From a virus (Duplodnaviria; Caudoviricetes), in the IMG/VR virus record IMGVR_UViG_3300029309_000054, positions 1 through 55,264 of that record: a stretch of 55,264 bases of DNA. One strand, given 5' to 3'. The translations under genes and the position numbers were made by a program. The number at the start of each line of letters is the position of its first letter. Positions within the stretch are counted from its first letter, which is position 1. Below, piece by piece: positions 1 through 55,264 of this stretch. Under the pieces are notes generated by a model. That model was not told the origin of the DNA and ran no database searches. It worked only from the letters and a program-made list of their open reading frames with translations.

Positions 1-2
1 AA

Positions 3-50
3 AGCTACAACAGTCTTGATGACGTGGTGTGGCCGACAAAGCCGGAGTAA
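3..50 (+). CDS. 3' end of a tail-fibre assembly chaperone-like protein (partial)
   Basis: Reads SYNSLDDVVWPTKPE*; a WPxKP C-terminus is typical of tail-fibre assembly chaperones. Confidence 0.6.
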   Translation, partial: SYNSLDDVVWPTKPE

Positions 51-53
51 GCG

Positions 54-1202
54 ATGAGTAGAGCGCGTGAATTTGCAGACCTCGCCGGTTCGGCTGATGC
101 CGGTGGACTGACAGGCAGGAACCTGATTATCAACGGTGCGATGCAGGTGGCGCAGCGGGGTGCGACAGCTACTACATCAGCCGGATTTCAAAATGTTGAC
201 CGATTTAAAAGTAACTCCAGCCAAGCAACGATAACACGGTCACAAGAAACACTTTCTTCTGGCGACCCTTACGACAGTGGTTTTCGCAAATTTTATAGAC
301 TACAAGTCACTTCAGCTAGTTCTAACACTAATTCCTACGCTGAAATTCATCAGCCAATGGAAGGTCAAAACATTGTGCATTCTGGCTGGGATTACACAAG
401 CACAAGCAGCAGCATAACTCTCAGCTTTTGGGCTAGGTCTAGTTTAGCGGGTACATATTACATTATGTATCGTACTTTGGGTTCTGGTGAACGCCGTAGA
501 AATGGGGCTTTTACTCTGGCCGCAGATACGTGGACAAAAGTAACTTTTACTACAGCAGGTAATTCTGGTCTTACAATAAACAACGATAACACGAGAGAGT
601 TTGATGTGTTTATTGTTCCACATTACGGAACCGACTTTACGGGCGGAGAAGAAGTAAGCACTACAGACTGGTATGACCGCAACAGTCAAAGTGATGCGTA
701 CCTTCCTAATTTTGCACAAAACTGGACAAACACTGCGAATGCAACATTTGATGTTACCGGCGTCCAGCTTGAGGTCGGCGAACAGGCCACGCCGTTTGAG
801 CATCGGTCGTTCCATGATGAACTACGGCGATGCAAACGATACTTTGAAAGATTTGCTAAAACACTTACTAGTCTTGGTCAAGCCAGTGAAGCAAACTGCG
901 GATTGTGGTCTGGCATGTCTCGCAGTGGAAACAGCGGAAACAATCAAGGTGTGATGACCTATCAGACAAAAAGAACTAATCCAAGTATTAGTGTTTCTAG
1001 TGCAGCACACATCAACGGTGTTTTTCCTATCTCTCCTTTTGCAGCATCTTTAAGCAGCTTTGGCATCGACGGTAACGCAGGTATAGATAATTGTTTTGTA
1101 AATGCGGCCAACAATGCAAGCACCGCACCTTCGTCTGACTGTGGTTCTAGTGGGGTGATGGGTAATTCGTCTGGCACATTAGATATTGATGCGGAGTTAT
1201 AA
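54..1202 (+). CDS. Tail fibre / receptor-binding protein
   Basis: GRNLIINGAMQVAQRG, TGVQLEVGEQATPFEHR and terminal DAEL motifs typical of phage tail-fibre carbohydrate-binding-like modules. Confidence 0.8.
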   Translation: MSRAREFADLAGSADAGGLTGRNLIINGAMQVAQRGATATTSAGFQNVDRFKSNSSQATITRSQETLSSGDPYDSGFRKFYRLQVTSASSNTNSYAEIHQPMEGQNIVHSGWDYTSTSSSITLSFWARSSLAGTYYIMYRTLGSGERRRNGAFTLAADTWTKVTFTTAGNSGLTINNDNTREFDVFIVPHYGTDFTGGEEVSTTDWYDRNSQSDAYLPNFAQNWTNTANATFDVTGVQLEVGEQATPFEHRSFHDELRRCKRYFERFAKTLTSLGQASEANCGLWSGMSRSGNSGNNQGVMTYQTKRTNPSISVSSAAHINGVFPISPFAASLSSFGIDGNAGIDNCFVNAANNASTAPSSDCGSSGVMGNSSGTLDIDAEL

Positions 1203-1204
1203 AC

Positions 1205-1381
1205 ATGAACATTACAAGCGCACAGTATGTCACCTCCATATTCGACCCGAAAATTAAAAATATAAAAGCGGTCATAGACGGTAGAGAAACACACGTTCCT
1301 ACCACCCCCGGCAACCGCCACTACGATGAGATAATGAAACAGGTCGAGGCCGGTGAGTTGACAATACAGGATGCTGACTGA
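1205..1381 (+). CDS. Small tail-fibre-associated protein, 58 aa (not in ORF track)
   Basis: MNITSAQY...VPTTPGNRHYDEIMKQVEAGELTIQDAD*; stop overlaps the next ATG (TGATG). Confidence 0.75.
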   Translation: MNITSAQYVTSIFDPKIKNIKAVIDGRETHVPTTPGNRHYDEIMKQVEAGELTIQDAD

Positions 1382-2097
1382 TGTTCGGCGTTCATGGCAT
1401 ATCAGAGAGAGCTATAGCTGATCAGGGAATCCTGCTGTTCGGCACTGAATCCGTGAGCGCAAACTTCACTCAAACTACCTCGCAGAACTTTATATCTCCA
1501 GCCTCATTAGACATGATCGGCGATTCTGTATTCTCTGCATTTGCGGCTGGCACGGCGGCTGGCGTCTTCACAGTTGACGCTAATTTCACACAGTCCTCTG
1601 CCGCAAACCGTATACGTCAGACTGACGCCGACATGATCGCGCAGTTTGATCAGACCTCGACGGCACTGCTGATAGCGTCCGGTATATCCGAGCAGTCTGC
1701 TAACTTCACACAAACCACGACACAGAACTTTACTGCATCTGGCGCTTCCGAGCAGTCTGGCAACTTTACGCAGACCAGTGGCGGCAACTTGATTGCCAAG
1801 GGTCTGTCCACGCAGATAGCGGATACAATACAAACTACGCTGGCAACGCGCATACGCGAAACTGCTTTGTCTATGGACAGCACGTTCCTGCAAACCACAG
1901 CCTCTATCGCTATTTTGTCTGGTGATGCCGACATTGTCCTGAATTTCACGCAATCCACGTTGGGAGAGCTGTTGTGGGAGCCTGTCGATGCGGGGGCCAC
2001 TCAAGAAAACTGGTCTGAAATCACACACACGGGTGATTCATGGACAGAAATTACTGTTGGTGGTACAACTGAAACATGGACAGAGATGGTGAAATAA
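1381..2097 (+). CDS. Virion structural protein with ~20-aa internal repeats
   Basis: Repeated (S/D)ANFTQ(T/S) units; TCCGAGCAGTCTG at 1687 and 1747; Trp-rich C-terminus; tail module context. Confidence 0.7.
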   Translation: MFGVHGISERAIADQGILLFGTESVSANFTQTTSQNFISPASLDMIGDSVFSAFAAGTAAGVFTVDANFTQSSAANRIRQTDADMIAQFDQTSTALLIASGISEQSANFTQTTTQNFTASGASEQSGNFTQTSGGNLIAKGLSTQIADTIQTTLATRIRETALSMDSTFLQTTASIAILSGDADIVLNFTQSTLGELLWEPVDAGATQENWSEITHTGDSWTEITVGGTTETWTEMVK

Positions 2098-2841
2098 ATG
2101 GCATCCACATACACAGTCAACAGTGGTATTGAAAAACCCGGATCCGGCGAACAATCAGGTACTTGGGGTACAACCACCAACACAAACTTTGACATTATTG
2201 ATCGTGTGCTTAACGGTGTAGGAACTCTTACTCTTACAGGCACCACCACCACTCTCACTACTTCTGATGGCGCACTTTCTGATGGACATTATAAAGTTCT
2301 GGTTTTAGGCGGGTCGCCCTCTGGCACAAATACAGTAACGATTAGTCCGAATGACCAGAGCAAGATGTATTTGGTCAACAACACCACAAATCAAAGTGTG
2401 GTGTTCACACAAGGTTCCGGTGGAAATGTGACTATTCCCGCCTCTACTTCTAAATGGATTTATGCAGATGGAGCGGGGTCCGGCGCACAAGTTAGAGTTT
2501 TGCCAAACGAGGTTGTAGAGGACAGTTCTCCACAATTAGGGGGCAACCTTGACCTGAACTCTAACGACATCACCGGAACCGGAGACATCAACACCACCGG
2601 TACTCTTACCGTTACTGGCGCTATTTCATCTGGGGCTATCGGTACAGGGTCCGCTAACATCACAAGCACCGGCACTGTGCAGGGCGGTCAGTTTACCCTC
2701 GACAACTCTTCAAACGATTGGACGTTCACCGTGGCGTCAAACAAACTAATCATTAGCTACTCAGGCACAGCTAAGATGGAGCTTGATACGAGCGGCAACC
2801 TCAAGGTAACGGGTAACGTGACGGCATATGGATCGATCTAA
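2098..2841 (+). CDS. Tail structural protein
   Basis: Thr/Gly/Ser-rich; WGTTTNTN N-terminal motif; SPQLGGNLDLN fibre motif; VTAY C-terminus. Confidence 0.75.
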   Translation: MASTYTVNSGIEKPGSGEQSGTWGTTTNTNFDIIDRVLNGVGTLTLTGTTTTLTTSDGALSDGHYKVLVLGGSPSGTNTVTISPNDQSKMYLVNNTTNQSVVFTQGSGGNVTIPASTSKWIYADGAGSGAQVRVLPNEVVEDSSPQLGGNLDLNSNDITGTGDINTTGTLTVTGAISSGAIGTGSANITSTGTVQGGQFTLDNSSNDWTFTVASNKLIISYSGTAKMELDTSGNLKVTGNVTAYGSI

Positions 2842-3896
2842 TGGGCGCATTACAAAGCTCTGGGACCATATCATTAAGTGACATCCGCGCAGAGTTTGTT
2901 GGCGGAAGCTCGTCAATATCTCTGCAAGACCTTTTGAAAGGTTCTGCTGGTGGCAACTCAATAGTCAGGGCTAAAGCCTCTAACAATGCAGGCACGGATT
3001 TAGCACCTAATGTTCCGTCGTCTGGTGCAATATCATTCAGCAACTTCTACGGCGCTGAACGAGCGTTTGCCTACGTTTACTCGTCTAGTCAAAACAATCA
3101 GAGCGCCAGCAGCAATGTGTTTGGTGACGATTACGCTGGAAACTATAAAAAACGCATAACTGTCAATAACGGCGTAACACTAAGCACGACGGGTTTGCTC
3201 AACACTGCCTTGGATTACCCCTCAAATGCCGGTGGCGAACTCGAACTTATAAACAATGGCACGATTAATGCGAATGGGTCTAAAGGCGTAGACAACAACA
3301 GCAGCCTTACTATTACTGTAACAGGTAACGGCACCTTCACAGCGGGTACAAGAGATGATTTTGTTTCTGCGCTGCAAAGCGACGGCTCCGTGCAGATAAA
3401 TTATATTGGTGGCTTTGGTGGCGCATCTGGTTCAGATATACGGCACTCTGACTATGGGGGTAGCGGGTTTAATTCCAAGCTGACCCGCAGTGGAAATACT
3501 TTTAACCTTTCTTGGACGTACAATGAGGTTGACTATTACAATGCCGGATCAGGCAGCGTAGACATCACTTCTATATTCCCGATGAGTGGAAGTAATTACA
3601 ATTACACAACCACAAGCGCACAAAACAACAACAATCAAGTTTATGCTCATGGTCGTGACAATCGTTCTGTAGCTGTCGGCAGAGAAGTTGTAAGTGGGAC
3701 CATGTACTATTGGTTTGGGTCCAACAATAAGGTGACATCTATGGAAGTAGCTAATGACCGCTACATTCAGTATGGACACACTCAAACAACGCTTACTACA
3801 GGAAACTCTCAACGTAGCAGTGTCATTCAATCGGTGAACGGCACACGCCGTGAGGGGAACTTTAACACTTCTGGTTTTTCAGGGACGGATAACTAA
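2841..3896 (+). CDS. Tail fibre / tail-tip protein
   Basis: LQSSGTISLSDI...PSSGAISFSNFYG N-terminal module; S/N/G-rich; translationally coupled to neighbours. Confidence 0.7.
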   Translation: MGALQSSGTISLSDIRAEFVGGSSSISLQDLLKGSAGGNSIVRAKASNNAGTDLAPNVPSSGAISFSNFYGAERAFAYVYSSSQNNQSASSNVFGDDYAGNYKKRITVNNGVTLSTTGLLNTALDYPSNAGGELELINNGTINANGSKGVDNNSSLTITVTGNGTFTAGTRDDFVSALQSDGSVQINYIGGFGGASGSDIRHSDYGGSGFNSKLTRSGNTFNLSWTYNEVDYYNAGSGSVDITSIFPMSGSNYNYTTTSAQNNNNQVYAHGRDNRSVAVGREVVSGTMYYWFGSNNKVTSMEVANDRYIQYGHTQTTLTTGNSQRSSVIQSVNGTRREGNFNTSGFSGTDN

Positions 3897-5773
3897 TGCC
3901 TCTGACCAAGCTGCAATTCAGACCCGGTGTAAACCAAGAAATTACCTCGTATTCTAACGAAGGTGGTTGGCGCGACTGCGACAAGATTAGGTTCCGTTTC
4001 GGATACCCAGAGAAGCTTGGTGGATGGGAAAAGTACACGTCTACCACCTATCTTGGTTCGGCTCGTGCGTTGCATAACTGGATTGCACTTGACGGATCAA
4101 ACTATCTTGGCATCGGCACACACCTGAAATATTACATCGAAGAAGGTGGCGGTATGAACGACATTACGCCCCTTCGTTTAACGACGGGTGCGGGTGATGT
4201 AACCTTTGCCGCCTCAAATGGCAGCACCACTGTCACGGTGACTGACGCTTCGCACGGTGCGTTTGAAAATGACTTTGTCACCTTTTCTGGAGCAGCTTCA
4301 CTAGGCGGGAACATTACAGCAGCGGTGCTGAACGCGGAGCATCAGGTTGTGAGTGTCCCTGATGCAAACACATACACCATCGTTGTAGGCGCTACCGCTA
4401 ATTCATCCGACTCAGGCAACGGTGGCGGCAGCACTGTCGGGGCATATCAAATAAACGTAGGTCTAGATACAACAGTTGGCGGCACCGGCTGGAGTGCAGG
4501 CACATATGGCCGTGATGGTTGGGGGGACGCGGCATCTGGAGGGTTGACAACTACAAATCAAATTCGTTTGTGGTCGCACGACAACTTTGGCGAGGATTTA
4601 CTTATCAACCCTCGTGACGGTGGCATTTATTATTGGGACAGGACAAACAATCTATCTACTCGTGCTGTAGAGGTATCCACGCGGTCAGGTACAAGGACCA
4701 GTATTCCAACAATCGCCAAACAAGTACTTGTGTCTGATCAAGATCGTCATGTTATCGCATTTGGTTGTGATGGTTTAAATTCAAGTTCATCTGCTAATCA
4801 AGGCAATGGCACACAAGATCCACTTTTGATTAGATTCTCCGATCAAGAAGATCCACTCGTTTGGTTTCCGGCAGTTACGAATACGGCGGGTGATTTGCGG
4901 CTGGGTGCTGGATCAACTTTCGTACAAGCTGTAGAAACCAAGCGTGAAATTCTGGTATGGACAGATACTGCTCTTAACTCCATGCGCTTTATCGGCCCTC
5001 CGTTTACCTTTGGCTTGCAGCAACTTGCTTCCAACATCACGATTATGGGACCGAATTCGGCGGTAGCTACAGAAGACGTTGTATACTGGATGGGTATAGA
5101 TAACTTTTATGTCTATGCCGGTCAGACTCAACAGCTTCCTTGCACGGTAAAAGACAAAGTATTTTTAGATTTTAATTTGGAACAGGCCGACAAAGTTGTG
5201 TCTGGCGTCAACTCTGAGTTTTCAGAGGTGTTCTGGTTTTACCCGTCCGCAAGCAGCAGCGATAATGATAAATATGTCGTGTACAATTATGGCGAAAAGG
5301 TTTGGTATTTTGGTTCTCTGTCTAGGACGGCGTGGATAGATCGGGGTGTTCGTACTTATCCAATAGCGGCGGCGAACTCATATATCTACAACCACGAGTT
5401 CGGCTACGATGATGACGGCTCTGCAATGAACTCTTTTATTGAGTCCGCCGCTATCGACATTGGCGATGGCGACAAGTTCACATACATCCGTCGCGTCGTG
5501 CCAGACCTAACCTTTAACGGATCTACAAATCTTAGTAGTCCACAGGCCACGTTTACTGTCAAATCGAGGAACTTTCCCGGCGCAGACTTTGGGAACACGG
5601 CGGCAGGCATAGCTACAAGAACAGCATCATCCCCTGTGGAAACCTTCACAGAGCAGTTACATCTCCGCAGTCGTGGTCGGTCCTTTGCTCTTCGCATAGA
5701 ATCCGCAGCGGTTGGGGCAAAATGGAAACTGGGTAGTCCTCGGATTGATATTCGTGAAGATGGGCGCAGATAA
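3896..5773 (+). CDS. Tail hub / DNA-stabilisation (nozzle-like) protein
   Basis: 625 aa, beta-rich with propeller-like segments (LIRFSDQED, VYWMG, VFWFYP); lies just before the ejection-protein genes as in podoviruses. Confidence 0.65.
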   Translation: MPLTKLQFRPGVNQEITSYSNEGGWRDCDKIRFRFGYPEKLGGWEKYTSTTYLGSARALHNWIALDGSNYLGIGTHLKYYIEEGGGMNDITPLRLTTGAGDVTFAASNGSTTVTVTDASHGAFENDFVTFSGAASLGGNITAAVLNAEHQVVSVPDANTYTIVVGATANSSDSGNGGGSTVGAYQINVGLDTTVGGTGWSAGTYGRDGWGDAASGGLTTTNQIRLWSHDNFGEDLLINPRDGGIYYWDRTNNLSTRAVEVSTRSGTRTSIPTIAKQVLVSDQDRHVIAFGCDGLNSSSSANQGNGTQDPLLIRFSDQEDPLVWFPAVTNTAGDLRLGAGSTFVQAVETKREILVWTDTALNSMRFIGPPFTFGLQQLASNITIMGPNSAVATEDVVYWMGIDNFYVYAGQTQQLPCTVKDKVFLDFNLEQADKVVSGVNSEFSEVFWFYPSASSSDNDKYVVYNYGEKVWYFGSLSRTAWIDRGVRTYPIAAANSYIYNHEFGYDDDGSAMNSFIESAAIDIGDGDKFTYIRRVVPDLTFNGSTNLSSPQATFTVKSRNFPGADFGNTAAGIATRTASSPVETFTEQLHLRSRGRSFALRIESAAVGAKWKLGSPRIDIREDGRR

Positions 5774-6003
5774 TGGCACAGATTCAGATACCACCGCCCA
5801 GATTACCAGAACCTCCGGTTGAATATACACAGCAATATTTGGCAGACTTGGTACGAGCGTTGGAGATTTTTATAGCTCAAGAAAGAACGCCCGGAGAAAT
5901 ACGAGGTACAAAGATTACGCTGACGGACCTACCAACAAGCGCATCTGGGTTAGAGACAGGTGCCTTGTTTAATGATAGTGGAACAGTGAAGATTGTTACT
6001 TAA
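5773..6003 (+). CDS. Small virion protein
   Basis: Coupled to the previous gene; LPTSASGLETGALFNDSGTVKI motif. Confidence 0.7.
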   Translation: MAQIQIPPPRLPEPPVEYTQQYLADLVRALEIFIAQERTPGEIRGTKITLTDLPTSASGLETGALFNDSGTVKIVT

Positions 6004-6027
6004 TAGAAAGTAAGGTAAGATTCGGCC

Positions 6028-7470
6028 ATGGGACAATCTGTTCAAAAAGAAGACATGCTCAGCGTACCGTCAGGCGGTATCGCTGATTTTTACATGTCTG
6101 ACGAAGATCTCGCTGTAATCGAACAGGAAGAGGCGCAAAAAGCCTTTGGTTCTGAAGGGGTTGCAGCCTTTGACACTGTCGCCAAGAAGATGGCCTCTTA
6201 CGGTCGTTTTGGCGATGACCGGATTGTTCACGTAGAAAGCGGCGAGATTGTTGTACCGCGAGCCTTGATCGAGCAAAGCCCTGAACTGAAGGAGTCTATC
6301 TTCTCACACCTACGGGAGCAGGGTGTAGAGGACCCCGAGCGGTATGTCGTGGGCTCTTCAGCTAACAGCCTGAACCCTGAGACGGGCCTGCCTGAGTTCT
6401 TTTTGAGCAAGCTTGTTAAAAAAGTGGGGAAGGTTTTGAAGAAAGCCGCCCCGGTGATCTTGCCCATAGCACTGTCCATGACGCCTCTCGGACCTATATA
6501 TGGAGCGGCGTTGGGCTCAGGCATTGGCACTTTGATGCAGGGCGGAGATATCGAGGACGCCCTAAAGAATGCCGTTATCGCAGGCGGCACGGGTGCGGTG
6601 TTCTCTGGAGTGAGTAGTGCCGCAAAACCGGGCGGTACTTTTATGGGCGGCATACGAGCAGATCTCGCGAACCCCGGCGCTCGGTTCTCGCAACTGGGTC
6701 AGGGCATAACGGGCGAACAAAACTTCTTCCGCAAATTTGATGCTTCTGGGGTTCCAGTATCAACGGCTGATGTTCAGGCAAGTGTCAATCAGCCGATCAC
6801 ATCCGATTCAACGACAGGAATGCCGGATATAGATATTACTGAGAGCATGTTCGATACCACTAGGGGGCAACAAATCACAGAACCTTCGTTCTTTAAACGC
6901 ACCGCAGATTTCATCATGCCGGACAATGTCACCACGACGGACGCTCTCAAGCAAATGGGTGTAGATCCTGCCGCAGCTACAGAGACTCAATTTAAGCTTG
7001 CTCAAGAGATGGCAGCAGAACAATCTCCGGGCTTTCTTCGTCGCTACGGCCCAAGTTTAGCCCTTGCGGGCCTTGCCGCGGGATCGGCAGGCTTCTTTGA
7101 CACCCCCGAGGAGGACGAGCCTGAGTTCATAACCGGCGCGGACCTGCTGGCGCAAGATCGAGACAAGTATGCGCTTCCCGACGAGCAAATTCAGTACGTA
7201 GCGCCGTACAACCCCTTCGTCCCGCAGCGTCCCGTGATGCAAGCGGCAGAGGGAGGAGTAGCGGATGTATTCCCGCGGCGCACAGGCGGTATTATGCCTG
7301 ACGAGGGCATTGCCGGTGAAGACAGCGTCAGGGCCATGCTCATGCCGGGTGAGTTTGTGATGACAACCGATGCCGTCAAGGGCCTTGGCAACGGCGATAA
7401 TGATCAAGGTATACGCAAAATGTACGATATGATGCGGGGCCTTGAAGCTAAAGGAAGGGCTATGGCGTAA
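6028..7470 (+). CDS. Putative internal virion / ejection protein
   Basis: Gly/Ala-rich hydrophobic stretches; NPETGLPEFF and DSVRAMLMPGEFV motifs; AAEGGV tag. Confidence 0.65.
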   Translation: MGQSVQKEDMLSVPSGGIADFYMSDEDLAVIEQEEAQKAFGSEGVAAFDTVAKKMASYGRFGDDRIVHVESGEIVVPRALIEQSPELKESIFSHLREQGVEDPERYVVGSSANSLNPETGLPEFFLSKLVKKVGKVLKKAAPVILPIALSMTPLGPIYGAALGSGIGTLMQGGDIEDALKNAVIAGGTGAVFSGVSSAAKPGGTFMGGIRADLANPGARFSQLGQGITGEQNFFRKFDASGVPVSTADVQASVNQPITSDSTTGMPDIDITESMFDTTRGQQITEPSFFKRTADFIMPDNVTTTDALKQMGVDPAAATETQFKLAQEMAAEQSPGFLRRYGPSLALAGLAAGSAGFFDTPEEDEPEFITGADLLAQDRDKYALPDEQIQYVAPYNPFVPQRPVMQAAEGGVADVFPRRTGGIMPDEGIAGEDSVRAMLMPGEFVMTTDAVKGLGNGDNDQGIRKMYDMMRGLEAKGRAMA

Positions 7471-8387
7471 TGGCTACCGATACCAGTGTACAAATAGTCC
7501 GAGAAGCTCCTGAAATAGAAGCCTATAAACTAGGGCTTCTTGAACAGGCTAAAAAGCTCGCTGCACAGAAAATAAATTTGCCGCAATACCAAGTTGCGGG
7601 CTTTGGTGATCTTCAAGACAAAGCTTTTGAACTCGCAGATGCCGGAATCGGTGGATATCAGCCGTTTTTAGATGCTGGTCAAAGCGCCATAACTGGTGGC
7701 CTTGGGCGCGTTACAGGCGCGCAGCCTATGCTTCAGGGTGCGGCTCGTCGTGTCACGGGTGACGAAGTCTCTCAATATATGAATCCGTTTCAAGACGCGA
7801 TTCAGGCAGAAATTAACCGCGCCTTTGACAAAAGCAAAGCGGAGCAAGGCTTACAAGCCGTGCAGCAGGGCGGAGGGGCCGCGGCCTTCGGAGCTCGTGG
7901 TGACTTGCTTCGTGGAGAGGTTGAGGGTGGTAGAGCAGACGCCTTGGCTCGCGCTGCTGCTGAAAACTATATGAATGCTGCGGGCATGGCTGAGCGTCAG
8001 TTGGAGCGCGAGCGCGGTATCGCCGATCAGATGGGCATCATGGGTCTTCGTCAGGCGCAGTTGGGGCAAAACCTTGCTAGCCTCGGGCAGCTCGGCACCG
8101 GCTTAGCCCGGGAAGAGGCTGGGTTCTTGTTTGATCTTGGTGAGCGGGACCGTGCACAACGTCAGGCGGGTATTGATGCCGTGCGTCAAACACAGCTACA
8201 ACAACTGTATGAGCCGTATCAGCGGTATGGCTTCTTGTCAGATATCTTCAAGGGCGCTCCGTCTTCGCAACAGACGCTTCTGCAAGCAGCATCACCGGCT
8301 GTATCGCCCTTCCAACAGTTTGCCGGTCTGGGTATTGCCGGTCTTTCCGCAGCAGCGGGCGCACAGAAAGCGGGGCTTTTCGGATGA
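7470..8387 (+). CDS. Putative DNA ejection (pilot-like) protein
   Basis: Gln/Ala/Gly-rich helical protein; YMNPFQ and AFGARG motifs; hydrophobic Gly-rich C-terminus. Confidence 0.65.
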   Translation: MATDTSVQIVREAPEIEAYKLGLLEQAKKLAAQKINLPQYQVAGFGDLQDKAFELADAGIGGYQPFLDAGQSAITGGLGRVTGAQPMLQGAARRVTGDEVSQYMNPFQDAIQAEINRAFDKSKAEQGLQAVQQGGGAAAFGARGDLLRGEVEGGRADALARAAAENYMNAAGMAERQLERERGIADQMGIMGLRQAQLGQNLASLGQLGTGLAREEAGFLFDLGERDRAQRQAGIDAVRQTQLQQLYEPYQRYGFLSDIFKGAPSSQQTLLQAASPAVSPFQQFAGLGIAGLSAAAGAQKAGLFG

Positions 8388-11023
8388 TGAATCGAGGTGT
8401 ACTAAGTCGCCAGATGTTCGCCAAGGGCGGCGCGGCGTTCCCGGATCTTAACAAGGACGGCGAGGTCACACAGGCCGACATCCTGATGGGCCGTGGTGTA
8501 GAGTTCAAGCAAGAGGGCGGCATTGCTGGCATGATGCAGCCCCCGGCACCGGCACCGGAACAGCTTGACCCGCAGGCTGTTGAGCAGATGATGATGGCTG
8601 CAAGCCAAACCACGGGTGATCTTGAGGGTGCTCAAGACTTTGAACAGATGATGAACATGGTTCGTGGTGATGACGCTACCATGAGTGAGCGCCGCGAGGA
8701 GCTGGCCGGTGTGGTTGGCCCAGAAGACGCCATGCAGACCCCTGAGTCAGTTCTGGCCCTTGTGCAGCCGGTCATGCAGATCGCTGCTGTAGATCAGGGT
8801 ATTGGTGAGTTGGCGCAGCAGGAGATGCAGCAGCCAATGCAGGGACCAATGGCGCAGGGCATCATGGAAAATGTTGCGCCGCCCGCGGCCCCCGCACCTG
8901 TTCCAATGGGAGGGCCCCCGCCCGTAAATTTTAAGGATGGCGGGCTGGTCCGCCGAGGCGACAACCAGCCGGTTCAAAAGTTTCAAAATGCCGGGGTGGT
9001 TTTGCCCAACGCGCCAACTGTCGGCACGTTAGAACAAGCGTATGAAAAACGTCTGCCCCTATACAAGGGTATTTTGGGAGATCCGACGGCTCAGTTAGAA
9101 GAGCAAAAGAAGCTTACACAAGCGCAGATGTATTTCGATCTTGCTAACACCGCCCTAGCGTTTGCTGCACCCATGCAGGGTGAGCGCCCGGGTATGAGCC
9201 CCGCAGAGCGTCTAGCTAGGGCCGCCCAAGAGACGAAGTTACTGCCCACCATAGGTGCTCGTGCACAACAACAGCTTGACAGAAAACAGGCCGCAACCGC
9301 TGCTGAACAAAAGATGAAGCTCGGAGCTTTGACCGCAGCGGAAGCTGACATAACGGCGCAGGCGAAAGCGAGGGCTGCATTTGACAAAGAGCGACTGTCC
9401 GGCGCTCAAAGAATTGCAGAGTTAGGGGTAAAGGACGCTTTGGACACAAAAAGGGATCTAACGCTACAAGCAGATCTGTTTGAGAAAAAAGACAACCTAC
9501 AAAATAGCAAGTTTGCTTTGCAGGCAGAGCTTGACACCGCTAGTGATGCTCGAAGACTTGAAATAGAAACTGAATTAAAACAAATTGATCTTCAAAATGA
9601 CAAGATCATTGAACAAATCCGCGCAGATAATAAACAAGCTCTTCAAGCCACAATCGCGGATCAGCAGCAGCAACTTGCTATTTTGAAAAACGACATAAAG
9701 TTCCAAAGTGATACAGATTTGCAGGCATCTGCTGCCAAAATTAATGAAAATCTAGCTGTCCTAAAATCAAACCTGCGGATTGCCGAGTTGGGTGTAGCTA
9801 ACGAGTTTGACCTTGAGAAACTAGACAAGGCTCACGAGCAGGCTACTGAGCTAAACAACACAAATAACGCGCTGAAAGCAAAGCTTTCTGGTCTGGATAG
9901 AGAGCTTAACGAGCGCCGTCTGAGACTAGAGACGATCAAAGCAGAGGTCACAAGAGCGCAAGGTCAGGAAAAGATTGATCTTCAACGGCAGGCGCAAGAG
10001 ATGCAGGCCGAGATGAATGCCTTTGAGCAGTCGTACAAGACGGAAAAACTGGATCTGGAAAAAGCTGCGTCTCGTCTTACTCAGTTTGGCAGCAGTGTGG
10101 ACGGTCGCATCATGGGTATGCTTACCGGCACAGGTGCGTTTCAAGAGGGCGAAACCTCGGCTCAACTCGCAGCACGTTATGCTGGCGGTCAAACCTCGGA
10201 TCAAGAAGATATTGCGCTTAATCAAGCGATTGACTATTTCGTGTCGCCGAAGAGTGTTTGGAACGCGGAACAAGGTGCTTTCGTCAGCGTAGAGGGCAAC
10301 CGTCTCGCCGAAGAGTGGCGCAAAGCTGTTGATCAAAGAAAAGGCTCTAACCTATCTGTTCCCACTCTGGGAGCCGCACCTGCTGCGGATGCCACCACGG
10401 TTGTAACAGCAGAAACTCCCGCAGCCGGAACAGCAGTTCTTGAATCACTTAACGCCACGGCTGGAGATTTACCAAGCGTCAACAACTTAGGTGAACCCAC
10501 AGATATTTCGCAAACCACATACGACTCTATCATTGCCAGCATAGACCCGACACTGGCTACCGGTGCTCCCAGTGCCTTTAAACAAGGCTTGAACCGCACT
10601 GTAGAAACACTTCTGCCTGTGTTTGGTCAGCCGTTCCCAGAGACCTCTAGGGCAGTGACTTTGCTGAGCAACTTGAACACCACTACATCCGCAGCTATTT
10701 TAGCAGCCCAACCCGGCAAAGAAGCCGAGCCTTTCAGGCAGGAAATTAAGGGAATTTTCCCGACGGCGGCTGCTTGGACTAGAGGTGATGAGACCTCCTA
10801 CAATCAAATTGAGGCAACCATAGCGTATCTGAATAAAGAAATAGCTACTTTAGCGGCGGAAGAACGAGGGCCCGTAAATCCAGCTAGAAAGGCTCAAATA
10901 GGCGCAGGAATATCTTCACTTCTTACAGTTCGTGATGCGTATTCCGCATTAGGCCGCGGGTATGAAAGTCGGCAGGGCGCGGGGTCTGGCGAAAAACCAC
11001 CTATTGAAAGTTTCTTTAACTAG
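8387..11023 (+). CDS. Coiled-coil internal virion / ejection protein
   Basis: ~878 aa with a long coiled coil; N-terminal FAKGG, QEGG and FKDGG tags; EF-hand-like DLNKDGEVT. Confidence 0.7.
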   Translation: MNRGVLSRQMFAKGGAAFPDLNKDGEVTQADILMGRGVEFKQEGGIAGMMQPPAPAPEQLDPQAVEQMMMAASQTTGDLEGAQDFEQMMNMVRGDDATMSERREELAGVVGPEDAMQTPESVLALVQPVMQIAAVDQGIGELAQQEMQQPMQGPMAQGIMENVAPPAAPAPVPMGGPPPVNFKDGGLVRRGDNQPVQKFQNAGVVLPNAPTVGTLEQAYEKRLPLYKGILGDPTAQLEEQKKLTQAQMYFDLANTALAFAAPMQGERPGMSPAERLARAAQETKLLPTIGARAQQQLDRKQAATAAEQKMKLGALTAAEADITAQAKARAAFDKERLSGAQRIAELGVKDALDTKRDLTLQADLFEKKDNLQNSKFALQAELDTASDARRLEIETELKQIDLQNDKIIEQIRADNKQALQATIADQQQQLAILKNDIKFQSDTDLQASAAKINENLAVLKSNLRIAELGVANEFDLEKLDKAHEQATELNNTNNALKAKLSGLDRELNERRLRLETIKAEVTRAQGQEKIDLQRQAQEMQAEMNAFEQSYKTEKLDLEKAASRLTQFGSSVDGRIMGMLTGTGAFQEGETSAQLAARYAGGQTSDQEDIALNQAIDYFVSPKSVWNAEQGAFVSVEGNRLAEEWRKAVDQRKGSNLSVPTLGAAPAADATTVVTAETPAAGTAVLESLNATAGDLPSVNNLGEPTDISQTTYDSIIASIDPTLATGAPSAFKQGLNRTVETLLPVFGQPFPETSRAVTLLSNLNTTTSAAILAAQPGKEAEPFRQEIKGIFPTAAAWTRGDETSYNQIEATIAYLNKEIATLAAEERGPVNPARKAQIGAGISSLLTVRDAYSALGRGYESRQGAGSGEKPPIESFFN

Positions 11024-11033
11024 AGAGAGGCTC

Positions 11034-14000
11034 ATGGCTGAAGAAAACGTAGAACTTGAGAGTCTTTTTCCGCAGGAGCAGCCGGTTTCCACGCCTGCCG
11101 TGGCTACGGACGAGTCCTCACCTGCTTATGAGGTTTCTCAACAACGAGTATCCGACATCGACGCTGAGCGACAAAGGTTTCGTGACTCCTTTGATGTTGG
11201 CGGGGCGACCCTTGCTGGGTATGACGACAAACAGATTTTAGATTATGTGTTAGGTGTCTATCCTAATCCCAGAGGGGTTGCGGGAAACAGAGAAGCTTAC
11301 CAAAAAGCCAAAGCCGCCGGTCATTCAGACAGTGATATTTTAGCGACCCTGACAGGTGCTAGGTCTCCTTCTGCTGTAGGTGCTATAGCTGAAGGTATTT
11401 CAAAAGGCGTAACAGAGATGGGCCCAGTCGCGGCTGGCGGCGTAATGGGTTTCAAAATAGGTGCAGAACTCTCCCCCTTTGTAGCTGGCGTATCTGGACC
11501 TTTCGCTCCGGTAACTGTTCCTACCTTTATCGGTCTGACCACGGCAGGTGGCGCAGCTTCAGGTTATTTATTTGGTGACACCGCCTCGGATCTTATCTTT
11601 CCAGAAGAGCCGCTGACGCCTAGTAAGCGTCCTTTTCGAGAGTCTGGATACACCTTTGGTGCGGGCCTTACTTTTCCTCTAGGCATACAGGCATCAGCTT
11701 TGAAGTTTGTCCCGGGGACATTTTCGTTTTCTCGCAATGTAGCTCGGATGAACGGTCGTTTGACGCCTATTGAACGAATCCAACAAACTGCTATTGAGCG
11801 GCCCGGTGCGTTTCTTAGAACAGAAGGTGCGTCCCTTGGCGGTGCTAGCACTGGTGCGTTTTTAGCAGAAAAAAAGGACCCCGGAGACGCTACAACACGT
11901 CTTTTGGCAGAGGTGGGTCTGGGAACACTTAGCCCTGTTGCCTTGGCGGACACCACCATCTCTTTCGTAAAAAACAAGGTATTAGATGTTAGTCGTGCTT
12001 TTACTGAGACGGGTCGTCAAACACGGCAAGGCAACGCTCTTGTAAAGTTTTTTAAAGAAAATGGCGAAGACCCCGAAGCGGTTTTGAAGGCATTGCAAAA
12101 TCCCGACCAAATAAGCGCCCTTGCTACCTCTATGGGTATTGATATCGGACCGCGGACCACGGCTTCTGTAACAGGATCTCCCGCGTTTTTAAAACTTCAA
12201 AACACGCTGGCGCAAGACAAAGCGTATGGCCCAACTATTCGTAATGCGCTGCGTAAAAACAATGAGGGTATGGCGAACCTAATTGATTTAATGGCTGAAT
12301 CAGGAGACCCAACCCTTATTTCAAAGGCCGCTAGTCTTCGTAAGGATTTTATGCGCGGTGTAATCATACAGAGATTAGACGACATAAACGCAGCCGCCAT
12401 ACGTCTAAACCAAAAAACTGCGCCGGATAGCCCAACGGCGCGTATGCAAGCAGGTCGTGTTATTGAAGGTCTTACAGACCAAGCAATTAAACAGATGCGC
12501 GAAACAGAAAGTAACCTTTACACTGCGGTAAATGGAGCGGAAGAAATTGATGCTTCAAACCTCGTAGAAGCTTACAGAGCTATGGAAGATGAACTAATTG
12601 AGTTGGGTGTCGCTATCCCTAGCTCTGTCCGTAACATTGTCGGTAAAGCCTCTGGTGAGTCTATAGAGGTCGCAGAGGCCAATCTTGAAAAGATCACACG
12701 GATCAACACTCGTATTGACAAGGCAGACGACAAAATATCTGCAATTCGTGCATCTAATCCAGATAGTGTAGAAGCGGTAAATAGTTTGGTTTCTACAGAC
12801 AACCCGCTTGAACAGCAGCTAGTTCAAATACAAGACGCCATTCGCACATTAGAAGCAGATGATGCCCTAACGCGACTGGGCATCAAATCCCCAGAGCGTA
12901 ATCGTCGTTTAACCGTGCTTCGCAATCAGGCTCAAATTATCAATGGCCGCCTTGAGATTAACGATATTCAGGCCGCTAAAGCTGTGCCACCAGAAGGGTT
13001 TGATACTACTATTACACTTGGGGAAATGATGAACGCCCGGTCAAAGCTGCTGACACTAGGACGTAGCCTGACAGCGAACAACAATTTCCAACCCGCACAC
13101 TTTGTTTCAGACCTCGCCAACGCCATAGTGGATGACTTTGGTATCCGGGTAGCTGACGATGTTGAGCTTTCAGCAAATCAACAGGCGCTTCGTGACGCGC
13201 ATGATTTCTCTGTAGCTTTAAATGATGTATTTAGTCGCGCTTTTCCGGGGGTGATTCTAGCTAGAAACAAATCTGGTGCCCGCCGCATCATGCCCGAGCT
13301 TCTTTCTGCTGCCACCTTCCGTGGCGGTGGAGATGCCACTTCCTTGCGCTATGACCAAATGTCAGATGCCATGAACTTTGCGGCACAAAATGCAGGCAAA
13401 GAGTTTTCTGATACGGTCGCTGGTCAAATAGGAACGATGCGTAGCAACCACGAGACCTTGATGCGGGCAGCGTTTGAGGATCTGGTAGACCCAACTACGG
13501 GGCGGGTAACTCAAGAAAAATTGGACCAGTTTACCGCTAAATATCGTAATGCCTTGTTTACTGAAGATGGAAAAAGCAAGTTTCCAGCTTTTACCGCAGA
13601 CTTGGCAAGCGTGGCCAAAGCAGAAAACATGCTTGAAACTCGTCTACGCCTTACTGGTGACCCACGCTTCGCGGAACCCGGAGCTAATTTAAAAATCAGC
13701 GTTGACGGTAAAAGCTTTGGTCTCGGTTCCCGAGCCCCTGAAGGCTTGATACATGGTGCTTTGAAGGATGAAATTAGTTTTCTTAATTCAATCGGGTCAG
13801 ATACCAACCCAGTAAAGCTGATAGCAGCGACAATCGGCTCCCCAGATTCGCGTCCAGATAATGCCGTAAAAGGTCTTCGTACTCTTGTGCGTAACACTCG
13901 TTCCGCAGAAGCAAAGTTTCCCGGAGCGATGAACGGTTTGCGGGATATGATCCTAGACCGTGCCATAACTTTTGCGAGTGATGTGGACGCAAATGGCGAT

Positions 14001-14834
14001 CAAATCCTCGATTTTGCCCGATTTAACAAGTTTTTAAACCAGCCGATTGCCCGAGGGCAGCCGTCCCCTTTGGAAATATTGCGTCAAGAGGGCGTGGTAG
14101 ACGATGGTTTTGCCGTCCGCATGAACACGCTTTTGTCTGAGGGGGCCAACACACAACGCGCTTTGGTGGCGGCCCGTTCGGGAGATGCAGAAACGGTTAA
14201 ACTGCCTCAACCGTCGTTAGATAGGGCGGTAACTAACCTTATTACTATTGTTTCTCTCCGCGCTGGACGGTTCGCAACACAAAAAGCCCCCGGATCCGGT
14301 CAGGGCCTTGCAGAACCTTCAATGGCTGCACGAGAGGCATCAGACATTTTCATAGATGTTCCCAATATCCAGCAAGATAAATTATTAATACGTGCGGCCC
14401 TTGAGCCTGACTTCTTCAAACTTTTGATGGAAAGTGCAAAGCCGGGTACAAGACGATACGTACAACGCAATCAACGCCTTCGCGCTTACCTCACAAATGC
14501 GGGCTTGATTGGTGCCACGGCAGAGCAGCGTTATAACGAAGAACGCGCAAAAAGAGAGTCCGACGCGATAGGGGCGGCTCCTGTATTGAGCCCTCCATCC
14601 GCAACCGATGCTTCTGTCGTACCAATTAGTCCAAACGTAGCTCCGGGCCTTGTTACGGTAGATGAAGCCCGTGCACAAATTCCGACGCAACCGGTGGCAC
14701 CTCCCACAACCACCCTTGCGTCGGTTTCCCCTAGCATGAACCCAGTAGGGCAGGGCTCGGTCAACCGCTCGCGGTTCGCGGCCCTGTTCCCTGAAGACCG
14801 TGCGCTTATTGAAGGCATAGGGAGTCTCGGCTGA
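11034..14834 (+). CDS. Large internal virion / ejection protein (~1266 aa)
   Basis: ATG 11034 follows a GAGAGG RBS; helical, Ala-rich; position matches podovirus large core proteins. Confidence 0.7.
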   Translation: MAEENVELESLFPQEQPVSTPAVATDESSPAYEVSQQRVSDIDAERQRFRDSFDVGGATLAGYDDKQILDYVLGVYPNPRGVAGNREAYQKAKAAGHSDSDILATLTGARSPSAVGAIAEGISKGVTEMGPVAAGGVMGFKIGAELSPFVAGVSGPFAPVTVPTFIGLTTAGGAASGYLFGDTASDLIFPEEPLTPSKRPFRESGYTFGAGLTFPLGIQASALKFVPGTFSFSRNVARMNGRLTPIERIQQTAIERPGAFLRTEGASLGGASTGAFLAEKKDPGDATTRLLAEVGLGTLSPVALADTTISFVKNKVLDVSRAFTETGRQTRQGNALVKFFKENGEDPEAVLKALQNPDQISALATSMGIDIGPRTTASVTGSPAFLKLQNTLAQDKAYGPTIRNALRKNNEGMANLIDLMAESGDPTLISKAASLRKDFMRGVIIQRLDDINAAAIRLNQKTAPDSPTARMQAGRVIEGLTDQAIKQMRETESNLYTAVNGAEEIDASNLVEAYRAMEDELIELGVAIPSSVRNIVGKASGESIEVAEANLEKITRINTRIDKADDKISAIRASNPDSVEAVNSLVSTDNPLEQQLVQIQDAIRTLEADDALTRLGIKSPERNRRLTVLRNQAQIINGRLEINDIQAAKAVPPEGFDTTITLGEMMNARSKLLTLGRSLTANNNFQPAHFVSDLANAIVDDFGIRVADDVELSANQQALRDAHDFSVALNDVFSRAFPGVILARNKSGARRIMPELLSAATFRGGGDATSLRYDQMSDAMNFAAQNAGKEFSDTVAGQIGTMRSNHETLMRAAFEDLVDPTTGRVTQEKLDQFTAKYRNALFTEDGKSKFPAFTADLASVAKAENMLETRLRLTGDPRFAEPGANLKISVDGKSFGLGSRAPEGLIHGALKDEISFLNSIGSDTNPVKLIAATIGSPDSRPDNAVKGLRTLVRNTRSAEAKFPGAMNGLRDMILDRAITFASDVDANGDQILDFARFNKFLNQPIARGQPSPLEILRQEGVVDDGFAVRMNTLLSEGANTQRALVAARSGDAETVKLPQPSLDRAVTNLITIVSLRAGRFATQKAPGSGQGLAEPSMAAREASDIFIDVPNIQQDKLLIRAALEPDFFKLLMESAKPGTRRYVQRNQRLRAYLTNAGLIGATAEQRYNEERAKRESDAIGAAPVLSPPSATDASVVPISPNVAPGLVTVDEARAQIPTQPVAPPTTTLASVSPSMNPVGQGSVNRSRFAALFPEDRALIEGIGSLG

Positions 14835-16387
14835 TGAATTTTTTTGCAGATCGAATGAAAGATTTTGCTCAAGCCGCGCGGCCTACTCAGGTTAGCCAAG
14901 TAACACCCTCTGGTAACACGAGGTCTGGGCAAGGCCGCGGCGAAGACTCCCCGAGCGCGGCCAGAGATGACCGGATAGCTTTTGAAGAGTTTAAAAAAGC
15001 GACGGGCCGCTCTGATAGAAACCCTTATGGTGATGCGGGTCTTTTTGGCTCAAGTGGTGACTATAGCAACAACATGAGTCAGAGCCAGATCGACAAGGTA
15101 AACAGGCAAGCATACAACCAATATTTAGGGCTTGTATCAGGTCGGGGCACCCAGAGGGGTGGAGAAGGTGATTTCATCCCCGGGTATGCCCCGGCTCTAA
15201 AACTTGGTTCAGAAACTCCCAGCGGGACGGTGGTCGCAGCACCCAACCAACCGGAACCGGCGATGGGGGGTATTCTTAACTTTCTGCCGGGTGTTGGTAT
15301 GATCCAACGCTTGTTTGGGGGGTCAAACACCCTTCGGACGTTGGACGATGGCGGTGTAAACTACAGCACTGAGGGCATTGAAACCTTGAGGACCCCCTCT
15401 GCCGCTCCGATGGAGACAAGCAACCTTGCCCTGTCCCCAACTCTAATCAGCGCACAGCCCAGAAATAACAATAAGTTTACGGTCCCGTTTAACTTAGACC
15501 AAGTTCTTAGGGATGTTCCTAAAACCGGCATTGGTAGATTTATTGAAAGAGGTGGGTTTCAATTCGGTCCGGGGACGCTCAAGCCTGAGTTTAACCTGAA
15601 AGACAAGGGTTTTGGCCTTACTTTCAAGATGCCAATCGCTCAGCAAGATCCTCAAGCCTTCGCACGAGACCAAGCCCTTACCAACCAAAATCGAACTCAA
15701 CTTGAATATCCGGAAGGAGTGGAGCGAAAGTCCCTGTATGAGGGATTAGCTCCGACTGCGAGGGGTTTAATTTTAAGCGATATTGTAGGCCCCACTAGGA
15801 ACACAGAACTGTCCGACCTGTCGGATGCCAAGAGCGTTGGAAGCCCATACGCGGGAACCACAGGAGCTTTTGTTCCTAGACGAGTTGAGATCGGCCCAGA
15901 CGGTAGGTTAATTGAAATCCCAGTTGGTTTTGACAAAGGCGGAGAAGTCCCCGCAGGCGAGGGTTTGTTTTCAAAAGAAGAACTCGCTCGTCAGGAAAAA
16001 ATAAGCGCGGCAGAGCTTCAACCCGACGGCAGTTTGCCGGGTGTGGATACTTTACGACATGCCACCCCCGAAGAGGTGGAGATAGGGTCGTATAACTTTT
16101 TAAAAGATTTAGAGGACAATCTGAGATACCACATTAAAGAACGAGACAAGGTAAAACCCTTTGAGTTTTCGGGAGTTACAAGAGACAGAAAGATTTTTCA
16201 CCAGCGTCAAGTTGAAGATCTTGAGAAACGAATACAAGATTTCAGTAGTCAGAGAGCCGCGGCGGTGGTTAATTACAGGGATTACATAGCCGCAGGGGGC
16301 TATCCATTAATTGTAAATACGGAAGAAGAGCCCTACTTCACCGGCTTTAACCCTGATCTAATAAATTTTAGAGCAACCAATCCCTAG
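14834..16387 (+). CDS. Hypothetical protein, probably virion-associated
   Basis: 517 aa; coupled to the upstream gene; FDKGGEV tag; overlaps the end of the convergent helicase gene. Confidence 0.6.
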   Translation: MNFFADRMKDFAQAARPTQVSQVTPSGNTRSGQGRGEDSPSAARDDRIAFEEFKKATGRSDRNPYGDAGLFGSSGDYSNNMSQSQIDKVNRQAYNQYLGLVSGRGTQRGGEGDFIPGYAPALKLGSETPSGTVVAAPNQPEPAMGGILNFLPGVGMIQRLFGGSNTLRTLDDGGVNYSTEGIETLRTPSAAPMETSNLALSPTLISAQPRNNNKFTVPFNLDQVLRDVPKTGIGRFIERGGFQFGPGTLKPEFNLKDKGFGLTFKMPIAQQDPQAFARDQALTNQNRTQLEYPEGVERKSLYEGLAPTARGLILSDIVGPTRNTELSDLSDAKSVGSPYAGTTGAFVPRRVEIGPDGRLIEIPVGFDKGGEVPAGEGLFSKEELARQEKISAAELQPDGSLPGVDTLRHATPEEVEIGSYNFLKDLEDNLRYHIKERDKVKPFEFSGVTRDRKIFHQRQVEDLEKRIQDFSSQRAAAVVNYRDYIAAGGYPLIVNTEEEPYFTGFNPDLINFRATNP

Positions 16388-17816
16388 CCTCTTCGCCCAG
16401 CACCTGCCCGGCGAGATTGATCTTGCCGCGCAGGGCTTTCAAGATCTTCTCGTCTATCGTGCCCGGCGACACCAGATCGATATATGTAACCTTGTTCATC
16501 TGCCCAATGCGGTGCGCCCGGTCCTCAGACTGTAGGCGCGTAGCTAGGTCATAACTGTTGTTGTAATAGATAACGGTTTTGGCCTCGGTTAAAGTAATGC
16601 CCATGCCACCGGTCAACGGCTGGCCCACAAAGAAGCGCAGCTCGCTGTCCGGCTCTTGGAACCTGTCCACGATGGCCTGCCGCTCATCTTGTGGTGTGTC
16701 ACCGTAATAGGTTGCGACCGCTTCGGGCCCAAAGCGGTCGCGCAGGGCCGAAGCTATCTGTTGAATGCCGTGGGTATACGACGCCCAAATGATTGCTTTT
16801 CCCTGTAGCTCTTCTGTAATTGCAAGTAATTCATTTAGTCGGTTGTTCTCAATGAGCTGCACCTCGCCTTCGTCCGGTTGCAAGAAGCCGCAGCATATCT
16901 GTTGTAGGCGCATAATCTGCGTCAGAACGCTGGCAGTCGTAGCCAGCTCACCGTTCTCCAGCTTCGCCAGTGCCAGCTTCTTCATCTGACCGTACAGGCG
17001 CTTCTGCTCTTCGGTCAGCGGTACGTCTCGCCGCGTGTACAGCTTGTCTGGCAGGTCAAGGCAGTCCTCTTTCAGGACGCGGTTGCTGAACCGGTCCAGC
17101 CGCTCGTTGAGCTCGTCCAGCCTGCGGTAGCCCACAATCTCTTGAAACGCCCGGTTGCCCATCTTGCGGTTCTGCACCACAGCATACCGGTTCTGAAAAG
17201 CGTAATAGCTTTTGAAACTGAGCGCAGCATCAGACAGAAAGGCGCACTGGCTGAACAGGTCCATCGGGCTTTTGGTAATTGGCGAGCCGGTCAGGATGCG
17301 CTTGTATTTGGCAAAGTCCGATAACTTGACGATATTCTTGGTGCGCGTTGCTTTGCGATTTTTTATGGTCGTGCTCTCGTCTACTACCATAATGTTGTCC
17401 GGGAACTTTTGCAGGAAGGCAACCGCAGCCTTGGTGCCACGGGACGTAGACAACGCCTCAACATTCATAACGAATATCCGCAGCCCGCGAAAATCGCCAA
17501 ACAGAAAATCCCACATTTCATCCTGATATTTCTTAGTGTTGGCAGGGGTCCACCGCATGATCTGCCGATCAACGTCGTCTGGGAGATGTGTCGGTATTTC
17601 TCCCTTTACCCAGTTGTCATAAACGCCCTTCGGTGCCACTATGAAGGCAGCATCGATCTTGTCCATCATATGCAAGATGCCGATGGTATCGATAGCCACC
17701 TTTGACTTGCCTGTTCCCATCTCCATGAACAGCGCATAATACTCCGCGGCCCACGAATCTGTGAGTGCCTGCCTCTGGTGATCAAACGGTTCAGTCTTGA
17801 ACTTGTACTTTTTCAC
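16368..17816 (-). CDS. SNF2-family (SF2) DNA helicase
   Basis: MEMGTGKS Walker A, VDES, LTGSP, QSEDRAHRIGQ motif VI; GTG start at 17816 after an AAGGAGG RBS. Confidence 0.93.
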   Translation of the reverse strand: MKKYKFKTEPFDHQRQALTDSWAAEYYALFMEMGTGKSKVAIDTIGILHMMDKIDAAFIVAPKGVYDNWVKGEIPTHLPDDVDRQIMRWTPANTKKYQDEMWDFLFGDFRGLRIFVMNVEALSTSRGTKAAVAFLQKFPDNIMVVDESTTIKNRKATRTKNIVKLSDFAKYKRILTGSPITKSPMDLFSQCAFLSDAALSFKSYYAFQNRYAVVQNRKMGNRAFQEIVGYRRLDELNERLDRFSNRVLKEDCLDLPDKLYTRRDVPLTEEQKRLYGQMKKLALAKLENGELATTASVLTQIMRLQQICCGFLQPDEGEVQLIENNRLNELLAITEELQGKAIIWASYTHGIQQIASALRDRFGPEAVATYYGDTPQDERQAIVDRFQEPDSELRFFVGQPLTGGMGITLTEAKTVIYYNNSYDLATRLQSEDRAHRIGQMNKVTYIDLVSPGTIDEKILKALRGKINLAGQVLGEEARDWLL

Positions 17817-17826
17817 AACTTCCTCC

Positions 17827-17867
17827 TTGACTATGCGAAAATATAAGCATATATACATGTCTGTCAA
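17827..17867. promoter_or_regulatory. Overlapping divergent sigma70-like promoters
   Basis: Plus strand TTGACT-N17-TATATA; minus strand TTGACA-N16-TATATT; between the helicase and the replication operon; contains TATGCGAAAA. Confidence 0.6.
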
Positions 17868-17907
17868 GACCCGATAGGTGTCTTTAATCACGAATGAGGA
17901 ATCACGA

Positions 17908-18486
17908 ATGAGTAACATTTTCGACCAAATGGAGGCTGACTTTGAAAACAAGTTGGCCTCTTCCGTTGAGAAACTCGACCAGAGTGACTTAACGACCGTG
18001 GCTGGATTAGCCAAAGCTATCCGCGATCAAGAAGAGGCGATTGCTGCCCTTGAGGCCGATCTCAAGCAAGCAAAGAAAAGCCTGATGAAGATGACGGATG
18101 AAGACCTGCCGACCATGTTGGCAGAGATTGGACTTTCCAGCATGACGCTTGATGATGGGTCAGAAGTCTCTGTCAAGCAGACCTACGGGGCATCCATCCT
18201 CGTGGACAACCGTCCCAAGGCATATCAATGGCTTCGTGAAAACGGATTTGGCGACATCGTCAAGAATACCGTCTCATGCTCGTTTGGCATGGGCGAAGAC
18301 GAAAAGGCTGAGCAGTTCCGTTCGATTGCGGAAGAGCGTGGCTATCTTGCCGAGCAGGATACGTCTGTGCACTCGTCTACTCTACGAGCTTGGGTTAAAG
18401 AGCGCGTGGAAAACGGGGACGACTTCCCTATGGAGCTTTTCGGTGCATATGTAGGACAACGAGCCATCATTAGGAGGAAAAAATAA
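17908..18486 (+). CDS. Conserved phage replication-module protein
   Basis: ATG after GAGGA; coiled-coil N-terminus; WLRENGFGDIVK and VHSSTLRAWVKE motifs. Confidence 0.75.
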   Translation: MSNIFDQMEADFENKLASSVEKLDQSDLTTVAGLAKAIRDQEEAIAALEADLKQAKKSLMKMTDEDLPTMLAEIGLSSMTLDDGSEVSVKQTYGASILVDNRPKAYQWLRENGFGDIVKNTVSCSFGMGEDEKAEQFRSIAEERGYLAEQDTSVHSSTLRAWVKERVENGDDFPMELFGAYVGQRAIIRRKK

Positions 18487-19277
18487 TGGCTAGCAAAAAG
18501 AATGAGGTTGCAGAGACCAAATCTGCGGAAGTAGTGCAGTTCGATCCGACCATGTTCGAGGCAGATGCCGGAATGGGTCTGGAGAACATGGGCGCTGAAG
18601 ATCTTGCCCTGCCGTTTCTGAAAATTTTGGGCGGCATGAGCAAGGAACTCGATGTATTGGAAGACGCTCGCAAAGGTGACATTTACAATACCGTCACTGG
18701 AGCCGTTTTAAAGGGCAAGGAAGGCGTTAGAGTCGTTCCGTGTGCCTACCAGCGTCGGTTCATCCGTTGGGCCCCTCTGGGCGAAGGAACGGGCGCTCCT
18801 GTGGCCGTCTACGCACCGGGCGAGGCCATGCCGAAAACCAAGCGGTCTACCGAGGACAACAAGGACTATGTCGAAGACGGTTCCGGTGACTACATCGAAG
18901 AGACGCACCAGCACTATGTGCTCGTGCTGCACGAGGACGGTCAGGTAGAGACCGCGCTGGTTGCCATGAAATCTACGCAGCTAAAGAAGTCGCGTAAATG
19001 GAACAGCATGATCTCCTCCCTGACTGTGCAGGGTAAGAACGGGCCGTTCACCCCGCCACGCTTCAGCCACGTTTACCTGCTGAAGACGCAACTCGAGGAG
19101 AACTCCAAGGGTAGCTGGCATGGTTGGGAAATGAGCCGCGTCGGCCCAATCGAGGACATGGCAACTTACCAGCGTGGTAAGGACTTTGCCGCCAGCATTG
19201 CTGCTGGAGATGTCGTTGTGAAGCATCAGGACGAGTCCGCGGGCGGGGATGTCAACCCCGACGACGTACCGTTCTAA
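18486..19277 (+). CDS. Putative single-stranded DNA-binding protein
   Basis: Acidic C-terminal tail ending DDVPF (SSB-type tip); replication operon context. Confidence 0.7.
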   Translation: MASKKNEVAETKSAEVVQFDPTMFEADAGMGLENMGAEDLALPFLKILGGMSKELDVLEDARKGDIYNTVTGAVLKGKEGVRVVPCAYQRRFIRWAPLGEGTGAPVAVYAPGEAMPKTKRSTEDNKDYVEDGSGDYIEETHQHYVLVLHEDGQVETALVAMKSTQLKKSRKWNSMISSLTVQGKNGPFTPPRFSHVYLLKTQLEENSKGSWHGWEMSRVGPIEDMATYQRGKDFAASIAAGDVVVKHQDESAGGDVNPDDVPF

Positions 19278-19340
19278 TCAGTTGAGGCGGCAGGGTGTTG
19301 TCGTGTTTCCCCTGTCGCCTCATCCTTCACGGGGGCACAC

Positions 19341-20879
19341 ATGTCAGTTGATACTTTTTCATCCATTTTTGACGGTCTAAAGATCGCCTATGGCACATAT
19401 AAAATCGAAAAACAGCAGGCTAACGGTAAGAACACGGGCAAAGCTGCTATCATACGCGAACCGCGTGACACGGCTCTTTGGGAGGGCCATCTGTCTGGTA
19501 AGGGACGGGGCATTGGCATCATCCCCATCAACGAGGACAACAAGTCTGTCTGGGGCTGCGTAGACGTTGACCAGTACCCGCTGGACCATAAGGTTCTAGT
19601 CGAGAAAATCCGCAAGCTGAAGCTGCCTCTTGTCGTCTGCCGGTCAAAATCCGGCGGGGCGCATTGCTTCTTGTTCACCACCGAATGGGTGGATGCCAAG
19701 GACATGCAGGCCACGCTGCAACAAATCTCCGCTGCGCTGGGCTACGGCGGCAGCGAAATATTTCCAAAACAGATTAAGCTCAACCTTGACCGCGACGATG
19801 TCGGCAACTTTCTGAACCTGCCGTACTACGACGCCGAGGACGGGCTGCGCTACGCCATCAAAGACGACGGCACCTCTGCCACCCTTGAGGAGTTCTTTGA
19901 GCTCTACGAGAACTACAAGCAGACGCCCGAGCAACTGACGGCGCTACAAGTGGGCGATCCTGAAGAGGTATTACCCATGAAGGACGGCCCGCCGTGCCTT
20001 CAGTTCCTGCTCAAGAACAAGATATCCGAGGGTGGCCGCAACAACGGGCTGTTCAACATCGGCGTCTATCTGCGTAAGGCATACCCGGATAGCTGGGAAT
20101 CGGAGATACTGACATACAACATGCAGTATCTGGAGCCGCCGCTGCCGCTCAGCGAGGTCAACATTGTTGCCAAGCAGATTGAGAAAAAAGACTACGCCTA
20201 CCGGTGTAGCGACTCTCCGATCAACGCGCACTGCAACAAGGACCTGTGCCAGACTCGCAAGCACGGCATCGGCGCAGCCATCCAAGGCGCGGCAATCGCG
20301 AACCTTCGCAAGTACAACTCAAACCCGCCGGTCTGGTTTCTGGATGTCAATGGCGAGCCCGTTGAGCTGGATACAGAGGCTCTGATGAGCCAACCTGCGT
20401 TTCAAAAGTGCTGCATGGAGCAGCTTAACTTTATGCCCCGGTCTGTTAGTAAGCAGGTTTGGGAAGGCCGCATCGGCGGGCTAATGAACGAGATGCGGGA
20501 CAACGAAAGCGCCATCATAGATGTCGCTGAAGACGCCAGCATAAACGGCCAGTTTTACGATTATTTGGAGGAGTTCTGCGCTCACATGCAAAAGGCCAAT
20601 GACAAGGAAGAGATACTGCTCAAGCGCCCATGGACGGACGAAGAAAGCGGCACCACTCTGTTCCGCCTGAAAGACTTTGAAGCATATCTAAAGCGCAACA
20701 AGTTCTTCGAGTACAAGACGCATAAAATAGCGCAGCGTTTGCGTGATTTGGGCGGACAAAGCTGCGTATTGAAAATTAAAGGCAGGCCCGTCCGGGTGTG
20801 GGAAGTACCCGCTTTCGATAACGCAGACGTAGACATTAACACGCCATCCTTTGGCAGCGGTGAAGGAGCACCTTTCTGA
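19341..20879 (+). CDS. Primase (AEP/PrimPol type) with PriCT domain
   Basis: WGCVDVD, RSKSGGAH and GNFLNLPY catalytic-type motifs; EGGRNNGLF PriCT-like motif. Confidence 0.8.
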   Translation: MSVDTFSSIFDGLKIAYGTYKIEKQQANGKNTGKAAIIREPRDTALWEGHLSGKGRGIGIIPINEDNKSVWGCVDVDQYPLDHKVLVEKIRKLKLPLVVCRSKSGGAHCFLFTTEWVDAKDMQATLQQISAALGYGGSEIFPKQIKLNLDRDDVGNFLNLPYYDAEDGLRYAIKDDGTSATLEEFFELYENYKQTPEQLTALQVGDPEEVLPMKDGPPCLQFLLKNKISEGGRNNGLFNIGVYLRKAYPDSWESEILTYNMQYLEPPLPLSEVNIVAKQIEKKDYAYRCSDSPINAHCNKDLCQTRKHGIGAAIQGAAIANLRKYNSNPPVWFLDVNGEPVELDTEALMSQPAFQKCCMEQLNFMPRSVSKQVWEGRIGGLMNEMRDNESAIIDVAEDASINGQFYDYLEEFCAHMQKANDKEEILLKRPWTDEESGTTLFRLKDFEAYLKRNKFFEYKTHKIAQRLRDLGGQSCVLKIKGRPVRVWEVPAFDNADVDINTPSFGSGEGAPF

Positions 20880-21454
20880 TGAAAGACCGTAACGATTACA
20901 TTTACGAGCAGCGCGTGGTGCAGCTTCGCACATATCAATCCATCGCGGATGAGGTGGGCCTGTCACGCCAGCGTGTGTGTCAAATTGTGGTCAACGTCTC
21001 ACAGCGCGTCCGCTGGGAGCAGGAGATTGAGGCTTTGCCCGACAAGCCTAGCAAGATGTGTCACCTCGTCTTGCCCCGCCGTGTCCGTAATTGCCTCAAA
21101 AACGAGGGCCTGTTCGATCTAACATTTGAGGAGTTTCTAAACCACGCCGAGCAGAAGGCGTTGGATAACATACCTAACCTTGGCAAACGCAGTGTCACGT
21201 TACTTGAAACGCGGCTCTCGGAACAGGGCCACATTATGCCCGAACGGTTGCGAAACAGGGCCAGTTTGTTGCGGGATGCCAGAGATTTCAAACGCGAAGC
21301 CCGGTATGCCAAGTACCGTCAGATCATGCGGTGGCGCAAAGAGCAGCGCAGCATCAAATGGATCGCTCACGAAGTGGACATGAGCTACGGCGGTGTTACT
21401 CAAGTCATTCAGCGATTCCTTGCTAACCCCGAGGCCCTCGATGGAAAAGAATAA
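20879..21454 (+). CDS. HTH protein with an RNA polymerase alpha-CTD-like domain
   Basis: TYQSIADEVGLSRQRVCQI (sigma region 4-like HTH); LPRRVRNCLKNEGL...IPNLGKRSV (alpha-CTD-like); second HTH SIKWIAHEVDMS. Confidence 0.7.
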   Translation: MKDRNDYIYEQRVVQLRTYQSIADEVGLSRQRVCQIVVNVSQRVRWEQEIEALPDKPSKMCHLVLPRRVRNCLKNEGLFDLTFEEFLNHAEQKALDNIPNLGKRSVTLLETRLSEQGHIMPERLRNRASLLRDARDFKREARYAKYRQIMRWRKEQRSIKWIAHEVDMSYGGVTQVIQRFLANPEALDGKE

Positions 21455-23009
21455 AATATTTCGCATCTACGGTCCGCCCGGCACCGGTAAGACTACCGCG
21501 CTGCTCAACAAAGTGGACGAAGCTCTTAGTAACGGCGTAGATCCTGCACATATCGGTTACTTTGCCTTCACTCGTCAAGCCGCTAACGAGGCGGTTGAAC
21601 GCGCCTGTAAACGCTTCAACCTTGAGCCCACGCAACTGCCGTGGTTCCGCACATTGCACAGCTTCGCTCTGCGCCTGTCGGGCATCCGCCAAGAACAGGT
21701 GATGCAGACAGAGCACTACAAAGAGCTGGGCCACGCTATCGGGTTTGACCTGACTGCTGGCGGACAGGGCATGAGTGAAGACGATGCTTTCGACCTGACC
21801 AAGAATGACAACCCGGTCATCAGCCTCATCAACCTAGCCCGCCTTCGCAAGGTCACCCTGCGTGAAGAATATGACGAAAGCGGCATGGGCATGGATTGGA
21901 ACCGGGTTAAGTACATTGCCGACAGCCTGACCGAATACAAAAACCGGTTTCAGCTTTACGATTTCACGGACATGTTAGAGGTGTTTGTGCGTGAAGGCGC
22001 GGAGTTCTGCCCTCGTCTTGCAATCACATTTATCGACGAGGCGCAGGACTTATCGCCATTGCAGTGGGACGTAGCTCACATACTTGAGCAGAGCTCCGAG
22101 CGCATCTACTGCGCTGGAGATGACGACCAAGCGATCTACCGTTGGGCCGGTGCAGATGTAGAACACTTCATCAACCTGAACGGCGGCTATGAGGTGCTTG
22201 AGCAATCGCACCGCGTTCCTGCTTCCGTGCACCCGCTAGCTGAGCGCGTAGCCAAACGGATCAAACGCCGCGTACCAAAGACCTACCTGCCTCGTAAGGA
22301 CCCGGGGCTGGTGGAGCGCGTACCTGACGTAGGTTATCTGGATTTTAATGAGGGATCGTGGCTCGTGCTGGCGCAAGCCGGTTACTTCCTAGCACCCGTG
22401 ACCCAAGAACTCAAAAGCCGAGGCATCCTCTACAGCTATCGCGGACGGAGGTCCATTTCCGAGAGACTGAGTGATGCCATCAATGGCTGGGAGCAAATGA
22501 GAAAGGGTCACCGAATAACCGGTGCAGCCGCACGAGCCGTCTATAGTTATATGTCTGTCGGTGAGCGGGTCAAGCGCGGATTCAAAAAACTACCCGGACT
22601 CGATGACGACGAGACCGTGTCACTCGATGAGCTGATCGCGCATCACGGCCTTATGGAACTGGTGCACATCATGGGCACCCCTCGCATCGAGGAAAACATC
22701 CGGGACTGCATCTGGCACGAAGCTATGGACAAGCTGCCCAGTGCCGACCGTGCGTATATCACGGCACTACTGCGTCGGGGTGAAAAGTTCAATGCCGTGC
22801 CCCGGATAGAACTGTCCACGATTCACGGCTCCAAGGGTGGTGAGGCCGACAATGTCGTCTTGTTTACCGATCTATCGCCCGCAGCAGCACGAGCCGCTGA
22901 GCAGGCTCCGGATGATCTGCACCGGGTGTTTTATGTGGGCGTCACACGCACCAAAGAGAACCTGTATCTAGTAGACCCCGAGGATGACAACAGGAGCTAT
23001 TTGATATGA
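21441..23009 (+). CDS. UvrD/Rep-like SF1 helicase
   Basis: GPPGTGKT, IDEAQD, GDDDQAIY, STIHGSKGGEAD and YVGVTR motifs. Confidence 0.93.
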   Translation: MEKNKIFRIYGPPGTGKTTALLNKVDEALSNGVDPAHIGYFAFTRQAANEAVERACKRFNLEPTQLPWFRTLHSFALRLSGIRQEQVMQTEHYKELGHAIGFDLTAGGQGMSEDDAFDLTKNDNPVISLINLARLRKVTLREEYDESGMGMDWNRVKYIADSLTEYKNRFQLYDFTDMLEVFVREGAEFCPRLAITFIDEAQDLSPLQWDVAHILEQSSERIYCAGDDDQAIYRWAGADVEHFINLNGGYEVLEQSHRVPASVHPLAERVAKRIKRRVPKTYLPRKDPGLVERVPDVGYLDFNEGSWLVLAQAGYFLAPVTQELKSRGILYSYRGRRSISERLSDAINGWEQMRKGHRITGAAARAVYSYMSVGERVKRGFKKLPGLDDDETVSLDELIAHHGLMELVHIMGTPRIEENIRDCIWHEAMDKLPSADRAYITALLRRGEKFNAVPRIELSTIHGSKGGEADNVVLFTDLSPAAARAAEQAPDDLHRVFYVGVTRTKENLYLVDPEDDNRSYLI

Positions 23010-23137
23010 GCCTCTTATTTCATTTTACATATGAGTGCGTTTGCGGAAACGTCTGGAAATGCTGGAACGTCCGATATGCAAAAGACGAGTGCCAGAAATG
23101 TAGACGACATGTCAGCCCGAAGGACAAGGTCCAATGA
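23006..23137 (+). CDS. Small Zn-ribbon protein, 43 aa (not in ORF track)
   Basis: CxC...CxxC; ATGA overlaps at both ends. Confidence 0.6.
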   Translation: MSLLFHFTYECVCGNVWKCWNVRYAKDECQKCRRHVSPKDKVQ

Positions 23138-23424
23138 ACCGCAAAGAGATACTTGAGAAGGCAGAGAGCTTGGTCAACGGCCCTCGGGCCCAAGACTACG
23201 GTGATGCCTACGACAACCATGAGCGCATAGCCCAGATGTGGTCTGTTCTGCTCGACACCGACGTAAGTGTCTCACAAGTCTACCAATGTATGGTTGCGGT
23301 CAAGCTGGCAAGGCTTATAGTGACGCCAGACCACGAAGATAGCTGGATAGATATCTGCGGCTATGGCGCACTAGGAGGAGAAGGCAATGGCCTTACAGAT
23401 GGCGATGTTCGCACCAAAGAGTGA
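23134..23424 (+). CDS. DUF6378-like protein
   Basis: RAQDYGDA...RIAQMWS...KLAR...HEDSWIDICGY motif. Confidence 0.75.
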   Translation: MNRKEILEKAESLVNGPRAQDYGDAYDNHERIAQMWSVLLDTDVSVSQVYQCMVAVKLARLIVTPDHEDSWIDICGYGALGGEGNGLTDGDVRTKE

Positions 23425-25279
23425 GTGGGTTCCGCCCGCTGAGCTGCCAGACATCTTCGACGCCAAGCAGATCGCTATCGACGTTGAGACCAGAGACCCC
23501 AACATCAAGTCCAACGGCCCCGGCTGGCCGACAGGTGACGGTGAGGTGGTGGGCTATGCCGTAGCAGTTGACGGCTGGTCTGGCTACATACCTATCCGCC
23601 ACCTTGGCGGCGGCAACCTCGACGAGCGCATCGTCAACAAATGGCTCAAGAAAGTATTCGAGTGCCCCGCCGACAAGATCATGCACAACGCCCAGTACGA
23701 CGCGGGCTGGATCAAACAGATGGGCTTTACCATCAACGGGCGCATCATCGACACCATGCTGATCGCATCCTTGCTGGACGAGAACCGGTTCAGCTACAGT
23801 CTCAATGCTCTGTCCTACGACCTGCTGGGTGAGGTAAAGCAGGAGCGCACACTACAGGACGCGGCCCGCGAGTTTGGTCTCGATCCAAAAGCTGAGATGT
23901 GGAAGATGCCCGCTATGTATGTCGGGCCCTACGCACAGGTAGATGCGGAGCTGACACTCAAGCTCTGGAACCACCTGTCCGCACAACTGACCCAAGAACA
24001 GCTTTGGCCGATTGCCAACCTTGAGCTCAAGCTCCTGCCGTGTCTGATAGACATGACATGGCGCGGCGTCCGTGTTGATCAAGATCGTGTCGAGCGCACC
24101 CGCAACCACCTGATCAAGGAAGAGAAGGCCACGCTTGCCAAGATCAAGCACGTAGCTGGTCAGGATGTAGAGCTCTGGGCCGCAGCATCGATTGCAAAAG
24201 CCTTCGATAAGCTTAGCATCCCTTACCCGCGCACCGAGAAGAACGCCCCGTCCTTCACCAAGTCGTTTCTGGCGGACCACCCGCATGAGCTCGCGCAACT
24301 AATCGTCCGGGCCCGCAACCTGAACAAGACCAGCGGCACCTTCATCAACACCATTATGAAGCACTGCCATGCAGACGGACGCATCCATGGTCACATCAAC
24401 CAGATCAGATCGGATGACGGCGGCACCGTTTCGGGCCGCATATCCATGTCCAACCCCAACTTGCAACAAATCCCGGCCCGCGATCCTGAGCTCGGCCCCA
24501 TGATACGCAGCCTGTTTCTGCCGGAAGAGGGTGAGCAGTGGGCGGCGATTGATTTCTCGCAGCAGGAACCACGGATCTTGGTTCATTATGCTTATGTGTA
24601 TGGCCGGTCCCGCGGCGCACAGATGGCAGGAGTCGAGGAGTTTGTTACCGCTTACCGCGAGGACCCAGACATGGACTTCCACACCATGGTGGCAGAGATG
24701 GCTAACATCCCGCGTAAGCAGGCCAAAACAATTAATCTGGGCATGATGTACGGCATGGGCGTCAACAAGCTGTCCGACCAGCTCGACATCGATGTAGATG
24801 AAGCCAAAGGACTAGTCGGCCAGTACCACGACCGCGTCCCGTTTGTTAAGGGACTAATGAACGGCGTGATGAACAGCCTCAACAGCCGGGGCTCAAGCGG
24901 CTCTGTCCGCTCCATACTGGGCCGCAAGTGCCGGTTTAATCTCTGGGAGCCCGCGACCTTTGCCATGCACAAGGCACTGCCGTACCAAGATGCGCTCAAA
25001 GAGTACGGTGAGACCACCCGGTTGAAGCGGGCATACACCTACAAAGCTTTGAACCGTCTCATCCAAGCGTCGGCTGCGGACATGACCAAGCAGGCCATGG
25101 TGAATATTTATGAACAGGGACGCCTGCCCTTGGTGCAAATCCACGATGAAATCGCCATGTCCGTGAAAAACCGTGAAGATGCAAATACTGTTGCTGAAAT
25201 TATGGAAAATGCTGTACCGTTGGAGGTGCCAAGTAAATGCGATGTTGAGATCGGCCCAAGCTGGGGCGAAGCAAGCTAA
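23387..25279 (+). CDS. polA: Family A DNA polymerase with 3'-5' exonuclease
   Basis: Exonuclease motifs DVET, HNAQYD, YAQVD; motif A DFSQQEPR; motif B KTINLGMMYG; motif C QIHDE. Confidence 0.96.
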   Translation: MALQMAMFAPKSEWVPPAELPDIFDAKQIAIDVETRDPNIKSNGPGWPTGDGEVVGYAVAVDGWSGYIPIRHLGGGNLDERIVNKWLKKVFECPADKIMHNAQYDAGWIKQMGFTINGRIIDTMLIASLLDENRFSYSLNALSYDLLGEVKQERTLQDAAREFGLDPKAEMWKMPAMYVGPYAQVDAELTLKLWNHLSAQLTQEQLWPIANLELKLLPCLIDMTWRGVRVDQDRVERTRNHLIKEEKATLAKIKHVAGQDVELWAAASIAKAFDKLSIPYPRTEKNAPSFTKSFLADHPHELAQLIVRARNLNKTSGTFINTIMKHCHADGRIHGHINQIRSDDGGTVSGRISMSNPNLQQIPARDPELGPMIRSLFLPEEGEQWAAIDFSQQEPRILVHYAYVYGRSRGAQMAGVEEFVTAYREDPDMDFHTMVAEMANIPRKQAKTINLGMMYGMGVNKLSDQLDIDVDEAKGLVGQYHDRVPFVKGLMNGVMNSLNSRGSSGSVRSILGRKCRFNLWEPATFAMHKALPYQDALKEYGETTRLKRAYTYKALNRLIQASAADMTKQAMVNIYEQGRLPLVQIHDEIAMSVKNREDANTVAEIMENAVPLEVPSKCDVEIGPSWGEAS

Positions 25280-25337
25280 GCTTTTTCATGGTTTTCCTCC
25301 CTAAACTGGCCCTGAGCTCCGCTTGGGGCCCTTTTTC
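25280..25337 (+). ncRNA. Candidate 3'-UTR sRNA with an anti-SD/anti-start-codon seed and terminator
   Basis: CTTTTTCATGGTTTTCCTCCCT is the reverse complement of AGGGAGGAAAACCATGAAAAAG; followed by a hairpin (25308-25330) and T-run. Confidence 0.4.
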
Positions 25338-25386
25338 TCTTGTATCTCTGCCACTTGTCCTATATATTCCCTTACAGGAGGTGTAA

Positions 25387-25527
25387 ATGGATACATCTAA
25401 ATGGAAATCTGTGCTCGTACCCATCGAGGTGTACGAACAGATTCGTAAGATAGCTCGCCAAGAAGGGCGGACCATTAGTGGTCAGCTCCGGATCATGTGG
25501 GATATCTACAAAAAACACACATCCTGA
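25387..25527 (+). CDS. Ribbon-helix-helix (Arc/CopG-like) regulator, 46 aa (not in ORF track)
   Basis: MDTSKWKSVLVPIEVYEQIRKIARQEGRTISGQLRIMW fits beta-alpha-alpha with a GRT turn; AGGAGGT RBS. Confidence 0.75.
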   Translation: MDTSKWKSVLVPIEVYEQIRKIARQEGRTISGQLRIMWDIYKKHTS

Positions 25528-25616
25528 CGGCTGAATAACGAGTGTCAATTCAGTTGACATCTTTTTTTAGCTATAGTATGGGATAACTTCTATCAACTCT
25601 TATACGGGAGATTTGA

Positions 25617-26021
25617 ATGTCTTATCTAAAACATCTTTTCGAGGCCATCGACCAAATGGCAAGCGAATTTGGGGACACGCCGCCAACCAGTGTCAAAACT
25701 GTCACCGCTCTGTCCGTGCTTTGTCAGATTGATATCGAAAAACTTGAGGCTAAGAAGACCCTTGGTGAGCACAAGCCGCTTATGCAAAACCCCGAAGAAA
25801 TGGCGAAAGCTCTTGAGCCCGTCATGCGGGTCAAAGGAAATGTGGTGAAAAAAAGGAGATGGAAGCGGAAATATTGCTTATACTCAGGGGAGCGCCTGAC
25901 TGGGAAGCAGCGCAAGTTTGCTTCTCGGAAATATGCTCAAGCTTACTGGAAGGAGCACAACCGGGACAAGGTGAACGCTTACCAGAAGAAGTGGCAACAA
26001 AAGAAGAAGAAAGATGCTTGA
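25617..26021 (+). CDS. Hypothetical protein with basic C-terminus
   Basis: Own TTGACA promoter; ACGGGAG RBS. Confidence 0.65.
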   Translation: MSYLKHLFEAIDQMASEFGDTPPTSVKTVTALSVLCQIDIEKLEAKKTLGEHKPLMQNPEEMAKALEPVMRVKGNVVKKRRWKRKYCLYSGERLTGKQRKFASRKYAQAYWKEHNRDKVNAYQKKWQQKKKKDA

Positions 26022-26442
26022 TGCAGCTTTAGTCTGTCTCGCTACGGCGGTCTACTTTGAGTCCAGAGGCGAACCTTTCGTCGGACAGTCCGCCGTAGCC
26101 CACGTTGTGTTGAACCGGGTGAACGACACTCGGTTCCCCGACGACGTTTGCTCCGTCGTTAAACAGGGCCCCACCTACTCTTGGAAACCTGATTTCCCTA
26201 TTCGTAACATGTGCCAATTCAGTTACTATTGTGACGGCAAGTCTGACATGCCAACCGAAGAAGAAGCATGGCAGTCCGCGGTCCTCGCGGCTTTTGGAGC
26301 TATGACTGAACGCACTTATGACCCCACCGACGGCGCAACTCACTATCATGCTGATTATGTCCAGCCAGAATGGGCCGCAGTCAAATACAAAACTGTTCGC
26401 ATCAACGATCATATTTTTTACAAATGGGAGGGCAACCGATGA
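26014..26442 (+). CDS. Cell-wall hydrolase, SleB/Hydrolase_2 family
   Basis: CLATAVYFESRGE, VAHVVLNRV, CQFS, GATHYHADYV and HIFY motifs. Confidence 0.92.
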   Translation: MLDAALVCLATAVYFESRGEPFVGQSAVAHVVLNRVNDTRFPDDVCSVVKQGPTYSWKPDFPIRNMCQFSYYCDGKSDMPTEEEAWQSAVLAAFGAMTERTYDPTDGATHYHADYVQPEWAAVKYKTVRINDHIFYKWEGNR

Positions 26443-26597
26443 AGTGCCCAGAATGTGGCGGCGAAGGCGAATGTGAATACGAGGTAGAAGTCCCCGCGCC
26501 TATGGCGTGGAGCGGCGGCTGGCTCGAAGGACGCATCATGGAATGTCAACTATGTGAAGGAACAGGAGAAGTCGATGATTGTGAGGACGAAGAATAG
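26439..26597 (+). CDS. Small DnaJ-type zinc-finger protein
   Basis: CPECGGEG and CQLCEGTG (CxxCxGxG). Confidence 0.7.
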   Translation: MKCPECGGEGECEYEVEVPAPMAWSGGWLEGRIMECQLCEGTGEVDDCEDEE

Positions 26598-26766
26598 AGA
26601 GCTCCAGTATCCCACCATCGGGGATCCGGGCATGATTCAAAAACGTCTGGACGCGGGCCGTTGCCCAAAGTGCGACACGCAACTCACAGAGCCCACGCGC
26701 TGCGGCTCTTGCAAGCTTCAACTTCCCGGAAATTTAACTCCTAAAAAGTCCTTGTCTTTCCCATAA
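26575..26766 (+). CDS. Small Zn-finger protein
   Basis: CPKC...CGSC; AGGAG RBS. Confidence 0.6.
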   Translation: MIVRTKNRELQYPTIGDPGMIQKRLDAGRCPKCDTQLTEPTRCGSCKLQLPGNLTPKKSLSFP

Positions 26767-26784
26767 GTTCGCGTATATTAAGAG

Positions 26785-26830
26785 CGTTCCCGTAGTTGGG
26801 CCCCGGAGAGAAATCTCCGGGGCTTTTTTT
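26785..26830 (+). ncRNA. Candidate ~45-nt antisense sRNA with anti-RBS seed GUUCCCGUAGUUGG
   Basis: Promoter TTGTCT(26752)-N16-TATATT(26774); no ORF; perfect 10-bp terminator hairpin 26800-26823 plus T7; seed complementary to several phage RBS regions. Confidence 0.6.
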
Positions 26831-26833
26831 GTG

Positions 26834-26861
26834 TTGACTATGTATAGGATAAGTCTTATAT
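26834..26861 (+). promoter_or_regulatory. Sigma70-like promoter with operator-like box (copy 1)
   Basis: TTGACTATGTATAGGATAAGTCTTATAT; 25/28 identical to 27885-27912. Confidence 0.7.
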
Positions 26862-26886
26862 GTGGGCTGAACCACGGGAGTTTCTC

Positions 26887-27888
26887 ATGCTCATCTATTT
26901 AGCCACCAATAAGATTAACGGTATGCAATATGTCGGAGCCACGACTCGGAGCTCACTTGCACCCAGAGTGCGGGAACACTTTAAGTTTGCGGAAAGAAAA
27001 ACCAGAGCACGGGGATCGTTAGCAAACGCCATACGAAAGTACGGCCAAAAAAATATTTCTTTTGAAGTGTTAGAGCGCGTAACCGATATCAATGTTTTAG
27101 GCGAATGCGAGAAGAGGTGGATTGACAACCTAAATACGATGTACCCAAACGGGTATAACATTAAGACAGGGGGTATGCCTAAAGAGATGCCTCATGTCAG
27201 CCGAAACAAAAGCTACACCGTTGAAGGTGTGCAATATGACAGCTTAATGTCTTTAGCGGATGCTTATGACATGTGCCATTACAAACTTAGGCATCGTCTG
27301 TTGCGCTCTTCTATCAAATGGTCTGTAGAACAGGCGTTGGATCTAGCCCCGCCTCCAAAAAGCGACCCCGTAAAATACTGCAAACCTTTAGAGGTAGACG
27401 GGCATACCTTTCGTTCAAAGGCCGCCGCCGCTCGACATTATGGTGTTCCGGTAAGAGTTTTTAGAGCAAGACTTGGTAAGGGCTGGCCGTTAAAAGAGGC
27501 TCTGGGCATAAAAGAACGACCAAACCAGTGTAAAACGGGGACTACTAATAAAAAACGGCCTCTCAGAAAAACGCGGATCACGGTTCAAGGCACTGAGTAT
27601 TATAGCGTAGCTCATGCCGCAGAAACTTTAGGAACAAAAGCTGGTCTTGTAACTCAACGACTCAAGCGAGGATGGACAAAAGAACAAGCTTTTGGTTTAG
27701 CCCCGCCGCCGGTTATCAAAAAGAGGGGAATGGAGTTTCTTGGATATTCTTCCATAACAGCCGCGGCAAAAGAAAATAACATCAACACCACCACGCTTTT
27801 TCAAAGGTTGAATAACGGCTGGTCGCCGGAAGATGCGCTGTACACACCAATAACTCCAAATGACGGAAGCAGGCGTTGGACTGCTTGA
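26887..27888 (+). CDS. GIY-YIG homing endonuclease with repeated C-terminal DNA-binding modules
   Basis: LIYLATNKINGMQYVG, conserved R, E and GYN; repeated S(l/k)AAAA...RLxxGWxxExA modules. Confidence 0.88.
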   Translation: MLIYLATNKINGMQYVGATTRSSLAPRVREHFKFAERKTRARGSLANAIRKYGQKNISFEVLERVTDINVLGECEKRWIDNLNTMYPNGYNIKTGGMPKEMPHVSRNKSYTVEGVQYDSLMSLADAYDMCHYKLRHRLLRSSIKWSVEQALDLAPPPKSDPVKYCKPLEVDGHTFRSKAAAARHYGVPVRVFRARLGKGWPLKEALGIKERPNQCKTGTTNKKRPLRKTRITVQGTEYYSVAHAAETLGTKAGLVTQRLKRGWTKEQAFGLAPPPVIKKRGMEFLGYSSITAAAKENNINTTTLFQRLNNGWSPEDALYTPITPNDGSRRWTA

Positions 27889-27912
27889 CTATGTATGCGA
27901 CAAGTCTTATAT
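27885..27912 (+). promoter_or_regulatory. Sigma70-like promoter with operator-like box (copy 2)
   Basis: TTGACTATGTATGCGACAAGTCTTATAT. Confidence 0.7.
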
Positions 27913-27939
27913 ACAGGTTAACCAACTAGGGAGAACCAA

Positions 27940-28260
27940 ATGACAAAAACCTTTGAATTGCCCCCTATCGCCGTCGATCTGGTGAACCGGGTAAGCGGCA
28001 TTTCCAGCATCGTCGGCGACGTTACCGCCATTGGGGGCGATGCGCGGATCATGGCTTGGGCAGGAAAGAGTGACTATTGGCTGTGGCTTGTGTTGGACGA
28101 CGAAAAGCAGTTTCGTGTCCTAATCGATGTCGAGGAAGCGCCGGATGATAAGCTGTATAATATCGTCGGCTATTGCAACTTTCACAATATCCAACACGAG
28201 TTTGCTGGGGAAGACCACCGAGATGAGCTCGGTGTGATTGGGAGAGACTACGATGCGTAA
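27940..28260 (+). CDS. Hypothetical protein
   Basis: AGGGAG RBS downstream of the promoter. Confidence 0.7.
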   Translation: MTKTFELPPIAVDLVNRVSGISSIVGDVTAIGGDARIMAWAGKSDYWLWLVLDDEKQFRVLIDVEEAPDDKLYNIVGYCNFHNIQHEFAGEDHRDELGVIGRDYDA

Positions 28261-28438
28261 GAAAGAAGAGCTGTTCGATATCGTCAACGGCATGGAGTAT
28301 ACTGATGCCGTGGCCGCAGTCTCCAGCGCGATCAACGCGCAAACGTCCACCATTGCAGCCAAGGGTGATTATAGCCGTGAGGCCGTCGAAGCAGCAGAAA
28401 AGCTGCTTGCGGCGTGGTTGAGGGTACAACGCGGATGA
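28253..28438 (+). CDS. Hypothetical protein
   Basis: GGGAG RBS; overlaps neighbours in an operon-like manner. Confidence 0.65.
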   Translation: MRKKEELFDIVNGMEYTDAVAAVSSAINAQTSTIAAKGDYSREAVEAAEKLLAAWLRVQRG

Positions 28439-28686
28439 GCGACGACGACGATCTCGAAAAGCAGTTTGATTATGCAGGCAACGAAATGAACGCCCTGCTG
28501 GATCAACTGGAAACAGAAGGGTTTGATACCGGCGCGGTACTGGGCGGGACCTTAACGGCTCTCCTGTTCCGGCTCGTGGTCCAGAGCCCTAACGGCAGCA
28601 CCGCCATCGGCATGCTGTCTTCAGCTATGCACCAAGCAGCAACCATCGCTCGTGCATATGATGAGGAAGAGGAGACCAAGCATTGA
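28435..28686 (+). CDS. Hypothetical acidic protein
   Basis: ATGA coupling; GAGG RBS. Confidence 0.65.
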   Translation: MSDDDDLEKQFDYAGNEMNALLDQLETEGFDTGAVLGGTLTALLFRLVVQSPNGSTAIGMLSSAMHQAATIARAYDEEEETKH

Positions 28687-28844
28687 AAAAGTATCTGATC
28701 GAATATGTCTGGGAGCACAACCGCTTCCAATCCAGCATATGCAAAATCGTGGCATACGCATGGAGCGAAGATCATGTCCGCATGACCTTTGAGGCGCAGA
28801 AAATCCTGTCAATCGAGGAGCTGAGCAATGACAAAGCCCAGTGA
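28683..28844 (+). CDS. Hypothetical protein, 53 aa, TTG start (not in ORF track)
   Basis: MKKYLIEYVWEHNRF...; GAGGAG RBS; fills the gap between two genes. Confidence 0.5.
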   Translation: MKKYLIEYVWEHNRFQSSICKIVAYAWSEDHVRMTFEAQKILSIEELSNDKAQ

Positions 28845-29010
28845 CCACCAAGCAGCCGCCGCGCTGCTGAACCAAGCCATCCACGCCGTCAATGACCTGT
28901 GGCTGGAGGTTGAAGGCGAAGGCAAGCCCTTTCTGGATGAGGCAATCAGCAAGCTGCACGAAGCGCAGTCGCTGATGATGAAAGCAAGGCTGCGGGAGAA
29001 AGATAACTAA
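28828..29010 (+). CDS. Hypothetical protein
   Basis: GAGGAG RBS. Confidence 0.6.
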   Translation: MTKPSDHQAAAALLNQAIHAVNDLWLEVEGEGKPFLDEAISKLHEAQSLMMKARLREKDN

Positions 29011-29099
29011 TTCGCGGATATGAATACCGCGTTTCGTGAACCGGGGAAGTCCGATGATCTCCGCACCCGGGATCCGAAAAAAGGAGATCGAACAAACAA

Positions 29100-29134
29100 A
29101 AGGGCCAGATCAATGATCTGGCCCTTGGCTTTTT
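29100..29134. terminator. Probable bidirectional intrinsic terminator
   Basis: AAGGGCCAGATC-AAT-GATCTGGCCCTT between convergent genes. Confidence 0.7.
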
Positions 29135-29435
29135 AATCGTTAACTACAATCCTACCTTTGATCTTGATGCCTGTGTGAAATTCCTCGCGGTCATCGAACC
29201 ACTGGATACACTTAGCTATGATCGTGCTTTGTTTGGTTTTGTAGTTTCGACCAAAGGTAAGCAACGGGACGTCATAGTCGTAAAGCTGTTTCTCTACGTC
29301 TCCGCCGCCCACCTCGTAGAAGACTAAACCGCTATCGAACGGTCCCTCCCCCAAGATGAACGACCTTCCGGTCACGTCACATTTGAAGCTGGCACTAAAG
29401 TACCCGTCAATTTGTATATCCAAGTTAAGAGACAT
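29133..29435 (-). CDS. Hypothetical protein (inverted cassette)
   Basis: Leader CAACTAAGGGAAAGGAAAACA-ATG; operator-like box upstream on the minus strand. Confidence 0.65.
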   Translation of the reverse strand: MSLNLDIQIDGYFSASFKCDVTGRSFILGEGPFDSGLVFYEVGGGDVEKQLYDYDVPLLTFGRNYKTKQSTIIAKCIQWFDDREEFHTGIKIKGRIVVND

Positions 29436-29635
29436 TGTTTTCCTTTCCCTTAGTTGTGAAGGTATAGCTTTACCTTACATAAGAGTATATCATATAATCC
29501 CATACATGTACATGTGACATAGTGTCGCACCTAAAGTGTCAAATTATTGACGCATATTGTCGCATACGGTATAGGATAAGTCGCATATGGGATACAGGTT
29601 ATAACCCATTGATTTAAAATAAAAAGATAAGAAGA

Positions 29636-29675
29636 GCGGCAAGTCGAGCCGCCGACGCTGTTTGACATAGTGAAT
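29636..29675 (+). promoter_or_regulatory. boxB/boxA-like antitermination element
   Basis: Hairpin GCGGC-AAGTCGA-GCCGC followed by GCTGTTTGACA, similar to rrn boxA GCTCTTTAACA. Confidence 0.45.
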
Positions 29676-29714
29676 AGAAGAACGGGAACTTCAACCAACA
29701 CGGGAGGGCTAACC

Positions 29715-30443
29715 ATGCCTGTTAAATTACACCCCATCAACCGCGGCTCACGGGACAACCGCTATTGCGGCCCCGCCGTGGTTAGCTTCATCACTGGCAA
29801 AAACACCAGTGAGGTCGCGACGTTCATCCGTAATCGCTACCGTAACGGCAAAGCTGTTCGCGGGACTTACCTCCACGAGGTGGCAGGCGCTCTGTCGGCG
29901 CTGGGCTACAAGCTCAAAGGGGTCAGGTGGTCGGGCAACCTATCACCAACTCTGGCGGGTTGGCTCAAAGCCAACAAAGACTTGCGATCCGCGGGCCGCG
30001 TCTTTCTGGTCAATGCCGGTAACCACTGGCAACTGATCTCTGGACGCAAATATGCCTGCGGGCGGATTGGAGAAATCGTCTCCATCCGTGACCCACGGGT
30101 CAAGCGGCGGTGCCGGGTGACAGATGTCTGGGAGGTGAACCGTATGCCGGAGGCGGCAAAGGACAAGTGGAAGACACATGTCACAGACCGCAAGCCTCGG
30201 AACACGGGTAATTCCTACCGGGTGCGTAAGATACTGCGAGACAACCCGCAGTACGGCTTCAGCTACGAAGTAGAGTGGCGCGTCGATAAAACAAACGTCT
30301 ACTACGTTTCCATGAGCAACGAGCTTGAGGAAAAGGCGTTTGAGATGCAACACCATCTGTGTGACGATCACTACTGTCACGGTCTGGACGAGGTCCTGAC
30401 CCGGCTGACAGACATGCTGGAGTTCGCAAAACAGCACCACTAA
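29715..30443 (+). CDS. Hypothetical protein with a possible papain/C39-like Cys-His fold
   Basis: YCGPAVV and NAGNHWQLI motifs; GGGAGG RBS. Confidence 0.65.
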   Translation: MPVKLHPINRGSRDNRYCGPAVVSFITGKNTSEVATFIRNRYRNGKAVRGTYLHEVAGALSALGYKLKGVRWSGNLSPTLAGWLKANKDLRSAGRVFLVNAGNHWQLISGRKYACGRIGEIVSIRDPRVKRRCRVTDVWEVNRMPEAAKDKWKTHVTDRKPRNTGNSYRVRKILRDNPQYGFSYEVEWRVDKTNVYYVSMSNELEEKAFEMQHHLCDDHYCHGLDEVLTRLTDMLEFAKQHH

Positions 30444-30449
30444 TCAACA

Positions 30450-30476
30450 GGGTCCCGCTTCGGCGGGGCCCTTTTT
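30450..30476 (+). terminator. Intrinsic terminator
   Basis: GGGTCCCGC-TTCG-GCGGGGCCC-TTTTT. Confidence 0.8.
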
Positions 30477-30720
30477 GGTTACGGTTACATATATAGGGAG
30501 AAAATTAAAAAAATAAAAAACACAAAAAATATGGTGTAACCGGTGTAACTTATGTAACCGTACCTTGTAATCCTTACTCAGCAAGGATTACAGAAGGTCA
30601 GAGAGGTTACATATTTGGTTACACCATGGTTTTCAAAAATGTAACCAAGGAAATGACCTTAAAGGGGGGTTCGCGGGCTTTTTTAAAAAAATATTTTTTG
30701 CTCTATATAAGTAACCCCTG
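30477..30720. repeat. Nested inverted-repeat, iteron-like region (candidate replication origin)
   Basis: Multiple GGTTAC/GTAACC copies around the palindrome TGTAATCCTT-N7-AAGGATTACA; AT-rich flanks; non-coding. Confidence 0.6.
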
Positions 30721-30763
30721 TAAAAAGGATGGGAGTTGACCTTTTTAACTGGAGAATACCCGT

Positions 30764-31378
30764 ATGCCCTCAAAAGCTGTCGTGAAGAAAGAAACCCGGG
30801 GCCGTAAGCGAGCCACCGTCAATCACCCGCTGACCCGCAAGCAAGAGCTTTTTGTAAAGGAACTGGTCAGTAAGGACGGCCAGATTACTTTGAGAGAGGC
30901 GGCTATCAATGCTGGTTACTCTGCCACGTCGGCTCACACGCGGGCATATGAACTGACCAATCCAAACATTTCGCCGCATGTCGTGGCGGCCATTCAGTCC
31001 TATCGACGCGAACTGGACGAAAAGTACGGAATCACGTTTCATCGGCATATCCGTGATCTTCAAAATATTCGGGATCTAGCCTTGCAAAACGGCGCTTACT
31101 CTGCCGCCGTTCAAGCGGAATATCGCCGGGGTCAAGCGCAGGGCGACATCTATGTAAGCAAATCTGAAATCCGTCATGGGTCTATCGACAGCATGAGCAA
31201 GGACGAGGTCTTGAAAGCTTTGGAAGAGATAAAGGACAGTTATGCCCCAATCACCATCGACATCACACCCGAAGAGAAAAACACCGGTAATCGCGACAAA
31301 GCGAGAGGGCGGCTTTTACAAGCAAGTGAAGGAAGCGGCGCAGAGGTCGAACAGGAAATTATTACTGACCCGAATTGA
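30764..31378 (+). CDS. terS: Terminase small subunit
   Basis: LTRKQELFVKE...AAINAGYS...AYEL N-terminal HTH motif of phage TerS. Confidence 0.8.
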   Translation: MPSKAVVKKETRGRKRATVNHPLTRKQELFVKELVSKDGQITLREAAINAGYSATSAHTRAYELTNPNISPHVVAAIQSYRRELDEKYGITFHRHIRDLQNIRDLALQNGAYSAAVQAEYRRGQAQGDIYVSKSEIRHGSIDSMSKDEVLKALEEIKDSYAPITIDITPEEKNTGNRDKARGRLLQASEGSGAEVEQEIITDPN

Positions 31379-31703
31379 AAACTGGGTTGGCGCAGGGATA
31401 CCGGACCTTTTGATATGTGATGAGGTCGGGGACTTTCATCTGGTTGAACTTAAATACATCACCGGTAATGCGGTGACATTGCGCCCGTCACAAGTGGCGT
31501 GGCTATCTCGACACCAGCACTCTAGTTGCTGGGTTCTAATCAAGCGACAAACCAAGGCCACCGAGCCATCCGAGTGCCTTTTGTACCCGGCAGCGGCAGC
31601 GGTCGATTTGAAGATGGACGGCATTGAGAAGGTCGAGCCTTTGTTTCGTTGTCAACAGCCTTTTCACTGGGACACAATATTTGGCTTGATATGTCCGACA
31701 TAA
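31242..31703 (+). CDS. PD-(D/E)XK nuclease, VRR-NUC / junction-resolvase-like
   Basis: RIENWVGAGIPDL...VELK...LRPSQVAW; start position uncertain. Confidence 0.75.
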   Translation: MPQSPSTSHPKRKTPVIATKREGGFYKQVKEAAQRSNRKLLLTRIENWVGAGIPDLLICDEVGDFHLVELKYITGNAVTLRPSQVAWLSRHQHSSCWVLIKRQTKATEPSECLLYPAAAAVDLKMDGIEKVEPLFRCQQPFHWDTIFGLICPT

Positions 31704-31751
31704 TCCCATAATAATGGGACATCGTTAATCAACTATGGGAGTAAGAGCGAT

Positions 31752-32099
31752 ATGGTAGAGGACAAACAAACCTTGCTTGCTTGGCTGGCAAATGCCTTGA
31801 AAGATTCACCTGTGGACTTTTTAGAGGTTTATGTCGGAGATGAAAAGGACGGTCAAGTTTATGTGCGTTTTGAAAACGTACCGGAGAGGGAAAAAATGAA
31901 AAAGTATAACAGCGTTGCATATCTTCCCTTTTCCATTCATCACGACCGGGAAAACGGCGAAGATATAACCCCGGAAATGTTGCGCGAAGCTTTCAATAAT
32001 CGAACCCTGACCCTGTCGAATCAGGAATTATGGGAAGCTTGCGGCGGGGATTGCTACGACACAATCGAAAATGAACCTTTAGCGGAAGCTTCCGCCTGA
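31752..32099 (+). CDS. Hypothetical protein, possibly two fused small genes
   Basis: Own promoter and RBS; internal in-frame GGAGAGGG RBS plus ATG at 31896. Confidence 0.6.
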   Translation: MVEDKQTLLAWLANALKDSPVDFLEVYVGDEKDGQVYVRFENVPEREKMKKYNSVAYLPFSIHHDRENGEDITPEMLREAFNNRTLTLSNQELWEACGGDCYDTIENEPLAEASA

Positions 32100-32194
32100 T
32101 GTTTATTTTGCACTGGATTGCCCGTCTGATACATGGCGAAGACTGGGAAAAACACACAACACAACGCCGACGGGTTCGGCGTCGTCGCCGATAA
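32099..32194 (+). CDS. 31-aa peptide with Arg-rich tail (not in ORF track)
   Basis: MFILHWIARLIHGEDWEKHTTQRRRVRRRRR*; TGATG coupling; followed by a terminator. Confidence 0.5.
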   Translation: MFILHWIARLIHGEDWEKHTTQRRRVRRRRR

Positions 32195-32202
32195 CCTAAC
32201 TA

Positions 32203-32230
32203 GCCCCGCCAATATCTGGCGGGGTTTTTT
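32203..32230 (+). terminator. Intrinsic terminator
   Basis: GCCCCGCCA-ATATC-TGGCGGGGT-TTTTT. Confidence 0.8.
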
Positions 32231-32289
32231 CTTGCAATGGTATGCGATAAGGCCCATATAAAAGACAACTGAAACGAACGGGGGCAATC

Positions 32290-32508
32290 ATGCCGAAAAT
32301 CAATCACGAAAAAATCGCGCTTTATTTAGAAAAACTGGTCGTCGGTTGGGATGAAGAACTGGCCCGGGAAATGGTCGAAAATATGACGCCCGAAGAACGG
32401 GCGCATTTATCCCGGCTGATCGATATATGCCGTGATCCGGATTATCAATCGTTAATTAGCGATTACGCCGCGTTAAACCGTCCTGAAGAAAAACCCGAAC
32501 CAGCTTAA
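32290..32508 (+). CDS. Hypothetical protein (single-gene cassette)
   Basis: Promoter TTGCAA with a TATGCGATAA box upstream; terminator downstream. Confidence 0.65.
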   Translation: MPKINHEKIALYLEKLVVGWDEELAREMVENMTPEERAHLSRLIDICRDPDYQSLISDYAALNRPEEKPEPA

Positions 32509-32510
32509 CA

Positions 32511-32544
32511 ACTGGCCCGCCCTGACCGGCGGGCCTTTTCTTTT
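32511..32544 (+). terminator. Intrinsic terminator, duplicated at 34676-34709
   Basis: ACTGGCCCGCCCTGACCGGCGGGCCTTTTCTTTT. Confidence 0.8.
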
Positions 32545-32617
32545 AAAATTTCTATTTGCCAAAATATGCGAATATATGAGATAAGCAAAACAGATATAAA
32601 CAACGGGAACAAAAACG

Positions 32618-33352
32618 ATGTTAAAAACTGTAGAGCTAAGCACGGCGAAAAAGACTAGCGGTTGCGCCGTAACCTATCGCGCCGGGTCAGCTAATAAATT
32701 TGATACTTGCCCGGCATCTTGCAAGCTTAACCCTAGCGGGCGCGGTTGCGGCGCTGGCGAAATTGACCACGACTATCTGGACGCTGTATTGGACGCGAAA
32801 CCGAAACGGGGGTTTTCGTTTGGTTATTCTCATTTTGATCCGTTATTTTGGGCGCACAAATTGCGGGCGGGCAAAACGGTTTTAAATTACAGCGCCGACA
32901 GTCTGGCCGCCGCCTATGCTATTTTTTCAAACAAGGTCGCGCCGGTTGTCGTCGTCGTAAAGGATAGTTTTTGGAAGAATGGCAAAAACGCCACAATAGA
33001 CCGCGACGACATGCCGACGCCGCCGGTTCCGGTTATACGTTGCCCGGCGGAATATAACCCGGCGGTAAATTGCCGGAATTGCGGGGCGGAAAAAGGGCCA
33101 TTGTGCGCCCGTCTGGACCGGTCTTTTATCGTCGGATTTACAGCACACGGGGCCAGCAAGAAAAAGGCCGCAACCGACGACCCGGGCGGATGCTATGCCG
33201 CTGGCGGCAATGTCGCGTTGCATTGGCAGGCGACGACCGAAACGCCAGACACTGGCGAAACTGACGGCGAAAAGCTTTTGCGGTTTGCCCGGGGGTTGCC
33301 GCCCGGTTCTGTATTGCGCCACCATATCGCCGGGGATATTGGCCGCGAATAG
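32618..33352 (+). CDS. Cys-rich protein, Gp88-like (possible Fe-S / radical-SAM-related)
   Basis: TCPASC, CPAE...CRNC...LC, GGCYA and RHHIAGD motifs. Confidence 0.6.
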   Translation: MLKTVELSTAKKTSGCAVTYRAGSANKFDTCPASCKLNPSGRGCGAGEIDHDYLDAVLDAKPKRGFSFGYSHFDPLFWAHKLRAGKTVLNYSADSLAAAYAIFSNKVAPVVVVVKDSFWKNGKNATIDRDDMPTPPVPVIRCPAEYNPAVNCRNCGAEKGPLCARLDRSFIVGFTAHGASKKKAATDDPGGCYAAGGNVALHWQATTETPDTGETDGEKLLRFARGLPPGSVLRHHIAGDIGRE

Positions 33353-33373
33353 CTGGCCCCGTACTGGCCCCCG

Positions 33374-33401
33374 AAACCCCGCCCGCTGGCGGGGTTTTTT
33401 T
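33374..33401 (+). terminator. Intrinsic terminator
   Basis: AAACCCCGCC-CGCT-GGCGGGGTTT-TTTT. Confidence 0.8.
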
Positions 33402-33516
33402 GGTCTGAAAGAAAATTTAAAAATTTCTAGACATATATAGGCCAAAATGCGATAAACCGCATATGGCCCTTTTTTCAGGGGTTCGGGCCGCCCCACAATT
33501 ACGGGAAACCAAAACG

Positions 33517-34656
33517 ATGAACCACAATATTGAAAACAGCAAAAACACCTTAACCCGCCTTTTGGAAAAGGTGCGCGACGACGCGGCCAGAAAGGCCGAC
33601 TATATTGCGCCGACGCATGAATTGCAGAAGACGACCGGCGACGACGGGACGGCCCGCATCACAATAGAGCAAAGCCGGGGCGTGCCGACTAAAGAGCTGG
33701 TCGTTAATCCGGTCGCGTTCGGGCAAATGGCCAGCGATGCGGGAATTGACGTCCGGACGGCCCGCCGGTTGCAAGAAAACTACGCCCCGCAATTCGATGG
33801 CCTGATAAATGCAATCTGGCAAAACGAGCCTAAGGTTCGCATGTTGCGGACGTTTGAAAACTACGCCCCGTTTTCTGATTTGGGCGAATGCCGGGCCATT
33901 GTGTCGGATAAGTTTAAGACGTTCGACCATGTAAACCTGTGCAATAGCGCCTTGCCCCAACTGATGGACAGCCCGGCGCAATTACAGGTTGTGAATGCCG
34001 AAATAACGGACCGCCGCCTTTATCTGCGTTTCCGGTCGCTGGTTCAAACTGGCGAAGGGGCGAACGTCGGCGACGTTATGGCGAACGGTATCGGCCTGCA
34101 AAACAGCGAAACGGGCGCGGGTTCGGTTTCGGTTTATCAGATTGCATGGACGCTGGCTTGTTTGAACGGGATGCAAACGCAAAACAAAACCCGGTCCAGC
34201 CACATCACCAGCGCCCGCGATAGCGACGATTGGGGCCTGTTGTCGGACGCCGCAAAAGATGCCGACAACCATGCACTAGAATTGAAAATCCGCGATCTAG
34301 TCGGCGTTTATTCTAGCCGGGACGCGTTTGACGGCGTACTGGACGCCATGCGGGCCGCCGCTGGCGACGTGATTGACGGCGAGGCAATCGACAAAACCGA
34401 CGTTGTGCAAAATTTGGGCAAGGTAATGCAACTGACCAAAAAAGAAACGGGCGACGTTTTAAACGGGTTGCTGGATACCATCGGCCAAGCCGGTTACGAA
34501 AACGACCGGCCCCTGTCCCGGGCGACGTTGGTTAATGCCGTGACGGCGGTTGCCAATAAAGCCGACGCCGACGATGTCGACATGTGGCAGGCCCGGGGTG
34601 GCCAGCTGCTGGCCATGAAGCCCGCCGATTGGGGACGGGTCGCCGTCGCCGCATAG
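33517..34656 (+). CDS. DUF932-like protein
   Basis: RAIVSDKF and GIGLQNSETGAGSVSV...LACLNGM match the DUF932-type NS-G...CxNG motif; ATG 33517 follows an ACGGGAA RBS. Confidence 0.75.
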   Translation: MNHNIENSKNTLTRLLEKVRDDAARKADYIAPTHELQKTTGDDGTARITIEQSRGVPTKELVVNPVAFGQMASDAGIDVRTARRLQENYAPQFDGLINAIWQNEPKVRMLRTFENYAPFSDLGECRAIVSDKFKTFDHVNLCNSALPQLMDSPAQLQVVNAEITDRRLYLRFRSLVQTGEGANVGDVMANGIGLQNSETGAGSVSVYQIAWTLACLNGMQTQNKTRSSHITSARDSDDWGLLSDAAKDADNHALELKIRDLVGVYSSRDAFDGVLDAMRAAAGDVIDGEAIDKTDVVQNLGKVMQLTKKETGDVLNGLLDTIGQAGYENDRPLSRATLVNAVTAVANKADADDVDMWQARGGQLLAMKPADWGRVAVAA

Positions 34657-34675
34657 CTGGCCCTCTAACCTTCAC

Positions 34676-34709
34676 ACTGGCCCGCCCTAACCGGCGGGCC
34701 TTTTCTTTT
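34676..34709 (+). terminator. Intrinsic terminator, copy of 32511-32544
   Basis: 33/34 identical to 32511-32544. Confidence 0.8.
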
Positions 34710-34763
34710 GTGGGAATATATGCGACAACGGGGCATCACTAACTGATAACGGGAATAAAACAG

Positions 34764-35084
34764 ATGATAAATAAAATCATATTTGGCGACCATCAAATCC
34801 CCGTCTGGCATGATAAAGACGGCGTTCGGCATTGGTTGGACGGGTCGGCGACATATGCTGCCGATAAAGACGGCGACGTTATGCGATTGGTCCCCCTCGG
34901 TTGGCAAGCCGCTGGCGATTTAGTGAAGCGAAAGCCTGACGCGAAAACCGTTTACGTCGTCAATTTTCGCGAACGCAAAAAGCCGGGCAAGCCTGCGGTC
35001 TATTCGCTTTCCCCGTTTGACGATATGAACCGGGAAATTTTCCTGAAAGAAACGACGCCCGTTTACGTCGGTTTTACGTTCTAG
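34764..35084 (+). CDS. Hypothetical protein (single-gene cassette)
   Basis: TATGCGACAA box and ACGGGAA RBS upstream; terminator downstream. Confidence 0.7.
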   Translation: MINKIIFGDHQIPVWHDKDGVRHWLDGSATYAADKDGDVMRLVPLGWQAAGDLVKRKPDAKTVYVVNFRERKKPGKPAVYSLSPFDDMNREIFLKETTPVYVGFTF

Positions 35085-35112
35085 CCCCTACGCCGCCCGC
35101 TGGCGGCTTTTC

Positions 35113-35148
35113 GCCCCCGTTAGGCTATCACCCTAGCGGGGGTTTTTT
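35113..35148 (+). terminator. Intrinsic terminator
   Basis: GCCCCCGTTAGG-N7-CCTAGCGGGGGT-TTTTT. Confidence 0.75.
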
Positions 35149-35271
35149 CTTGCCTACTGGCGGCCCCTGTATGCGCCATTAATGCCAGTTAATCATGCCC
35201 CGGGCCGCCGCCCGTAACCTATCCAAAACGTACCGGGGGCAATCCGGGCCGGTATCTTTTAAAATTTTAAC

Positions 35272-35397
35272 GCCGGGCGGTCCGCCGGTCGCGGTCGCCG
35301 GGTCGTCGGTCCGGGGTCGCCGGGTCGCGTTTCATGGCCCGCCGGTCGCGGTCGCCGGGTCGCGCTGCGCGGTCCGCCGGTCGCGGTTCGGGTCCCT
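35272..35397. repeat. GC-rich GGTC-periodic repeat (candidate pac/terminus region)
   Basis: CCGCCGGTCGCGGTCGCCGGGTCG at 35282 and 35339, partial at 35374; GGTC recurs every 6-7 nt; lies just upstream of terL. Confidence 0.6.
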
Positions 35398-35526
35398 TCC
35401 CATATCGGGTCAAAATCCGCAGAAAACCGCCAAAAAATCGCAAAAAATCGCGCCGCGGCCACGGGCTCTAGCTACGCAGGCAAGGGCCATGTTTCTGACA
35501 AATAATCCTGTAAAAAACGATATGGA

Positions 35527-35542
35527 TGTTTCACGTGAAACA
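35527..35542. promoter_or_regulatory. parS: parS centromere-like site
   Basis: TGTTTCACGTGAAACA, an exact match to the bacterial chromosomal parS consensus; intergenic. Confidence 0.85.
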
Positions 35543-35634
35543 TTGCCTAATTATTAGGCAGATGCTCAATACTTGTTCACTGTCTAATAATTGTGCATAT
35601 TTTCGCAGACATTTTGTGCACACAGGGGCCCCCG

Positions 35635-37080
35635 ATGGATATTTCGGAACAGCAGGCAAAGTTGCAGCTACGACTAGCGCAACTTGAAAAGAATGAAGCT
35701 TGTCAGGAAAAGTTTCTTACTTTTGTAAAAGTCATGTGGCCCGAGTTCATCGCTGGGCGGCACCATAAAATTATCGCTGAAAAGTTAGAGAGAGTGGCCA
35801 ATGGTGATCTCAAGCGCCTGATCATCAACATGGCCCCGAGGCACACGAAGTCTGAGTTCGCATCCTTTTTGTTCCCGGCGTGGATGATGGGCAAGAATCC
35901 AAAGATGAAGATCATTCAGGCTACCCACACGACGGAACTTGCGGTTAACTTTGGACGTAAGACGAAGAACTTGATTGACAGTGACGAGTACAAGGAGGTC
36001 TTTCCGAATGTCAAACTCGCTTCTGATAGTAAAGCTTCTGGTCGTTGGGACACTGCTTCTGGCGGGATGTACTACGCCGTGGGGGTGGGATCCAACCTTG
36101 CCGGGCGTGGTGGCGACTTGGTAATTATCGATGATCCACACTCGGAGCAGACGGCCATGTCGGCCAACGGTTTTGACGATGCGTGGGATTGGTACACCGG
36201 GGGCCCCCGGCAGCGTCTCCAGCCGGGCGGCAGTATAGTTCTGGTTCAAACCCGGTGGTCCGAGAAGGACATGACGGGTCAGTTGCTCCGTGCAATGGCT
36301 AAAGATCCGCTAGCTGATCAGTGGGAAGTTGTGGAGCTTCCTGCCATTTTTGACGACGACAAGCCTTGTTGGCCGGAGTTCTGGTCCCTTGAGGATCTGA
36401 CCGCGGTCAAAGCATCCATCCCTCCGAGCAAATGGAACGCGCAGTATCAGCAGAATCCGACGGGCGAGGAGAATGCGATCATTCCTCGTCAGTGGTGGAA
36501 GAAGTGGGAGAAGGACAACATCCCGAATCTGGAGTATGTGATCCAGAGCTACGACACGGCGTTCTCGAAACGCGAAACTGCTGACTACTCGGCGATCACG
36601 ACTTGGGGTGTTTTCAGGCCAGAGGAGATTGGGGGCCCTCCGGGACTCATACTTTTGGACAGCACGAAGGGGCGGTGGGATTTTCCTGAGCTCAAGCAGA
36701 CGGCTATGGAGCAGTATAAGTATTGGGACCCCGACACCGTCATCGTAGAGGCCAAGGCTTCTGGTCTGCCTTTGACCCATGAATTACGAAATATGGGAAT
36801 CCCTGTTGTTAACTTTACGCCTAGTAAGGGTAATGATAAGGTTACGCGAGTTCACTCTGTATCGCCGTTGTTTGAGGCGGGCATGGTTTGGGCCCCCGAC
36901 ACCACCTTCGCCGATGAGATGATTGAGGAGGTGGCGGCGTTCCCTAACGGGGAGCATGACGACTTGGTCGATAGCATGACGCAGGCTTTGATGCGTTATC
37001 GGCAGGGCAACTTTGTACAGTTGCCGACTGACGATTGGGACGAAGAGGACACGGGAATGCAGGTTAGGGCTTATTACTGA
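35635..37080 (+). CDS. terL: Terminase large subunit
   Basis: APRHTKS Walker A, IIDDPH Walker B, QTRW, QSYDTA and HDDLVDS nuclease motifs. Confidence 0.96.
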   Translation: MDISEQQAKLQLRLAQLEKNEACQEKFLTFVKVMWPEFIAGRHHKIIAEKLERVANGDLKRLIINMAPRHTKSEFASFLFPAWMMGKNPKMKIIQATHTTELAVNFGRKTKNLIDSDEYKEVFPNVKLASDSKASGRWDTASGGMYYAVGVGSNLAGRGGDLVIIDDPHSEQTAMSANGFDDAWDWYTGGPRQRLQPGGSIVLVQTRWSEKDMTGQLLRAMAKDPLADQWEVVELPAIFDDDKPCWPEFWSLEDLTAVKASIPPSKWNAQYQQNPTGEENAIIPRQWWKKWEKDNIPNLEYVIQSYDTAFSKRETADYSAITTWGVFRPEEIGGPPGLILLDSTKGRWDFPELKQTAMEQYKYWDPDTVIVEAKASGLPLTHELRNMGIPVVNFTPSKGNDKVTRVHSVSPLFEAGMVWAPDTTFADEMIEEVAAFPNGEHDDLVDSMTQALMRYRQGNFVQLPTDDWDEEDTGMQVRAYY

Positions 37081-37820
37081 TGGAAGAAAAGGGCATAGGT
37101 TCGTTCTTCGCGGACTTCGTAACTGGCAACGCGCCCTCTGATCAACTGAACGCGCTTCGCGAATCTGCTCGAATGGGCGACCCGATGGGGGAAGCCATCT
37201 ACGGTGATGAGCCCACTTTTATGGAGCGGTTGATAACGGAGTATAATTATCCTGCCACAATACCCATGGAGGATGATCAGGGTCTTGCGGTTATGGATTC
37301 GGACACCGGTCGTCAAAAAATGATGATTGCAACGGATTTTAATTTACCGGAATATATGAGAACGGAGCGCCCTCGTCAGGACATGCCGACATATGGTGAG
37401 TTGGAAGATGCGCGGGCCCATGCTTTGGCTTCAGCAGAGTTGGCTCGTCGGTATGGTCCGGACACCGCTCAAACTGTTTCGACTATAAAAGAGGGCATAG
37501 AGGTGCTCCCTCTTGCTGGTTCTTCTACGTTTGATGATGCTGCGATGGACATTCGCAACAACACCGTTGGGATACAGCTATTCCGAGAGGCGGGGATGAA
37601 CAATTCTCCCCGTGAGCTTGCTCGCATGGTTGATAACAAGGTTTTCGAGCAGTTGGACATTATTTTGGGCAGGACGCCTGCTGAACAGACTACCCCCGCG
37701 TCGGATCAACCGGGGGCCCCGTATAATTTTGAGTCACCGGAGGGCGGGATAGATGTTTATTTCCCAAGGGACCGGTCAGGGTTTTTTGATACCAGTTATA
37801 TTTATGATGGGAAAAAGTGA
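37080..37820 (+). CDS. Hypothetical protein with a DAxxH...MDxxNNxxG motif (DUF6973-like)
   Basis: EDARAHALASA...MDIRNNTVG; sits between terL and the portal gene. Confidence 0.6.
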   Translation: MEEKGIGSFFADFVTGNAPSDQLNALRESARMGDPMGEAIYGDEPTFMERLITEYNYPATIPMEDDQGLAVMDSDTGRQKMMIATDFNLPEYMRTERPRQDMPTYGELEDARAHALASAELARRYGPDTAQTVSTIKEGIEVLPLAGSSTFDDAAMDIRNNTVGIQLFREAGMNNSPRELARMVDNKVFEQLDIILGRTPAEQTTPASDQPGAPYNFESPEGGIDVYFPRDRSGFFDTSYIYDGKK

Positions 37821-37864
37821 CCTACGCCTTTGTCTATGTTAGGTTGACGTAAAGGAGATTATAC

Positions 37865-40297
37865 ATGGCGCGTGAACCGATTGCCGGGATGGTAGAAACT
37901 ACGGTCCCTACGCAGCTTGATCCGGAGGATTTGGCGGCAGAGGTAGAGCTGGAGCTCCCGGGTAGCCAAGAGACTGTGGCTTTTGAGGGCATGGCCGAGG
38001 GCATGGACATTGAGATTGTGCCCGAGGACGACGGCGGCGTTGTGATTGACTTTGACCCGCAAGACCAGCGCGGGAAAAATGATGACTTTTATGCGAACTT
38101 AGCAGAGGAAATGCCAGATCGTGAGCTCGGGCGTATTGCCAGTGAGCTGCTGGGCGAGTTCGATGCTAACAAAGCGAGCCGACAGGAGTGGGAAGATGCT
38201 TACGCCAACGGTTTGGAGCTTCTTGGTTTCTCCTACGAGGAGAGAACCCAGCCGTTCCGAGGAGCTACCGGTGTTACGCATCCCTTGCTTGCAGAGGCAG
38301 CTACACAGTTCCAAGCGCAAGCCTTTAACGAGTTGCTGCCAGCGTCTGGGCCAGTGCGTACTGCGATCATCGGAAGTGAAACTAGGGAAAAACAGCAGCA
38401 GTCTGACCGCGTAAGACAGTTTATGAACTACTACATCACCAATGTGATGGAGGAGTACACGCCTGAACTGGACCAGATGCTGTTTTATTTGCCGTTGGCG
38501 GGCAGCACGTTCAAGAAAATCTACTATGACGAGACGATGGACCGCGCTGTAAGCAAGTTTGTGCCTGTTGAGCAGCTTGTGGTGCCGTATGAAACGTCAG
38601 ATTTGGAGACTTGCCCCAACATTACGCAGGTTTTGCGTATGTCGCTCAACGATTTGCGTAAAAAGCAGGTCGCAGGCTTCTATTTGGACATGGATGTCAT
38701 CCCGGCACAGGCGGAAGCAAGCAGCGTGGGCAGCGAAATAGAACGAATTGACGGTGTTTCGCCGTCTCAGATCGATTATGACTGCACTTTGCTTGAGTGC
38801 CACGTTGATTTGGACCTTGAGGGGTACGAAGACAAGGATCAGGACGGTGAACCGACCGGTATTAAGGTGCCGTATGTGGTCACCATCAGTCAGGACAACG
38901 GTCAGATCTTGTCAATTCGTCGAAATTACAATGAGGGCGACGAGAACAAGAAGAAAATCCAGTATTTTGTGCACTATAAGTTCCTTCCGGGCTTCGGTTT
39001 CTACGGCTTGGGGCTTATTCACACGATTGGCGGGCTGTCACGGACCGCCACGGCGGCACTGAGGCAGTTAATCGATGCTGGTACGTTGTCCAACCTCCCA
39101 GCGGGTTTCAAAGCCCGCGGACTACGGATCAGAGATGACGATGACCCGCTTCAGCCCGGTGAGTTTCGCGATGTGGACGCTCCCGGAGGGGCTATCCGTG
39201 ACAGCCTGATGCCGCTGCCCTTCAAAGGCCCTGATCAGACGCTATTTAACCTGCTTGGGTTCGTGGTAGACGCTGGTCGGCGCTTTGCAACCATCACGGA
39301 CATGAAAGTTGGTGATGGCAATGATCAGGCGGCGGTTGGAACGACACTTGCGCTGATTGAGCAGGGCTCTCGGGTGATGAGCGCGGTGCATAAGCGGCTT
39401 CACTACGCTATGCGGCTTGAATTTAAGATTTTGTCGCGTGTGATGGCCGAAAGTCTGCCGCCGGAGTACCCGTATGCCGTTGAGGGCGCGGAATCCGCGG
39501 TCAAGCAGACGGATTTTGATGATCGCGTAGATGTTTTGCCGGTCTCTGACCCGAATGTGTTCAGTCAGGCGCAGCGGATCACGTTGGCGCAAACCAAGTT
39601 GCAGTTGGCTGGTGCGGCCCCTGAGATGCACAACATGCATGAGGTATATCGTGACATGTATGATGCTTTGGGCGTCAAGGACGTTGATCGGATCATGCGT
39701 AGGATTCCTGATGAGGAGCCGACACCCAAGGACCCTGCACAGGAGAATATTGACGCTATGGACATGATCCCTCTGAAGGCGTTTGAGGGTCAGGAGCATC
39801 AGGCGCACATCATGGCGCACATGGTCTTTGGCTCTACGCCCATGGTGGCGGGTATGCCTGCCATGGCGATGGCGCTTCAGAAGCACATCATGGAGCATGT
39901 GCAGATTGCGGCACGGGAGCAGGCGGCAGTTGTCTTTTTACAAGGCAGGCAGCAAGCTGGTGGAGCTCCGGCCTCTGAGGAAGAGATGATGCAGATTGAG
40001 GGCCTCACCGCTCAATTTGTTGCCGAGGGAATGCAGCAGGTCAAGCAGCTCTCGCAGCAGGTATCTGGTCAGGGCCCTGATCCGTTGGTCAAGCTCAAGG
40101 AGCAGGAGCTTCAGATTCGTGCACAGGCCGAGCAGGCCGACGCACAGAACGACGCTGCGAAGCTCAATCTGGAAGCACAGGGCCAGCAGATGCGGTCCGA
40201 TCAATTCCAGCAGCGGTTGGCGAGCCAAGAGCGGCAGACCGCGGCACGTATAGATGCTGCCATGCAGCGTGAATTTATTAAAGGAAGGGGACAGTAA
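37865..40297 (+). CDS. Portal protein
   Basis: 810 aa after terL; HPLLAEA and GFYGLGL...RQLIDAGTLSNLP motifs; Gln-rich coiled-coil C-terminus. Confidence 0.9.
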   Translation: MAREPIAGMVETTVPTQLDPEDLAAEVELELPGSQETVAFEGMAEGMDIEIVPEDDGGVVIDFDPQDQRGKNDDFYANLAEEMPDRELGRIASELLGEFDANKASRQEWEDAYANGLELLGFSYEERTQPFRGATGVTHPLLAEAATQFQAQAFNELLPASGPVRTAIIGSETREKQQQSDRVRQFMNYYITNVMEEYTPELDQMLFYLPLAGSTFKKIYYDETMDRAVSKFVPVEQLVVPYETSDLETCPNITQVLRMSLNDLRKKQVAGFYLDMDVIPAQAEASSVGSEIERIDGVSPSQIDYDCTLLECHVDLDLEGYEDKDQDGEPTGIKVPYVVTISQDNGQILSIRRNYNEGDENKKKIQYFVHYKFLPGFGFYGLGLIHTIGGLSRTATAALRQLIDAGTLSNLPAGFKARGLRIRDDDDPLQPGEFRDVDAPGGAIRDSLMPLPFKGPDQTLFNLLGFVVDAGRRFATITDMKVGDGNDQAAVGTTLALIEQGSRVMSAVHKRLHYAMRLEFKILSRVMAESLPPEYPYAVEGAESAVKQTDFDDRVDVLPVSDPNVFSQAQRITLAQTKLQLAGAAPEMHNMHEVYRDMYDALGVKDVDRIMRRIPDEEPTPKDPAQENIDAMDMIPLKAFEGQEHQAHIMAHMVFGSTPMVAGMPAMAMALQKHIMEHVQIAAREQAAVVFLQGRQQAGGAPASEEEMMQIEGLTAQFVAEGMQQVKQLSQQVSGQGPDPLVKLKEQELQIRAQAEQADAQNDAAKLNLEAQGQQMRSDQFQQRLASQERQTAARIDAAMQREFIKGRGQ

Positions 40298-40458
40298 TGT
40301 CAGTAGTTAAGATTGTGACTAACAAGCCGGGCCCTGCGCCCAAGCCCGAAGAGACAGGCAAGATTAAAGAAGTTCCGATTCCGGACAAAATGAGTCAGAT
40401 GACGGCTCGTGGGATGGGCGCTGCTACAAAGGGTGGCAGTTACATGGGATACAAGTAG
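40297..40458 (+). CDS. Small basic protein, 53 aa (not in ORF track)
   Basis: MSVVKIVTNKPG...ARGMGAATKGGSYMGYK*; TAATG coupling to the portal gene. Confidence 0.7.
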   Translation: MSVVKIVTNKPGPAPKPEETGKIKEVPIPDKMSQMTARGMGAATKGGSYMGYK

Positions 40459-40488
40459 CCCTTATGAGGGGACTACGGGAACACAACT

Positions 40489-41184
40489 ATGGATCCGGTA
40501 ACTGCTATGGCGACTGCTTCGGCAGCGTTTGGGGCACTTAAAAAAGGTTTTGCAATAGGTCGGGACATTGAGTCTATGGCCTCGGACTTGTCCAGATGGA
40601 TGGGTGCGCTTTCCGACCTTGACCAAGCTGAAAAAGAAGCCAAAAACCCACCTATATTTAAAAAACTGTTTTCTGGTCAATCGGTTGAGCAGGAAGCGGT
40701 AATTGCGTTTGCCAACAAACAAAAGGCGCAGCAACAGCGATATGAGCTTCAACAGTGGATCAGTCTGACCTTGGGCAAGTCCAAGTGGGACGAGTTGGTC
40801 CGAATGGAAGGTCAGATACGTAAGCGTAGGCAGGAGACTTTGTACGCTCAAAGGGAGCGGCGTCGTAAGTTTGTCGAGATTGTTGCTTGGGTTGTGATGA
40901 TAAGCGTAGGTATAGCTGTTCTTACGTCCTTTGTTCTTTTGCTCAAATCACACTCAGCAAACGCTTCGGATCAAATGACTATCTGTCGAAAAGTTAAATG
41001 TGAGAAGCTTGAAAACAGGCAAATGGTCTGCGTATTTAAAGGCCAGAACAATACGATTGAGTCTATGTTTTTTAGTCAGGGGGAGTTTGTTCCTAACGAG
41101 TATCTCTGCAAATACGATCCAAACGCTCGTAGGGACCGGACTATACAGGAGACTTTGAAGGAAATACGGGAGAGTCAAAAGTGA
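40489..41184 (+). CDS. Membrane protein of the lysis region
   Basis: Coiled coil, one TM helix and a Cys-containing C-terminal part. Confidence 0.7.
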   Translation: MDPVTAMATASAAFGALKKGFAIGRDIESMASDLSRWMGALSDLDQAEKEAKNPPIFKKLFSGQSVEQEAVIAFANKQKAQQQRYELQQWISLTLGKSKWDELVRMEGQIRKRRQETLYAQRERRRKFVEIVAWVVMISVGIAVLTSFVLLLKSHSANASDQMTICRKVKCEKLENRQMVCVFKGQNNTIESMFFSQGEFVPNEYLCKYDPNARRDRTIQETLKEIRESQK

Positions 41185-41501
41185 GCCCGAAGAGGTTTCA
41201 GCCGGATACATCCTACGCTCAGTATGATTTGGATGGTGATGGGGAGATTACAGACGAGGAGCTTGAACACGCCAAGGAAATACGAGAGACCGAGCGGGAC
41301 CTTCGCAAGAGTTTGGCGCAATTAAGGATGGCGCGATACACGCTTATTGGCATGGGGGTATTTACTGCCGCCATGTTTACCCCTTGGGTTTCTGTTGAGC
41401 GAATTGAGGCCCTCAGTGAAATTAGCAGCCTGTTTTACATTTCAGGTGCAGGTATAGTTGGGGCTTACATGGGCACCACGGCTTGGATGGCCCGGAAGTG
41501 A
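41181..41501 (+). CDS. Two-TM membrane protein with EF-hand-like loop (holin-like)
   Basis: YDLDGDGEITDEEL followed by two hydrophobic helices. Confidence 0.65.
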   Translation: MSPKRFQPDTSYAQYDLDGDGEITDEELEHAKEIRETERDLRKSLAQLRMARYTLIGMGVFTAAMFTPWVSVERIEALSEISSLFYISGAGIVGAYMGTTAWMARK

Positions 41502-41725
41502 TCGATGCCTTTTTGTTATTGGTCTATTTGGGGACGGGGGATTTCAGAAAGTTAGAGTCCGGAAATATGTATTTTTACGACATCAACGAATGCAATTTTT
41601 TTGCTAAGCAAGTTTCAAAGCGGTATGGGAACTATGGTTTTGCGGACTACATGGACCCCAAGGATCGAGTGACGGCCTACTGCGTTCCAAAACAGGTAGA
41701 CCCTGAGATAATAAAGGTTTATTAA
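41498..41725 (+). CDS. Hypothetical exported/membrane protein
   Basis: GTGA coupling; hydrophobic N-terminus; C...AYCVP. Confidence 0.6.
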   Translation: MIDAFLLLVYLGTGDFRKLESGNMYFYDINECNFFAKQVSKRYGNYGFADYMDPKDRVTAYCVPKQVDPEIIKVY

Positions 41726-41791
41726 TGATAATGTGGGACATGCACAATAGGACTACGCCGGAACAAGCGGAAGCGAACAGGAGAAGGCGAG

Positions 41792-42187
41792 ATGCTGCAA
41801 GCACTGATTGGACCCGTAACGGGGATTCTGGACAAGTTCATCGAGGACAAGGATCAGAAAGCGAAGTTGGCTCACGAAATAGCCACCATGGCGGAAAAAC
41901 ACGCTCACGAAGCCAACATGGGGCAAATAGAGATCAACAAGGCAGAGGCACAGCATAGGTCTGTGTTTGTCGCCGGTTGGCGACCTTTCCTTGGCTGGGG
42001 ACTAGCAACGGCCATGATATGGCACTTTGTTTTAGCGCCGGTTACCATGTTTGGTTTTGCATATGCGGGCATGGAAGCCCCGGACTTGCCAACATTTGAC
42101 ATGGACAGCTTGATGACTGTTCTGTTAGGCATGTTGGGTCTTGGCGGTCTTAGGACCGTAGAAAAGGTCAAGGGTCTTACAAAGTAA
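41792..42187 (+). CDS. Holin, 3TM (GTA-holin-like)
   Basis: FVAGWRPFLGW and LLGMLGLGGLRTVEK motifs; directly upstream of the endolysin. Confidence 0.85.
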   Translation: MLQALIGPVTGILDKFIEDKDQKAKLAHEIATMAEKHAHEANMGQIEINKAEAQHRSVFVAGWRPFLGWGLATAMIWHFVLAPVTMFGFAYAGMEAPDLPTFDMDSLMTVLLGMLGLGGLRTVEKVKGLTK

Positions 42188-42711
42188 TGGAAGCAAACTT
42201 CTTCAAAAGCCTTGAGATGGTGCTGAAGCACGAGGGCGGTTTTGTGGATCATCCGGAAGATCCGGGTGGCGCAACCAACAAGGGGATTACGCACAAGACG
42301 TATTCTGACTTCCTTGGTCGCCCGCTAGAGGATGTAGGCGAACTCCAGAATATTCCAGATGACCATGTAGAGCTGATTTACAAACAGGGCTACTGGGATA
42401 AGGTCAAGGGGGACCAGCTCCCCTCGGGCGTAGACTTTTGTACCTTTGATTGGAGCGTGAACAGCGGTCCGGGACGCGCGGCTAAAGCTTTGCAGAAAAC
42501 TGTAATGGTTTCGCAAGACGGAGCGATTGGTCCGCGGACGTTAGCTGCGGTTGAAGAGAAAGACCCGATGCAGATCATCGAGGAAGTAACAGCAGAGCGG
42601 GAACAATTCTATCGCTCTTTGCGGACGTTTGAGACGTTTGGCAAGGGTTGGTTACGTCGAAATGATGAGACATGCGAGTATGCTTTGTTGCTCGCGGGAG
42701 GTATGACATAA
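42187..42711 (+). CDS. Endolysin, glycoside hydrolase family 108 with PG-binding domain
   Basis: HEGGFVDHPEDPGGATNKGIT, FDWSVNSG, DGAIGPRT and FGKGWLRR motifs. Confidence 0.93.
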   Translation: MEANFFKSLEMVLKHEGGFVDHPEDPGGATNKGITHKTYSDFLGRPLEDVGELQNIPDDHVELIYKQGYWDKVKGDQLPSGVDFCTFDWSVNSGPGRAAKALQKTVMVSQDGAIGPRTLAAVEEKDPMQIIEEVTAEREQFYRSLRTFETFGKGWLRRNDETCEYALLLAGGMT

Positions 42712-42909
42712 GTGGATGAAGTCTTCTTTGCTGACGCTGTCCTACGAATTGTAAGGGACAGGCGGTTGACAGTTCAGGACTCGTTGATTTACGACAACGT
42801 CAAGAACATGGAGCATTATCGTGAGCTCATGGGTAATCTCAAAGCCCTAGATCACGTGGAACAGGAACTCAAGAGCCTGCTAGATAAACAGGAGCGCAAC
42901 GATGGTTGA
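42712..42909 (+). CDS. Hypothetical protein
   Basis: GTG start; short helical protein preceding groES. Confidence 0.65.
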   Translation: MDEVFFADAVLRIVRDRRLTVQDSLIYDNVKNMEHYRELMGNLKALDHVEQELKSLLDKQERNDG

Positions 42910-43342
42910 TCTTGCTGGTGCCTCAAAGGGCGCTGAAAATTTAGCATCTGCATATGTAGATGTACCGACGGATAAGAAGTTGGACCCCGAGGCCATCGGC
43001 GGTTCTCTCTTAGAAAGAATGCCAGAGCCCACCGGTTGGCGGCTGCTTATTCTCCCTTACCGGGGGAAAGGCAAGACGGACGGTGGCATTTACCTTCCGG
43101 ACAAGGTTGTTGAGGAGAACACGGTATCCACGCAGGTGGGTTACGTTCTGAAGGTTGGGGAGCTGGCATACAAGGATTCCGAAAAATTTCCGTTTGGGCC
43201 GTGGTGTGAGCAGGGCGATTGGGTCATGTTTGCGCGGTATGCTGGCTCTCGGTTTCGGATAGACGGCGGGGAAGTCAGGATTCTCAACGACGATGAGATC
43301 TTGGCACGGATCAAAGAACCCGAAGACATTCTTCATTTCTAG
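42902..43342 (+). CDS. groES: Co-chaperonin GroES (Cpn10)
   Basis: PTGWRLLI, KTDGGIYLPD, VLKVG, GDWVMFARYAG and ILNDDEILA motifs. Confidence 0.9.
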   Translation: MVDLAGASKGAENLASAYVDVPTDKKLDPEAIGGSLLERMPEPTGWRLLILPYRGKGKTDGGIYLPDKVVEENTVSTQVGYVLKVGELAYKDSEKFPFGPWCEQGDWVMFARYAGSRFRIDGGEVRILNDDEILARIKEPEDILHF

Positions 43343-43351
43343 GAGCACGTG

Positions 43352-44221
43352 ATGGCTGAAGAAAAAGCTCAAATTGAGCTAGACCTTGAGGACGAGGTTG
43401 AGGTTGAGGTTCCCGAGCAGGAACAGGACAACGCGCCTGTTGAGGTTGCTCAGGAAGAGGATAATTTCGATAAGGCAGAAAGCGCCACGCAGAAGCGTAT
43501 TGATCGCTTGACAAAGAAAATGCGTGAGGCGGAGCGCCAGCGGGAAGAGGCGCTCAAGTATGCACAAAGTGTGCAGGCTGAAGCACAGCAGCTCAAGCAG
43601 CGCATGGACACCCTCGATACCAATTATGTGCAGGAGTATAGTAACCGGGTGGAGAGTCAGATGGCTTCTGCCGAGGGCGAGCTTGCTCGGGCCATGGAGG
43701 TTGGTGATACTAATGCGGTTGTGGAAGCGCAGCGCAAGATCACTCGTTTGGCTATTGAGAATGACCGAGCAGAACAGGCTAAAGCCCAGCAAGAACGCAG
43801 TGCACAGGCGGTTGAGGCGGAGCAGACGCCACAGGTTTCTCAACCTAGCCCGCAAGCACAGCCGCGCAGACCGGATCCGAAAGCTGAAGCTTGGGCGCAA
43901 AAGAATGAGTGGTTTGGTTCCGACGAAGCCATGACATATGCGGCCTTTGGCATTCATAAAAAACTAGTCGAGGATGAAGGGTTTGACCCCAAGTCAGATG
44001 ATTACTATACTGAACTTGACAGGCGTATGGGGGACGAGTTCCCGCATAAGCTTGGCAACTCCGGGGGAAGCAGACGGCCCGCTCAGACCGTAGCTTCTGT
44101 ATCCCGCAACACATCTGGGCGCAGCAGTGGGAAAAAGGTTAGACTCACCCCTAGCCAAGTCGCGATTGCGAAGAAATTGGGTGTGCCGCTTGAAGAATAC
44201 GCAAAGCACGTGAAGGAGTAA
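43352..44221 (+). CDS. Capsid scaffolding protein
   Basis: Acidic coiled coil; C-terminal LTPSQVAIAKKLGVPLEEYAK; upstream of the capsid genes. Confidence 0.75.
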   Translation: MAEEKAQIELDLEDEVEVEVPEQEQDNAPVEVAQEEDNFDKAESATQKRIDRLTKKMREAERQREEALKYAQSVQAEAQQLKQRMDTLDTNYVQEYSNRVESQMASAEGELARAMEVGDTNAVVEAQRKITRLAIENDRAEQAKAQQERSAQAVEAEQTPQVSQPSPQAQPRRPDPKAEAWAQKNEWFGSDEAMTYAAFGIHKKLVEDEGFDPKSDDYYTELDRRMGDEFPHKLGNSGGSRRPAQTVASVSRNTSGRSSGKKVRLTPSQVAIAKKLGVPLEEYAKHVKE

Positions 44222-44224
44222 GCG

Positions 44225-44704
44225 ATGACTGAAGAAATGTTTGAAGGTTCGGTTAAGAGAACTCCTCGCGCAAAAACAACTCGGGAGAAGACGGCTAGGC
44301 GTAAGCCGTGGGCTCCCCCGTCTATGTTAGATGCACCGCCTGCACCGGATGGGTTCAAGCATCGTTGGATCAGGGCTGAGACTCGTGGTTTCGACGATAC
44401 GAAGAACATCAGCGCAAAATTGCGTGAGGGATGGGAACTGGTCCGTAGGGACGAGTACCCGGACTTTGAGGCCCCGGTAGTTGAATCAGGTAAGTATCAA
44501 GGTGTGTTTGGTGTAGGTGGACTTGTTCTCGCTCGCATACCGTTGGAGACTGTTGACGAAAGGGCTGCGTACTTCCAAGGAAGGACAAAGGACCAGATGG
44601 AAGCGGTTGACTCCGATATGATGCGTGAGAATGCTCATTCGACAATGACGATCAGTAACCCTGAACGTCAGTCCCGTGTAACCTTTGGGGGCACTAGAAA
44701 GTAA
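44225..44704 (+). CDS. Conserved head-module protein
   Basis: PAPDGFKHRWIR...LREGWELV; AAGGAG RBS. Confidence 0.7.
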   Translation: MTEEMFEGSVKRTPRAKTTREKTARRKPWAPPSMLDAPPAPDGFKHRWIRAETRGFDDTKNISAKLREGWELVRRDEYPDFEAPVVESGKYQGVFGVGGLVLARIPLETVDERAAYFQGRTKDQMEAVDSDMMRENAHSTMTISNPERQSRVTFGGTRK

Positions 44705-44727
44705 CCCCGCAATCAGGAGAAAAGTAA

Positions 44728-45360
44728 ATGGCAAATGCCCTTACTGGCGGCTATGGCCTTCGTCCGATTGGGATTACGGGTAGCGGTCCAAACTCTACTG
44801 GCACAACCCAGTACGAAATCGCATCCAACAACACCGACGCGATTTATCACGGCGGTATTGTAATCCCTCTCTCGACAGGCTTCATAGGCAAAACAGACCA
44901 AGCGGTCGCCCCGCTTGGTGTTTTAAACGGAGTTGAGTATGTTGACTCAAACACGGGGAAAACCGTGTTTAGCAACTACTGGCCCGGTTCAAACAACGTG
45001 AGCGTTAACACGAACCACCCGGTCAAAGCCTTCGTGTTTGATAACCCCGATCAGCTTTTTGTTGTTGCCGCAGACGGCACTAACACTGATCGTGCTACCG
45101 CACAAGCGGATGTCTTCACAAACTGTGACATGGCTTCCGTTAACAACGGCAGTACCAGCACGGGTCAATCTAGTGACATGTTGGACATTAGTTCGGCTGC
45201 GACCACGAACACCCTAGATGTTCGTATCGTGGGTCTCTATGAGGACGAAGCAAATGAAGATTACTCCGCAGCGGGTCATCAATACATTGTTCGTCTGAAT
45301 GGTCACTTTAACACGGGTACAACCATTGCGGTTGGCACCTATGCAACAACCGGCATATAG
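44728..45360 (+). CDS. Minor capsid / decoration protein
   Basis: YGLRP N-terminus; beta-rich; immediately upstream of the major capsid gene. Confidence 0.65.
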   Translation: MANALTGGYGLRPIGITGSGPNSTGTTQYEIASNNTDAIYHGGIVIPLSTGFIGKTDQAVAPLGVLNGVEYVDSNTGKTVFSNYWPGSNNVSVNTNHPVKAFVFDNPDQLFVVAADGTNTDRATAQADVFTNCDMASVNNGSTSTGQSSDMLDISSAATTNTLDVRIVGLYEDEANEDYSAAGHQYIVRLNGHFNTGTTIAVGTYATTGI

Positions 45361-45371
45361 GAGGCTAGGAA

Positions 45372-46280
45372 ATGGCTATTTCAAGAGCACAACTAGCTAA
45401 AGAGCTAGAGCCCGGGTTGAATGCACTTTTCGGCCTTGAGTATGATCGTTACGAAAACGAACATGCGGAAATCTTTGACGAAGAAACCTCTGATCGTGCC
45501 TTTGAAGAAGAGGTGATGCTTGGTGGTTTTGCAACAGCCCCGGTTAAATCTGAGGGCGGAACCATTAGCTTTGACGACGCGCAGGAGACTTTCACTGCAC
45601 GTTATACACACGAGACCATTGCGTTGGCCTTCGCGATTTCCGAAGAGGCCATCGAGGACAATCTTTATGATCGTCTGGCCTCGCGTTACACCAAAGCTTT
45701 GGCTCGTTCCATGTCTCAGACTAAGCAGATTAAAGCTGCGGCAATCTTGAACAACGCTTTTACAGCGGGTGCAAGTGCCATAGGCGATGGTGCGGCGCTT
45801 TGTTCGTCCTCTCATCCTTCGCTTACAGGTAATCAGCGGAACCTGTTATCTGTTGCGGCGGACCTGAACGAAACCTCTCTTGAGCAAATGCTCATCGACA
45901 TTGCGGGTTTCACGGACGAGCGTGGTCTAAAGATTGCTGTACGGGGCATGAAGCTCATCATTCCAAAAGAACTGCAATTCATTGCAGAGCGCGTGATGAA
46001 CTCAAACCTGCGTGTAGGAACTGCGGACAACGACGCCAATGCGATGCGTAACATGGGCATGCTGCCGGAAGGTGCCGTGGTTAACCACTTCTTGACCGAC
46101 ACAGATGCGTTCTTCATCAAGACGGATGCACCTAACGGTTTCAAGATGTTTAACCGCTCGCCGATCAAGACCGCCATGGAAGGCGATTTTGACACTGGCA
46201 ACATGCGCTTCAAGGCTCGTGAGCGTTACAGCTTCGGTGTATCCGATTGGCGTTGCGTTTTCGCGACACCCGGTGCATAA
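45372..46280 (+). CDS. Major capsid protein
   Basis: MAISRAQLAKELEPGLNALFG...KARERYSFG; strong AGGAGG RBS; followed by a terminator. Confidence 0.9.
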   Translation: MAISRAQLAKELEPGLNALFGLEYDRYENEHAEIFDEETSDRAFEEEVMLGGFATAPVKSEGGTISFDDAQETFTARYTHETIALAFAISEEAIEDNLYDRLASRYTKALARSMSQTKQIKAAAILNNAFTAGASAIGDGAALCSSSHPSLTGNQRNLLSVAADLNETSLEQMLIDIAGFTDERGLKIAVRGMKLIIPKELQFIAERVMNSNLRVGTADNDANAMRNMGMLPEGAVVNHFLTDTDAFFIKTDAPNGFKMFNRSPIKTAMEGDFDTGNMRFKARERYSFGVSDWRCVFATPGA

Positions 46281-46310
46281 TTAGGCTGTTGAGCTAGTAT
46301 CTGTATGGGG

Positions 46311-46341
46311 AGGGCGGCACTATTGCCGCCCTTTCTTTTTT
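46311..46341 (+). terminator. Intrinsic terminator after the capsid gene
   Basis: AGGGCGGCA-CTAT-TGCCGCCCT-TTCTTTTTT. Confidence 0.85.
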
Positions 46342-46356
46342 GTTATACACTTCTTT

Positions 46357-46437
46357 TGGGCGTAACTTTAGCTTTGTAGACAGGACCCTGCCCACCTGAC
46401 ATTGCACGGACTACAAAGCGAAACCTTGTGCAAGGGG
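46357..46437 (+). ncRNA. Structured RNA with nested pseudoknots in a 5' leader
   Basis: Four pairings: 46357-62/46389-94, 46371-79/46411-19, 46381-84/46395-98 and 46402-07/46428-33. Confidence 0.5.
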
Positions 46438-46444
46438 TACTAAT

Positions 46445-46927
46445 ATGGCTTCCACTACTTTTTCAGGTCCCGTGACCTCTACTGCCGGTTTCATTTCGGG
46501 ATCGGATTCTCTTGTTTCTGTAACTGCTAACGTAACGCTGACCGCTGCTGCTAACGCGGGTCGTACAATGGTTTTGGGCGTAGCAAGCGGCGCGACTGTT
46601 ACTCTTCCGGCGGCTAGCGGGACAGGCAACATTTACCGGTTCTTTGTGTCCACCACGGTCACTTCTAACAACTACATCATTCAAGTCGCTAATGGCGATG
46701 ACACAATGGCTGGTGTAGCGATTGTGGCTAATGATTCGGACAACTCTGCATCCATCTTTGAAACCGCTGCAACGAGTGATACGATCACAATGAACGGTAC
46801 GACTACCGGTGGTCTTCTCGGAGCTACGGTTGAGATTCAGGACGTAGCGTCAAATGTCTTCTCAGTTGTATCTCGCGGCGCAGCAACAGGCACCGAAGCT
46901 ACTCCTTTCTCTGCCGCTGTATCGTAA
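46445..46927 (+). CDS. Virion structural protein (head fibre/decoration-like)
   Basis: MASTTFSGPV; TVTLPAASGTG; EATPFS C-terminus. Confidence 0.7.
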   Translation: MASTTFSGPVTSTAGFISGSDSLVSVTANVTLTAAANAGRTMVLGVASGATVTLPAASGTGNIYRFFVSTTVTSNNYIIQVANGDDTMAGVAIVANDSDNSASIFETAATSDTITMNGTTTGGLLGATVEIQDVASNVFSVVSRGAATGTEATPFSAAVS

Positions 46928-46937
46928 GAGGCTTATC

Positions 46938-47012
46938 ATGGGTAAGCTTAACGGCGGCAAGAAGCCGGTTAAAAAGACCGTAAAAAAGGCTTCAAAAAAG
47001 AAAGAGGGGTAA
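46938..47012 (+). CDS. 24-aa Lys-rich peptide (not in ORF track)
   Basis: MGKLNGGKKPVKKTVKKASKKKEG*; AGAGG RBS. Confidence 0.5.
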   Translation: MGKLNGGKKPVKKTVKKASKKKEG

Positions 47013-47015
47013 GTT

Positions 47016-47288
47016 ATGGCAGGTTCTGACGTAAGAACGAAACGGGTCACCGGCACGGGTTCCCTCGCGGTTGGTCCTGCTCGTATTCGGCAGATCCAGT
47101 TGAAAACTGCATCTGGAACTCCACGGCTCACTGTTACAGATGGTTCTGGCGGCGCTACAGTCCTTGATTTGGATTTTAACGCTTCAGACACACACTCTGT
47201 GAACATTCCTGCTGAAGGTATCAGGGTGACCGATATTTTTGTCGGCACCTTAACTAACATTACCGCAGTGACGTTCTTTTTTAATTAG
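47016..47288 (+). CDS. Small virion protein
   Basis: GAGGGG RBS; beta-rich; IPAEGIR motif. Confidence 0.7.
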   Translation: MAGSDVRTKRVTGTGSLAVGPARIRQIQLKTASGTPRLTVTDGSGGATVLDLDFNASDTHSVNIPAEGIRVTDIFVGTLTNITAVTFFFN

Positions 47289-47295
47289 GTGATCT

Positions 47296-47580
47296 ATGGC
47301 TTCGCGTGATGATAAAATGCCGAAGCGAAACAAAAAAAATTTCCGCCCCACTAAAGCTGGGGCGGGGATGACTAAAGCCGGGGTAGCAGCGTATCGAAGG
47401 AAAAATCCCGGCTCTAAGCTTAAAACCGCTGTCACAGGCAAAGTTAAGCCCGGAAGTAAGGATGCAAAACGTAGGAAGTCTTTCTGCGCTCGTTCTGCTG
47501 GACAAATGAAAAAATTTCCTAAAGCCGCAAAAAATCCAAACAGTCGTTTGCGGCAGGCTCGTAAAAGGTGGAAGTGCTGA
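47296..47580 (+). CDS. Small basic protein (DUF6321-like)
   Basis: GMTKAGVAAYRRKNPGSKLK...RRKSFCARS...RWKC. Confidence 0.75.
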   Translation: MASRDDKMPKRNKKNFRPTKAGAGMTKAGVAAYRRKNPGSKLKTAVTGKVKPGSKDAKRRKSFCARSAGQMKKFPKAAKNPNSRLRQARKRWKC

Positions 47581-47738
47581 TGAAAGCCGATGACGTTTTA
47601 AAACTTTTGGAAAAACACGAAGAGGAGTGCGGTAGTCGGTATGCTCAGATACAGAAACAGTTGGATAAGTTAGATCAACGCCTCTGGGGTATAGCGGGCC
47701 TAATAATAGCTGCGGCAGTTGTGCAAAAGGTGTTCTAA
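47580..47738 (+). CDS. Small coiled-coil plus TM protein, 52 aa (not in ORF track)
   Basis: HEEECGSRYAQIQKQLDKLDQRLWGIAGLIIAAAVV; coupled at both ends. Confidence 0.7.
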   Translation: MKADDVLKLLEKHEEECGSRYAQIQKQLDKLDQRLWGIAGLIIAAAVVQKVF

Positions 47739-47971
47739 TGAGAAGTGTGGTAAATTTGGGATCCGGGGCTTGCCCTGTAAAAGCTAAGCCTCAAGCGGTT
47801 GTCCGTATGAAAAAAGGCGGAAAGGTAAAAAGTGGTGGCAAAATTTGTCCGAAAGGAAAGGCATGGGCTAAGCGGACGTTTGATACATACCCGTCAGCCT
47901 ATGCAAATATGGCCGCGTCAAAATACTGTAAAGATCCAAACTACGCTAAAAAGTCCAAGGGGAAAAGTTAA
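47738..47971 (+). CDS. Small basic protein
   Basis: MKKGGKV tag; KICPKGKAWAKR...YPSAYAN. Confidence 0.7.
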   Translation: MRSVVNLGSGACPVKAKPQAVVRMKKGGKVKSGGKICPKGKAWAKRTFDTYPSAYANMAASKYCKDPNYAKKSKGKS

Positions 47972-48099
47972 TGGCTCTGACGAAATCCAAAAAGAACAAG
48001 GTTCGCAAAGTTGTTAAGGGGTTGAACAAAGCTTCTAAATTACACGCTAGCCAAGCAAAAACTTTGAAAAGTGTTTTGGGTAAAAAGAAGTCGGGCTAA
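47971..48099 (+). CDS. Small basic protein, 42 aa (not in ORF track)
   Basis: KVRKVVKGLNKASKLHASQAKTL; TAATG coupling at both ends. Confidence 0.65.
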   Translation: MALTKSKKNKVRKVVKGLNKASKLHASQAKTLKSVLGKKKSG

Positions 48100-48485
48100 T
48101 GGGTCAGCTTAAAGAATGGGTAAAACAGGATTGGGTAAGGATAGGCAGCGATGGTTCTATCAAAGGTAAGTGTGGTACTTCAAAAGATAAGAAAAACCCT
48201 GATCGTTGTCTTCCAAGAGCTAAAGCTAATAGCCTCTCGAAGGCTGAACGCGCTACGACAGCTCGTAAGAAGAAAAAAGCAGGAGCCAAAGGTAAAACCG
48301 TCGTTGCAAACACCAAGCGAGCGAAAGTCACCAACCTTAAAAACGGCGGCGCGGTCGGCTACGAAACGAAAGCCAAAAGGCCGTTCAGGGGCAAAAAAAT
48401 AACCGGGACAGCGGTCGCCCGGGGGTGTGGGGTAGTAATGGCAGACCGCAGGAAACGAACTAAGGGTTCAGTAAGTCAAGCGTAG
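48099..48485 (+). CDS. Basic protein
   Basis: LKEWVKQDWV, CLPRAKA, LKNGGAV and ARGCG motifs. Confidence 0.7.
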   Translation: MGQLKEWVKQDWVRIGSDGSIKGKCGTSKDKKNPDRCLPRAKANSLSKAERATTARKKKKAGAKGKTVVANTKRAKVTNLKNGGAVGYETKAKRPFRGKKITGTAVARGCGVVMADRRKRTKGSVSQA

Positions 48486-48494
48486 GAGCGTAAA

Positions 48495-48794
48495 ATGGCA
48501 AAAGAATTTATGACAATGGATGAGTATGCAGCCACTCTTGTTGGCGGCGGCATGAAGTCTAAAGGCATGGCTAGGGGCGGTAAGGTAAAAGCCAAAGGCA
48601 TGGCTAAAGGTGGCAAGGTAAAAGCCAAAGGCATGGCTAAAGGTGGCAAGGTCGCCAAAATGGCTGGCGGCGGCATGATGAAGAAGAAGGGTTATGCCAA
48701 GGGCGGAAAAGTCAGGGCAAAGGGCATGGCCGCAGGCGGCAAAGTCCGCGGGATGAAGAAGAAGGGTTACGCTAAGGGCGGCAAGGTAAAGTAA
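48495..48794 (+). CDS. Lys/Gly-rich repeat protein
   Basis: Seven (M/Y)AxGG units, six followed by KV; AGGAG RBS. Confidence 0.75.
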   Translation: MAKEFMTMDEYAATLVGGGMKSKGMARGGKVKAKGMAKGGKVKAKGMAKGGKVAKMAGGGMMKKKGYAKGGKVRAKGMAAGGKVRGMKKKGYAKGGKVK

Positions 48795-48795
48795 C

Positions 48796-49473
48796 TTGCC
48801 TTATCTTCAGAGCAATATTCCGCACTTCAAGTGTTGGGTGCGGAAAGAGTACACCTGTAATCATTTGAATTATCATGGTGAGTTTCTTCATGCCATGGCT
48901 ATTGCGGTGACGACCATGCCTAGTCGTTGTTTAAGCTTTCAAATGATATTTACTGGCTGTGAAGCTGACGAAACTGATCAACCCAATGTTCACGGGGGCG
49001 CGATGTGGGCAAGAATGCCCATAACCGCCCTTGTTGGAGACACCCCCCTTGAAGAATGGCCGGAACCTATGCCCGTCCATCTAGCTCAACCTTGGGACTG
49101 CATGTCCCATACACACGCAGTTTATCGTTTAGACCGGGCTCATCCGTGCCCATGGATTGCTAAAATAGGGCCGGAGTTCTATCCGGCCAAATACTATTTT
49201 ACTGTGGATTATACCGAAAGCGAGATTGCGGATGATCCCGCCCAGCACAAACAAAGCCATGTTTTGGAGCTTTTGGATGCGGGTCCGTATACGGGCAATA
49301 TTGTTGCTCTGCCCAATAACCGTGTGCGGGTGACGCATCCAGCGTGGTTTGAAACGGGCGAAGGGCCCCCAGACTTCTTGCCTTCTCAACACATACACTA
49401 TTCAAAATCGGATTTAGACTATACCATGGATGTAAATCAGATTTTTGACAATCTGTATGCGGGGAAAAAGTGA
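48796..49473 (+). CDS. Conserved hypothetical phage protein (TTG start)
   Basis: 225 aa; WVRKEY, AQPWDC, HKQSH and ALPNNR motifs. Confidence 0.7.
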   Translation: MPYLQSNIPHFKCWVRKEYTCNHLNYHGEFLHAMAIAVTTMPSRCLSFQMIFTGCEADETDQPNVHGGAMWARMPITALVGDTPLEEWPEPMPVHLAQPWDCMSHTHAVYRLDRAHPCPWIAKIGPEFYPAKYYFTVDYTESEIADDPAQHKQSHVLELLDAGPYTGNIVALPNNRVRVTHPAWFETGEGPPDFLPSQHIHYSKSDLDYTMDVNQIFDNLYAGKK

Positions 49474-50127
49474 TGGCGACTTCGGGTAGCACAGACTTTG
49501 AGTTAGACGTATCTGACTATATTGAAGAGGCTTTTGAGCGGTGTGGGCTTGAGGTTCGTACTGGCTACGACCTCAAGACAGCGCGAAGATCTATGAATCT
49601 GATGCTGGCCGAGTGGGCTAACCGTGGCCTGAACCAGTGGACCATTGTGGAGCGCACTCAAGCTCTGACGGATGGAACTGCTACATATTCTCTAGGCACG
49701 GACGTGATCGACATCTTGTCTGCTGTAGTTCGCCGTAGCAGCACGGACTTTGCATTGGAGCGTATTAGCAGAGATGCCTACCAAAAGCACAGAGGGCCGT
49801 CCTTCGCAGTTCTTCCTAGATCGTCAGATCACGCCTTCGTTGAAACTTTGGCCCACTCCGGAAAACAGCACGGATGTTGTGTATTATAATGCTTTGACGC
49901 GGATGGATGACGCGGACTCCGCCACTAATACATTGGAAGTTCCGTTTCGGTTCTATCCGTGTCTTGCTGCGGGTCTTGCATATTATATCGCCATGAAGCG
50001 AGCCCCAGACAGGATTCAGCTCTTGAAAGCCGTGTATGAAGAAGAGTTTGAGCGGGCGATGACAGAGGATCGAGACCGAGCGTCATACAGCGTTGTTCCA
50101 CAATATGAGTACTTTAGGGTGGGGTAA
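49473..50127 (+). pseudogene. Head-tail adaptor-like gene split by a +1 frameshift near 49780
   Basis: The first frame reads ...LERISRDAY and the +1 frame continues PTKSTEGRPSQFFLDRQ...; the two halves read as one protein. Confidence 0.65.
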
Positions 50128-50585
50128 TGTCCAAATTCGCTACGGGTAAATATTCCTACGCTATATCAGATAGGTCTGGTTTGCGTTACCGGTACAAAGA
50201 CATGCGCCGGGAGTGGAATGGTTTGCTCGTAGGCAAAGACGAGTATGAAACAAAACACCCACAGCTAGGCCCTTTCAGAACACCCACCGATGCTCAAGCG
50301 TTAAAGGATGCTCGTCCATTTAACGACAGCATATCGGTCAACATAAATTTTCCAACATTCAACTTGACTACGGTTGAGTACATCTCAATTCCTAAAATGC
50401 ATGCTTTGGTGGGCTTTGTTTCCATTTCAGGAGCGATTCCTGTTCAACCAATCACGGTTTCGTTAACGGGCGTTTCCGCAACCATCAGTCTAGGCTCCTT
50501 GTCTGTAAGCGCCACCGTAGTATCGACCTTTGATTCAACAGGCGTTACATTAGACTCCACTAACAAGACTTTTGACGAGGGCTAG
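50127..50585 (+). CDS. Virion-associated protein
   Basis: AISDRSGLRY...EWNGLLVG..EYETKHPQL; FDSTxxTxD tail. Confidence 0.7.
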   Translation: MSKFATGKYSYAISDRSGLRYRYKDMRREWNGLLVGKDEYETKHPQLGPFRTPTDAQALKDARPFNDSISVNINFPTFNLTTVEYISIPKMHALVGFVSISGAIPVQPITVSLTGVSATISLGSLSVSATVVSTFDSTGVTLDSTNKTFDEG

Positions 50586-51239
50586 ATGGCAAAACAGGCA
50601 ATAGGTATAGGGTCGAGCGCCAATGACGGAAGCGGGGACACTCTCCGTGTCGGTGCCGATAAAATAAACGACAATTTTAACGAAATTTACGCTGCGCTAG
50701 GAAACAGTTCTAGCGTGTTAACTGACATCATAGATGCAAATGGACTTTTTGATGTTAGCTCTGGTGCCAATAAGATCGTATTTTACTATGCCAACCTAAG
50801 TGATTTGCCCAGTGCATCAACTTATCATGGGGCTGTGGCTCATGTTCACGCTACCGGTGGTCTCTATTTTGCTCATGGAGGTGCTTGGATAAGATTGAAT
50901 GATGAAACTACAGGGCCAGTGACAAAGTATACTGCTGGTACTAGTGGAAGTTCGGCTTACACATTCACCGGTCCGGGAGCTACTTCAGGCAATAACCCAA
51001 ATTTCACCTTCTATAAGGGTCATACCTACCTGATTGACAACACTGCCAACGTAAGTAGTCACCCTTTGCAAATTAGAACATCTAATGGTGGCTCTGCCTT
51101 TACAACCGGGGTGACAGAGAACTACAACTCAACAACCGGACTGACTCAGTTTATCGTTCCACATGAGCCAAGCGACACATCTTTGGTGTATCAATGCACC
51201 AACCATAGCAGTATGGTCGGCAACATAACGATAGTGTAG
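50586..51239 (+). CDS. Tail/baseplate-like protein with cupredoxin-like C-terminus
   Basis: IGSSANDGSGDTLR..ADKINDNFNEIY N-terminal motif; LVYQCTNHSSMVGNI. Confidence 0.7.
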   Translation: MAKQAIGIGSSANDGSGDTLRVGADKINDNFNEIYAALGNSSSVLTDIIDANGLFDVSSGANKIVFYYANLSDLPSASTYHGAVAHVHATGGLYFAHGGAWIRLNDETTGPVTKYTAGTSGSSAYTFTGPGATSGNNPNFTFYKGHTYLIDNTANVSSHPLQIRTSNGGSAFTTGVTENYNSTTGLTQFIVPHEPSDTSLVYQCTNHSSMVGNITIV

Positions 51240-51250
51240 GAATATTTGAT

Positions 51251-51676
51251 ATGGCTATAACAACAGCAGTCTGCACGAGTTTCAAAAAAGAACTTCTTGA
51301 GGGTGTTCATAATTTCGCGGGAGGCGGGGACACTTTCAAGGTTGCATTGTACACAAGCAGCGCAAGCCTTGGCGCAGACACCACGGCATATACAACCAGT
51401 AATGAAGTGAGCGGCACCGGTTATAGTGCGGGTGGAGCGACTATGACAGCAGTTGCTCCAACAACGAGTGGGACGACAGCGTTTGTGGATTTTAATGATG
51501 TGACTTTCTCAAGTTCAACAATCACTGCGCGAGGTTGTTTGATTTACAACAGCAGTGACTCAAACAAAGCTGTTGCAGTGTTTGATTTTGGATCTGATCA
51601 AGCGTCCAGTAGCTCAAACTTCACAATCACCTTCCCGACAGCGGACGCAACTAGTGCGATTGTAAGGATTGCTTGA
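51251..51676 (+). CDS. Tail structural protein
   Basis: SFKKELL, FKVALYT, NEVSGTGYSAGG and DFGSD motifs. Confidence 0.75.
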   Translation: MAITTAVCTSFKKELLEGVHNFAGGGDTFKVALYTSSASLGADTTAYTTSNEVSGTGYSAGGATMTAVAPTTSGTTAFVDFNDVTFSSSTITARGCLIYNSSDSNKAVAVFDFGSDQASSSSNFTITFPTADATSAIVRIA

Positions 51677-52323
51677 TGTCTTTTACCTACGCGCAACTAA
51701 AAACAGCAATTCAAGATTACACGGAGAACACTGAAACGTCTTTCGTGACGAATCTCCCTGTTTTTATTCGTGCTGCTGAAGATCGTATATTTAAACTCGT
51801 TGATTTGGAGTTTTTTAGAAAAAACGCCACAAGTGCTTTGACGCAAAACGATCAGTATCTTTCAGTGCCTACTGATTATCTAGCCTCTTTTTCTCTGTCG
51901 ATAACAAACAGCAATTTAAAAGAATTTTTGCTACAAAAAGATGTGAATTTTATTCACGAGTTTCACCCAAACGCCGCGTCAACGGGTACTCCAAAATACT
52001 ATGCGTATTTTGACGTAGACAACTTCATCGTCGCACCGACCCCGGATAGCGCGTACACCTGTGAGCTTCATTACTATTATCGCCCGGCATCTTTGACCGC
52101 AGGAGCGGACGGCGGCACCACATGGCTTAGTGACAACGCCCCTAACGCCTTGCTTTACGGTTCGTTGTATGAAGCGTATATTTATATGAAAGGTGAACAG
52201 GACATGCTTCAGATGTACGAGAAGCAGTTCACCGAAGCCTTGTCTCGGATTAAAGATCTGGCAGAAGCTAGGGAAAACAGTGATGCGTATCGCAGAGGTC
52301 TGCCGGATCGGCCTCGGACATAA
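51676..52323 (+). CDS. Head-tail adaptor / tail tubular protein
   Basis: TYAQLKTAIQDY, GTPKYYA, APTPD and WLSDNAPNALLYGSL motifs. Confidence 0.75.
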   Translation: MSFTYAQLKTAIQDYTENTETSFVTNLPVFIRAAEDRIFKLVDLEFFRKNATSALTQNDQYLSVPTDYLASFSLSITNSNLKEFLLQKDVNFIHEFHPNAASTGTPKYYAYFDVDNFIVAPTPDSAYTCELHYYYRPASLTAGADGGTTWLSDNAPNALLYGSLYEAYIYMKGEQDMLQMYEKQFTEALSRIKDLAEARENSDAYRRGLPDRPRT

Positions 52324-52333
52324 GGAGTAAAAG

Positions 52334-52777
52334 ATGGCAACATCAAATGCAGCAACCACTTACTTGGAGAACAAGCTACTTAGCCTGATCTTCAAGAACA
52401 ACGCCGGGAGCTTTTCAACTCCGGGTGATTCTATTTATGTCGGTTTGGCTACGGCGGTGGGCAACGCAGAAGCGGGAACTGTAACCGAGGTCAACACCTC
52501 TACACAGGACGCGAACTATGTTCGCAAGCAAGTGACCGCAGCTAATTGGACACTGGCATCCTCTTCCACAGATCAACAGACAGTTGTAAATGCGGCTAAC
52601 ATTGAGTTTCCAGCCTCAAGCGGAGTAGCCACCTACACTGTGACACATGCTTTCCTCGCAGATGCATCAAGCAGCGGAAACATCTTGTTTGTTGGCGCAC
52701 TAGACGCATCGAAGGCGATTGCATCGGGCGACATTTTCCGCATCAATGCAGGGAACCTTACCATTGAGTTGAAGTAA
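52334..52777 (+). CDS. Tail structural protein
   Basis: YLENKLL, IEFP and DASSSGNILF motifs. Confidence 0.7.
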   Translation: MATSNAATTYLENKLLSLIFKNNAGSFSTPGDSIYVGLATAVGNAEAGTVTEVNTSTQDANYVRKQVTAANWTLASSSTDQQTVVNAANIEFPASSGVATYTVTHAFLADASSSGNILFVGALDASKAIASGDIFRINAGNLTIELK

Positions 52778-53149
52778 ATGGCACTTGTTTTGAAAGATCG
52801 TCTGAAGGAGACGACCACTACAACCGGCACTGGCACTTATACACTCGCTGGTGCCGTTACTGGTTTTGAGGCGTTTTCGCAAGTTGGGAACGGGAACACG
52901 ACCTATTACTGCTGCACGGATGGTACAGACTTTGAGATTGGAATCGGAACCTATACGTCGTCAGGCACGACGCTGGCTCGTACCACGATCCTACAAAGCT
53001 CTAACAGTGACAACGCTGTTAGCTGGTCCTCTGGTACGCGCACTGTCTTCTGTACGCTGCCTGCTGAAAAGATGATCTTTAATGACGCCAGCAACGCTAT
53101 CCAAGGTTTTACGGATAACTCTCTGGCATTCGCGATAGCGTTAGGATAG
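52778..53149 (+). CDS. Tail structural protein
   Basis: DRLKETTTTTGTG, FEIGIGTY and AFAIALG motifs. Confidence 0.7.
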   Translation: MALVLKDRLKETTTTTGTGTYTLAGAVTGFEAFSQVGNGNTTYYCCTDGTDFEIGIGTYTSSGTTLARTTILQSSNSDNAVSWSSGTRTVFCTLPAEKMIFNDASNAIQGFTDNSLAFAIALG

Positions 53150-53153
53150 TGAC

Positions 53154-53483
53154 ATGGCAAATGCGTTTAAGACTTTCACAGACACGGCGGTAGGCACCGG
53201 AAACGCAGATGTCTACACCTGCCCCTCTGCTACAGAGACAACGATCATCGGCTTAAACATAGCCAACATCCTAACCGTCTCTATCACGGTCAATGTTCAG
53301 CTTATCAACAACGATGGCGACAACGTCCACATCGTCAAGTCGGCTATCGTGCCTGTAGGCTCGTCGCTTGTTGCGGCGGGTGGCGACCAGAAGATTGTGA
53401 TGAACGCGAGTGATGTTCTGCGGATTACCGCAAGTCAGGCGTCCGCTGCTGATGTTACCCTGTCGGTACTGGAGATTACCTGA
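53154..53483 (+). CDS. Tail structural protein
   Basis: MANAFK...YTCP...GGDQKIV...SVLEIT. Confidence 0.7.
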   Translation: MANAFKTFTDTAVGTGNADVYTCPSATETTIIGLNIANILTVSITVNVQLINNDGDNVHIVKSAIVPVGSSLVAAGGDQKIVMNASDVLRITASQASAADVTLSVLEIT

Positions 53484-54496
53484 TGGCTCTGAGCACAGTG
53501 GGACCAAATCAAATGCAAATGGACACAATAGTCCAGACGCATTCTGCTAACCCATCAAATCCTTCGACTGGTGATGTTTATTACAACAATGTCATTGAAG
53601 CATTGCTTGTTTACAACGGCAGTGCTTGGGTGTTTACCGACAGTTTGTTAGACGCAAGTGGTGGTGACGTAAATGATTACACTGCCAGTAGTACGCTGTA
53701 TCGCTCTCATACCTTTTTGACTTCTGGTCGCTTTTACTTAGCCGCCGCAAAAACTGTTGACATTTTGGTTGTCGCTGGCGGTGGTGGGGGAAGAGGTTCA
53801 TTTCAAAGTCCCGGTGGCGGAGGCGGCGGGGCAGGTGGCTTTCAAACATTTACCAGTCAGTCACTTTCCATAGGCTCTTATGAGGTTACTGTAGGGCAAG
53901 GAGGTGCTGGAGGAACAGGTGAAAGTGCCGGAGAGCAAGCCTTAAATGGCGGAAACAGTCAGTTTGGCACGTTGACGGCGTCTGTTGGGGGTGGTGCTGG
54001 TGGCGGATACAATGGTCAAGATGCTGGCGATGGCGGCTCTGGTGGAGGAGAAGGTTTTGGTGCTGGGAACGGTTTAGGAACATCAGGCCAAGGAAATAAT
54101 GGCGGAACTGCCGCACAAGGCAGCCTTCAAAACGGTGCTGGCGGCGGCGGAGCAGGAGCGGCAGGAACTAATGCCGCTAACACAACAATGGGTGCTGGAG
54201 ATGGCGGAGACGGCCTTTCAAACGACTATAGAACGGGGGTTGCTCTTTGGTACGCTGGTGGTGGCGGAGGTGGCGGAGGCTATGGCGGCGGCAAGTCATC
54301 TAGAGGCGGCAGAGGCGGCGGCGGCAATGGAGCTTCAACAGGTGCAGATTTTAATGTAGCTGATGGTAAGGACGCGACCCCAAGCACTGGAGGTGGCGGA
54401 GGCGGCGGCGGTGGTCCTACTGGTGACATTGACCAAAATGATTGTAGGGGAGGAAACGGCGGCGCAGGTATCGTGGTTGTGAGGTACACAAGATGA
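53483..54496 (+). CDS. Glycine-rich tail fibre-like protein
   Basis: HTFLTSG, LVVAGGGGG, poly-Gly tracts and GIVVVRY C-terminus. Confidence 0.75.
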   Translation: MALSTVGPNQMQMDTIVQTHSANPSNPSTGDVYYNNVIEALLVYNGSAWVFTDSLLDASGGDVNDYTASSTLYRSHTFLTSGRFYLAAAKTVDILVVAGGGGGRGSFQSPGGGGGGAGGFQTFTSQSLSIGSYEVTVGQGGAGGTGESAGEQALNGGNSQFGTLTASVGGGAGGGYNGQDAGDGGSGGGEGFGAGNGLGTSGQGNNGGTAAQGSLQNGAGGGGAGAAGTNAANTTMGAGDGGDGLSNDYRTGVALWYAGGGGGGGGYGGGKSSRGGRGGGGNGASTGADFNVADGKDATPSTGGGGGGGGGPTGDIDQNDCRGGNGGAGIVVVRYTR

Positions 54497-55264
54497 GCTA
54501 TATTGGCAAAGCCCCCAACACAGCGATAGTAAACCAGACAACGAGCCAGTCGTTTAACGGCACTGGTTCTGCGACTGCGTTTACGCTGAACAGGTCCGTC
54601 AATGTAGGCGAAGACCTAGAGGTATTTGTCAACAACGTCCAGCAAGAACCGGGGTCCGGCAAGTCCTACACCGCATCCGGCACGACACTGACGTTTGACG
54701 AGGCACCGCCGTCAGGCACCGGTAATGTGTATGTCATTTACCGTGGTGAGGCGACCATCAACCCACGCCTTGAGCATGACGCTAACGCTGCGCTGTCGGC
54801 AACGACGGGTACGTTTAGTGGCGCGGTTTCTGCGACGAACGGCACTTTCAGCGGAAACGTAGATGTTGATGGCACAACCACTGTCGATGGACTGACATCT
54901 GATGGAGACATAAATGTCAGTGTAAGTAATTTCATTCATTTTTTGGATAGTTCCAGCACAAAATCAATGACCTTGAGAAATTGGTCATCCTCTACTAATT
55001 CCGCCGCCATTGAGATTGACCCAGATCAATCAGGGTCATCGTCTTATTTGCGTATAGGGGTTGATGGCAGTGAAGTGGCTCGTTTTCTTGGCTATGGCGG
55101 CGGTGGCCTCACCTTCAACGGCGACACGGCGGCTGTAAATGCGCTGAATGATTATGAGGAGGGTACTTGGACGCCATCTTATACAACAACAGACGGCACT
55201 GGTTTTAGTAGCATAGGACACCACGCCCAATACGGGCGTTACGTCAGAGTTGGAAAGCAAGTCC
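54493..55264 (+). CDS. Tail fibre protein (partial, runs off the window; not in ORF track)
   Basis: MSYIGKAP...FNGTGSATAFTL...VFVNNVQQEP...DYEEGTWTP...YVRVGKQV. Confidence 0.8.
   Translation, partial: MSYIGKAPNTAIVNQTTSQSFNGTGSATAFTLNRSVNVGEDLEVFVNNVQQEPGSGKSYTASGTTLTFDEAPPSGTGNVYVIYRGEATINPRLEHDANAALSATTGTFSGAVSATNGTFSGNVDVDGTTTVDGLTSDGDINVSVSNFIHFLDSSSTKSMTLRNWSSSTNSAAIEIDPDQSGSSSYLRIGVDGSEVARFLGYGGGGLTFNGDTAAVNALNDYEEGTWTPSYTTTDGTGFSSIGHHAQYGRYVRVGKQV

What the first reader, a model, noticed from the sequence alone, without database searches (positions are those of the whole stretch)
26752..26830. Candidate phage sRNA whose seed is antisense to a ribosome-binding leader shared by about 9 phage genes
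Seen: an ORF-less unit with promoter TTGTCT-N16-TATATT, a 14-nt stretch GTTCCCGTAGTTGG (26786-26799) and a perfect terminator. The stretch's reverse complement, CCAACTACGGGAAC, matches the RBS region of many genes. CAATTACGGGAA (33496, DUF932-like) and CAACTATGGGAG (31730) pair fully if G:U is allowed. Other matches: CAACTAAGGGAA (minus strand 29445-29456), CCAACTA-GGGA (27922), CCAAC-ACGGGA (29695), AACAACGGGAAC (32599), AACCACGGGA (26870), TACGGGA (25603), ACGGGAA (34749), and an exact 11-mer ACTACGGGAAC (40472) before the first lysis-region gene. Most structural genes instead use ordinary GGAG/AGGAGG RBSs. Inference: one trans-acting RNA shuts off translation of the early cassettes, and perhaps times lysis, through a phage-specific RBS address. 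I do not know of this circuit being described.
Basis: partly seen in the sequence, partly recalled or inferred. Interest (0 to 1): 0.9.

Follow-up and report, generated by a model that had tools for sequence, protein, structure and literature searches.

The report
Phage small RNA masking ribosome sites
A tiny non-coding RNA gene in a marine phage, kept in its relatives, can pair with the ribosome-landing sites of about ten of the phage's own genes, and the RNA and those sites have changed together in evolution, which suggests an RNA switch for these genes.

Summary
At 26752-26830 a sigma70-like promoter, the 14-nt stretch GTTCCCGTAGTTGG and a strong intrinsic terminator follow the stop codon of an upstream ORF. 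The stretch pairs at -15 kcal/mol or better with 11 of 79 start regions (0 of 1500 permutations do as well).

The unit belongs to an undescribed RNA family with no Rfam match. I found it in 64 of 80 loci anchored on related DNA polymerase genes. The layout is promoter, variable 5' hairpin (absent here), invariant single-stranded core CCGUAGU, variable terminator hairpin. Both hairpins show compensatory changes.

Seed and targets covary. One clade has seed UCUCCGUAGU and start regions AACUACGGAG; the rest have UUCCCGUAGU and AACUACGGGA. One further genome changed GUAGU to GUAAU, and its orthologous leader changed ACUAC to AUUAC.

In the GGAG clade the adjacent gene lacks the motif, which argues against a purely cis hairpin.

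Best reading (about 0.58): a trans-acting phage sRNA that occludes a shared start-region motif. There is no transcript evidence. Repression, timing and a role in lysis are inferred or unsupported.

I rate it a new variant of a known kind (phage antisense RNAs such as P1/P7 c4).

The parts
26752..26779 (+). sigma70-like promoter TTGTCT-16-TATATT of the small RNA. The -35 overlaps the last codons of ORF 26575-26766.
   Evidence: 9 of 12 matches. In 20 type-A relatives CGCGTAT-TT is invariant, while the 3 nt after the stop codon and the 6-nt discriminator vary. Promoter-like matches stand at the equivalent place in the other subfamilies.
26786..26799 (+). Seed GUUCCCGUAGUUGG. The family-invariant core CCGUAGU lies at 26789-26795.
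   Evidence: It is predicted unpaired (P = 0.81).
26800..26830 (+). Intrinsic terminator: a 10-bp G+C-rich stem, a GAAA loop and U7.
   Evidence: Compensatory changes occur in relatives. The covariance model hits 26771-26832 at 38.1 bits, E = 2e-6.
40469..40482 (+). Target start-region motif of gene 40489-41184 (GGGACTACGGGAAC). It is the best duplex, at -21.5 kcal/mol.
   Evidence: The ortholog in the complete relative G001 keeps CTACGGGAAC.
27922..27935 (+). Target motif of gene 27940-28260 (CCAACTAGGGAGAA), -18.8 kcal/mol.
33495..33508 (+). Target motif of gene 33517-34656 (ACAATTACGGGAAA), -18.6 kcal/mol.
31729..31742 (+). Target motif of gene 31752-32099 (TCAACTATGGGAGT), -18.5 kcal/mol.
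29695..29706 (+). Target motif of gene 29715-30443 (CCAACACGGGAG), -17.7 kcal/mol.
32597..32610 (+). Target motif of gene 32618-33352 (TAAACAACGGGAAC), -16.8 kcal/mol.
34745..34756 (+). Target motif of gene 34764-35084 (GATAACGGGAAT), -16.2 kcal/mol.
29444..29457 (-). Target motif of the minus-strand gene 29133-29435 (ACAACTAAGGGAAA), -15.1 kcal/mol.
26868..26881 (+). Weaker target motif of the GIY-YIG homing endonuclease gene 26887-27888 (TGAACCACGGGAGT), -12.8 kcal/mol. It pairs with the seed in cis in the fold of a read-through RNA.
25598..25611 (+). Weaker target motif of gene 25617-26021 (TCTTATACGGGAGA), -14.2 kcal/mol.

Best explanation
26752-26830 is the gene of a small non-coding RNA. 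It is about 45 nt in this genome and about 70 nt, with an extra 5' hairpin, in most relatives. Host RNA polymerase would transcribe it from its own sigma70-type promoter, and an intrinsic terminator would end it.

Its single-stranded seed, U(U/C)(C/U)CCGUA(G/A)U, pairs in trans with a start-region motif, AACUACGGGA(A/G). The GGGA(A/G) of the motif serves as the Shine-Dalgarno sequence. About ten phage genes share the motif, mostly the promoter-gene-terminator cassettes at 26.8-35 kb, plus 40489 and the primase gene. Pairing covers the Shine-Dalgarno sequence, so the expected effect is a block of ribosome binding, with or without mRNA decay.

Shown here: the anatomy; conservation of the seed; RNA-type compensatory changes in both hairpins; complementarity above controls; and co-variation of seed and start regions.

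Inferred: that the RNA is made as a discrete transcript; that pairing happens in the cell; that the outcome is repression; and when in infection it acts.
For: 1. Anatomy. Promoter, unpaired seed and a strong terminator are present.

2. Complementarity. 11 of 79 start regions pair at <= -15 kcal/mol. This was reached by 0 of 1500 seed permutations and by 17 of 1500 (count) and 10 of 1500 (sum) core-fixed permutations.

3. Conservation.
- All 20 contigs found through an upstream anchor that does not include the seed carry the identical seed and hairpin.
- Among 20 type-A sequences there are no variable columns in the seed, the hairpin and the first four T. Ten of the 20 columns between the stop codon and the seed vary.
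- The seed is kept in a second upstream context whose homology breaks exactly at the 5' end of the seed.

4. Family.
- 64 of 80 DNA-polymerase-anchored loci carry a unit; 11 of the other 16 end less than 900 nt after the polymerase gene.
- In 33 distinct units the seven seed-core columns CCGTAGT are invariant; the other seven invariant columns lie in the terminator stem and the T tail.
- The terminator has 6 of 10 pairs with changes on both sides.
- With both hairpins given, 96.9% of cells are paired and 7 pairs changed on both sides, against 1.6 in shuffles (0 of 500 shuffles reach it).
- A covariance model built without window-type sequences finds exactly one plus-strand hit in the window (26771-26832, E = 2e-6) and one in the complete relative.

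5. Promoter. A promoter-like match of >= 8 of 12 occurs in 42 of 48 distinct units, against 18% of random 75-nt windows. A match of >= 9 occurs in 16 of 48, against 3.4%. Read off the table by eye, the -10 sits so that the start falls near the base of the 5' hairpin or at the seed; no tool located the hairpin bases.

6. Covariation.
- Loci with seed ..CCCG.. have 50 unique GGGA and 9 GGAG start-region contexts. Loci with seed ..UCCG.. have 2 and 13 (Fisher 3.7e-7).
- L154 has seed UUCCCGUAAUAGA. Its orthologous leader reads TCTATTACGGGA, against ATCAACTACGGGA in L146, L147 and L150.
- In a cross-matrix, the own seed is the best of 12 for the window, L154, L186 and L196.

7. The motif is tied to start codons. 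The commonest distance from motif to start codon is 7 nt (34 of 70, or 31 of 53 with a second classifier). The motif also occurs at internal start sites of operons (40489, 41181, 19341).
Against: - No transcript evidence. The three RNA runs laid gave only a few contigs and none over the unit.
- The promoters score only 8-9 of 12. The promoter scan of the window is not above shuffles.
- The motif match alone is not significant genome-wide.
- Only two covariation events were seen. The GGAG seeds lie in a single clade of the polymerase tree, L154 is a single genome, and the Fisher test is not corrected for relatedness.
- There is no covariation in the 3' flank of the seed. The own seed ranks 2nd to 11th in 8 of 12 genomes.
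- Substitutions in the motif show no clear wobble bias (32 transitions, 45 transversions).
- In some relatives AACUAC stands directly behind a possible -10 hexamer and might not be transcribed.
- Folds of read-through RNA pair the seed in cis with the next leader.
- The host is unknown, as is any chaperone dependence. Repression is inferred only from overlap with the Shine-Dalgarno sequence.
Confidence: 0.58

Rival explanations
1. The RNA and its pairing with the start-region motif are real, but the outcome is not shut-off of the phage's own early genes. It could stabilise or activate the messages. It could instead silence the same-address genes of a co-infecting relative, that is, RNA-based exclusion between specificity groups.
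For: All the evidence for pairing applies. The seed and motif types form groups (GGGA, GGAG, AUUAC) that would not cross-react well (GGAG seeds score 3-4 kcal/mol worse on GGGA genomes, and the reverse). P1/P7 c4 RNA sets heteroimmunity in this way (review PMC12197685, section 7 read).
Against: Pairing covers the Shine-Dalgarno sequence, which normally blocks initiation. No sign of lysogeny was seen: no integrase turned up among the proteins scanned, though not every ORF was scanned. There are no data on co-infection.
Confidence: 0.12
2. The motif is a DNA site. A phage or host DNA-binding protein recognises AACTACGGGA next to promoters, and the 'seed' is one more copy of that site in the opposite orientation. 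A change in the protein's specificity would change all copies together.
For: This reading predicts the same covariation. In some relatives the motif lies directly behind a -10-like hexamer. Early promoters carry a repeated operator-like element. The genome encodes an RHH protein and a protein with sigma-r4/HTH hits.
Against: The distance from motif to start codon is tight, with a mode of 7 nt. The distance to the -10 ranges from about 5 to more than 30 nt, and the motif also occurs inside operons without a promoter (40489, 41181, 19341). In most units the inverted copy lies between two RNA hairpins that keep pairing through compensatory changes; the window type and type C lack the 5' hairpin. 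It always lies between a promoter and a terminator.
Confidence: 0.1
3. The element acts in cis. In transcripts that read through the terminator, the stretch pairs with the ribosome site of the next gene and keeps it untranslated. Only transcripts from that gene's own promoter are then translated, as recalled for T4 lysozyme and I-TevI.
For: Minimum-free-energy folds of 26786-26900 and of a relative without the endonuclease (L008) close a helix between the seed and the next leader. In most close relatives the next leader is CCAACTAGGGAG, about 75 nt downstream.
Against: In the GGAG clade the gene directly after the terminator has a plain GGAGG-type site without the motif. The matching start regions there lie 1.4-4.8 kb away. 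The seed stays the same whether the next leader is CCAACTAGGGAG, GAACCACGGGAG or GAACTACTACGGGAG. The terminator is strong. The next gene has its own good promoter.
Confidence: 0.08
4. It is only the terminator and 3' end of the upstream operon (25617-26766). The complementarity is a chance or leftover inverted copy of a leader, without function.
For: The unit starts 20 nt after a stop codon. The motif match alone is not significant genome-wide. The promoter is weak.
Against: The seed is invariant while neighbouring non-coding bases vary. It is kept across subfamilies whose hairpins and promoters differ. It covaries with start regions.
Confidence: 0.05
5. The main target is in the host, for example host messages or the conserved 16S rRNA stretch that the motif CUACGGGAGG resembles (resemblance recalled, not tested). 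The phage start regions would then merely share an SD-like sequence.
For: The seeds of one subfamily (CUCUCCCGUAGU) would pair with about 10 nt of that rRNA stretch, as recalled. Other phage sRNAs act on host RNAs (PMC12197685, section 2 read).
Against: The family-invariant U after GUAG matches the phage motif AACUAC but not the recalled rRNA stretch. The GGAG-clade seed fits its own start regions but not that stretch. The host is unknown, so nothing could be tested.
Confidence: 0.04

Closest known systems
c4 antisense RNA of phages P1 and P7
   Same: It is a short phage-encoded RNA that pairs in trans with the ribosome-binding region of a phage message and blocks translation. A few seed/target bases set its specificity and differ between relatives (PMC12197685, section 7 read).
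   Different: No match to any Rfam family, C4 included if that family is held there as I recall. c4 controls one operon (ant) in temperate phages and, as recalled, is cut out of the same transcript. Here one seed faces about ten separate start regions, the unit has its own promoter and terminator, and no lysogeny genes were seen.
Trans-acting phage or prophage sRNAs with a terminator-type 3' end (DicF of Qin; VpdS of VP882; PreS of lambda)
   Same: They are small RNAs with a single-stranded seed and an intrinsic terminator, they have several targets, and they pair at or near ribosome sites. VpdS acts on phage and host messages (PMC12197685, section 2 read). DicF is recalled.
   Different: Those act mainly on host messages and depend on Hfq. 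Here the targets are a sequence 'address' shared by the phage's own genes, and chaperone dependence is unknown.
T4 RegB endoribonuclease and RegA translational repressor
   Same: They are phage-encoded means of inactivating many early messages through a motif in their start regions. RegB cuts GGAG in Shine-Dalgarno sequences. RegA binds many start regions (PMC3014915, passages read).
   Different: Those are proteins. Here the recognising molecule would be an RNA that reads the motif by base pairing.
sar RNA of P22 and OOP RNA of lambda (cis-encoded antisense RNAs)
   Same: They are small phage RNAs that pair with a phage message. sar covers the ant ribosome site (PMC12197685, section 2 read).
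   Different: Those are transcribed from the strand opposite their single target. This seed lies on the same strand as its targets and kilobases away from most of them.

Membership tests
Trans-encoded base-pairing small RNA | Own promoter directly upstream | tested here: inconclusive
   Sequence only. The window has TTGTCT-16-TATATT. A match of >= 8 of 12 occurs in 42 of 48 distinct units, against 18% of random windows. No start site has been mapped.
Trans-encoded base-pairing small RNA | Intrinsic terminator with a U tail at the 3' end | tested here: met
   Compensatory changes are seen.
Trans-encoded base-pairing small RNA | Conserved single-stranded seed | tested here: met
   CCGTAGT is invariant in 33 distinct units. 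The mean unpaired probability is 0.63, and it exceeds 0.7 in 17 of 37 units. Some of the low values arise because the folded stretch included promoter bases.
Trans-encoded base-pairing small RNA | Complementarity to several messages above chance | tested here: met
   11 of 79 start regions pair at <= -15 kcal/mol, reached by 0 of 1500 permutations.
Trans-encoded base-pairing small RNA | Seed/target covariation | tested here: met
   Two events. They are not corrected for relatedness. None is seen in the 3' flank.
Trans-encoded base-pairing small RNA | Discrete transcript; regulation of targets; chaperone binding | not testable with these tools
   The RNA runs held only contigs and gave no cover of the unit.
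C4 antisense RNA family (P1/P7), as held in Rfam (recalled) | Match to the family's covariance model | tested here: not met
   There were no Rfam matches at gathering score in the window or in 10 related loci. That C4 is among the 4227 families is recalled.
Cis-encoded antisense RNA (sar/OOP type) | Transcribed from the strand opposite its target, overlapping it | tested here: not met
   The seed and 10 of the 11 best targets lie on the plus strand at separate places.
Ribosome-site sequestration in read-through transcripts (T4 type) | The complement lies upstream of the regulated ribosome site on one transcript, throughout the family | tested here: not met
   It is met in the window type. It is not met in the GGAG clade, where the adjacent gene lacks the motif.

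The most novel reading that the evidence does not exclude
This marine phage group carries a re-addressable RNA switch. The small RNA's seed and a start-region 'address' on about ten genes switch together (GGGA to GGAG; GUAGU to GUAAU). That creates specificity groups in which a phage can silence its own genes and the early genes of co-infecting relatives with the same address, but not those of relatives with another address. This would be RNA-based exclusion or heteroimmunity in apparently lytic phages. A bolder add-on: because the address resembles a conserved 16S rRNA stretch (recalled), the RNA might also touch host ribosomes.
Probability: 0.12. Interest if true: 0.9.

Novelty: new variant of a known kind. 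Interest (0 to 1): 0.75.

Why it matters
Phage antisense RNAs that block a ribosome site are known, but each acts on one operon of a temperate phage. The known multi-target phage sRNAs mostly act on host messages.

Here one seed faces a sequence address shared by about ten of the phage's own genes. The RNA belongs to a family with no Rfam entry, found in 64 of 80 related viral contigs sampled from marine metagenomes.

If the reading is right, it is an RNA counterpart of T4 RegB/RegA. It gives a natural, compact and re-addressable translational switch, and it offers a way to define the early regulon of uncultured marine phages from sequence alone.

The natural seed/target variants already supply the compensatory-mutation design for a direct test.

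Tried and rejected
- DNA similarity to deposited phages found no match, near or distant. The closest deposited relatives by DNA polymerase are DSL-LC04 at 57% and pelagiphage HTVC023P at 52%. DSL-LC04 uses ordinary AAGGAG sites and has no unit, so it gave no covariation data.
- RNA evidence. One search of sequencing runs and one laying of three RNA runs and one DNA run were made. The RNA runs gave 29, 3 and 1 laid contigs, none over 26438-27071. This says nothing either way.
- The hairpin-only patterns also picked up unrelated terminators (3 of 27 stretches; 8 of the 12 new stretches of 39; read).
- Cell-wall hydrolase as anchor. Below 64% identity the genomic contexts were unrelated.
- The metagenome scan used too short a pattern. 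Only 14 of the 120 stretches returned were family members and none had a new seed core.
- The weight-matrix test of the reverse-complemented seed was not significant alone.
- The wobble-bias test was inconclusive.
- The own-versus-other seed matrix gave no signal for the 3' flank.
- Idea that the motif is a promoter for a phage single-subunit RNA polymerase (its GGGAGA end recalled T7-group promoters). No such polymerase appeared among the large proteins scanned, and the distance from the motif to the -10 hexamers varies. Rejected.
- Classifying all CTACGG(GA/AG) sites. The two classifiers disagree on the split between start regions (70 or 53) and reverse complements of units (6 or 61). Many of the 60 that labelled 'other' are, by eye, reverse complements of units. 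22 of 136 were 'other'. I use only the spacing mode from this.
- Literature. Three searches listed no paper on such a unit. PMC12197685 was read in its sections 4 and 9 (headed '2.' and '7.'). PMC3014915 was read in passages. PMC10149686 was searched for terms only: 'sRNA', 'small RNA', 'non-coding', 'promoter' and 'terminator' each occur 0 times. Supplements were not opened.
Full report
**What the window is.** The window is a whole 55,264-bp virus record. It has no DNA match among deposited phages. Its DNA polymerase (23387-25279) is 57% identical to that of phage DSL-LC04 and 52% to that of pelagiphage HTVC023P. All sequencing runs that hold it are marine metagenomes. The genome has three parts relevant here:
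- a replication module (SNF2 helicase, primase, helicase, polymerase);
- a run of small promoter-gene-terminator cassettes at about 25.3-35.5 kb;
- packaging and structural genes (terminase 35635, portal 37865).

**The observation.** ORF 26575-26766 ends at 26764-26766. TTGTCT (26752) and TATATT (26774) stand 16 nt apart. The stretch GTTCCCGTAGTTGG occupies 26786-26799. A 10-bp G+C-rich hairpin (26800-26823) and seven T follow. The 47-nt RNA folds with the stretch mostly unpaired (P = 0.81 for the core). Downstream, a good promoter (TTGACT-17-TATATG) drives a GIY-YIG homing endonuclease gene (26887-27888). A near-copy of that promoter then drives gene 27940.

**Is the complementarity more than chance?**
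- Against 79 start regions (-30..+10), the stretch forms duplexes of -15 kcal/mol or better with 11.
- Of 1500 permutations of the stretch, none reached that count or the sum of the ten best.
- With the anti-Shine-Dalgarno-like core TTCCCG held fixed, 17 of 1500 reached the count and 10 of 1500 the sum. These include redraws of the stretch itself.
- Of 2499 random genomic 14-mers, 11 did; the listed best of them are very G+C-rich.
- The match therefore extends beyond the Shine-Dalgarno part.
- A weight matrix of the leaders holds only about 10 bits. The reverse complement of the stretch ranks 6th of 110,502 positions, with 0.3-1.4 such sites expected. With a relative's leaders it ranks 21st, with 15.7 expected. 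On this measure alone, one inverted copy somewhere in the genome would not be remarkable.

**Conservation among close relatives.**
- The 23-mer spanning the stretch and the hairpin start occurs in 24 IMG/VR contigs.
- A search with an upstream anchor that excludes the stretch found 20 contigs. All 20 carry the identical stretch and hairpin.
- Among 20 such sequences there are no variable columns in the stretch, the hairpin and the first four T.
- In the same set, 10 of the 20 columns between the stop codon and the stretch vary, as do roughly a quarter of the upstream coding columns. Within that spacer CGCGTAT-TT, which includes the -10, is invariant.
- A second context (L007, L015, L017; L037 = L108, L112, L116, L117; compared) has another gene upstream and a free-standing promoter, TTGCAA-16-TATATT. 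It has a 5' hairpin before the same stretch. Homology to the window type breaks exactly at the 5' end of the stretch. One allele of it has a hairpin with compensatory changes.
- Most relatives lack the endonuclease gene.

**A family of units.** Eighty loci anchored on polymerase genes of 78-99% identity were scanned.
- 57 carry a unit with the core YCCGTAG followed by a hairpin and a T run.
- Seven more carry a unit with an altered core or a more distant terminator (L154, L180, L181, L191, L195, L209, L215).
- Eleven end less than 900 nt after the polymerase gene.
- Of the last five, two end about 1.4 kb after the polymerase gene, one has nothing recognisable, and two have an uncertain variant.

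The plan is constant: a promoter-like pair of hexamers, a 5' hairpin, a single-stranded core, a terminator hairpin and a U run. At least six unrelated 5' hairpin sequences occur. The window type and type C (L205, L211, L214) have none.
- In 33 distinct units the seven seed-core columns CCGTAGT are invariant; the remaining seven invariant columns lie in the terminator stem and the T tail.
- The terminator has 6 of 10 pairs with changes on both sides.
- In 17 units of one subfamily, with both hairpins given, 96.9% of cells are paired. Seven pairs changed on both sides, against 1.6 in shuffles (0 of 500 reach it). Slid controls fall to 24-61% paired.
- A covariance model built from those 17 units, none of window type, finds one plus-strand hit in the window (26771-26832, 38.1 bits, E = 2e-6). 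It finds one in the complete relative and none in DSL-LC04.
- No Rfam family matches the window or ten related loci.
- Promoter-like matches of >= 8 of 12 stand in front of 42 of 48 distinct units, against 18% of random windows. By my reading of the table, the expected start falls near the hairpin base or at the seed; no tool located the hairpin bases.

**Covariation with start regions.** The motif in front of genes is AACTACGGGA(A/G), ending about 7 nt before the start codon (mode 7 nt in 34 of 70 sites, or 31 of 53). Among 278 unique GGGA(A/G) start contexts, the six bases before it match AACTAC with at most two mismatches in 76 (27%). About 4% is expected.

- *First event.* Ten loci have the seed UCUCCGUAGU instead of UUCCCGUAGU. 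Their start regions read AACTACGGAG(G/A). Unique contexts count 50 GGGA and 9 GGAG in the CCCG loci, against 2 and 13 in the UCCG loci (Fisher 3.7e-7; examples; a looser count). Both changed seed positions are matched by Watson-Crick changes in the motif. These ten loci lie in a single clade of the polymerase tree (SH-aLRT 97). This is one event, and the test is not corrected for relatedness.
- *Second event.* L154, nested among UUCCCG genomes, has the seed UUCCCGUAAUAGA. Its leader reads ATAAATCTTATCTATTACGGGAGAATGATATG. Three relatives with seed ..GUAGUGAG read ATAAATCTTATATCAACTACGGGAGAATGATATG. That gives L154 a 12-nt contiguous match to its own seed.
- *Cross-matrix.* With 12 seeds against 12 genomes, the own seed is best for the window, L154, L186 and L196. 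It ranks 2nd to 11th for the other eight, which differ only in the 3' flank. The working seed is therefore about 10 nt.
- *Further variants.* Seeds with CUCUGUAG (L180, L181, L191, L209, L215) would still pair with CUACGGAG through a wobble. Their contigs end too early for a test.

**Trans or cis?** Folds of read-through RNA do pair the seed with the next leader. In the GGAG clade, however, the gene directly after the terminator has a plain GGAGG-type site without the motif, and the matching start regions lie 1.4-4.8 kb away. The seed is also unchanged whatever the next leader is. A purely cis role does not fit the family.

A DNA-site reading would also predict covariation. It fits poorly with three things: the fixed distance to start codons, the motif inside operons (40489, 41181, 19341), and the RNA-type compensatory changes around the inverted copy.

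One caveat remains. In some relatives AACUAC lies directly behind a possible -10 hexamer, so its presence in the message depends on an unmapped start site.

**What is not shown.** No RNA was seen, because the RNA runs were uninformative. Repression is inferred from overlap with the Shine-Dalgarno sequence. Timing is unknown. The suggested link to lysis has no support: gene 40489 follows the portal gene and has no family match, and the cell-wall hydrolase gene lies upstream of the unit.

**Comparison with what is known.** The nearest known system is the c4 RNA of P1/P7. It pairs in trans with a ribosome-binding region, and its specificity differs between relatives (PMC12197685, section 7). This unit matches no Rfam family and differs from c4 in having many targets and its own promoter and terminator. 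In function it resembles T4 RegB and RegA, proteins that inactivate many early messages through their start regions (PMC3014915, passages). Three literature searches listed no description of such a unit. A paper on related roseophages does not contain the words sRNA, promoter or terminator. Supplements were closed and not seen.

**Verdict.** Its statements on shut-off timing and lysis are not supported. I put 0.58 on a trans-acting repressing sRNA and 0.12 on the same pairing with another outcome. I put 0.10 on a DNA site, 0.08 on a cis hairpin, 0.05 on an inert terminator and 0.04 on a host target.

Noticed in passing
window 26831-27939: A GIY-YIG homing endonuclease gene (26887-27888) sits between two near-identical copies of an early promoter (26834 and 27885). 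Its stop codon overlaps the -35 of the second copy. Most close relatives lack the gene and go straight from the terminator to the 27940 homolog. Some relatives in both upstream contexts have it.
   Followed up: partly
window 25340-25616: A 46-aa ribbon-helix-helix protein gene (25387-25527; RHH_5/Arc hits) is followed by a 17-bp palindrome, TGTCAATTCAGTTGACA (25543-25559). The palindrome overlaps the -35 of the promoter of the 25617-26766 operon. It looks like a repressor with its operator.
   Followed up: no
window 26834-26862, 27885-27913, 29572-29590, 32243-32262 and related loci: Early promoters share an element, TATG(C/G)GA(T/C)AAGTC(T)TATAT, with weak dyad symmetry. The spacers of the small-RNA promoters in relatives carry its reverse-complement-like CCCATAC. 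This may be a common regulator site.
   Followed up: no
window 32514-32535 and 34679-34700: Two terminator hairpins are identical except for one loop base (GGCCCGCCCT(G/A)ACCGGCGGGCC). Each follows the motif CTGGCC. They are repeated cassette boundaries, reminiscent of the promoter-stem-loop modules recalled from T4-type phages.
   Followed up: no
window 30470-30760: An A+T-rich stretch lies upstream of the small terminase gene (30764-31378). It holds many direct and inverted copies of GGTTACA/TGTAACC. It may be a packaging or replication site.
   Followed up: no
window 20879-21454: A 191-aa protein has weak hits to sigma70 region 4, the alpha-subunit C-terminal domain and HTH domains. It may be a phage transcription factor. 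DSL-LC04 has a small gene annotated as a sigma factor at the same place.
   Followed up: no
loci L179, L182, L186, L188-L190, L192, L196, L203, L213: In the GGAG clade the unit's terminator is followed directly, without a promoter, by a gene with an ordinary Shine-Dalgarno site. The terminator loop carries a conserved GGTTGCCCCCG, also seen in type C units. The unit may double there as a leader or attenuator of that gene.
   Followed up: partly
loci L197 (about 7860) and L208 (about 8166): In the sister clade of the GGAG group, UCCGUAGG sits in the loop of a short hairpin (GGACGC..GCGUUU) in front of a distant terminator. It may be a further variant of the family with the seed in a loop.
   Followed up: no
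start-region motif, e.g. G001 52877 (L132): The motif CUACGGGAGG coincides, from memory, with a universally conserved 16S rRNA stretch used for general bacterial probes and primers. This is not tested here because the host is unknown.
   Followed up: no
window 25593/26809 (run X9): One DNA contig of a metagenome run joins 25593 to 26809, skipping 1215 bases (short side 28 letters; what lies between is not known). A relative may lack or replace the 25617-26766 operon, or it may be a repeat artefact.
   Followed up: no

Follow-up and report, generated by a model that had tools for sequence, protein, structure and literature searches.

A strain-variable gene block upstream of terL in a marine phage is nearly free of GAG and CTC trinucleotides

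A 3.6-kb void of GAG and CTC

We analysed a stretch of 55,264 nt (the window) from an abundant marine phage related to HTVC023P-type podophages. Between its VRR-NUC and terL genes lies a block of 3575 bp (31890-35464, GC 0.544) with 6 GAG and 3 CTC, compared to 864 GAG and 560 CTC in the whole window. This purge is an avoidance of words at the DNA level and not a codon bias, and the block that carries it is a strain-variable set of autonomous gene cassettes (Table 1).

Table 1. Coordinates of the block, its genes and signals, and the flanking genes in the window
Feature	Position	Strand	Remarks
Small terminase subunit gene	30764..31378	+	Pfam Terminase_2 E 1.7e-6; phrog_51; left flank
VRR-NUC nuclease gene	31242..31703	+	Pfam VRR_NUC E 8.5e-4, under curated cut-off; phrog_2165, phrog_93
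115-aa acidic ORF	31752..32099	+	pI 4.4; straddles void start
GAG/CTC-poor block	31890..35464		6 GAG, 3 CTC
Intrinsic terminator 1	32202..32226	+	
72-aa acidic protein gene	32290..32508	+	pI 4.7; no known family found
Intrinsic terminator 2	32514..32535	+	97 % repeat of terminator 4 (family D4)
DUF7227 protein gene, 244 aa	32618..33352	+	Pfam PF23872 E 8.3e-29
Intrinsic terminator 3	33373..33398	+	
Divergent DUF932-family protein gene, 379 aa	33517..34656	+	phrog_1362 E 1.4e-25
Intrinsic terminator 4	34679..34700	+	family D4
106-aa basic protein gene	34764..35084	+	no known family found; homologues at 15 related loci
Intrinsic terminator 5	35113..35143	+	12-bp stem; last before non-coding GC-rich region
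Non-coding region equivalent to the relative's 301-bp terminal repeat	35197..35488		contains GC-rich repeats
Perfect 16-bp palindrome TGTTTCACGTGAAACA	35527..35542		single match in window; right limit of GAG-poor DNA
Large terminase gene terL	35593..37080	+	phrog_38 E 1.2e-109; Terminase_6C; right flank

The initial annotation of this DNA had counted the GAG and CTC of the block by hand and our recount is identical. Base composition predicts 121 GAG plus CTC and a first-order Markov model 48; at the frequency of the remaining window there would be 98. GGAG and CTCC, present 226 and 94 times in the window, are both absent from the block. The annotation had also asked for the observed over expected frequency of k-mers; scanning 32 strand-symmetric trinucleotides over every 3575-bp segment (step 250) ranks CTC/GAG at 32001-35575 as the most extreme void in the window (11 observed compared to 97.7 expected, Poisson P 7.9e-29), the runner-up being AAA/TTT, located elsewhere in the genome, with P 9e-17. 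The four longest GAG/CTC-free gaps genome-wide (838, 692, 570 and 555 bp) are all found inside the block and all exceed 474 bp, the maximum across 200 Markov-2 simulations, and none of the simulated 3575-bp windows (Markov-2, n = 200) has fewer than 56 GAG/CTC. The remaining observations of the annotation on word usage were borne out as well: GANTC, reported missing from 32101-35460, is in fact absent from 32019-35894, CCGG, GGCC and GATC are present (48, 37 and 4 copies respectively) and Glu is nearly always encoded by GAA (89 % of 47 codons compared to 44 % in the remaining phage).

GAG/CTC is the extreme of a broader skew. In the block AG/CT steps stand at 0.51 and CAC/GTG, ACT/AGT and GTA/TAC at 0.34-0.38; AAAA/TTTT (5.6x) and CCG/CGG (1.8x) are over-represented, AA/TT and CG are also in excess, and homotypic runs are longer (2.5 for A/T and 3.0 for G/C compared to 2.0 and 2.1). 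Words containing CT are unequally affected, with CTC at 0.07 and CTG at 0.72 in the block and CTT at 0.73 of the flank density. Among 5- and 6-mers the depletion is strongest for SD-like words (AGGAG/CTCCT 0.07, GAGGAG 0.04, ACGGAG 0 of 47 expected).

The block is a set of cassettes exchanged between strains

The density of terminators is 0.64 per kb across blocks compared to 0.07 per kb across flanks. The block of the window carries five strong ones, promoter-region motifs that recur within it, leaders of the form GGGAAC-AAAAACG-ATG that constitute a non-SD type repeat family (D7), and an array of short GC-rich direct repeats at 35276-35402 (family D1). The flanking small terminase and terL genes have 26.0 GAG+CTC per kb, a normal content, and 29.6 per kb respectively. 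On the left, blastn homology with relatives stops at 31710-31751, just past the VRR-NUC gene. The variable region begins at about 31752 and the GAG-free stretch only 140 bp further in, within the 115-aa ORF, which has 5 GAG/CTC in its first 140 nt and 0 in the remainder. An internal ATG at 31896, with GGAGAGGG just 5' of it, would yield a 67-aa product. Strains exchange the block at junctions near 31751 and 35480, and the summed contig depth is 45-60 over the block compared to 200-330 over terL in X1 and 2-8 compared to 180-300 in X3 and X4.

Two genes, encoding the DUF7227 and DUF932-like proteins, form the core of a conserved module. The DUF7227 protein has 1024 homologues with seven invariant Cys; its structural model (pLDDT 84.7) is good but has no significant structural match (Foldseek, none at E <= 0.001; best VIA Z 3.8). 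The DUF932-like protein has homologues in 2094 cluster representatives, and 27 of 42 relatives match PF06067, yet the protein of the window does not. In its model (pLDDT 91.1), residues 25-132 are predicted to adopt an OB-fold resembling ssDNA-binding domains (Teb1/RPA, Z 8.5-7.0, rmsd about 3, about 98 residues aligned). Pfam and PHROG profile searches found no family match for the product of the 115-aa ORF.

Depleted DNA is found directly 5' of the palindrome in most relatives, with varying strength. The palindrome, which equals the chromosomal parS consensus, is exact in 84 of 156 loci, always just 5' of terL or terS and preceded by GAG-poor DNA. In 38 of 49 distinct loci the block has less than half the GAG/CTC density of its flanks. 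Of 50 blocks, 39 have CTC/GAG as their most depleted trinucleotide, and one locus (L017) has about 2 sites across 2.8 kb. Depletion is weakest, at least 0.64 of the flank density, in 5 of the 49 loci (L082, L088, L090, L092 and L097). The nearest TerL relatives (92-96 % identity) have blocks that are little depleted, and thus the trait is not required by all members. Accessory ORFs inside the blocks of relatives are likewise depleted. Some relatives have an alternative layout with terS, VRR-NUC and terL contiguous, and there the depleted DNA is again directly 5' of the palindrome (clear in L146 and L149, weak in L147, L151 and L154). Depletion tracks position and not gene.

One explanation for such a block is that its composition is foreign or intrinsic to the cassettes, recombining morons whose style derives from mutational bias or history with no target being avoided. 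The exchange among strains at defined junctions, the moron pattern (own terminators, distinct composition, insertion between genes that are contiguous elsewhere) and the breadth of the skew, which resembles a style more than a single site, all agree with it. However, the lineages that keep the void share 67-79 % protein identity, a distance at which synonymous sites are saturated, so the avoidance is actively maintained in situ and the block is not an unameliorated remnant. Furthermore, the unequal depletion of words containing CT is not what a simple mutational bias such as CT>TT or AG>AA would produce, depletion strength differs between close relatives, and we found no source with such a composition. 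Candidate-host DNA has 27-43 GAG+CTC per kb, and the correlation of its k-mer profile is 0.2 with the block compared to 0.56-0.62 with the rest of the phage. We therefore consider this explanation unlikely, while it is the strongest of the alternatives.

The avoidance acts on double-stranded DNA

The five block CDSs contain 7 GAG+CTC, whereas 71.2 ± 6.7 would be expected (1000 draws, minimum 50) if the same amino acids were encoded with the codon usage of the remaining phage; the void persists under the amino-acid and codon correction that the annotation had proposed as its test. Synonymous permutation with the block's own codon usage predicts 21.8 ± 3.7 out-of-frame GAG/CTC (1000 runs, minimum 9) compared to 1 observed. 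On the sense strand no trinucleotide is avoided more than CTC (z -4.7), and GAG (z -3.8) comes second. Pooling 38 blocks (147 kb) gives sense-strand ratios of block to flank of 0.32 for GAG and 0.34 for CTC, falling to 0.07 for AGGAG, 0.08 for CTCCT and 0.11 for CTCC. The depletion extends to non-coding DNA: the 300 nt 5' of the palindrome contain 133 GAG/CTC over 49 unique loci compared to 534 (mononucleotide) or 247 (Markov-1) expected, the intergenic DNA of the block in the window contains 2 compared to 31 or 11, and the non-coding 35144-35464, past the final terminator, contains 0 compared to 11.9 or 3.5. Strand symmetry, the codon-corrected signal and the non-coding extent point to a cause that acts on double-stranded DNA.

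These data bear on the idea that selection acts on RNA or translation, with SD-like and related words avoided because the mRNAs are translated by a non-SD route, or because during infection they have to evade an endoribonuclease of the GGAG type or some change in the ribosome. It would account for the SD-like words being the most depleted 5- and 6-mers and for the lack of GGAG; in crude ORF sets, GGGAA-type leaders are enriched (41/196 block ORFs compared to 15/379 flank ORFs) and SD-like leaders rarer (62/196 compared to 173/379). Nevertheless, on the sense strand the complementary words are just as scarce, the non-coding DNA past the last terminator is no exception, and multiplying the ratios of AGG (0.44), GGA (0.70) and GAG (0.32) gives about the AGGAG ratio, so that AGGAG needs no special status. 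We regard selection on RNA as improbable, somewhat more so than a foreign composition.

The block as a possible genome end

The annotation had noted a sharp right boundary near the GC-rich repeat. The palindrome marks this boundary, which is demonstrably a recombination junction between strains; its sharpness is thereby explained and no terminus is needed. Evidence for a terminus comes from a 57,546-bp relative (L027/L105) with an exact 301-bp end repeat positioned between block and palindrome, which aligns in part with the window (35397-35488, 78 % identity). This relative is the only one of 51 loci whose contig ends at the landmark; the junction is internal in five other near-complete relatives and in the window, whose own sequence has no end overlap, and an artefact of read length in a circular assembly could account for the 301-bp overlap. 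Among solved structures (PDB), TerL matches T7-type terminases only (E 1.9e-5 and 4e-4). The terminal repeat at the junction and the TerL matches, with the array of short direct repeats at 35276-35402 as a further hint, suggest, from sequence, that the block is one end of the packaged genome. The block genes are transcribed towards this putative end, which would make a T7-style transcription-driven entry from that end unworkable.

Restriction and the putative first-exposed DNA

The phage is under heavy classical restriction-site avoidance genome-wide. Fourteen six-bp palindromes, each expected 6-17 times, are missing altogether, and GCCGGC is found once in the pooled blocks of relatives compared to 110 expected, with a flank observed/expected ratio likewise of 0.0. 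The missing palindromes occur in candidate-host DNA. Of 61 genomes from the candidate host family, which is linked to the phage through MAG binning only, 31 have HsdS domains; no HsdS match was found in the MAG holding the relative.

The best reading, which we favour tentatively, is that short defence motifs are avoided in one sub-genomic segment, the DNA that is exposed first. The strain-variable cassette module would lie at one end of the packaged genome, beside a short terminal repeat and opposite the terL end, and would probably be exposed and expressed in the host before the rest of the genome. Selection on double-stranded DNA would keep GAG/CTC near absent and CAC/GTG, ACT/AGT, GTA/TAC and AGG/CCT less so. 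The selective agent may be host DNA-targeting defences that read short recognition elements, the likeliest targets being half-sites of 3-4 bp read by Type I (or Type III/BREX-like) systems, and these half-sites would matter only while the segment is in the cell before phage counter-measures act. Sites that are lethal anywhere, such as 6-bp Type II palindromes, would be purged genome-wide, and sites of systems that can be neutralised after early expression would need purging in the block only. We infer that the block is terminal, early-expressed and under a restriction-type agent; which genome end would enter first is taken by analogy from lambda and T7. Known restriction systems read 4-8 specified bases, and a wholesale 3-mer purge, accompanied by a broad word skew in which A-tracts and CG-rich words are over-represented, exceeds the need of any single known motif.

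The annotation had proposed that the block is the leading region, entering first and cleared of a core common to the targets of host restriction-type systems, and this is supported in part. In favour of this proposal are the DNA-level avoidance in a phage that avoids restriction sites throughout, the constant position of the block against a conserved site heading the packaging operon, the terminal repeat of one relative, the T7-type TerL and the precedent of Murciavirus (PMC12455610). On the other side, comparison of the block proteins with known anti-defence and defence models returned 0 matches.

Avoidance in first-exposed DNA shares its expected signature (DNA-level, symmetric, confined to one segment) with self-immunity, whereby an early phage enzyme that cuts or modifies DNA would hit host GAG/CTC sites while only the block is present. 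The same model has been discussed for T5 A1 and first-step-transfer DNA in bioRxiv 10.1101/866236, although there it is itself unproven. The phage does carry nuclease genes, the VRR-NUC gene and a GIY-YIG/HNH homing-type endonuclease gene (26860-27888), and the two main block proteins are of no known function, one with the predicted ssDNA-binding-like OB-fold. Yet family searches and structure comparisons found no nuclease fold or family among the block proteins, the GAG-rich remainder of the genome would require separate protection, and depletion strength differs among close relatives that share the flanking genes. We give self-immunity a low probability, slightly below that of selection on RNA.

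Purging of a 3-nt CRISPR PAM, on either strand, from a DNA end preferred as spacer source or target would look like the avoidance of a 2-3-nt motif on both strands seen here, but the common PAMs GAA/TTC, GG/CC and TTT are enriched in the block and we know of no common CRISPR type with GAG/CTC as its main PAM, which makes this explanation very improbable even beside the CRISPR sensitivity of T5 in its first-entering DNA.

Comparison with known systems

Avoidance of palindromes is strong in this phage and its relatives, as in other phages. It is genome-wide and concerns 6-bp sites, whereas the avoidance of GAG/CTC is local, asymmetric in sequence and concerns 3 bp.

Morons, a concept of Hendrix and colleagues, are autonomous promoter-gene-terminator units of atypical composition between phage late genes. 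The block is similar in having its own terminators, promoter-like motifs, atypical composition and a position between genes that in some relatives are direct neighbours. Unlike morons, which are usually single, sporadic and of benefit to the prophage, it is a conserved multi-gene module in a fixed place, and its oddity is a maintained word avoidance and not a GC shift.

The leading regions of conjugative plasmids are the first-transferred DNA and carry ssb, psiB and anti-restriction genes, and DUF932 proteins are known from plasmids and integrative elements. The DUF932-like protein with its modelled SSB-like OB-fold may be comparable to such early protective genes. However, plasmid leading DNA enters single-stranded, we know of no description of its motif avoidance as a 3-mer purge, and no homology to the ArdA, PsiB or SSB families was found among the block proteins.

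The closest parallels are the first-injected regions of Murciavirus, T5 and T7, where the absence of a motif matters or occurs in one sub-genomic segment only. Experiments published in 2025 (PMC12455610) show that marine Murciavirus podophages are restricted by the Type I system Mme2I (AGAG-N6-GTG / CAC-N6-CTCT) only when its motif is in the first-injected region, which is the most variable part of the genome; the half-sites AGAG and GTG contain the most depleted words of our block. In T5, EcoRI and CRISPR are effective on first-step-transfer DNA only, and the first-entering DNA is bounded by a region rich in repeats and palindromes (bioRxiv 10.1101/866236), much as GC-rich repeats and a palindrome adjoin our block. 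The genes between terS and terL of HTVC027P are early or early-to-middle, according to PMC12753301. Two points set the block apart: it has no recognisable anti-restriction gene, and its order of entry, known in Murciavirus, T5 and T7, is here inferred, with genes that point towards the putative end. A third is the scale of the effect, since those phages lack single bipartite or 6-bp sites whereas here the loss is of a trinucleotide, about tenfold across 3.6 kb, family-wide and in the same place.

A local void of GAG and CTC

A hand count in the initial annotation had given about six GAG and three CTC in the block at 31890-35464 (3575 bp), and our recount returned exactly these numbers (GAG = 6, CTC = 3). 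Base composition predicts a GAG+CTC count of 121, a first-order Markov model one of 48 and extrapolation from the rest of the window one of 98; the density is 2.5 per kb in the block compared to 27.4 per kb in the remaining phage genome. GGAG and CTCC are absent from the block, compared to 226 and 94 copies respectively in the window. CCGG, GGCC and GATC, which had been reported as present, occur 48, 37 and 4 times in the block, and the absence of GANTC noted between 32101 and 35460 extends from 32019 to 35894.

We scanned all 32 strand-symmetric trinucleotides in all 3575-bp windows (step 250). CTC/GAG in the block region is the strongest local depletion (11 observed versus 97.7 expected, P = 7.9e-29). 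The runner-up word, AAA/TTT, lies elsewhere in the genome (P = 9e-17); in this second strongest anomaly, at 21501-25075, it stands at 0.44 of expectation across the likewise GC-rich genes for helicase and DNA polymerase. The four longest gaps without GAG/CTC in the genome (838, 692, 570 and 555 bp) are all inside the block, and all four exceed 474 bp, the maximum in 200 Markov-2 simulations.

The void is the extreme end of a wider skew. In the block AG/CT stands at 0.51 and CAC/GTG, ACT/AGT and GTA/TAC at 0.34-0.38, AAAA/TTTT is found at 5.6x and CCG/CGG at 1.8x, and both A/T runs and G/C runs are longer.

Gene content

The 55,264-bp record is classed as linear with a CheckV completeness estimate of 95%. 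We found no tRNAs and no Rfam matches in the window, and no near-identical phage isolates by megablast.

Features of the phage genome map, including the GAG/CTC-poor block
Feature	Position (strand)	Remarks
Helicase gene	16368-18014 (-)	On the minus strand
Replication genes	18.1-28 kb	Primase, helicases, DNA polymerase
Endolysin-like gene	26014-26442	In the replication region, apart from the second one
342-aa ORF	26860-27888	Matches GIY-YIG and HNH homing-endonuclease families; 3' of replication genes and a small endolysin-like ORF
terS	30764-31378	
VRR-NUC gene	ends 31703	Upstream of the block
Acidic proteins		115-aa (or 67-aa) and 72-aa; pI 4.4-4.7
DUF7227 gene	32618-33352 (+)	Seven invariant cysteines; Pfam PF23872, 101.2 bits versus cut-off 27, E 8.3e-29
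p379 gene (379-aa protein)	33517-34656 (+)	Large family, 2094 cluster representatives
Basic protein		106-aa; fifth block gene
Intrinsic terminators	32202, 32514, 33373, 34679, 35113	One closing each block gene
Counterpart of 301-bp repeat	about 35197-35488	
16-bp palindrome	35527-35542	TGTTTCACGTGAAACA
terL	35593-37080	Followed by portal, holin and endolysin, GroES, major head protein
Endolysin-like gene	42187-42711	Beside the holin gene
Small ORFs	47296-47580, 47738-47971, 48495-48794	Run at 46500-49500; GAG+CTC mildly low, 6.7-10.5 per kb
Ferredoxin-like gene	48796-49473	Adjoins the small-ORF run
Tail and virion protein genes	beyond head genes	Wrapping round to 16.4 kb

Each of the five plus-strand block genes is closed by a strong terminator and headed by repeated upstream motifs and a GGGAAC-AAAAACG-ATG leader instead of a GGAG-type site, in agreement with the early remark that ribosome-binding sites in the block avoid GGAG. 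The block promoters are predicted only, from consensus-like matches and the repeated upstream motifs. This cassette architecture is common to the blocks of related phages, where terminators with perfect stems occur at 0.64 per kb (113 in 177 kb) compared to 0.07 per kb in the neighbouring phage DNA, hereafter the flanks (22 in 329 kb).

The DUF7227 protein passes the curated PF23872 cut-off and is thus a family member; its structural model is good (pLDDT 84.7) but has no Foldseek match at E <= 0.001, and the best VIA-align Z is 3.8. The p379 protein itself matches no Pfam family, while 27 of its 42 aligned homologues match PF06067 (best E 1.7e-11), and for this reason p379 is, as judged from sequence, a divergent DUF932 relative by transitive homology and not a direct member. 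In its predicted structure residues 25-132 form an OB-fold resembling RPA, Teb1, SSB and PriB (Z 8.5 to 5); only this domain scored by VIA-align, and Foldseek returned no match at E <= 0.001. Its invariant residues are D28, Q70, R111, S130, N196-S197-E198, G202, C215, N217, H229, D260 and T343. The predicted OB-fold could be a first functional lead for DUF932.

Comparison of the block proteins with Pfam, NCBIfam, PADLOC and PDB sequences gave no credible match indicating function, the match of p379 to PADLOC PDC-M02B being too weak (E 0.0042, 14 bits), and an atlas look-up of the 72-aa protein gave nothing usable. A literature search by title or abstract found no functional study of DUF932, DUF7227 or PF06067. 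As hints of anti-defence, the two small acidic proteins and the OB-fold are only suggestive.

Level at which the avoidance acts

To correct for protein content, we fixed the five block proteins and chose codons at the frequencies found in 34 reference ORFs of this phage. This null expects 71.2 +/- 6.7 coding GAG+CTC and 7 are observed. A stricter null, permuting synonymous codons within genes so that the block's own codon usage is fixed, expects 21.8 +/- 3.7 out-of-frame GAG+CTC (minimum 9, n = 1000) and only 1 is observed. When tested against the strict null, no sense-strand trinucleotide is avoided more than CTC (z -4.7) and GAG (z -3.8); among dinucleotide steps CT (z -7.1) and AG (z -3.9) are most avoided and TT, CG and AA are in excess. 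Five of the six remaining GAGs are in-frame Glu codons. The depletion survives both nulls, so codon and amino-acid correction, which could have refuted the original observation, does not.

The avoidance is seen on both strands and in non-coding DNA. In 38 pooled blocks of relatives (147 kb), sense-strand ratios of block to flank are 0.32 for GAG and 0.34 for CTC, 0.28 for GGAG and 0.11 for CTCC, and 0.07 for AGGAG and 0.08 for CTCCT. The 300 nt upstream of the palindrome hold 133 sites in 49 unique loci, versus 534 (mononucleotide) or 247 (Markov-1) expected. Similarly, the 950 intergenic bases of the window hold 2 sites versus 31 or 11 expected under the same two models, and 35144-35464, downstream of the last terminator, holds none. 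Taken together, strand symmetry and non-coding depletion argue for selection acting on double-stranded DNA and against an mRNA or ribosome-binding cause.

Several other candidates were rejected or judged unlikely. A test for helical phasing or DNA curvature showed no more power at 10-11.5 bp than other windows have. Simple CT>TT / AG>AA or TC-type deamination is unlikely given that CT- and GA-containing words behave too differently and GAA is enriched. Nor is there a general palindrome avoidance specific to the block: among 4-bp palindromes, GTAC and AGCT alone are rarer in the block than in the flanks, where CCGG, GGCC, GCGC and CGCG are less frequent.

Conservation in related phages

More than 130 IMG/VR contigs encode p379 (67-79% identity) and more than 599 encode TerL. 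The nearest isolates are the Pelagibacter phages HTVC027P and HTVC023P and two unclassified marine phages, with TerL identity of 55-64%. The usual order in relatives is terS, VRR-NUC, block, terL, the block carrying the DUF7227 and DUF932-like genes in either order plus variable small ORFs. In an alternative layout (L144-L154) terS, VRR-NUC and terL are contiguous and lie downstream of the palindrome; VRR-NUC directly adjoins terL in L144, L145, L146, L147, L149, L151, L153 and L154, and DUF7227, where seen (L146, L147, L149, L154), is upstream of terS. Between the two layouts, terS and VRR-NUC have thus changed place as a pair with respect to the block and the palindrome.

In 38 of 49 distinct loci the block has less than half the GAG+CTC density of its flanks, falling to about 2 sites in 2.8 kb in one of them (L017). 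No trinucleotide is more strongly depleted than CTC/GAG in 39 of 50 blocks, with GTA/TAC, ACT/AGT and AGG/CCT next in order, and accessory ORFs inside relatives' blocks are depleted too. Pooling 38 blocks (147 kb) gives 8.45 per kb versus 25.8 per kb in 285 kb of flanks; the pool leaves out nine loci, five that are weakly depleted and four low-GC outliers (L072, L150, L152, L155). The five weakly purged loci (L082, L088, L090, L092, L097) have blocks at 0.64-0.99 of flank density and are the nearest relatives by TerL (92-96% identity). No such word avoidance is found in the terS-terL region of HTVC027P. The void is thus confirmed as real, and its conservation in a very abundant phage family makes it stronger than first thought.

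Boundaries, palindrome and genome ends

On the left, nucleotide homology to relatives ends at 31710-31751. On the right, contigs of co-occurring strains diverge and have loose ends at 35480-35483. The right boundary had been described as sharp, and it is; it is a recombination junction between strains, since the contigs diverge there. Summed over those assembled contigs of each sequencing run that match at 90% identity or better, depth in the block is 45-60 versus 200-330 over terL and portal in run X1, and 2-8 versus 180-300 in runs X3 and X4. Because contig depth falls within it, the block is the strain-variable part of the genome. Of 80 terL contigs, about 26 terminate in the 500 bp preceding the gene, at a variable 14 to 418 nt from the palindrome; we do not take this cluster as evidence of a terminus, as strain divergence at about 35480 explains it equally well.

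Of 156 related loci, 84 carry the palindrome letter-for-letter. It lies 43-143 bp before terL or, in the alternative layout, about 132 bp before terS, with GAG-poor DNA directly upstream in both layouts. We take its sequence to be the chromosomal parS consensus. PHROGs found no ParB family among the 50 window ORFs scanned, and none of the titles listed by a literature search on host-type parS in lytic phage genomes (15 of 20) was relevant. The palindrome may serve to load host ParB, to direct packaging or to act as operator of a late operon.

In one 57,546-bp relative the two contig ends (end of L027, start of L105) share an exact 301-bp overlap, which spans the GC-rich region separating the last terminator from the palindrome. 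This overlap, seen in one contig, may be a real terminal repeat or an assembly-overlap or read-length artefact. The window itself has no end overlap, and only 1 of 51 loci with the landmark ends at it. Contig-piece depth over the repeat region, an unreliable measure, is about 1.4-1.5x that of its neighbours in X1 and X3, not in run X5. Among solved structures TerL matches only T7-type terminases, 8dgc (E 1.9e-5), presumably the terminase of a T7-like phage, and 4bij (4e-4). Together, the repeat and these matches suggest a linear genome in the order repeat-palindrome-terL ... block-repeat. In lambda and T7, packaging finishes, and ejection begins, with the genome end distal to the terminase genes. 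By analogy the block would enter the cell first, with the caveat that its genes point towards the putative genome end.

Restriction pressure and candidate hosts

Fourteen 6-bp palindromes are absent from the window versus 6-17 copies expected (AACGTT, AGCGCT, AGGCCT, CAATTG, CGATCG, CGGCCG, CGTACG, CTGCAG, GCCGGC, GGCGCC, GGTACC, TCATGA, TGCGCA and TTCGAA), and 25 have an observed/expected ratio below 0.35. The pooled relatives avoid palindromes in blocks and flanks alike, with GCCGGC found once for 110 expected and GGCGCC twice for 92.

TerL relatives are binned in two marine Verrucomicrobia MAGs (92% and 80% identity) and one Maricaulis MAG (75%) (L157-L159). By this binning the Verrucomicrobia MAGs are a possible, weak host lead; a preprint on these phages notes HTVC023P-type sequences in Verrucomicrobia single-cell genomes (bioRxiv 10.1101/2019.12.14.876532). 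Cellular DNA of the two Verrucomicrobia MAGs has 27-43 GAG+CTC per kb and contains the palindromes missing from the phage. In trinucleotide profile this DNA resembles the non-block part of the phage (r 0.56-0.62) far more than the block (0.20-0.22). For these candidates a host-like composition of the block is thus rejected, r being about 0.2 and the candidate-host DNA GAG-rich. HsdS domains are present in 31 of 61 genomes sampled from the candidate host family; the MAG holding a phage relative has none.

Possible causes of the avoidance

We tentatively favour, as a quite possible explanation, that short sequences targeted by DNA-directed host defences are avoided in only part of the genome, a variable module that would be terminal and exposed early. 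Avoidance of GAG/CTC is local to the block, and Type II palindromes are purged genome-wide; in the mechanism that we infer, the strain-variable block would lie at a genome end and be exposed early. The initial annotation had read the block as first-entering DNA purged of a core shared by host RM/BREX-type targets, and this is borne out in part, in that the depletion is confined to the block and coincides with the most variable part of the genome. Purging of a 3-bp word goes beyond precedent: so short a word suggests either numerous enzymes with a GAG half-site in common or a recognition system whose target is exceptionally short.

Alternatively the depletion may be an intrinsic composition or mutational bias of the cassette. 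The block resembles a moron, with terminators of its own and insertion between genes that are adjacent in relatives, and we consider this origin unlikely while giving it some weight. It is conceivable, at a rather low probability, that an undescribed pressure reads 3-bp GAG/CTC on incoming DNA. This could be an innate, ultrashort-target system in marine hosts of this very abundant phage group, or half-site purging that would make first-exposed DNA invisible to a Type I population shuffling one shared specificity domain. Selection at the RNA level would fit the finding that Shine-Dalgarno-like words are the most depleted long words; however, their ratios approximate the product of the overlapping trinucleotide ratios, and strand symmetry and the depletion of non-coding DNA also speak against it, making it improbable. 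Self-immunity to a phage nuclease appears more doubtful still, and PAM avoidance is very improbable indeed.

Significance and comparison with known systems

A preprint describes HTVC023P-type phages and their relatives as exceeding every other known marine viral group in abundance (bioRxiv 10.1101/2019.12.14.876532). A conserved, segment-specific 3-bp purge is a much stronger and more general signature than the single-site cases of T5, T7 and Murciavirus, and strong local avoidance signals of this kind can escape whole-genome restriction-avoidance tests. If the purge marks first-exposed DNA, it would offer a computational route to the functional front end of uncultured phages and would find early or anti-defence gene sets, here DUF7227 and the DUF932-like OB-fold protein, whose families are very widespread and without assigned function. 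Target words of never-studied host defences could likewise be inferred. Should either form of the undescribed 3-bp pressure prove true, terminal k-mer voids in uncultured phage genomes could show both the entry end and the words recognised by host defences.

There is direct precedent: the Type I system Mme2I (AGAG-N6-GTG / CAC-N6-CTCT) restricts marine Murciavirus only if its motif is located in the DNA injected first, a region that also varies most (PMC12455610), and T5 is sensitive to EcoRI and CRISPR only in first-step-transfer DNA (bioRxiv 10.1101/866236). As in such first-injected regions, motif loss is here confined to one segment (2.5 versus 27.4 per kb), and like that of Murciavirus the block is the most variable part among co-occurring strains, as judged by contig depth. 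For HTVC027P, a report describes temporal classes as 'mosaic-like', with terS-terL genes early or early-to-middle (PMC12753301). Like a moron the block has its own terminators, five strong ones, and is inserted between genes adjacent in related phages, VRR-NUC and terL being contiguous in eight loci; its promoters are only predicted. The short terminal repeat of T7-like phages has a possible counterpart in the exact 301-bp repeat of one relative, while the window shows no such overlap.
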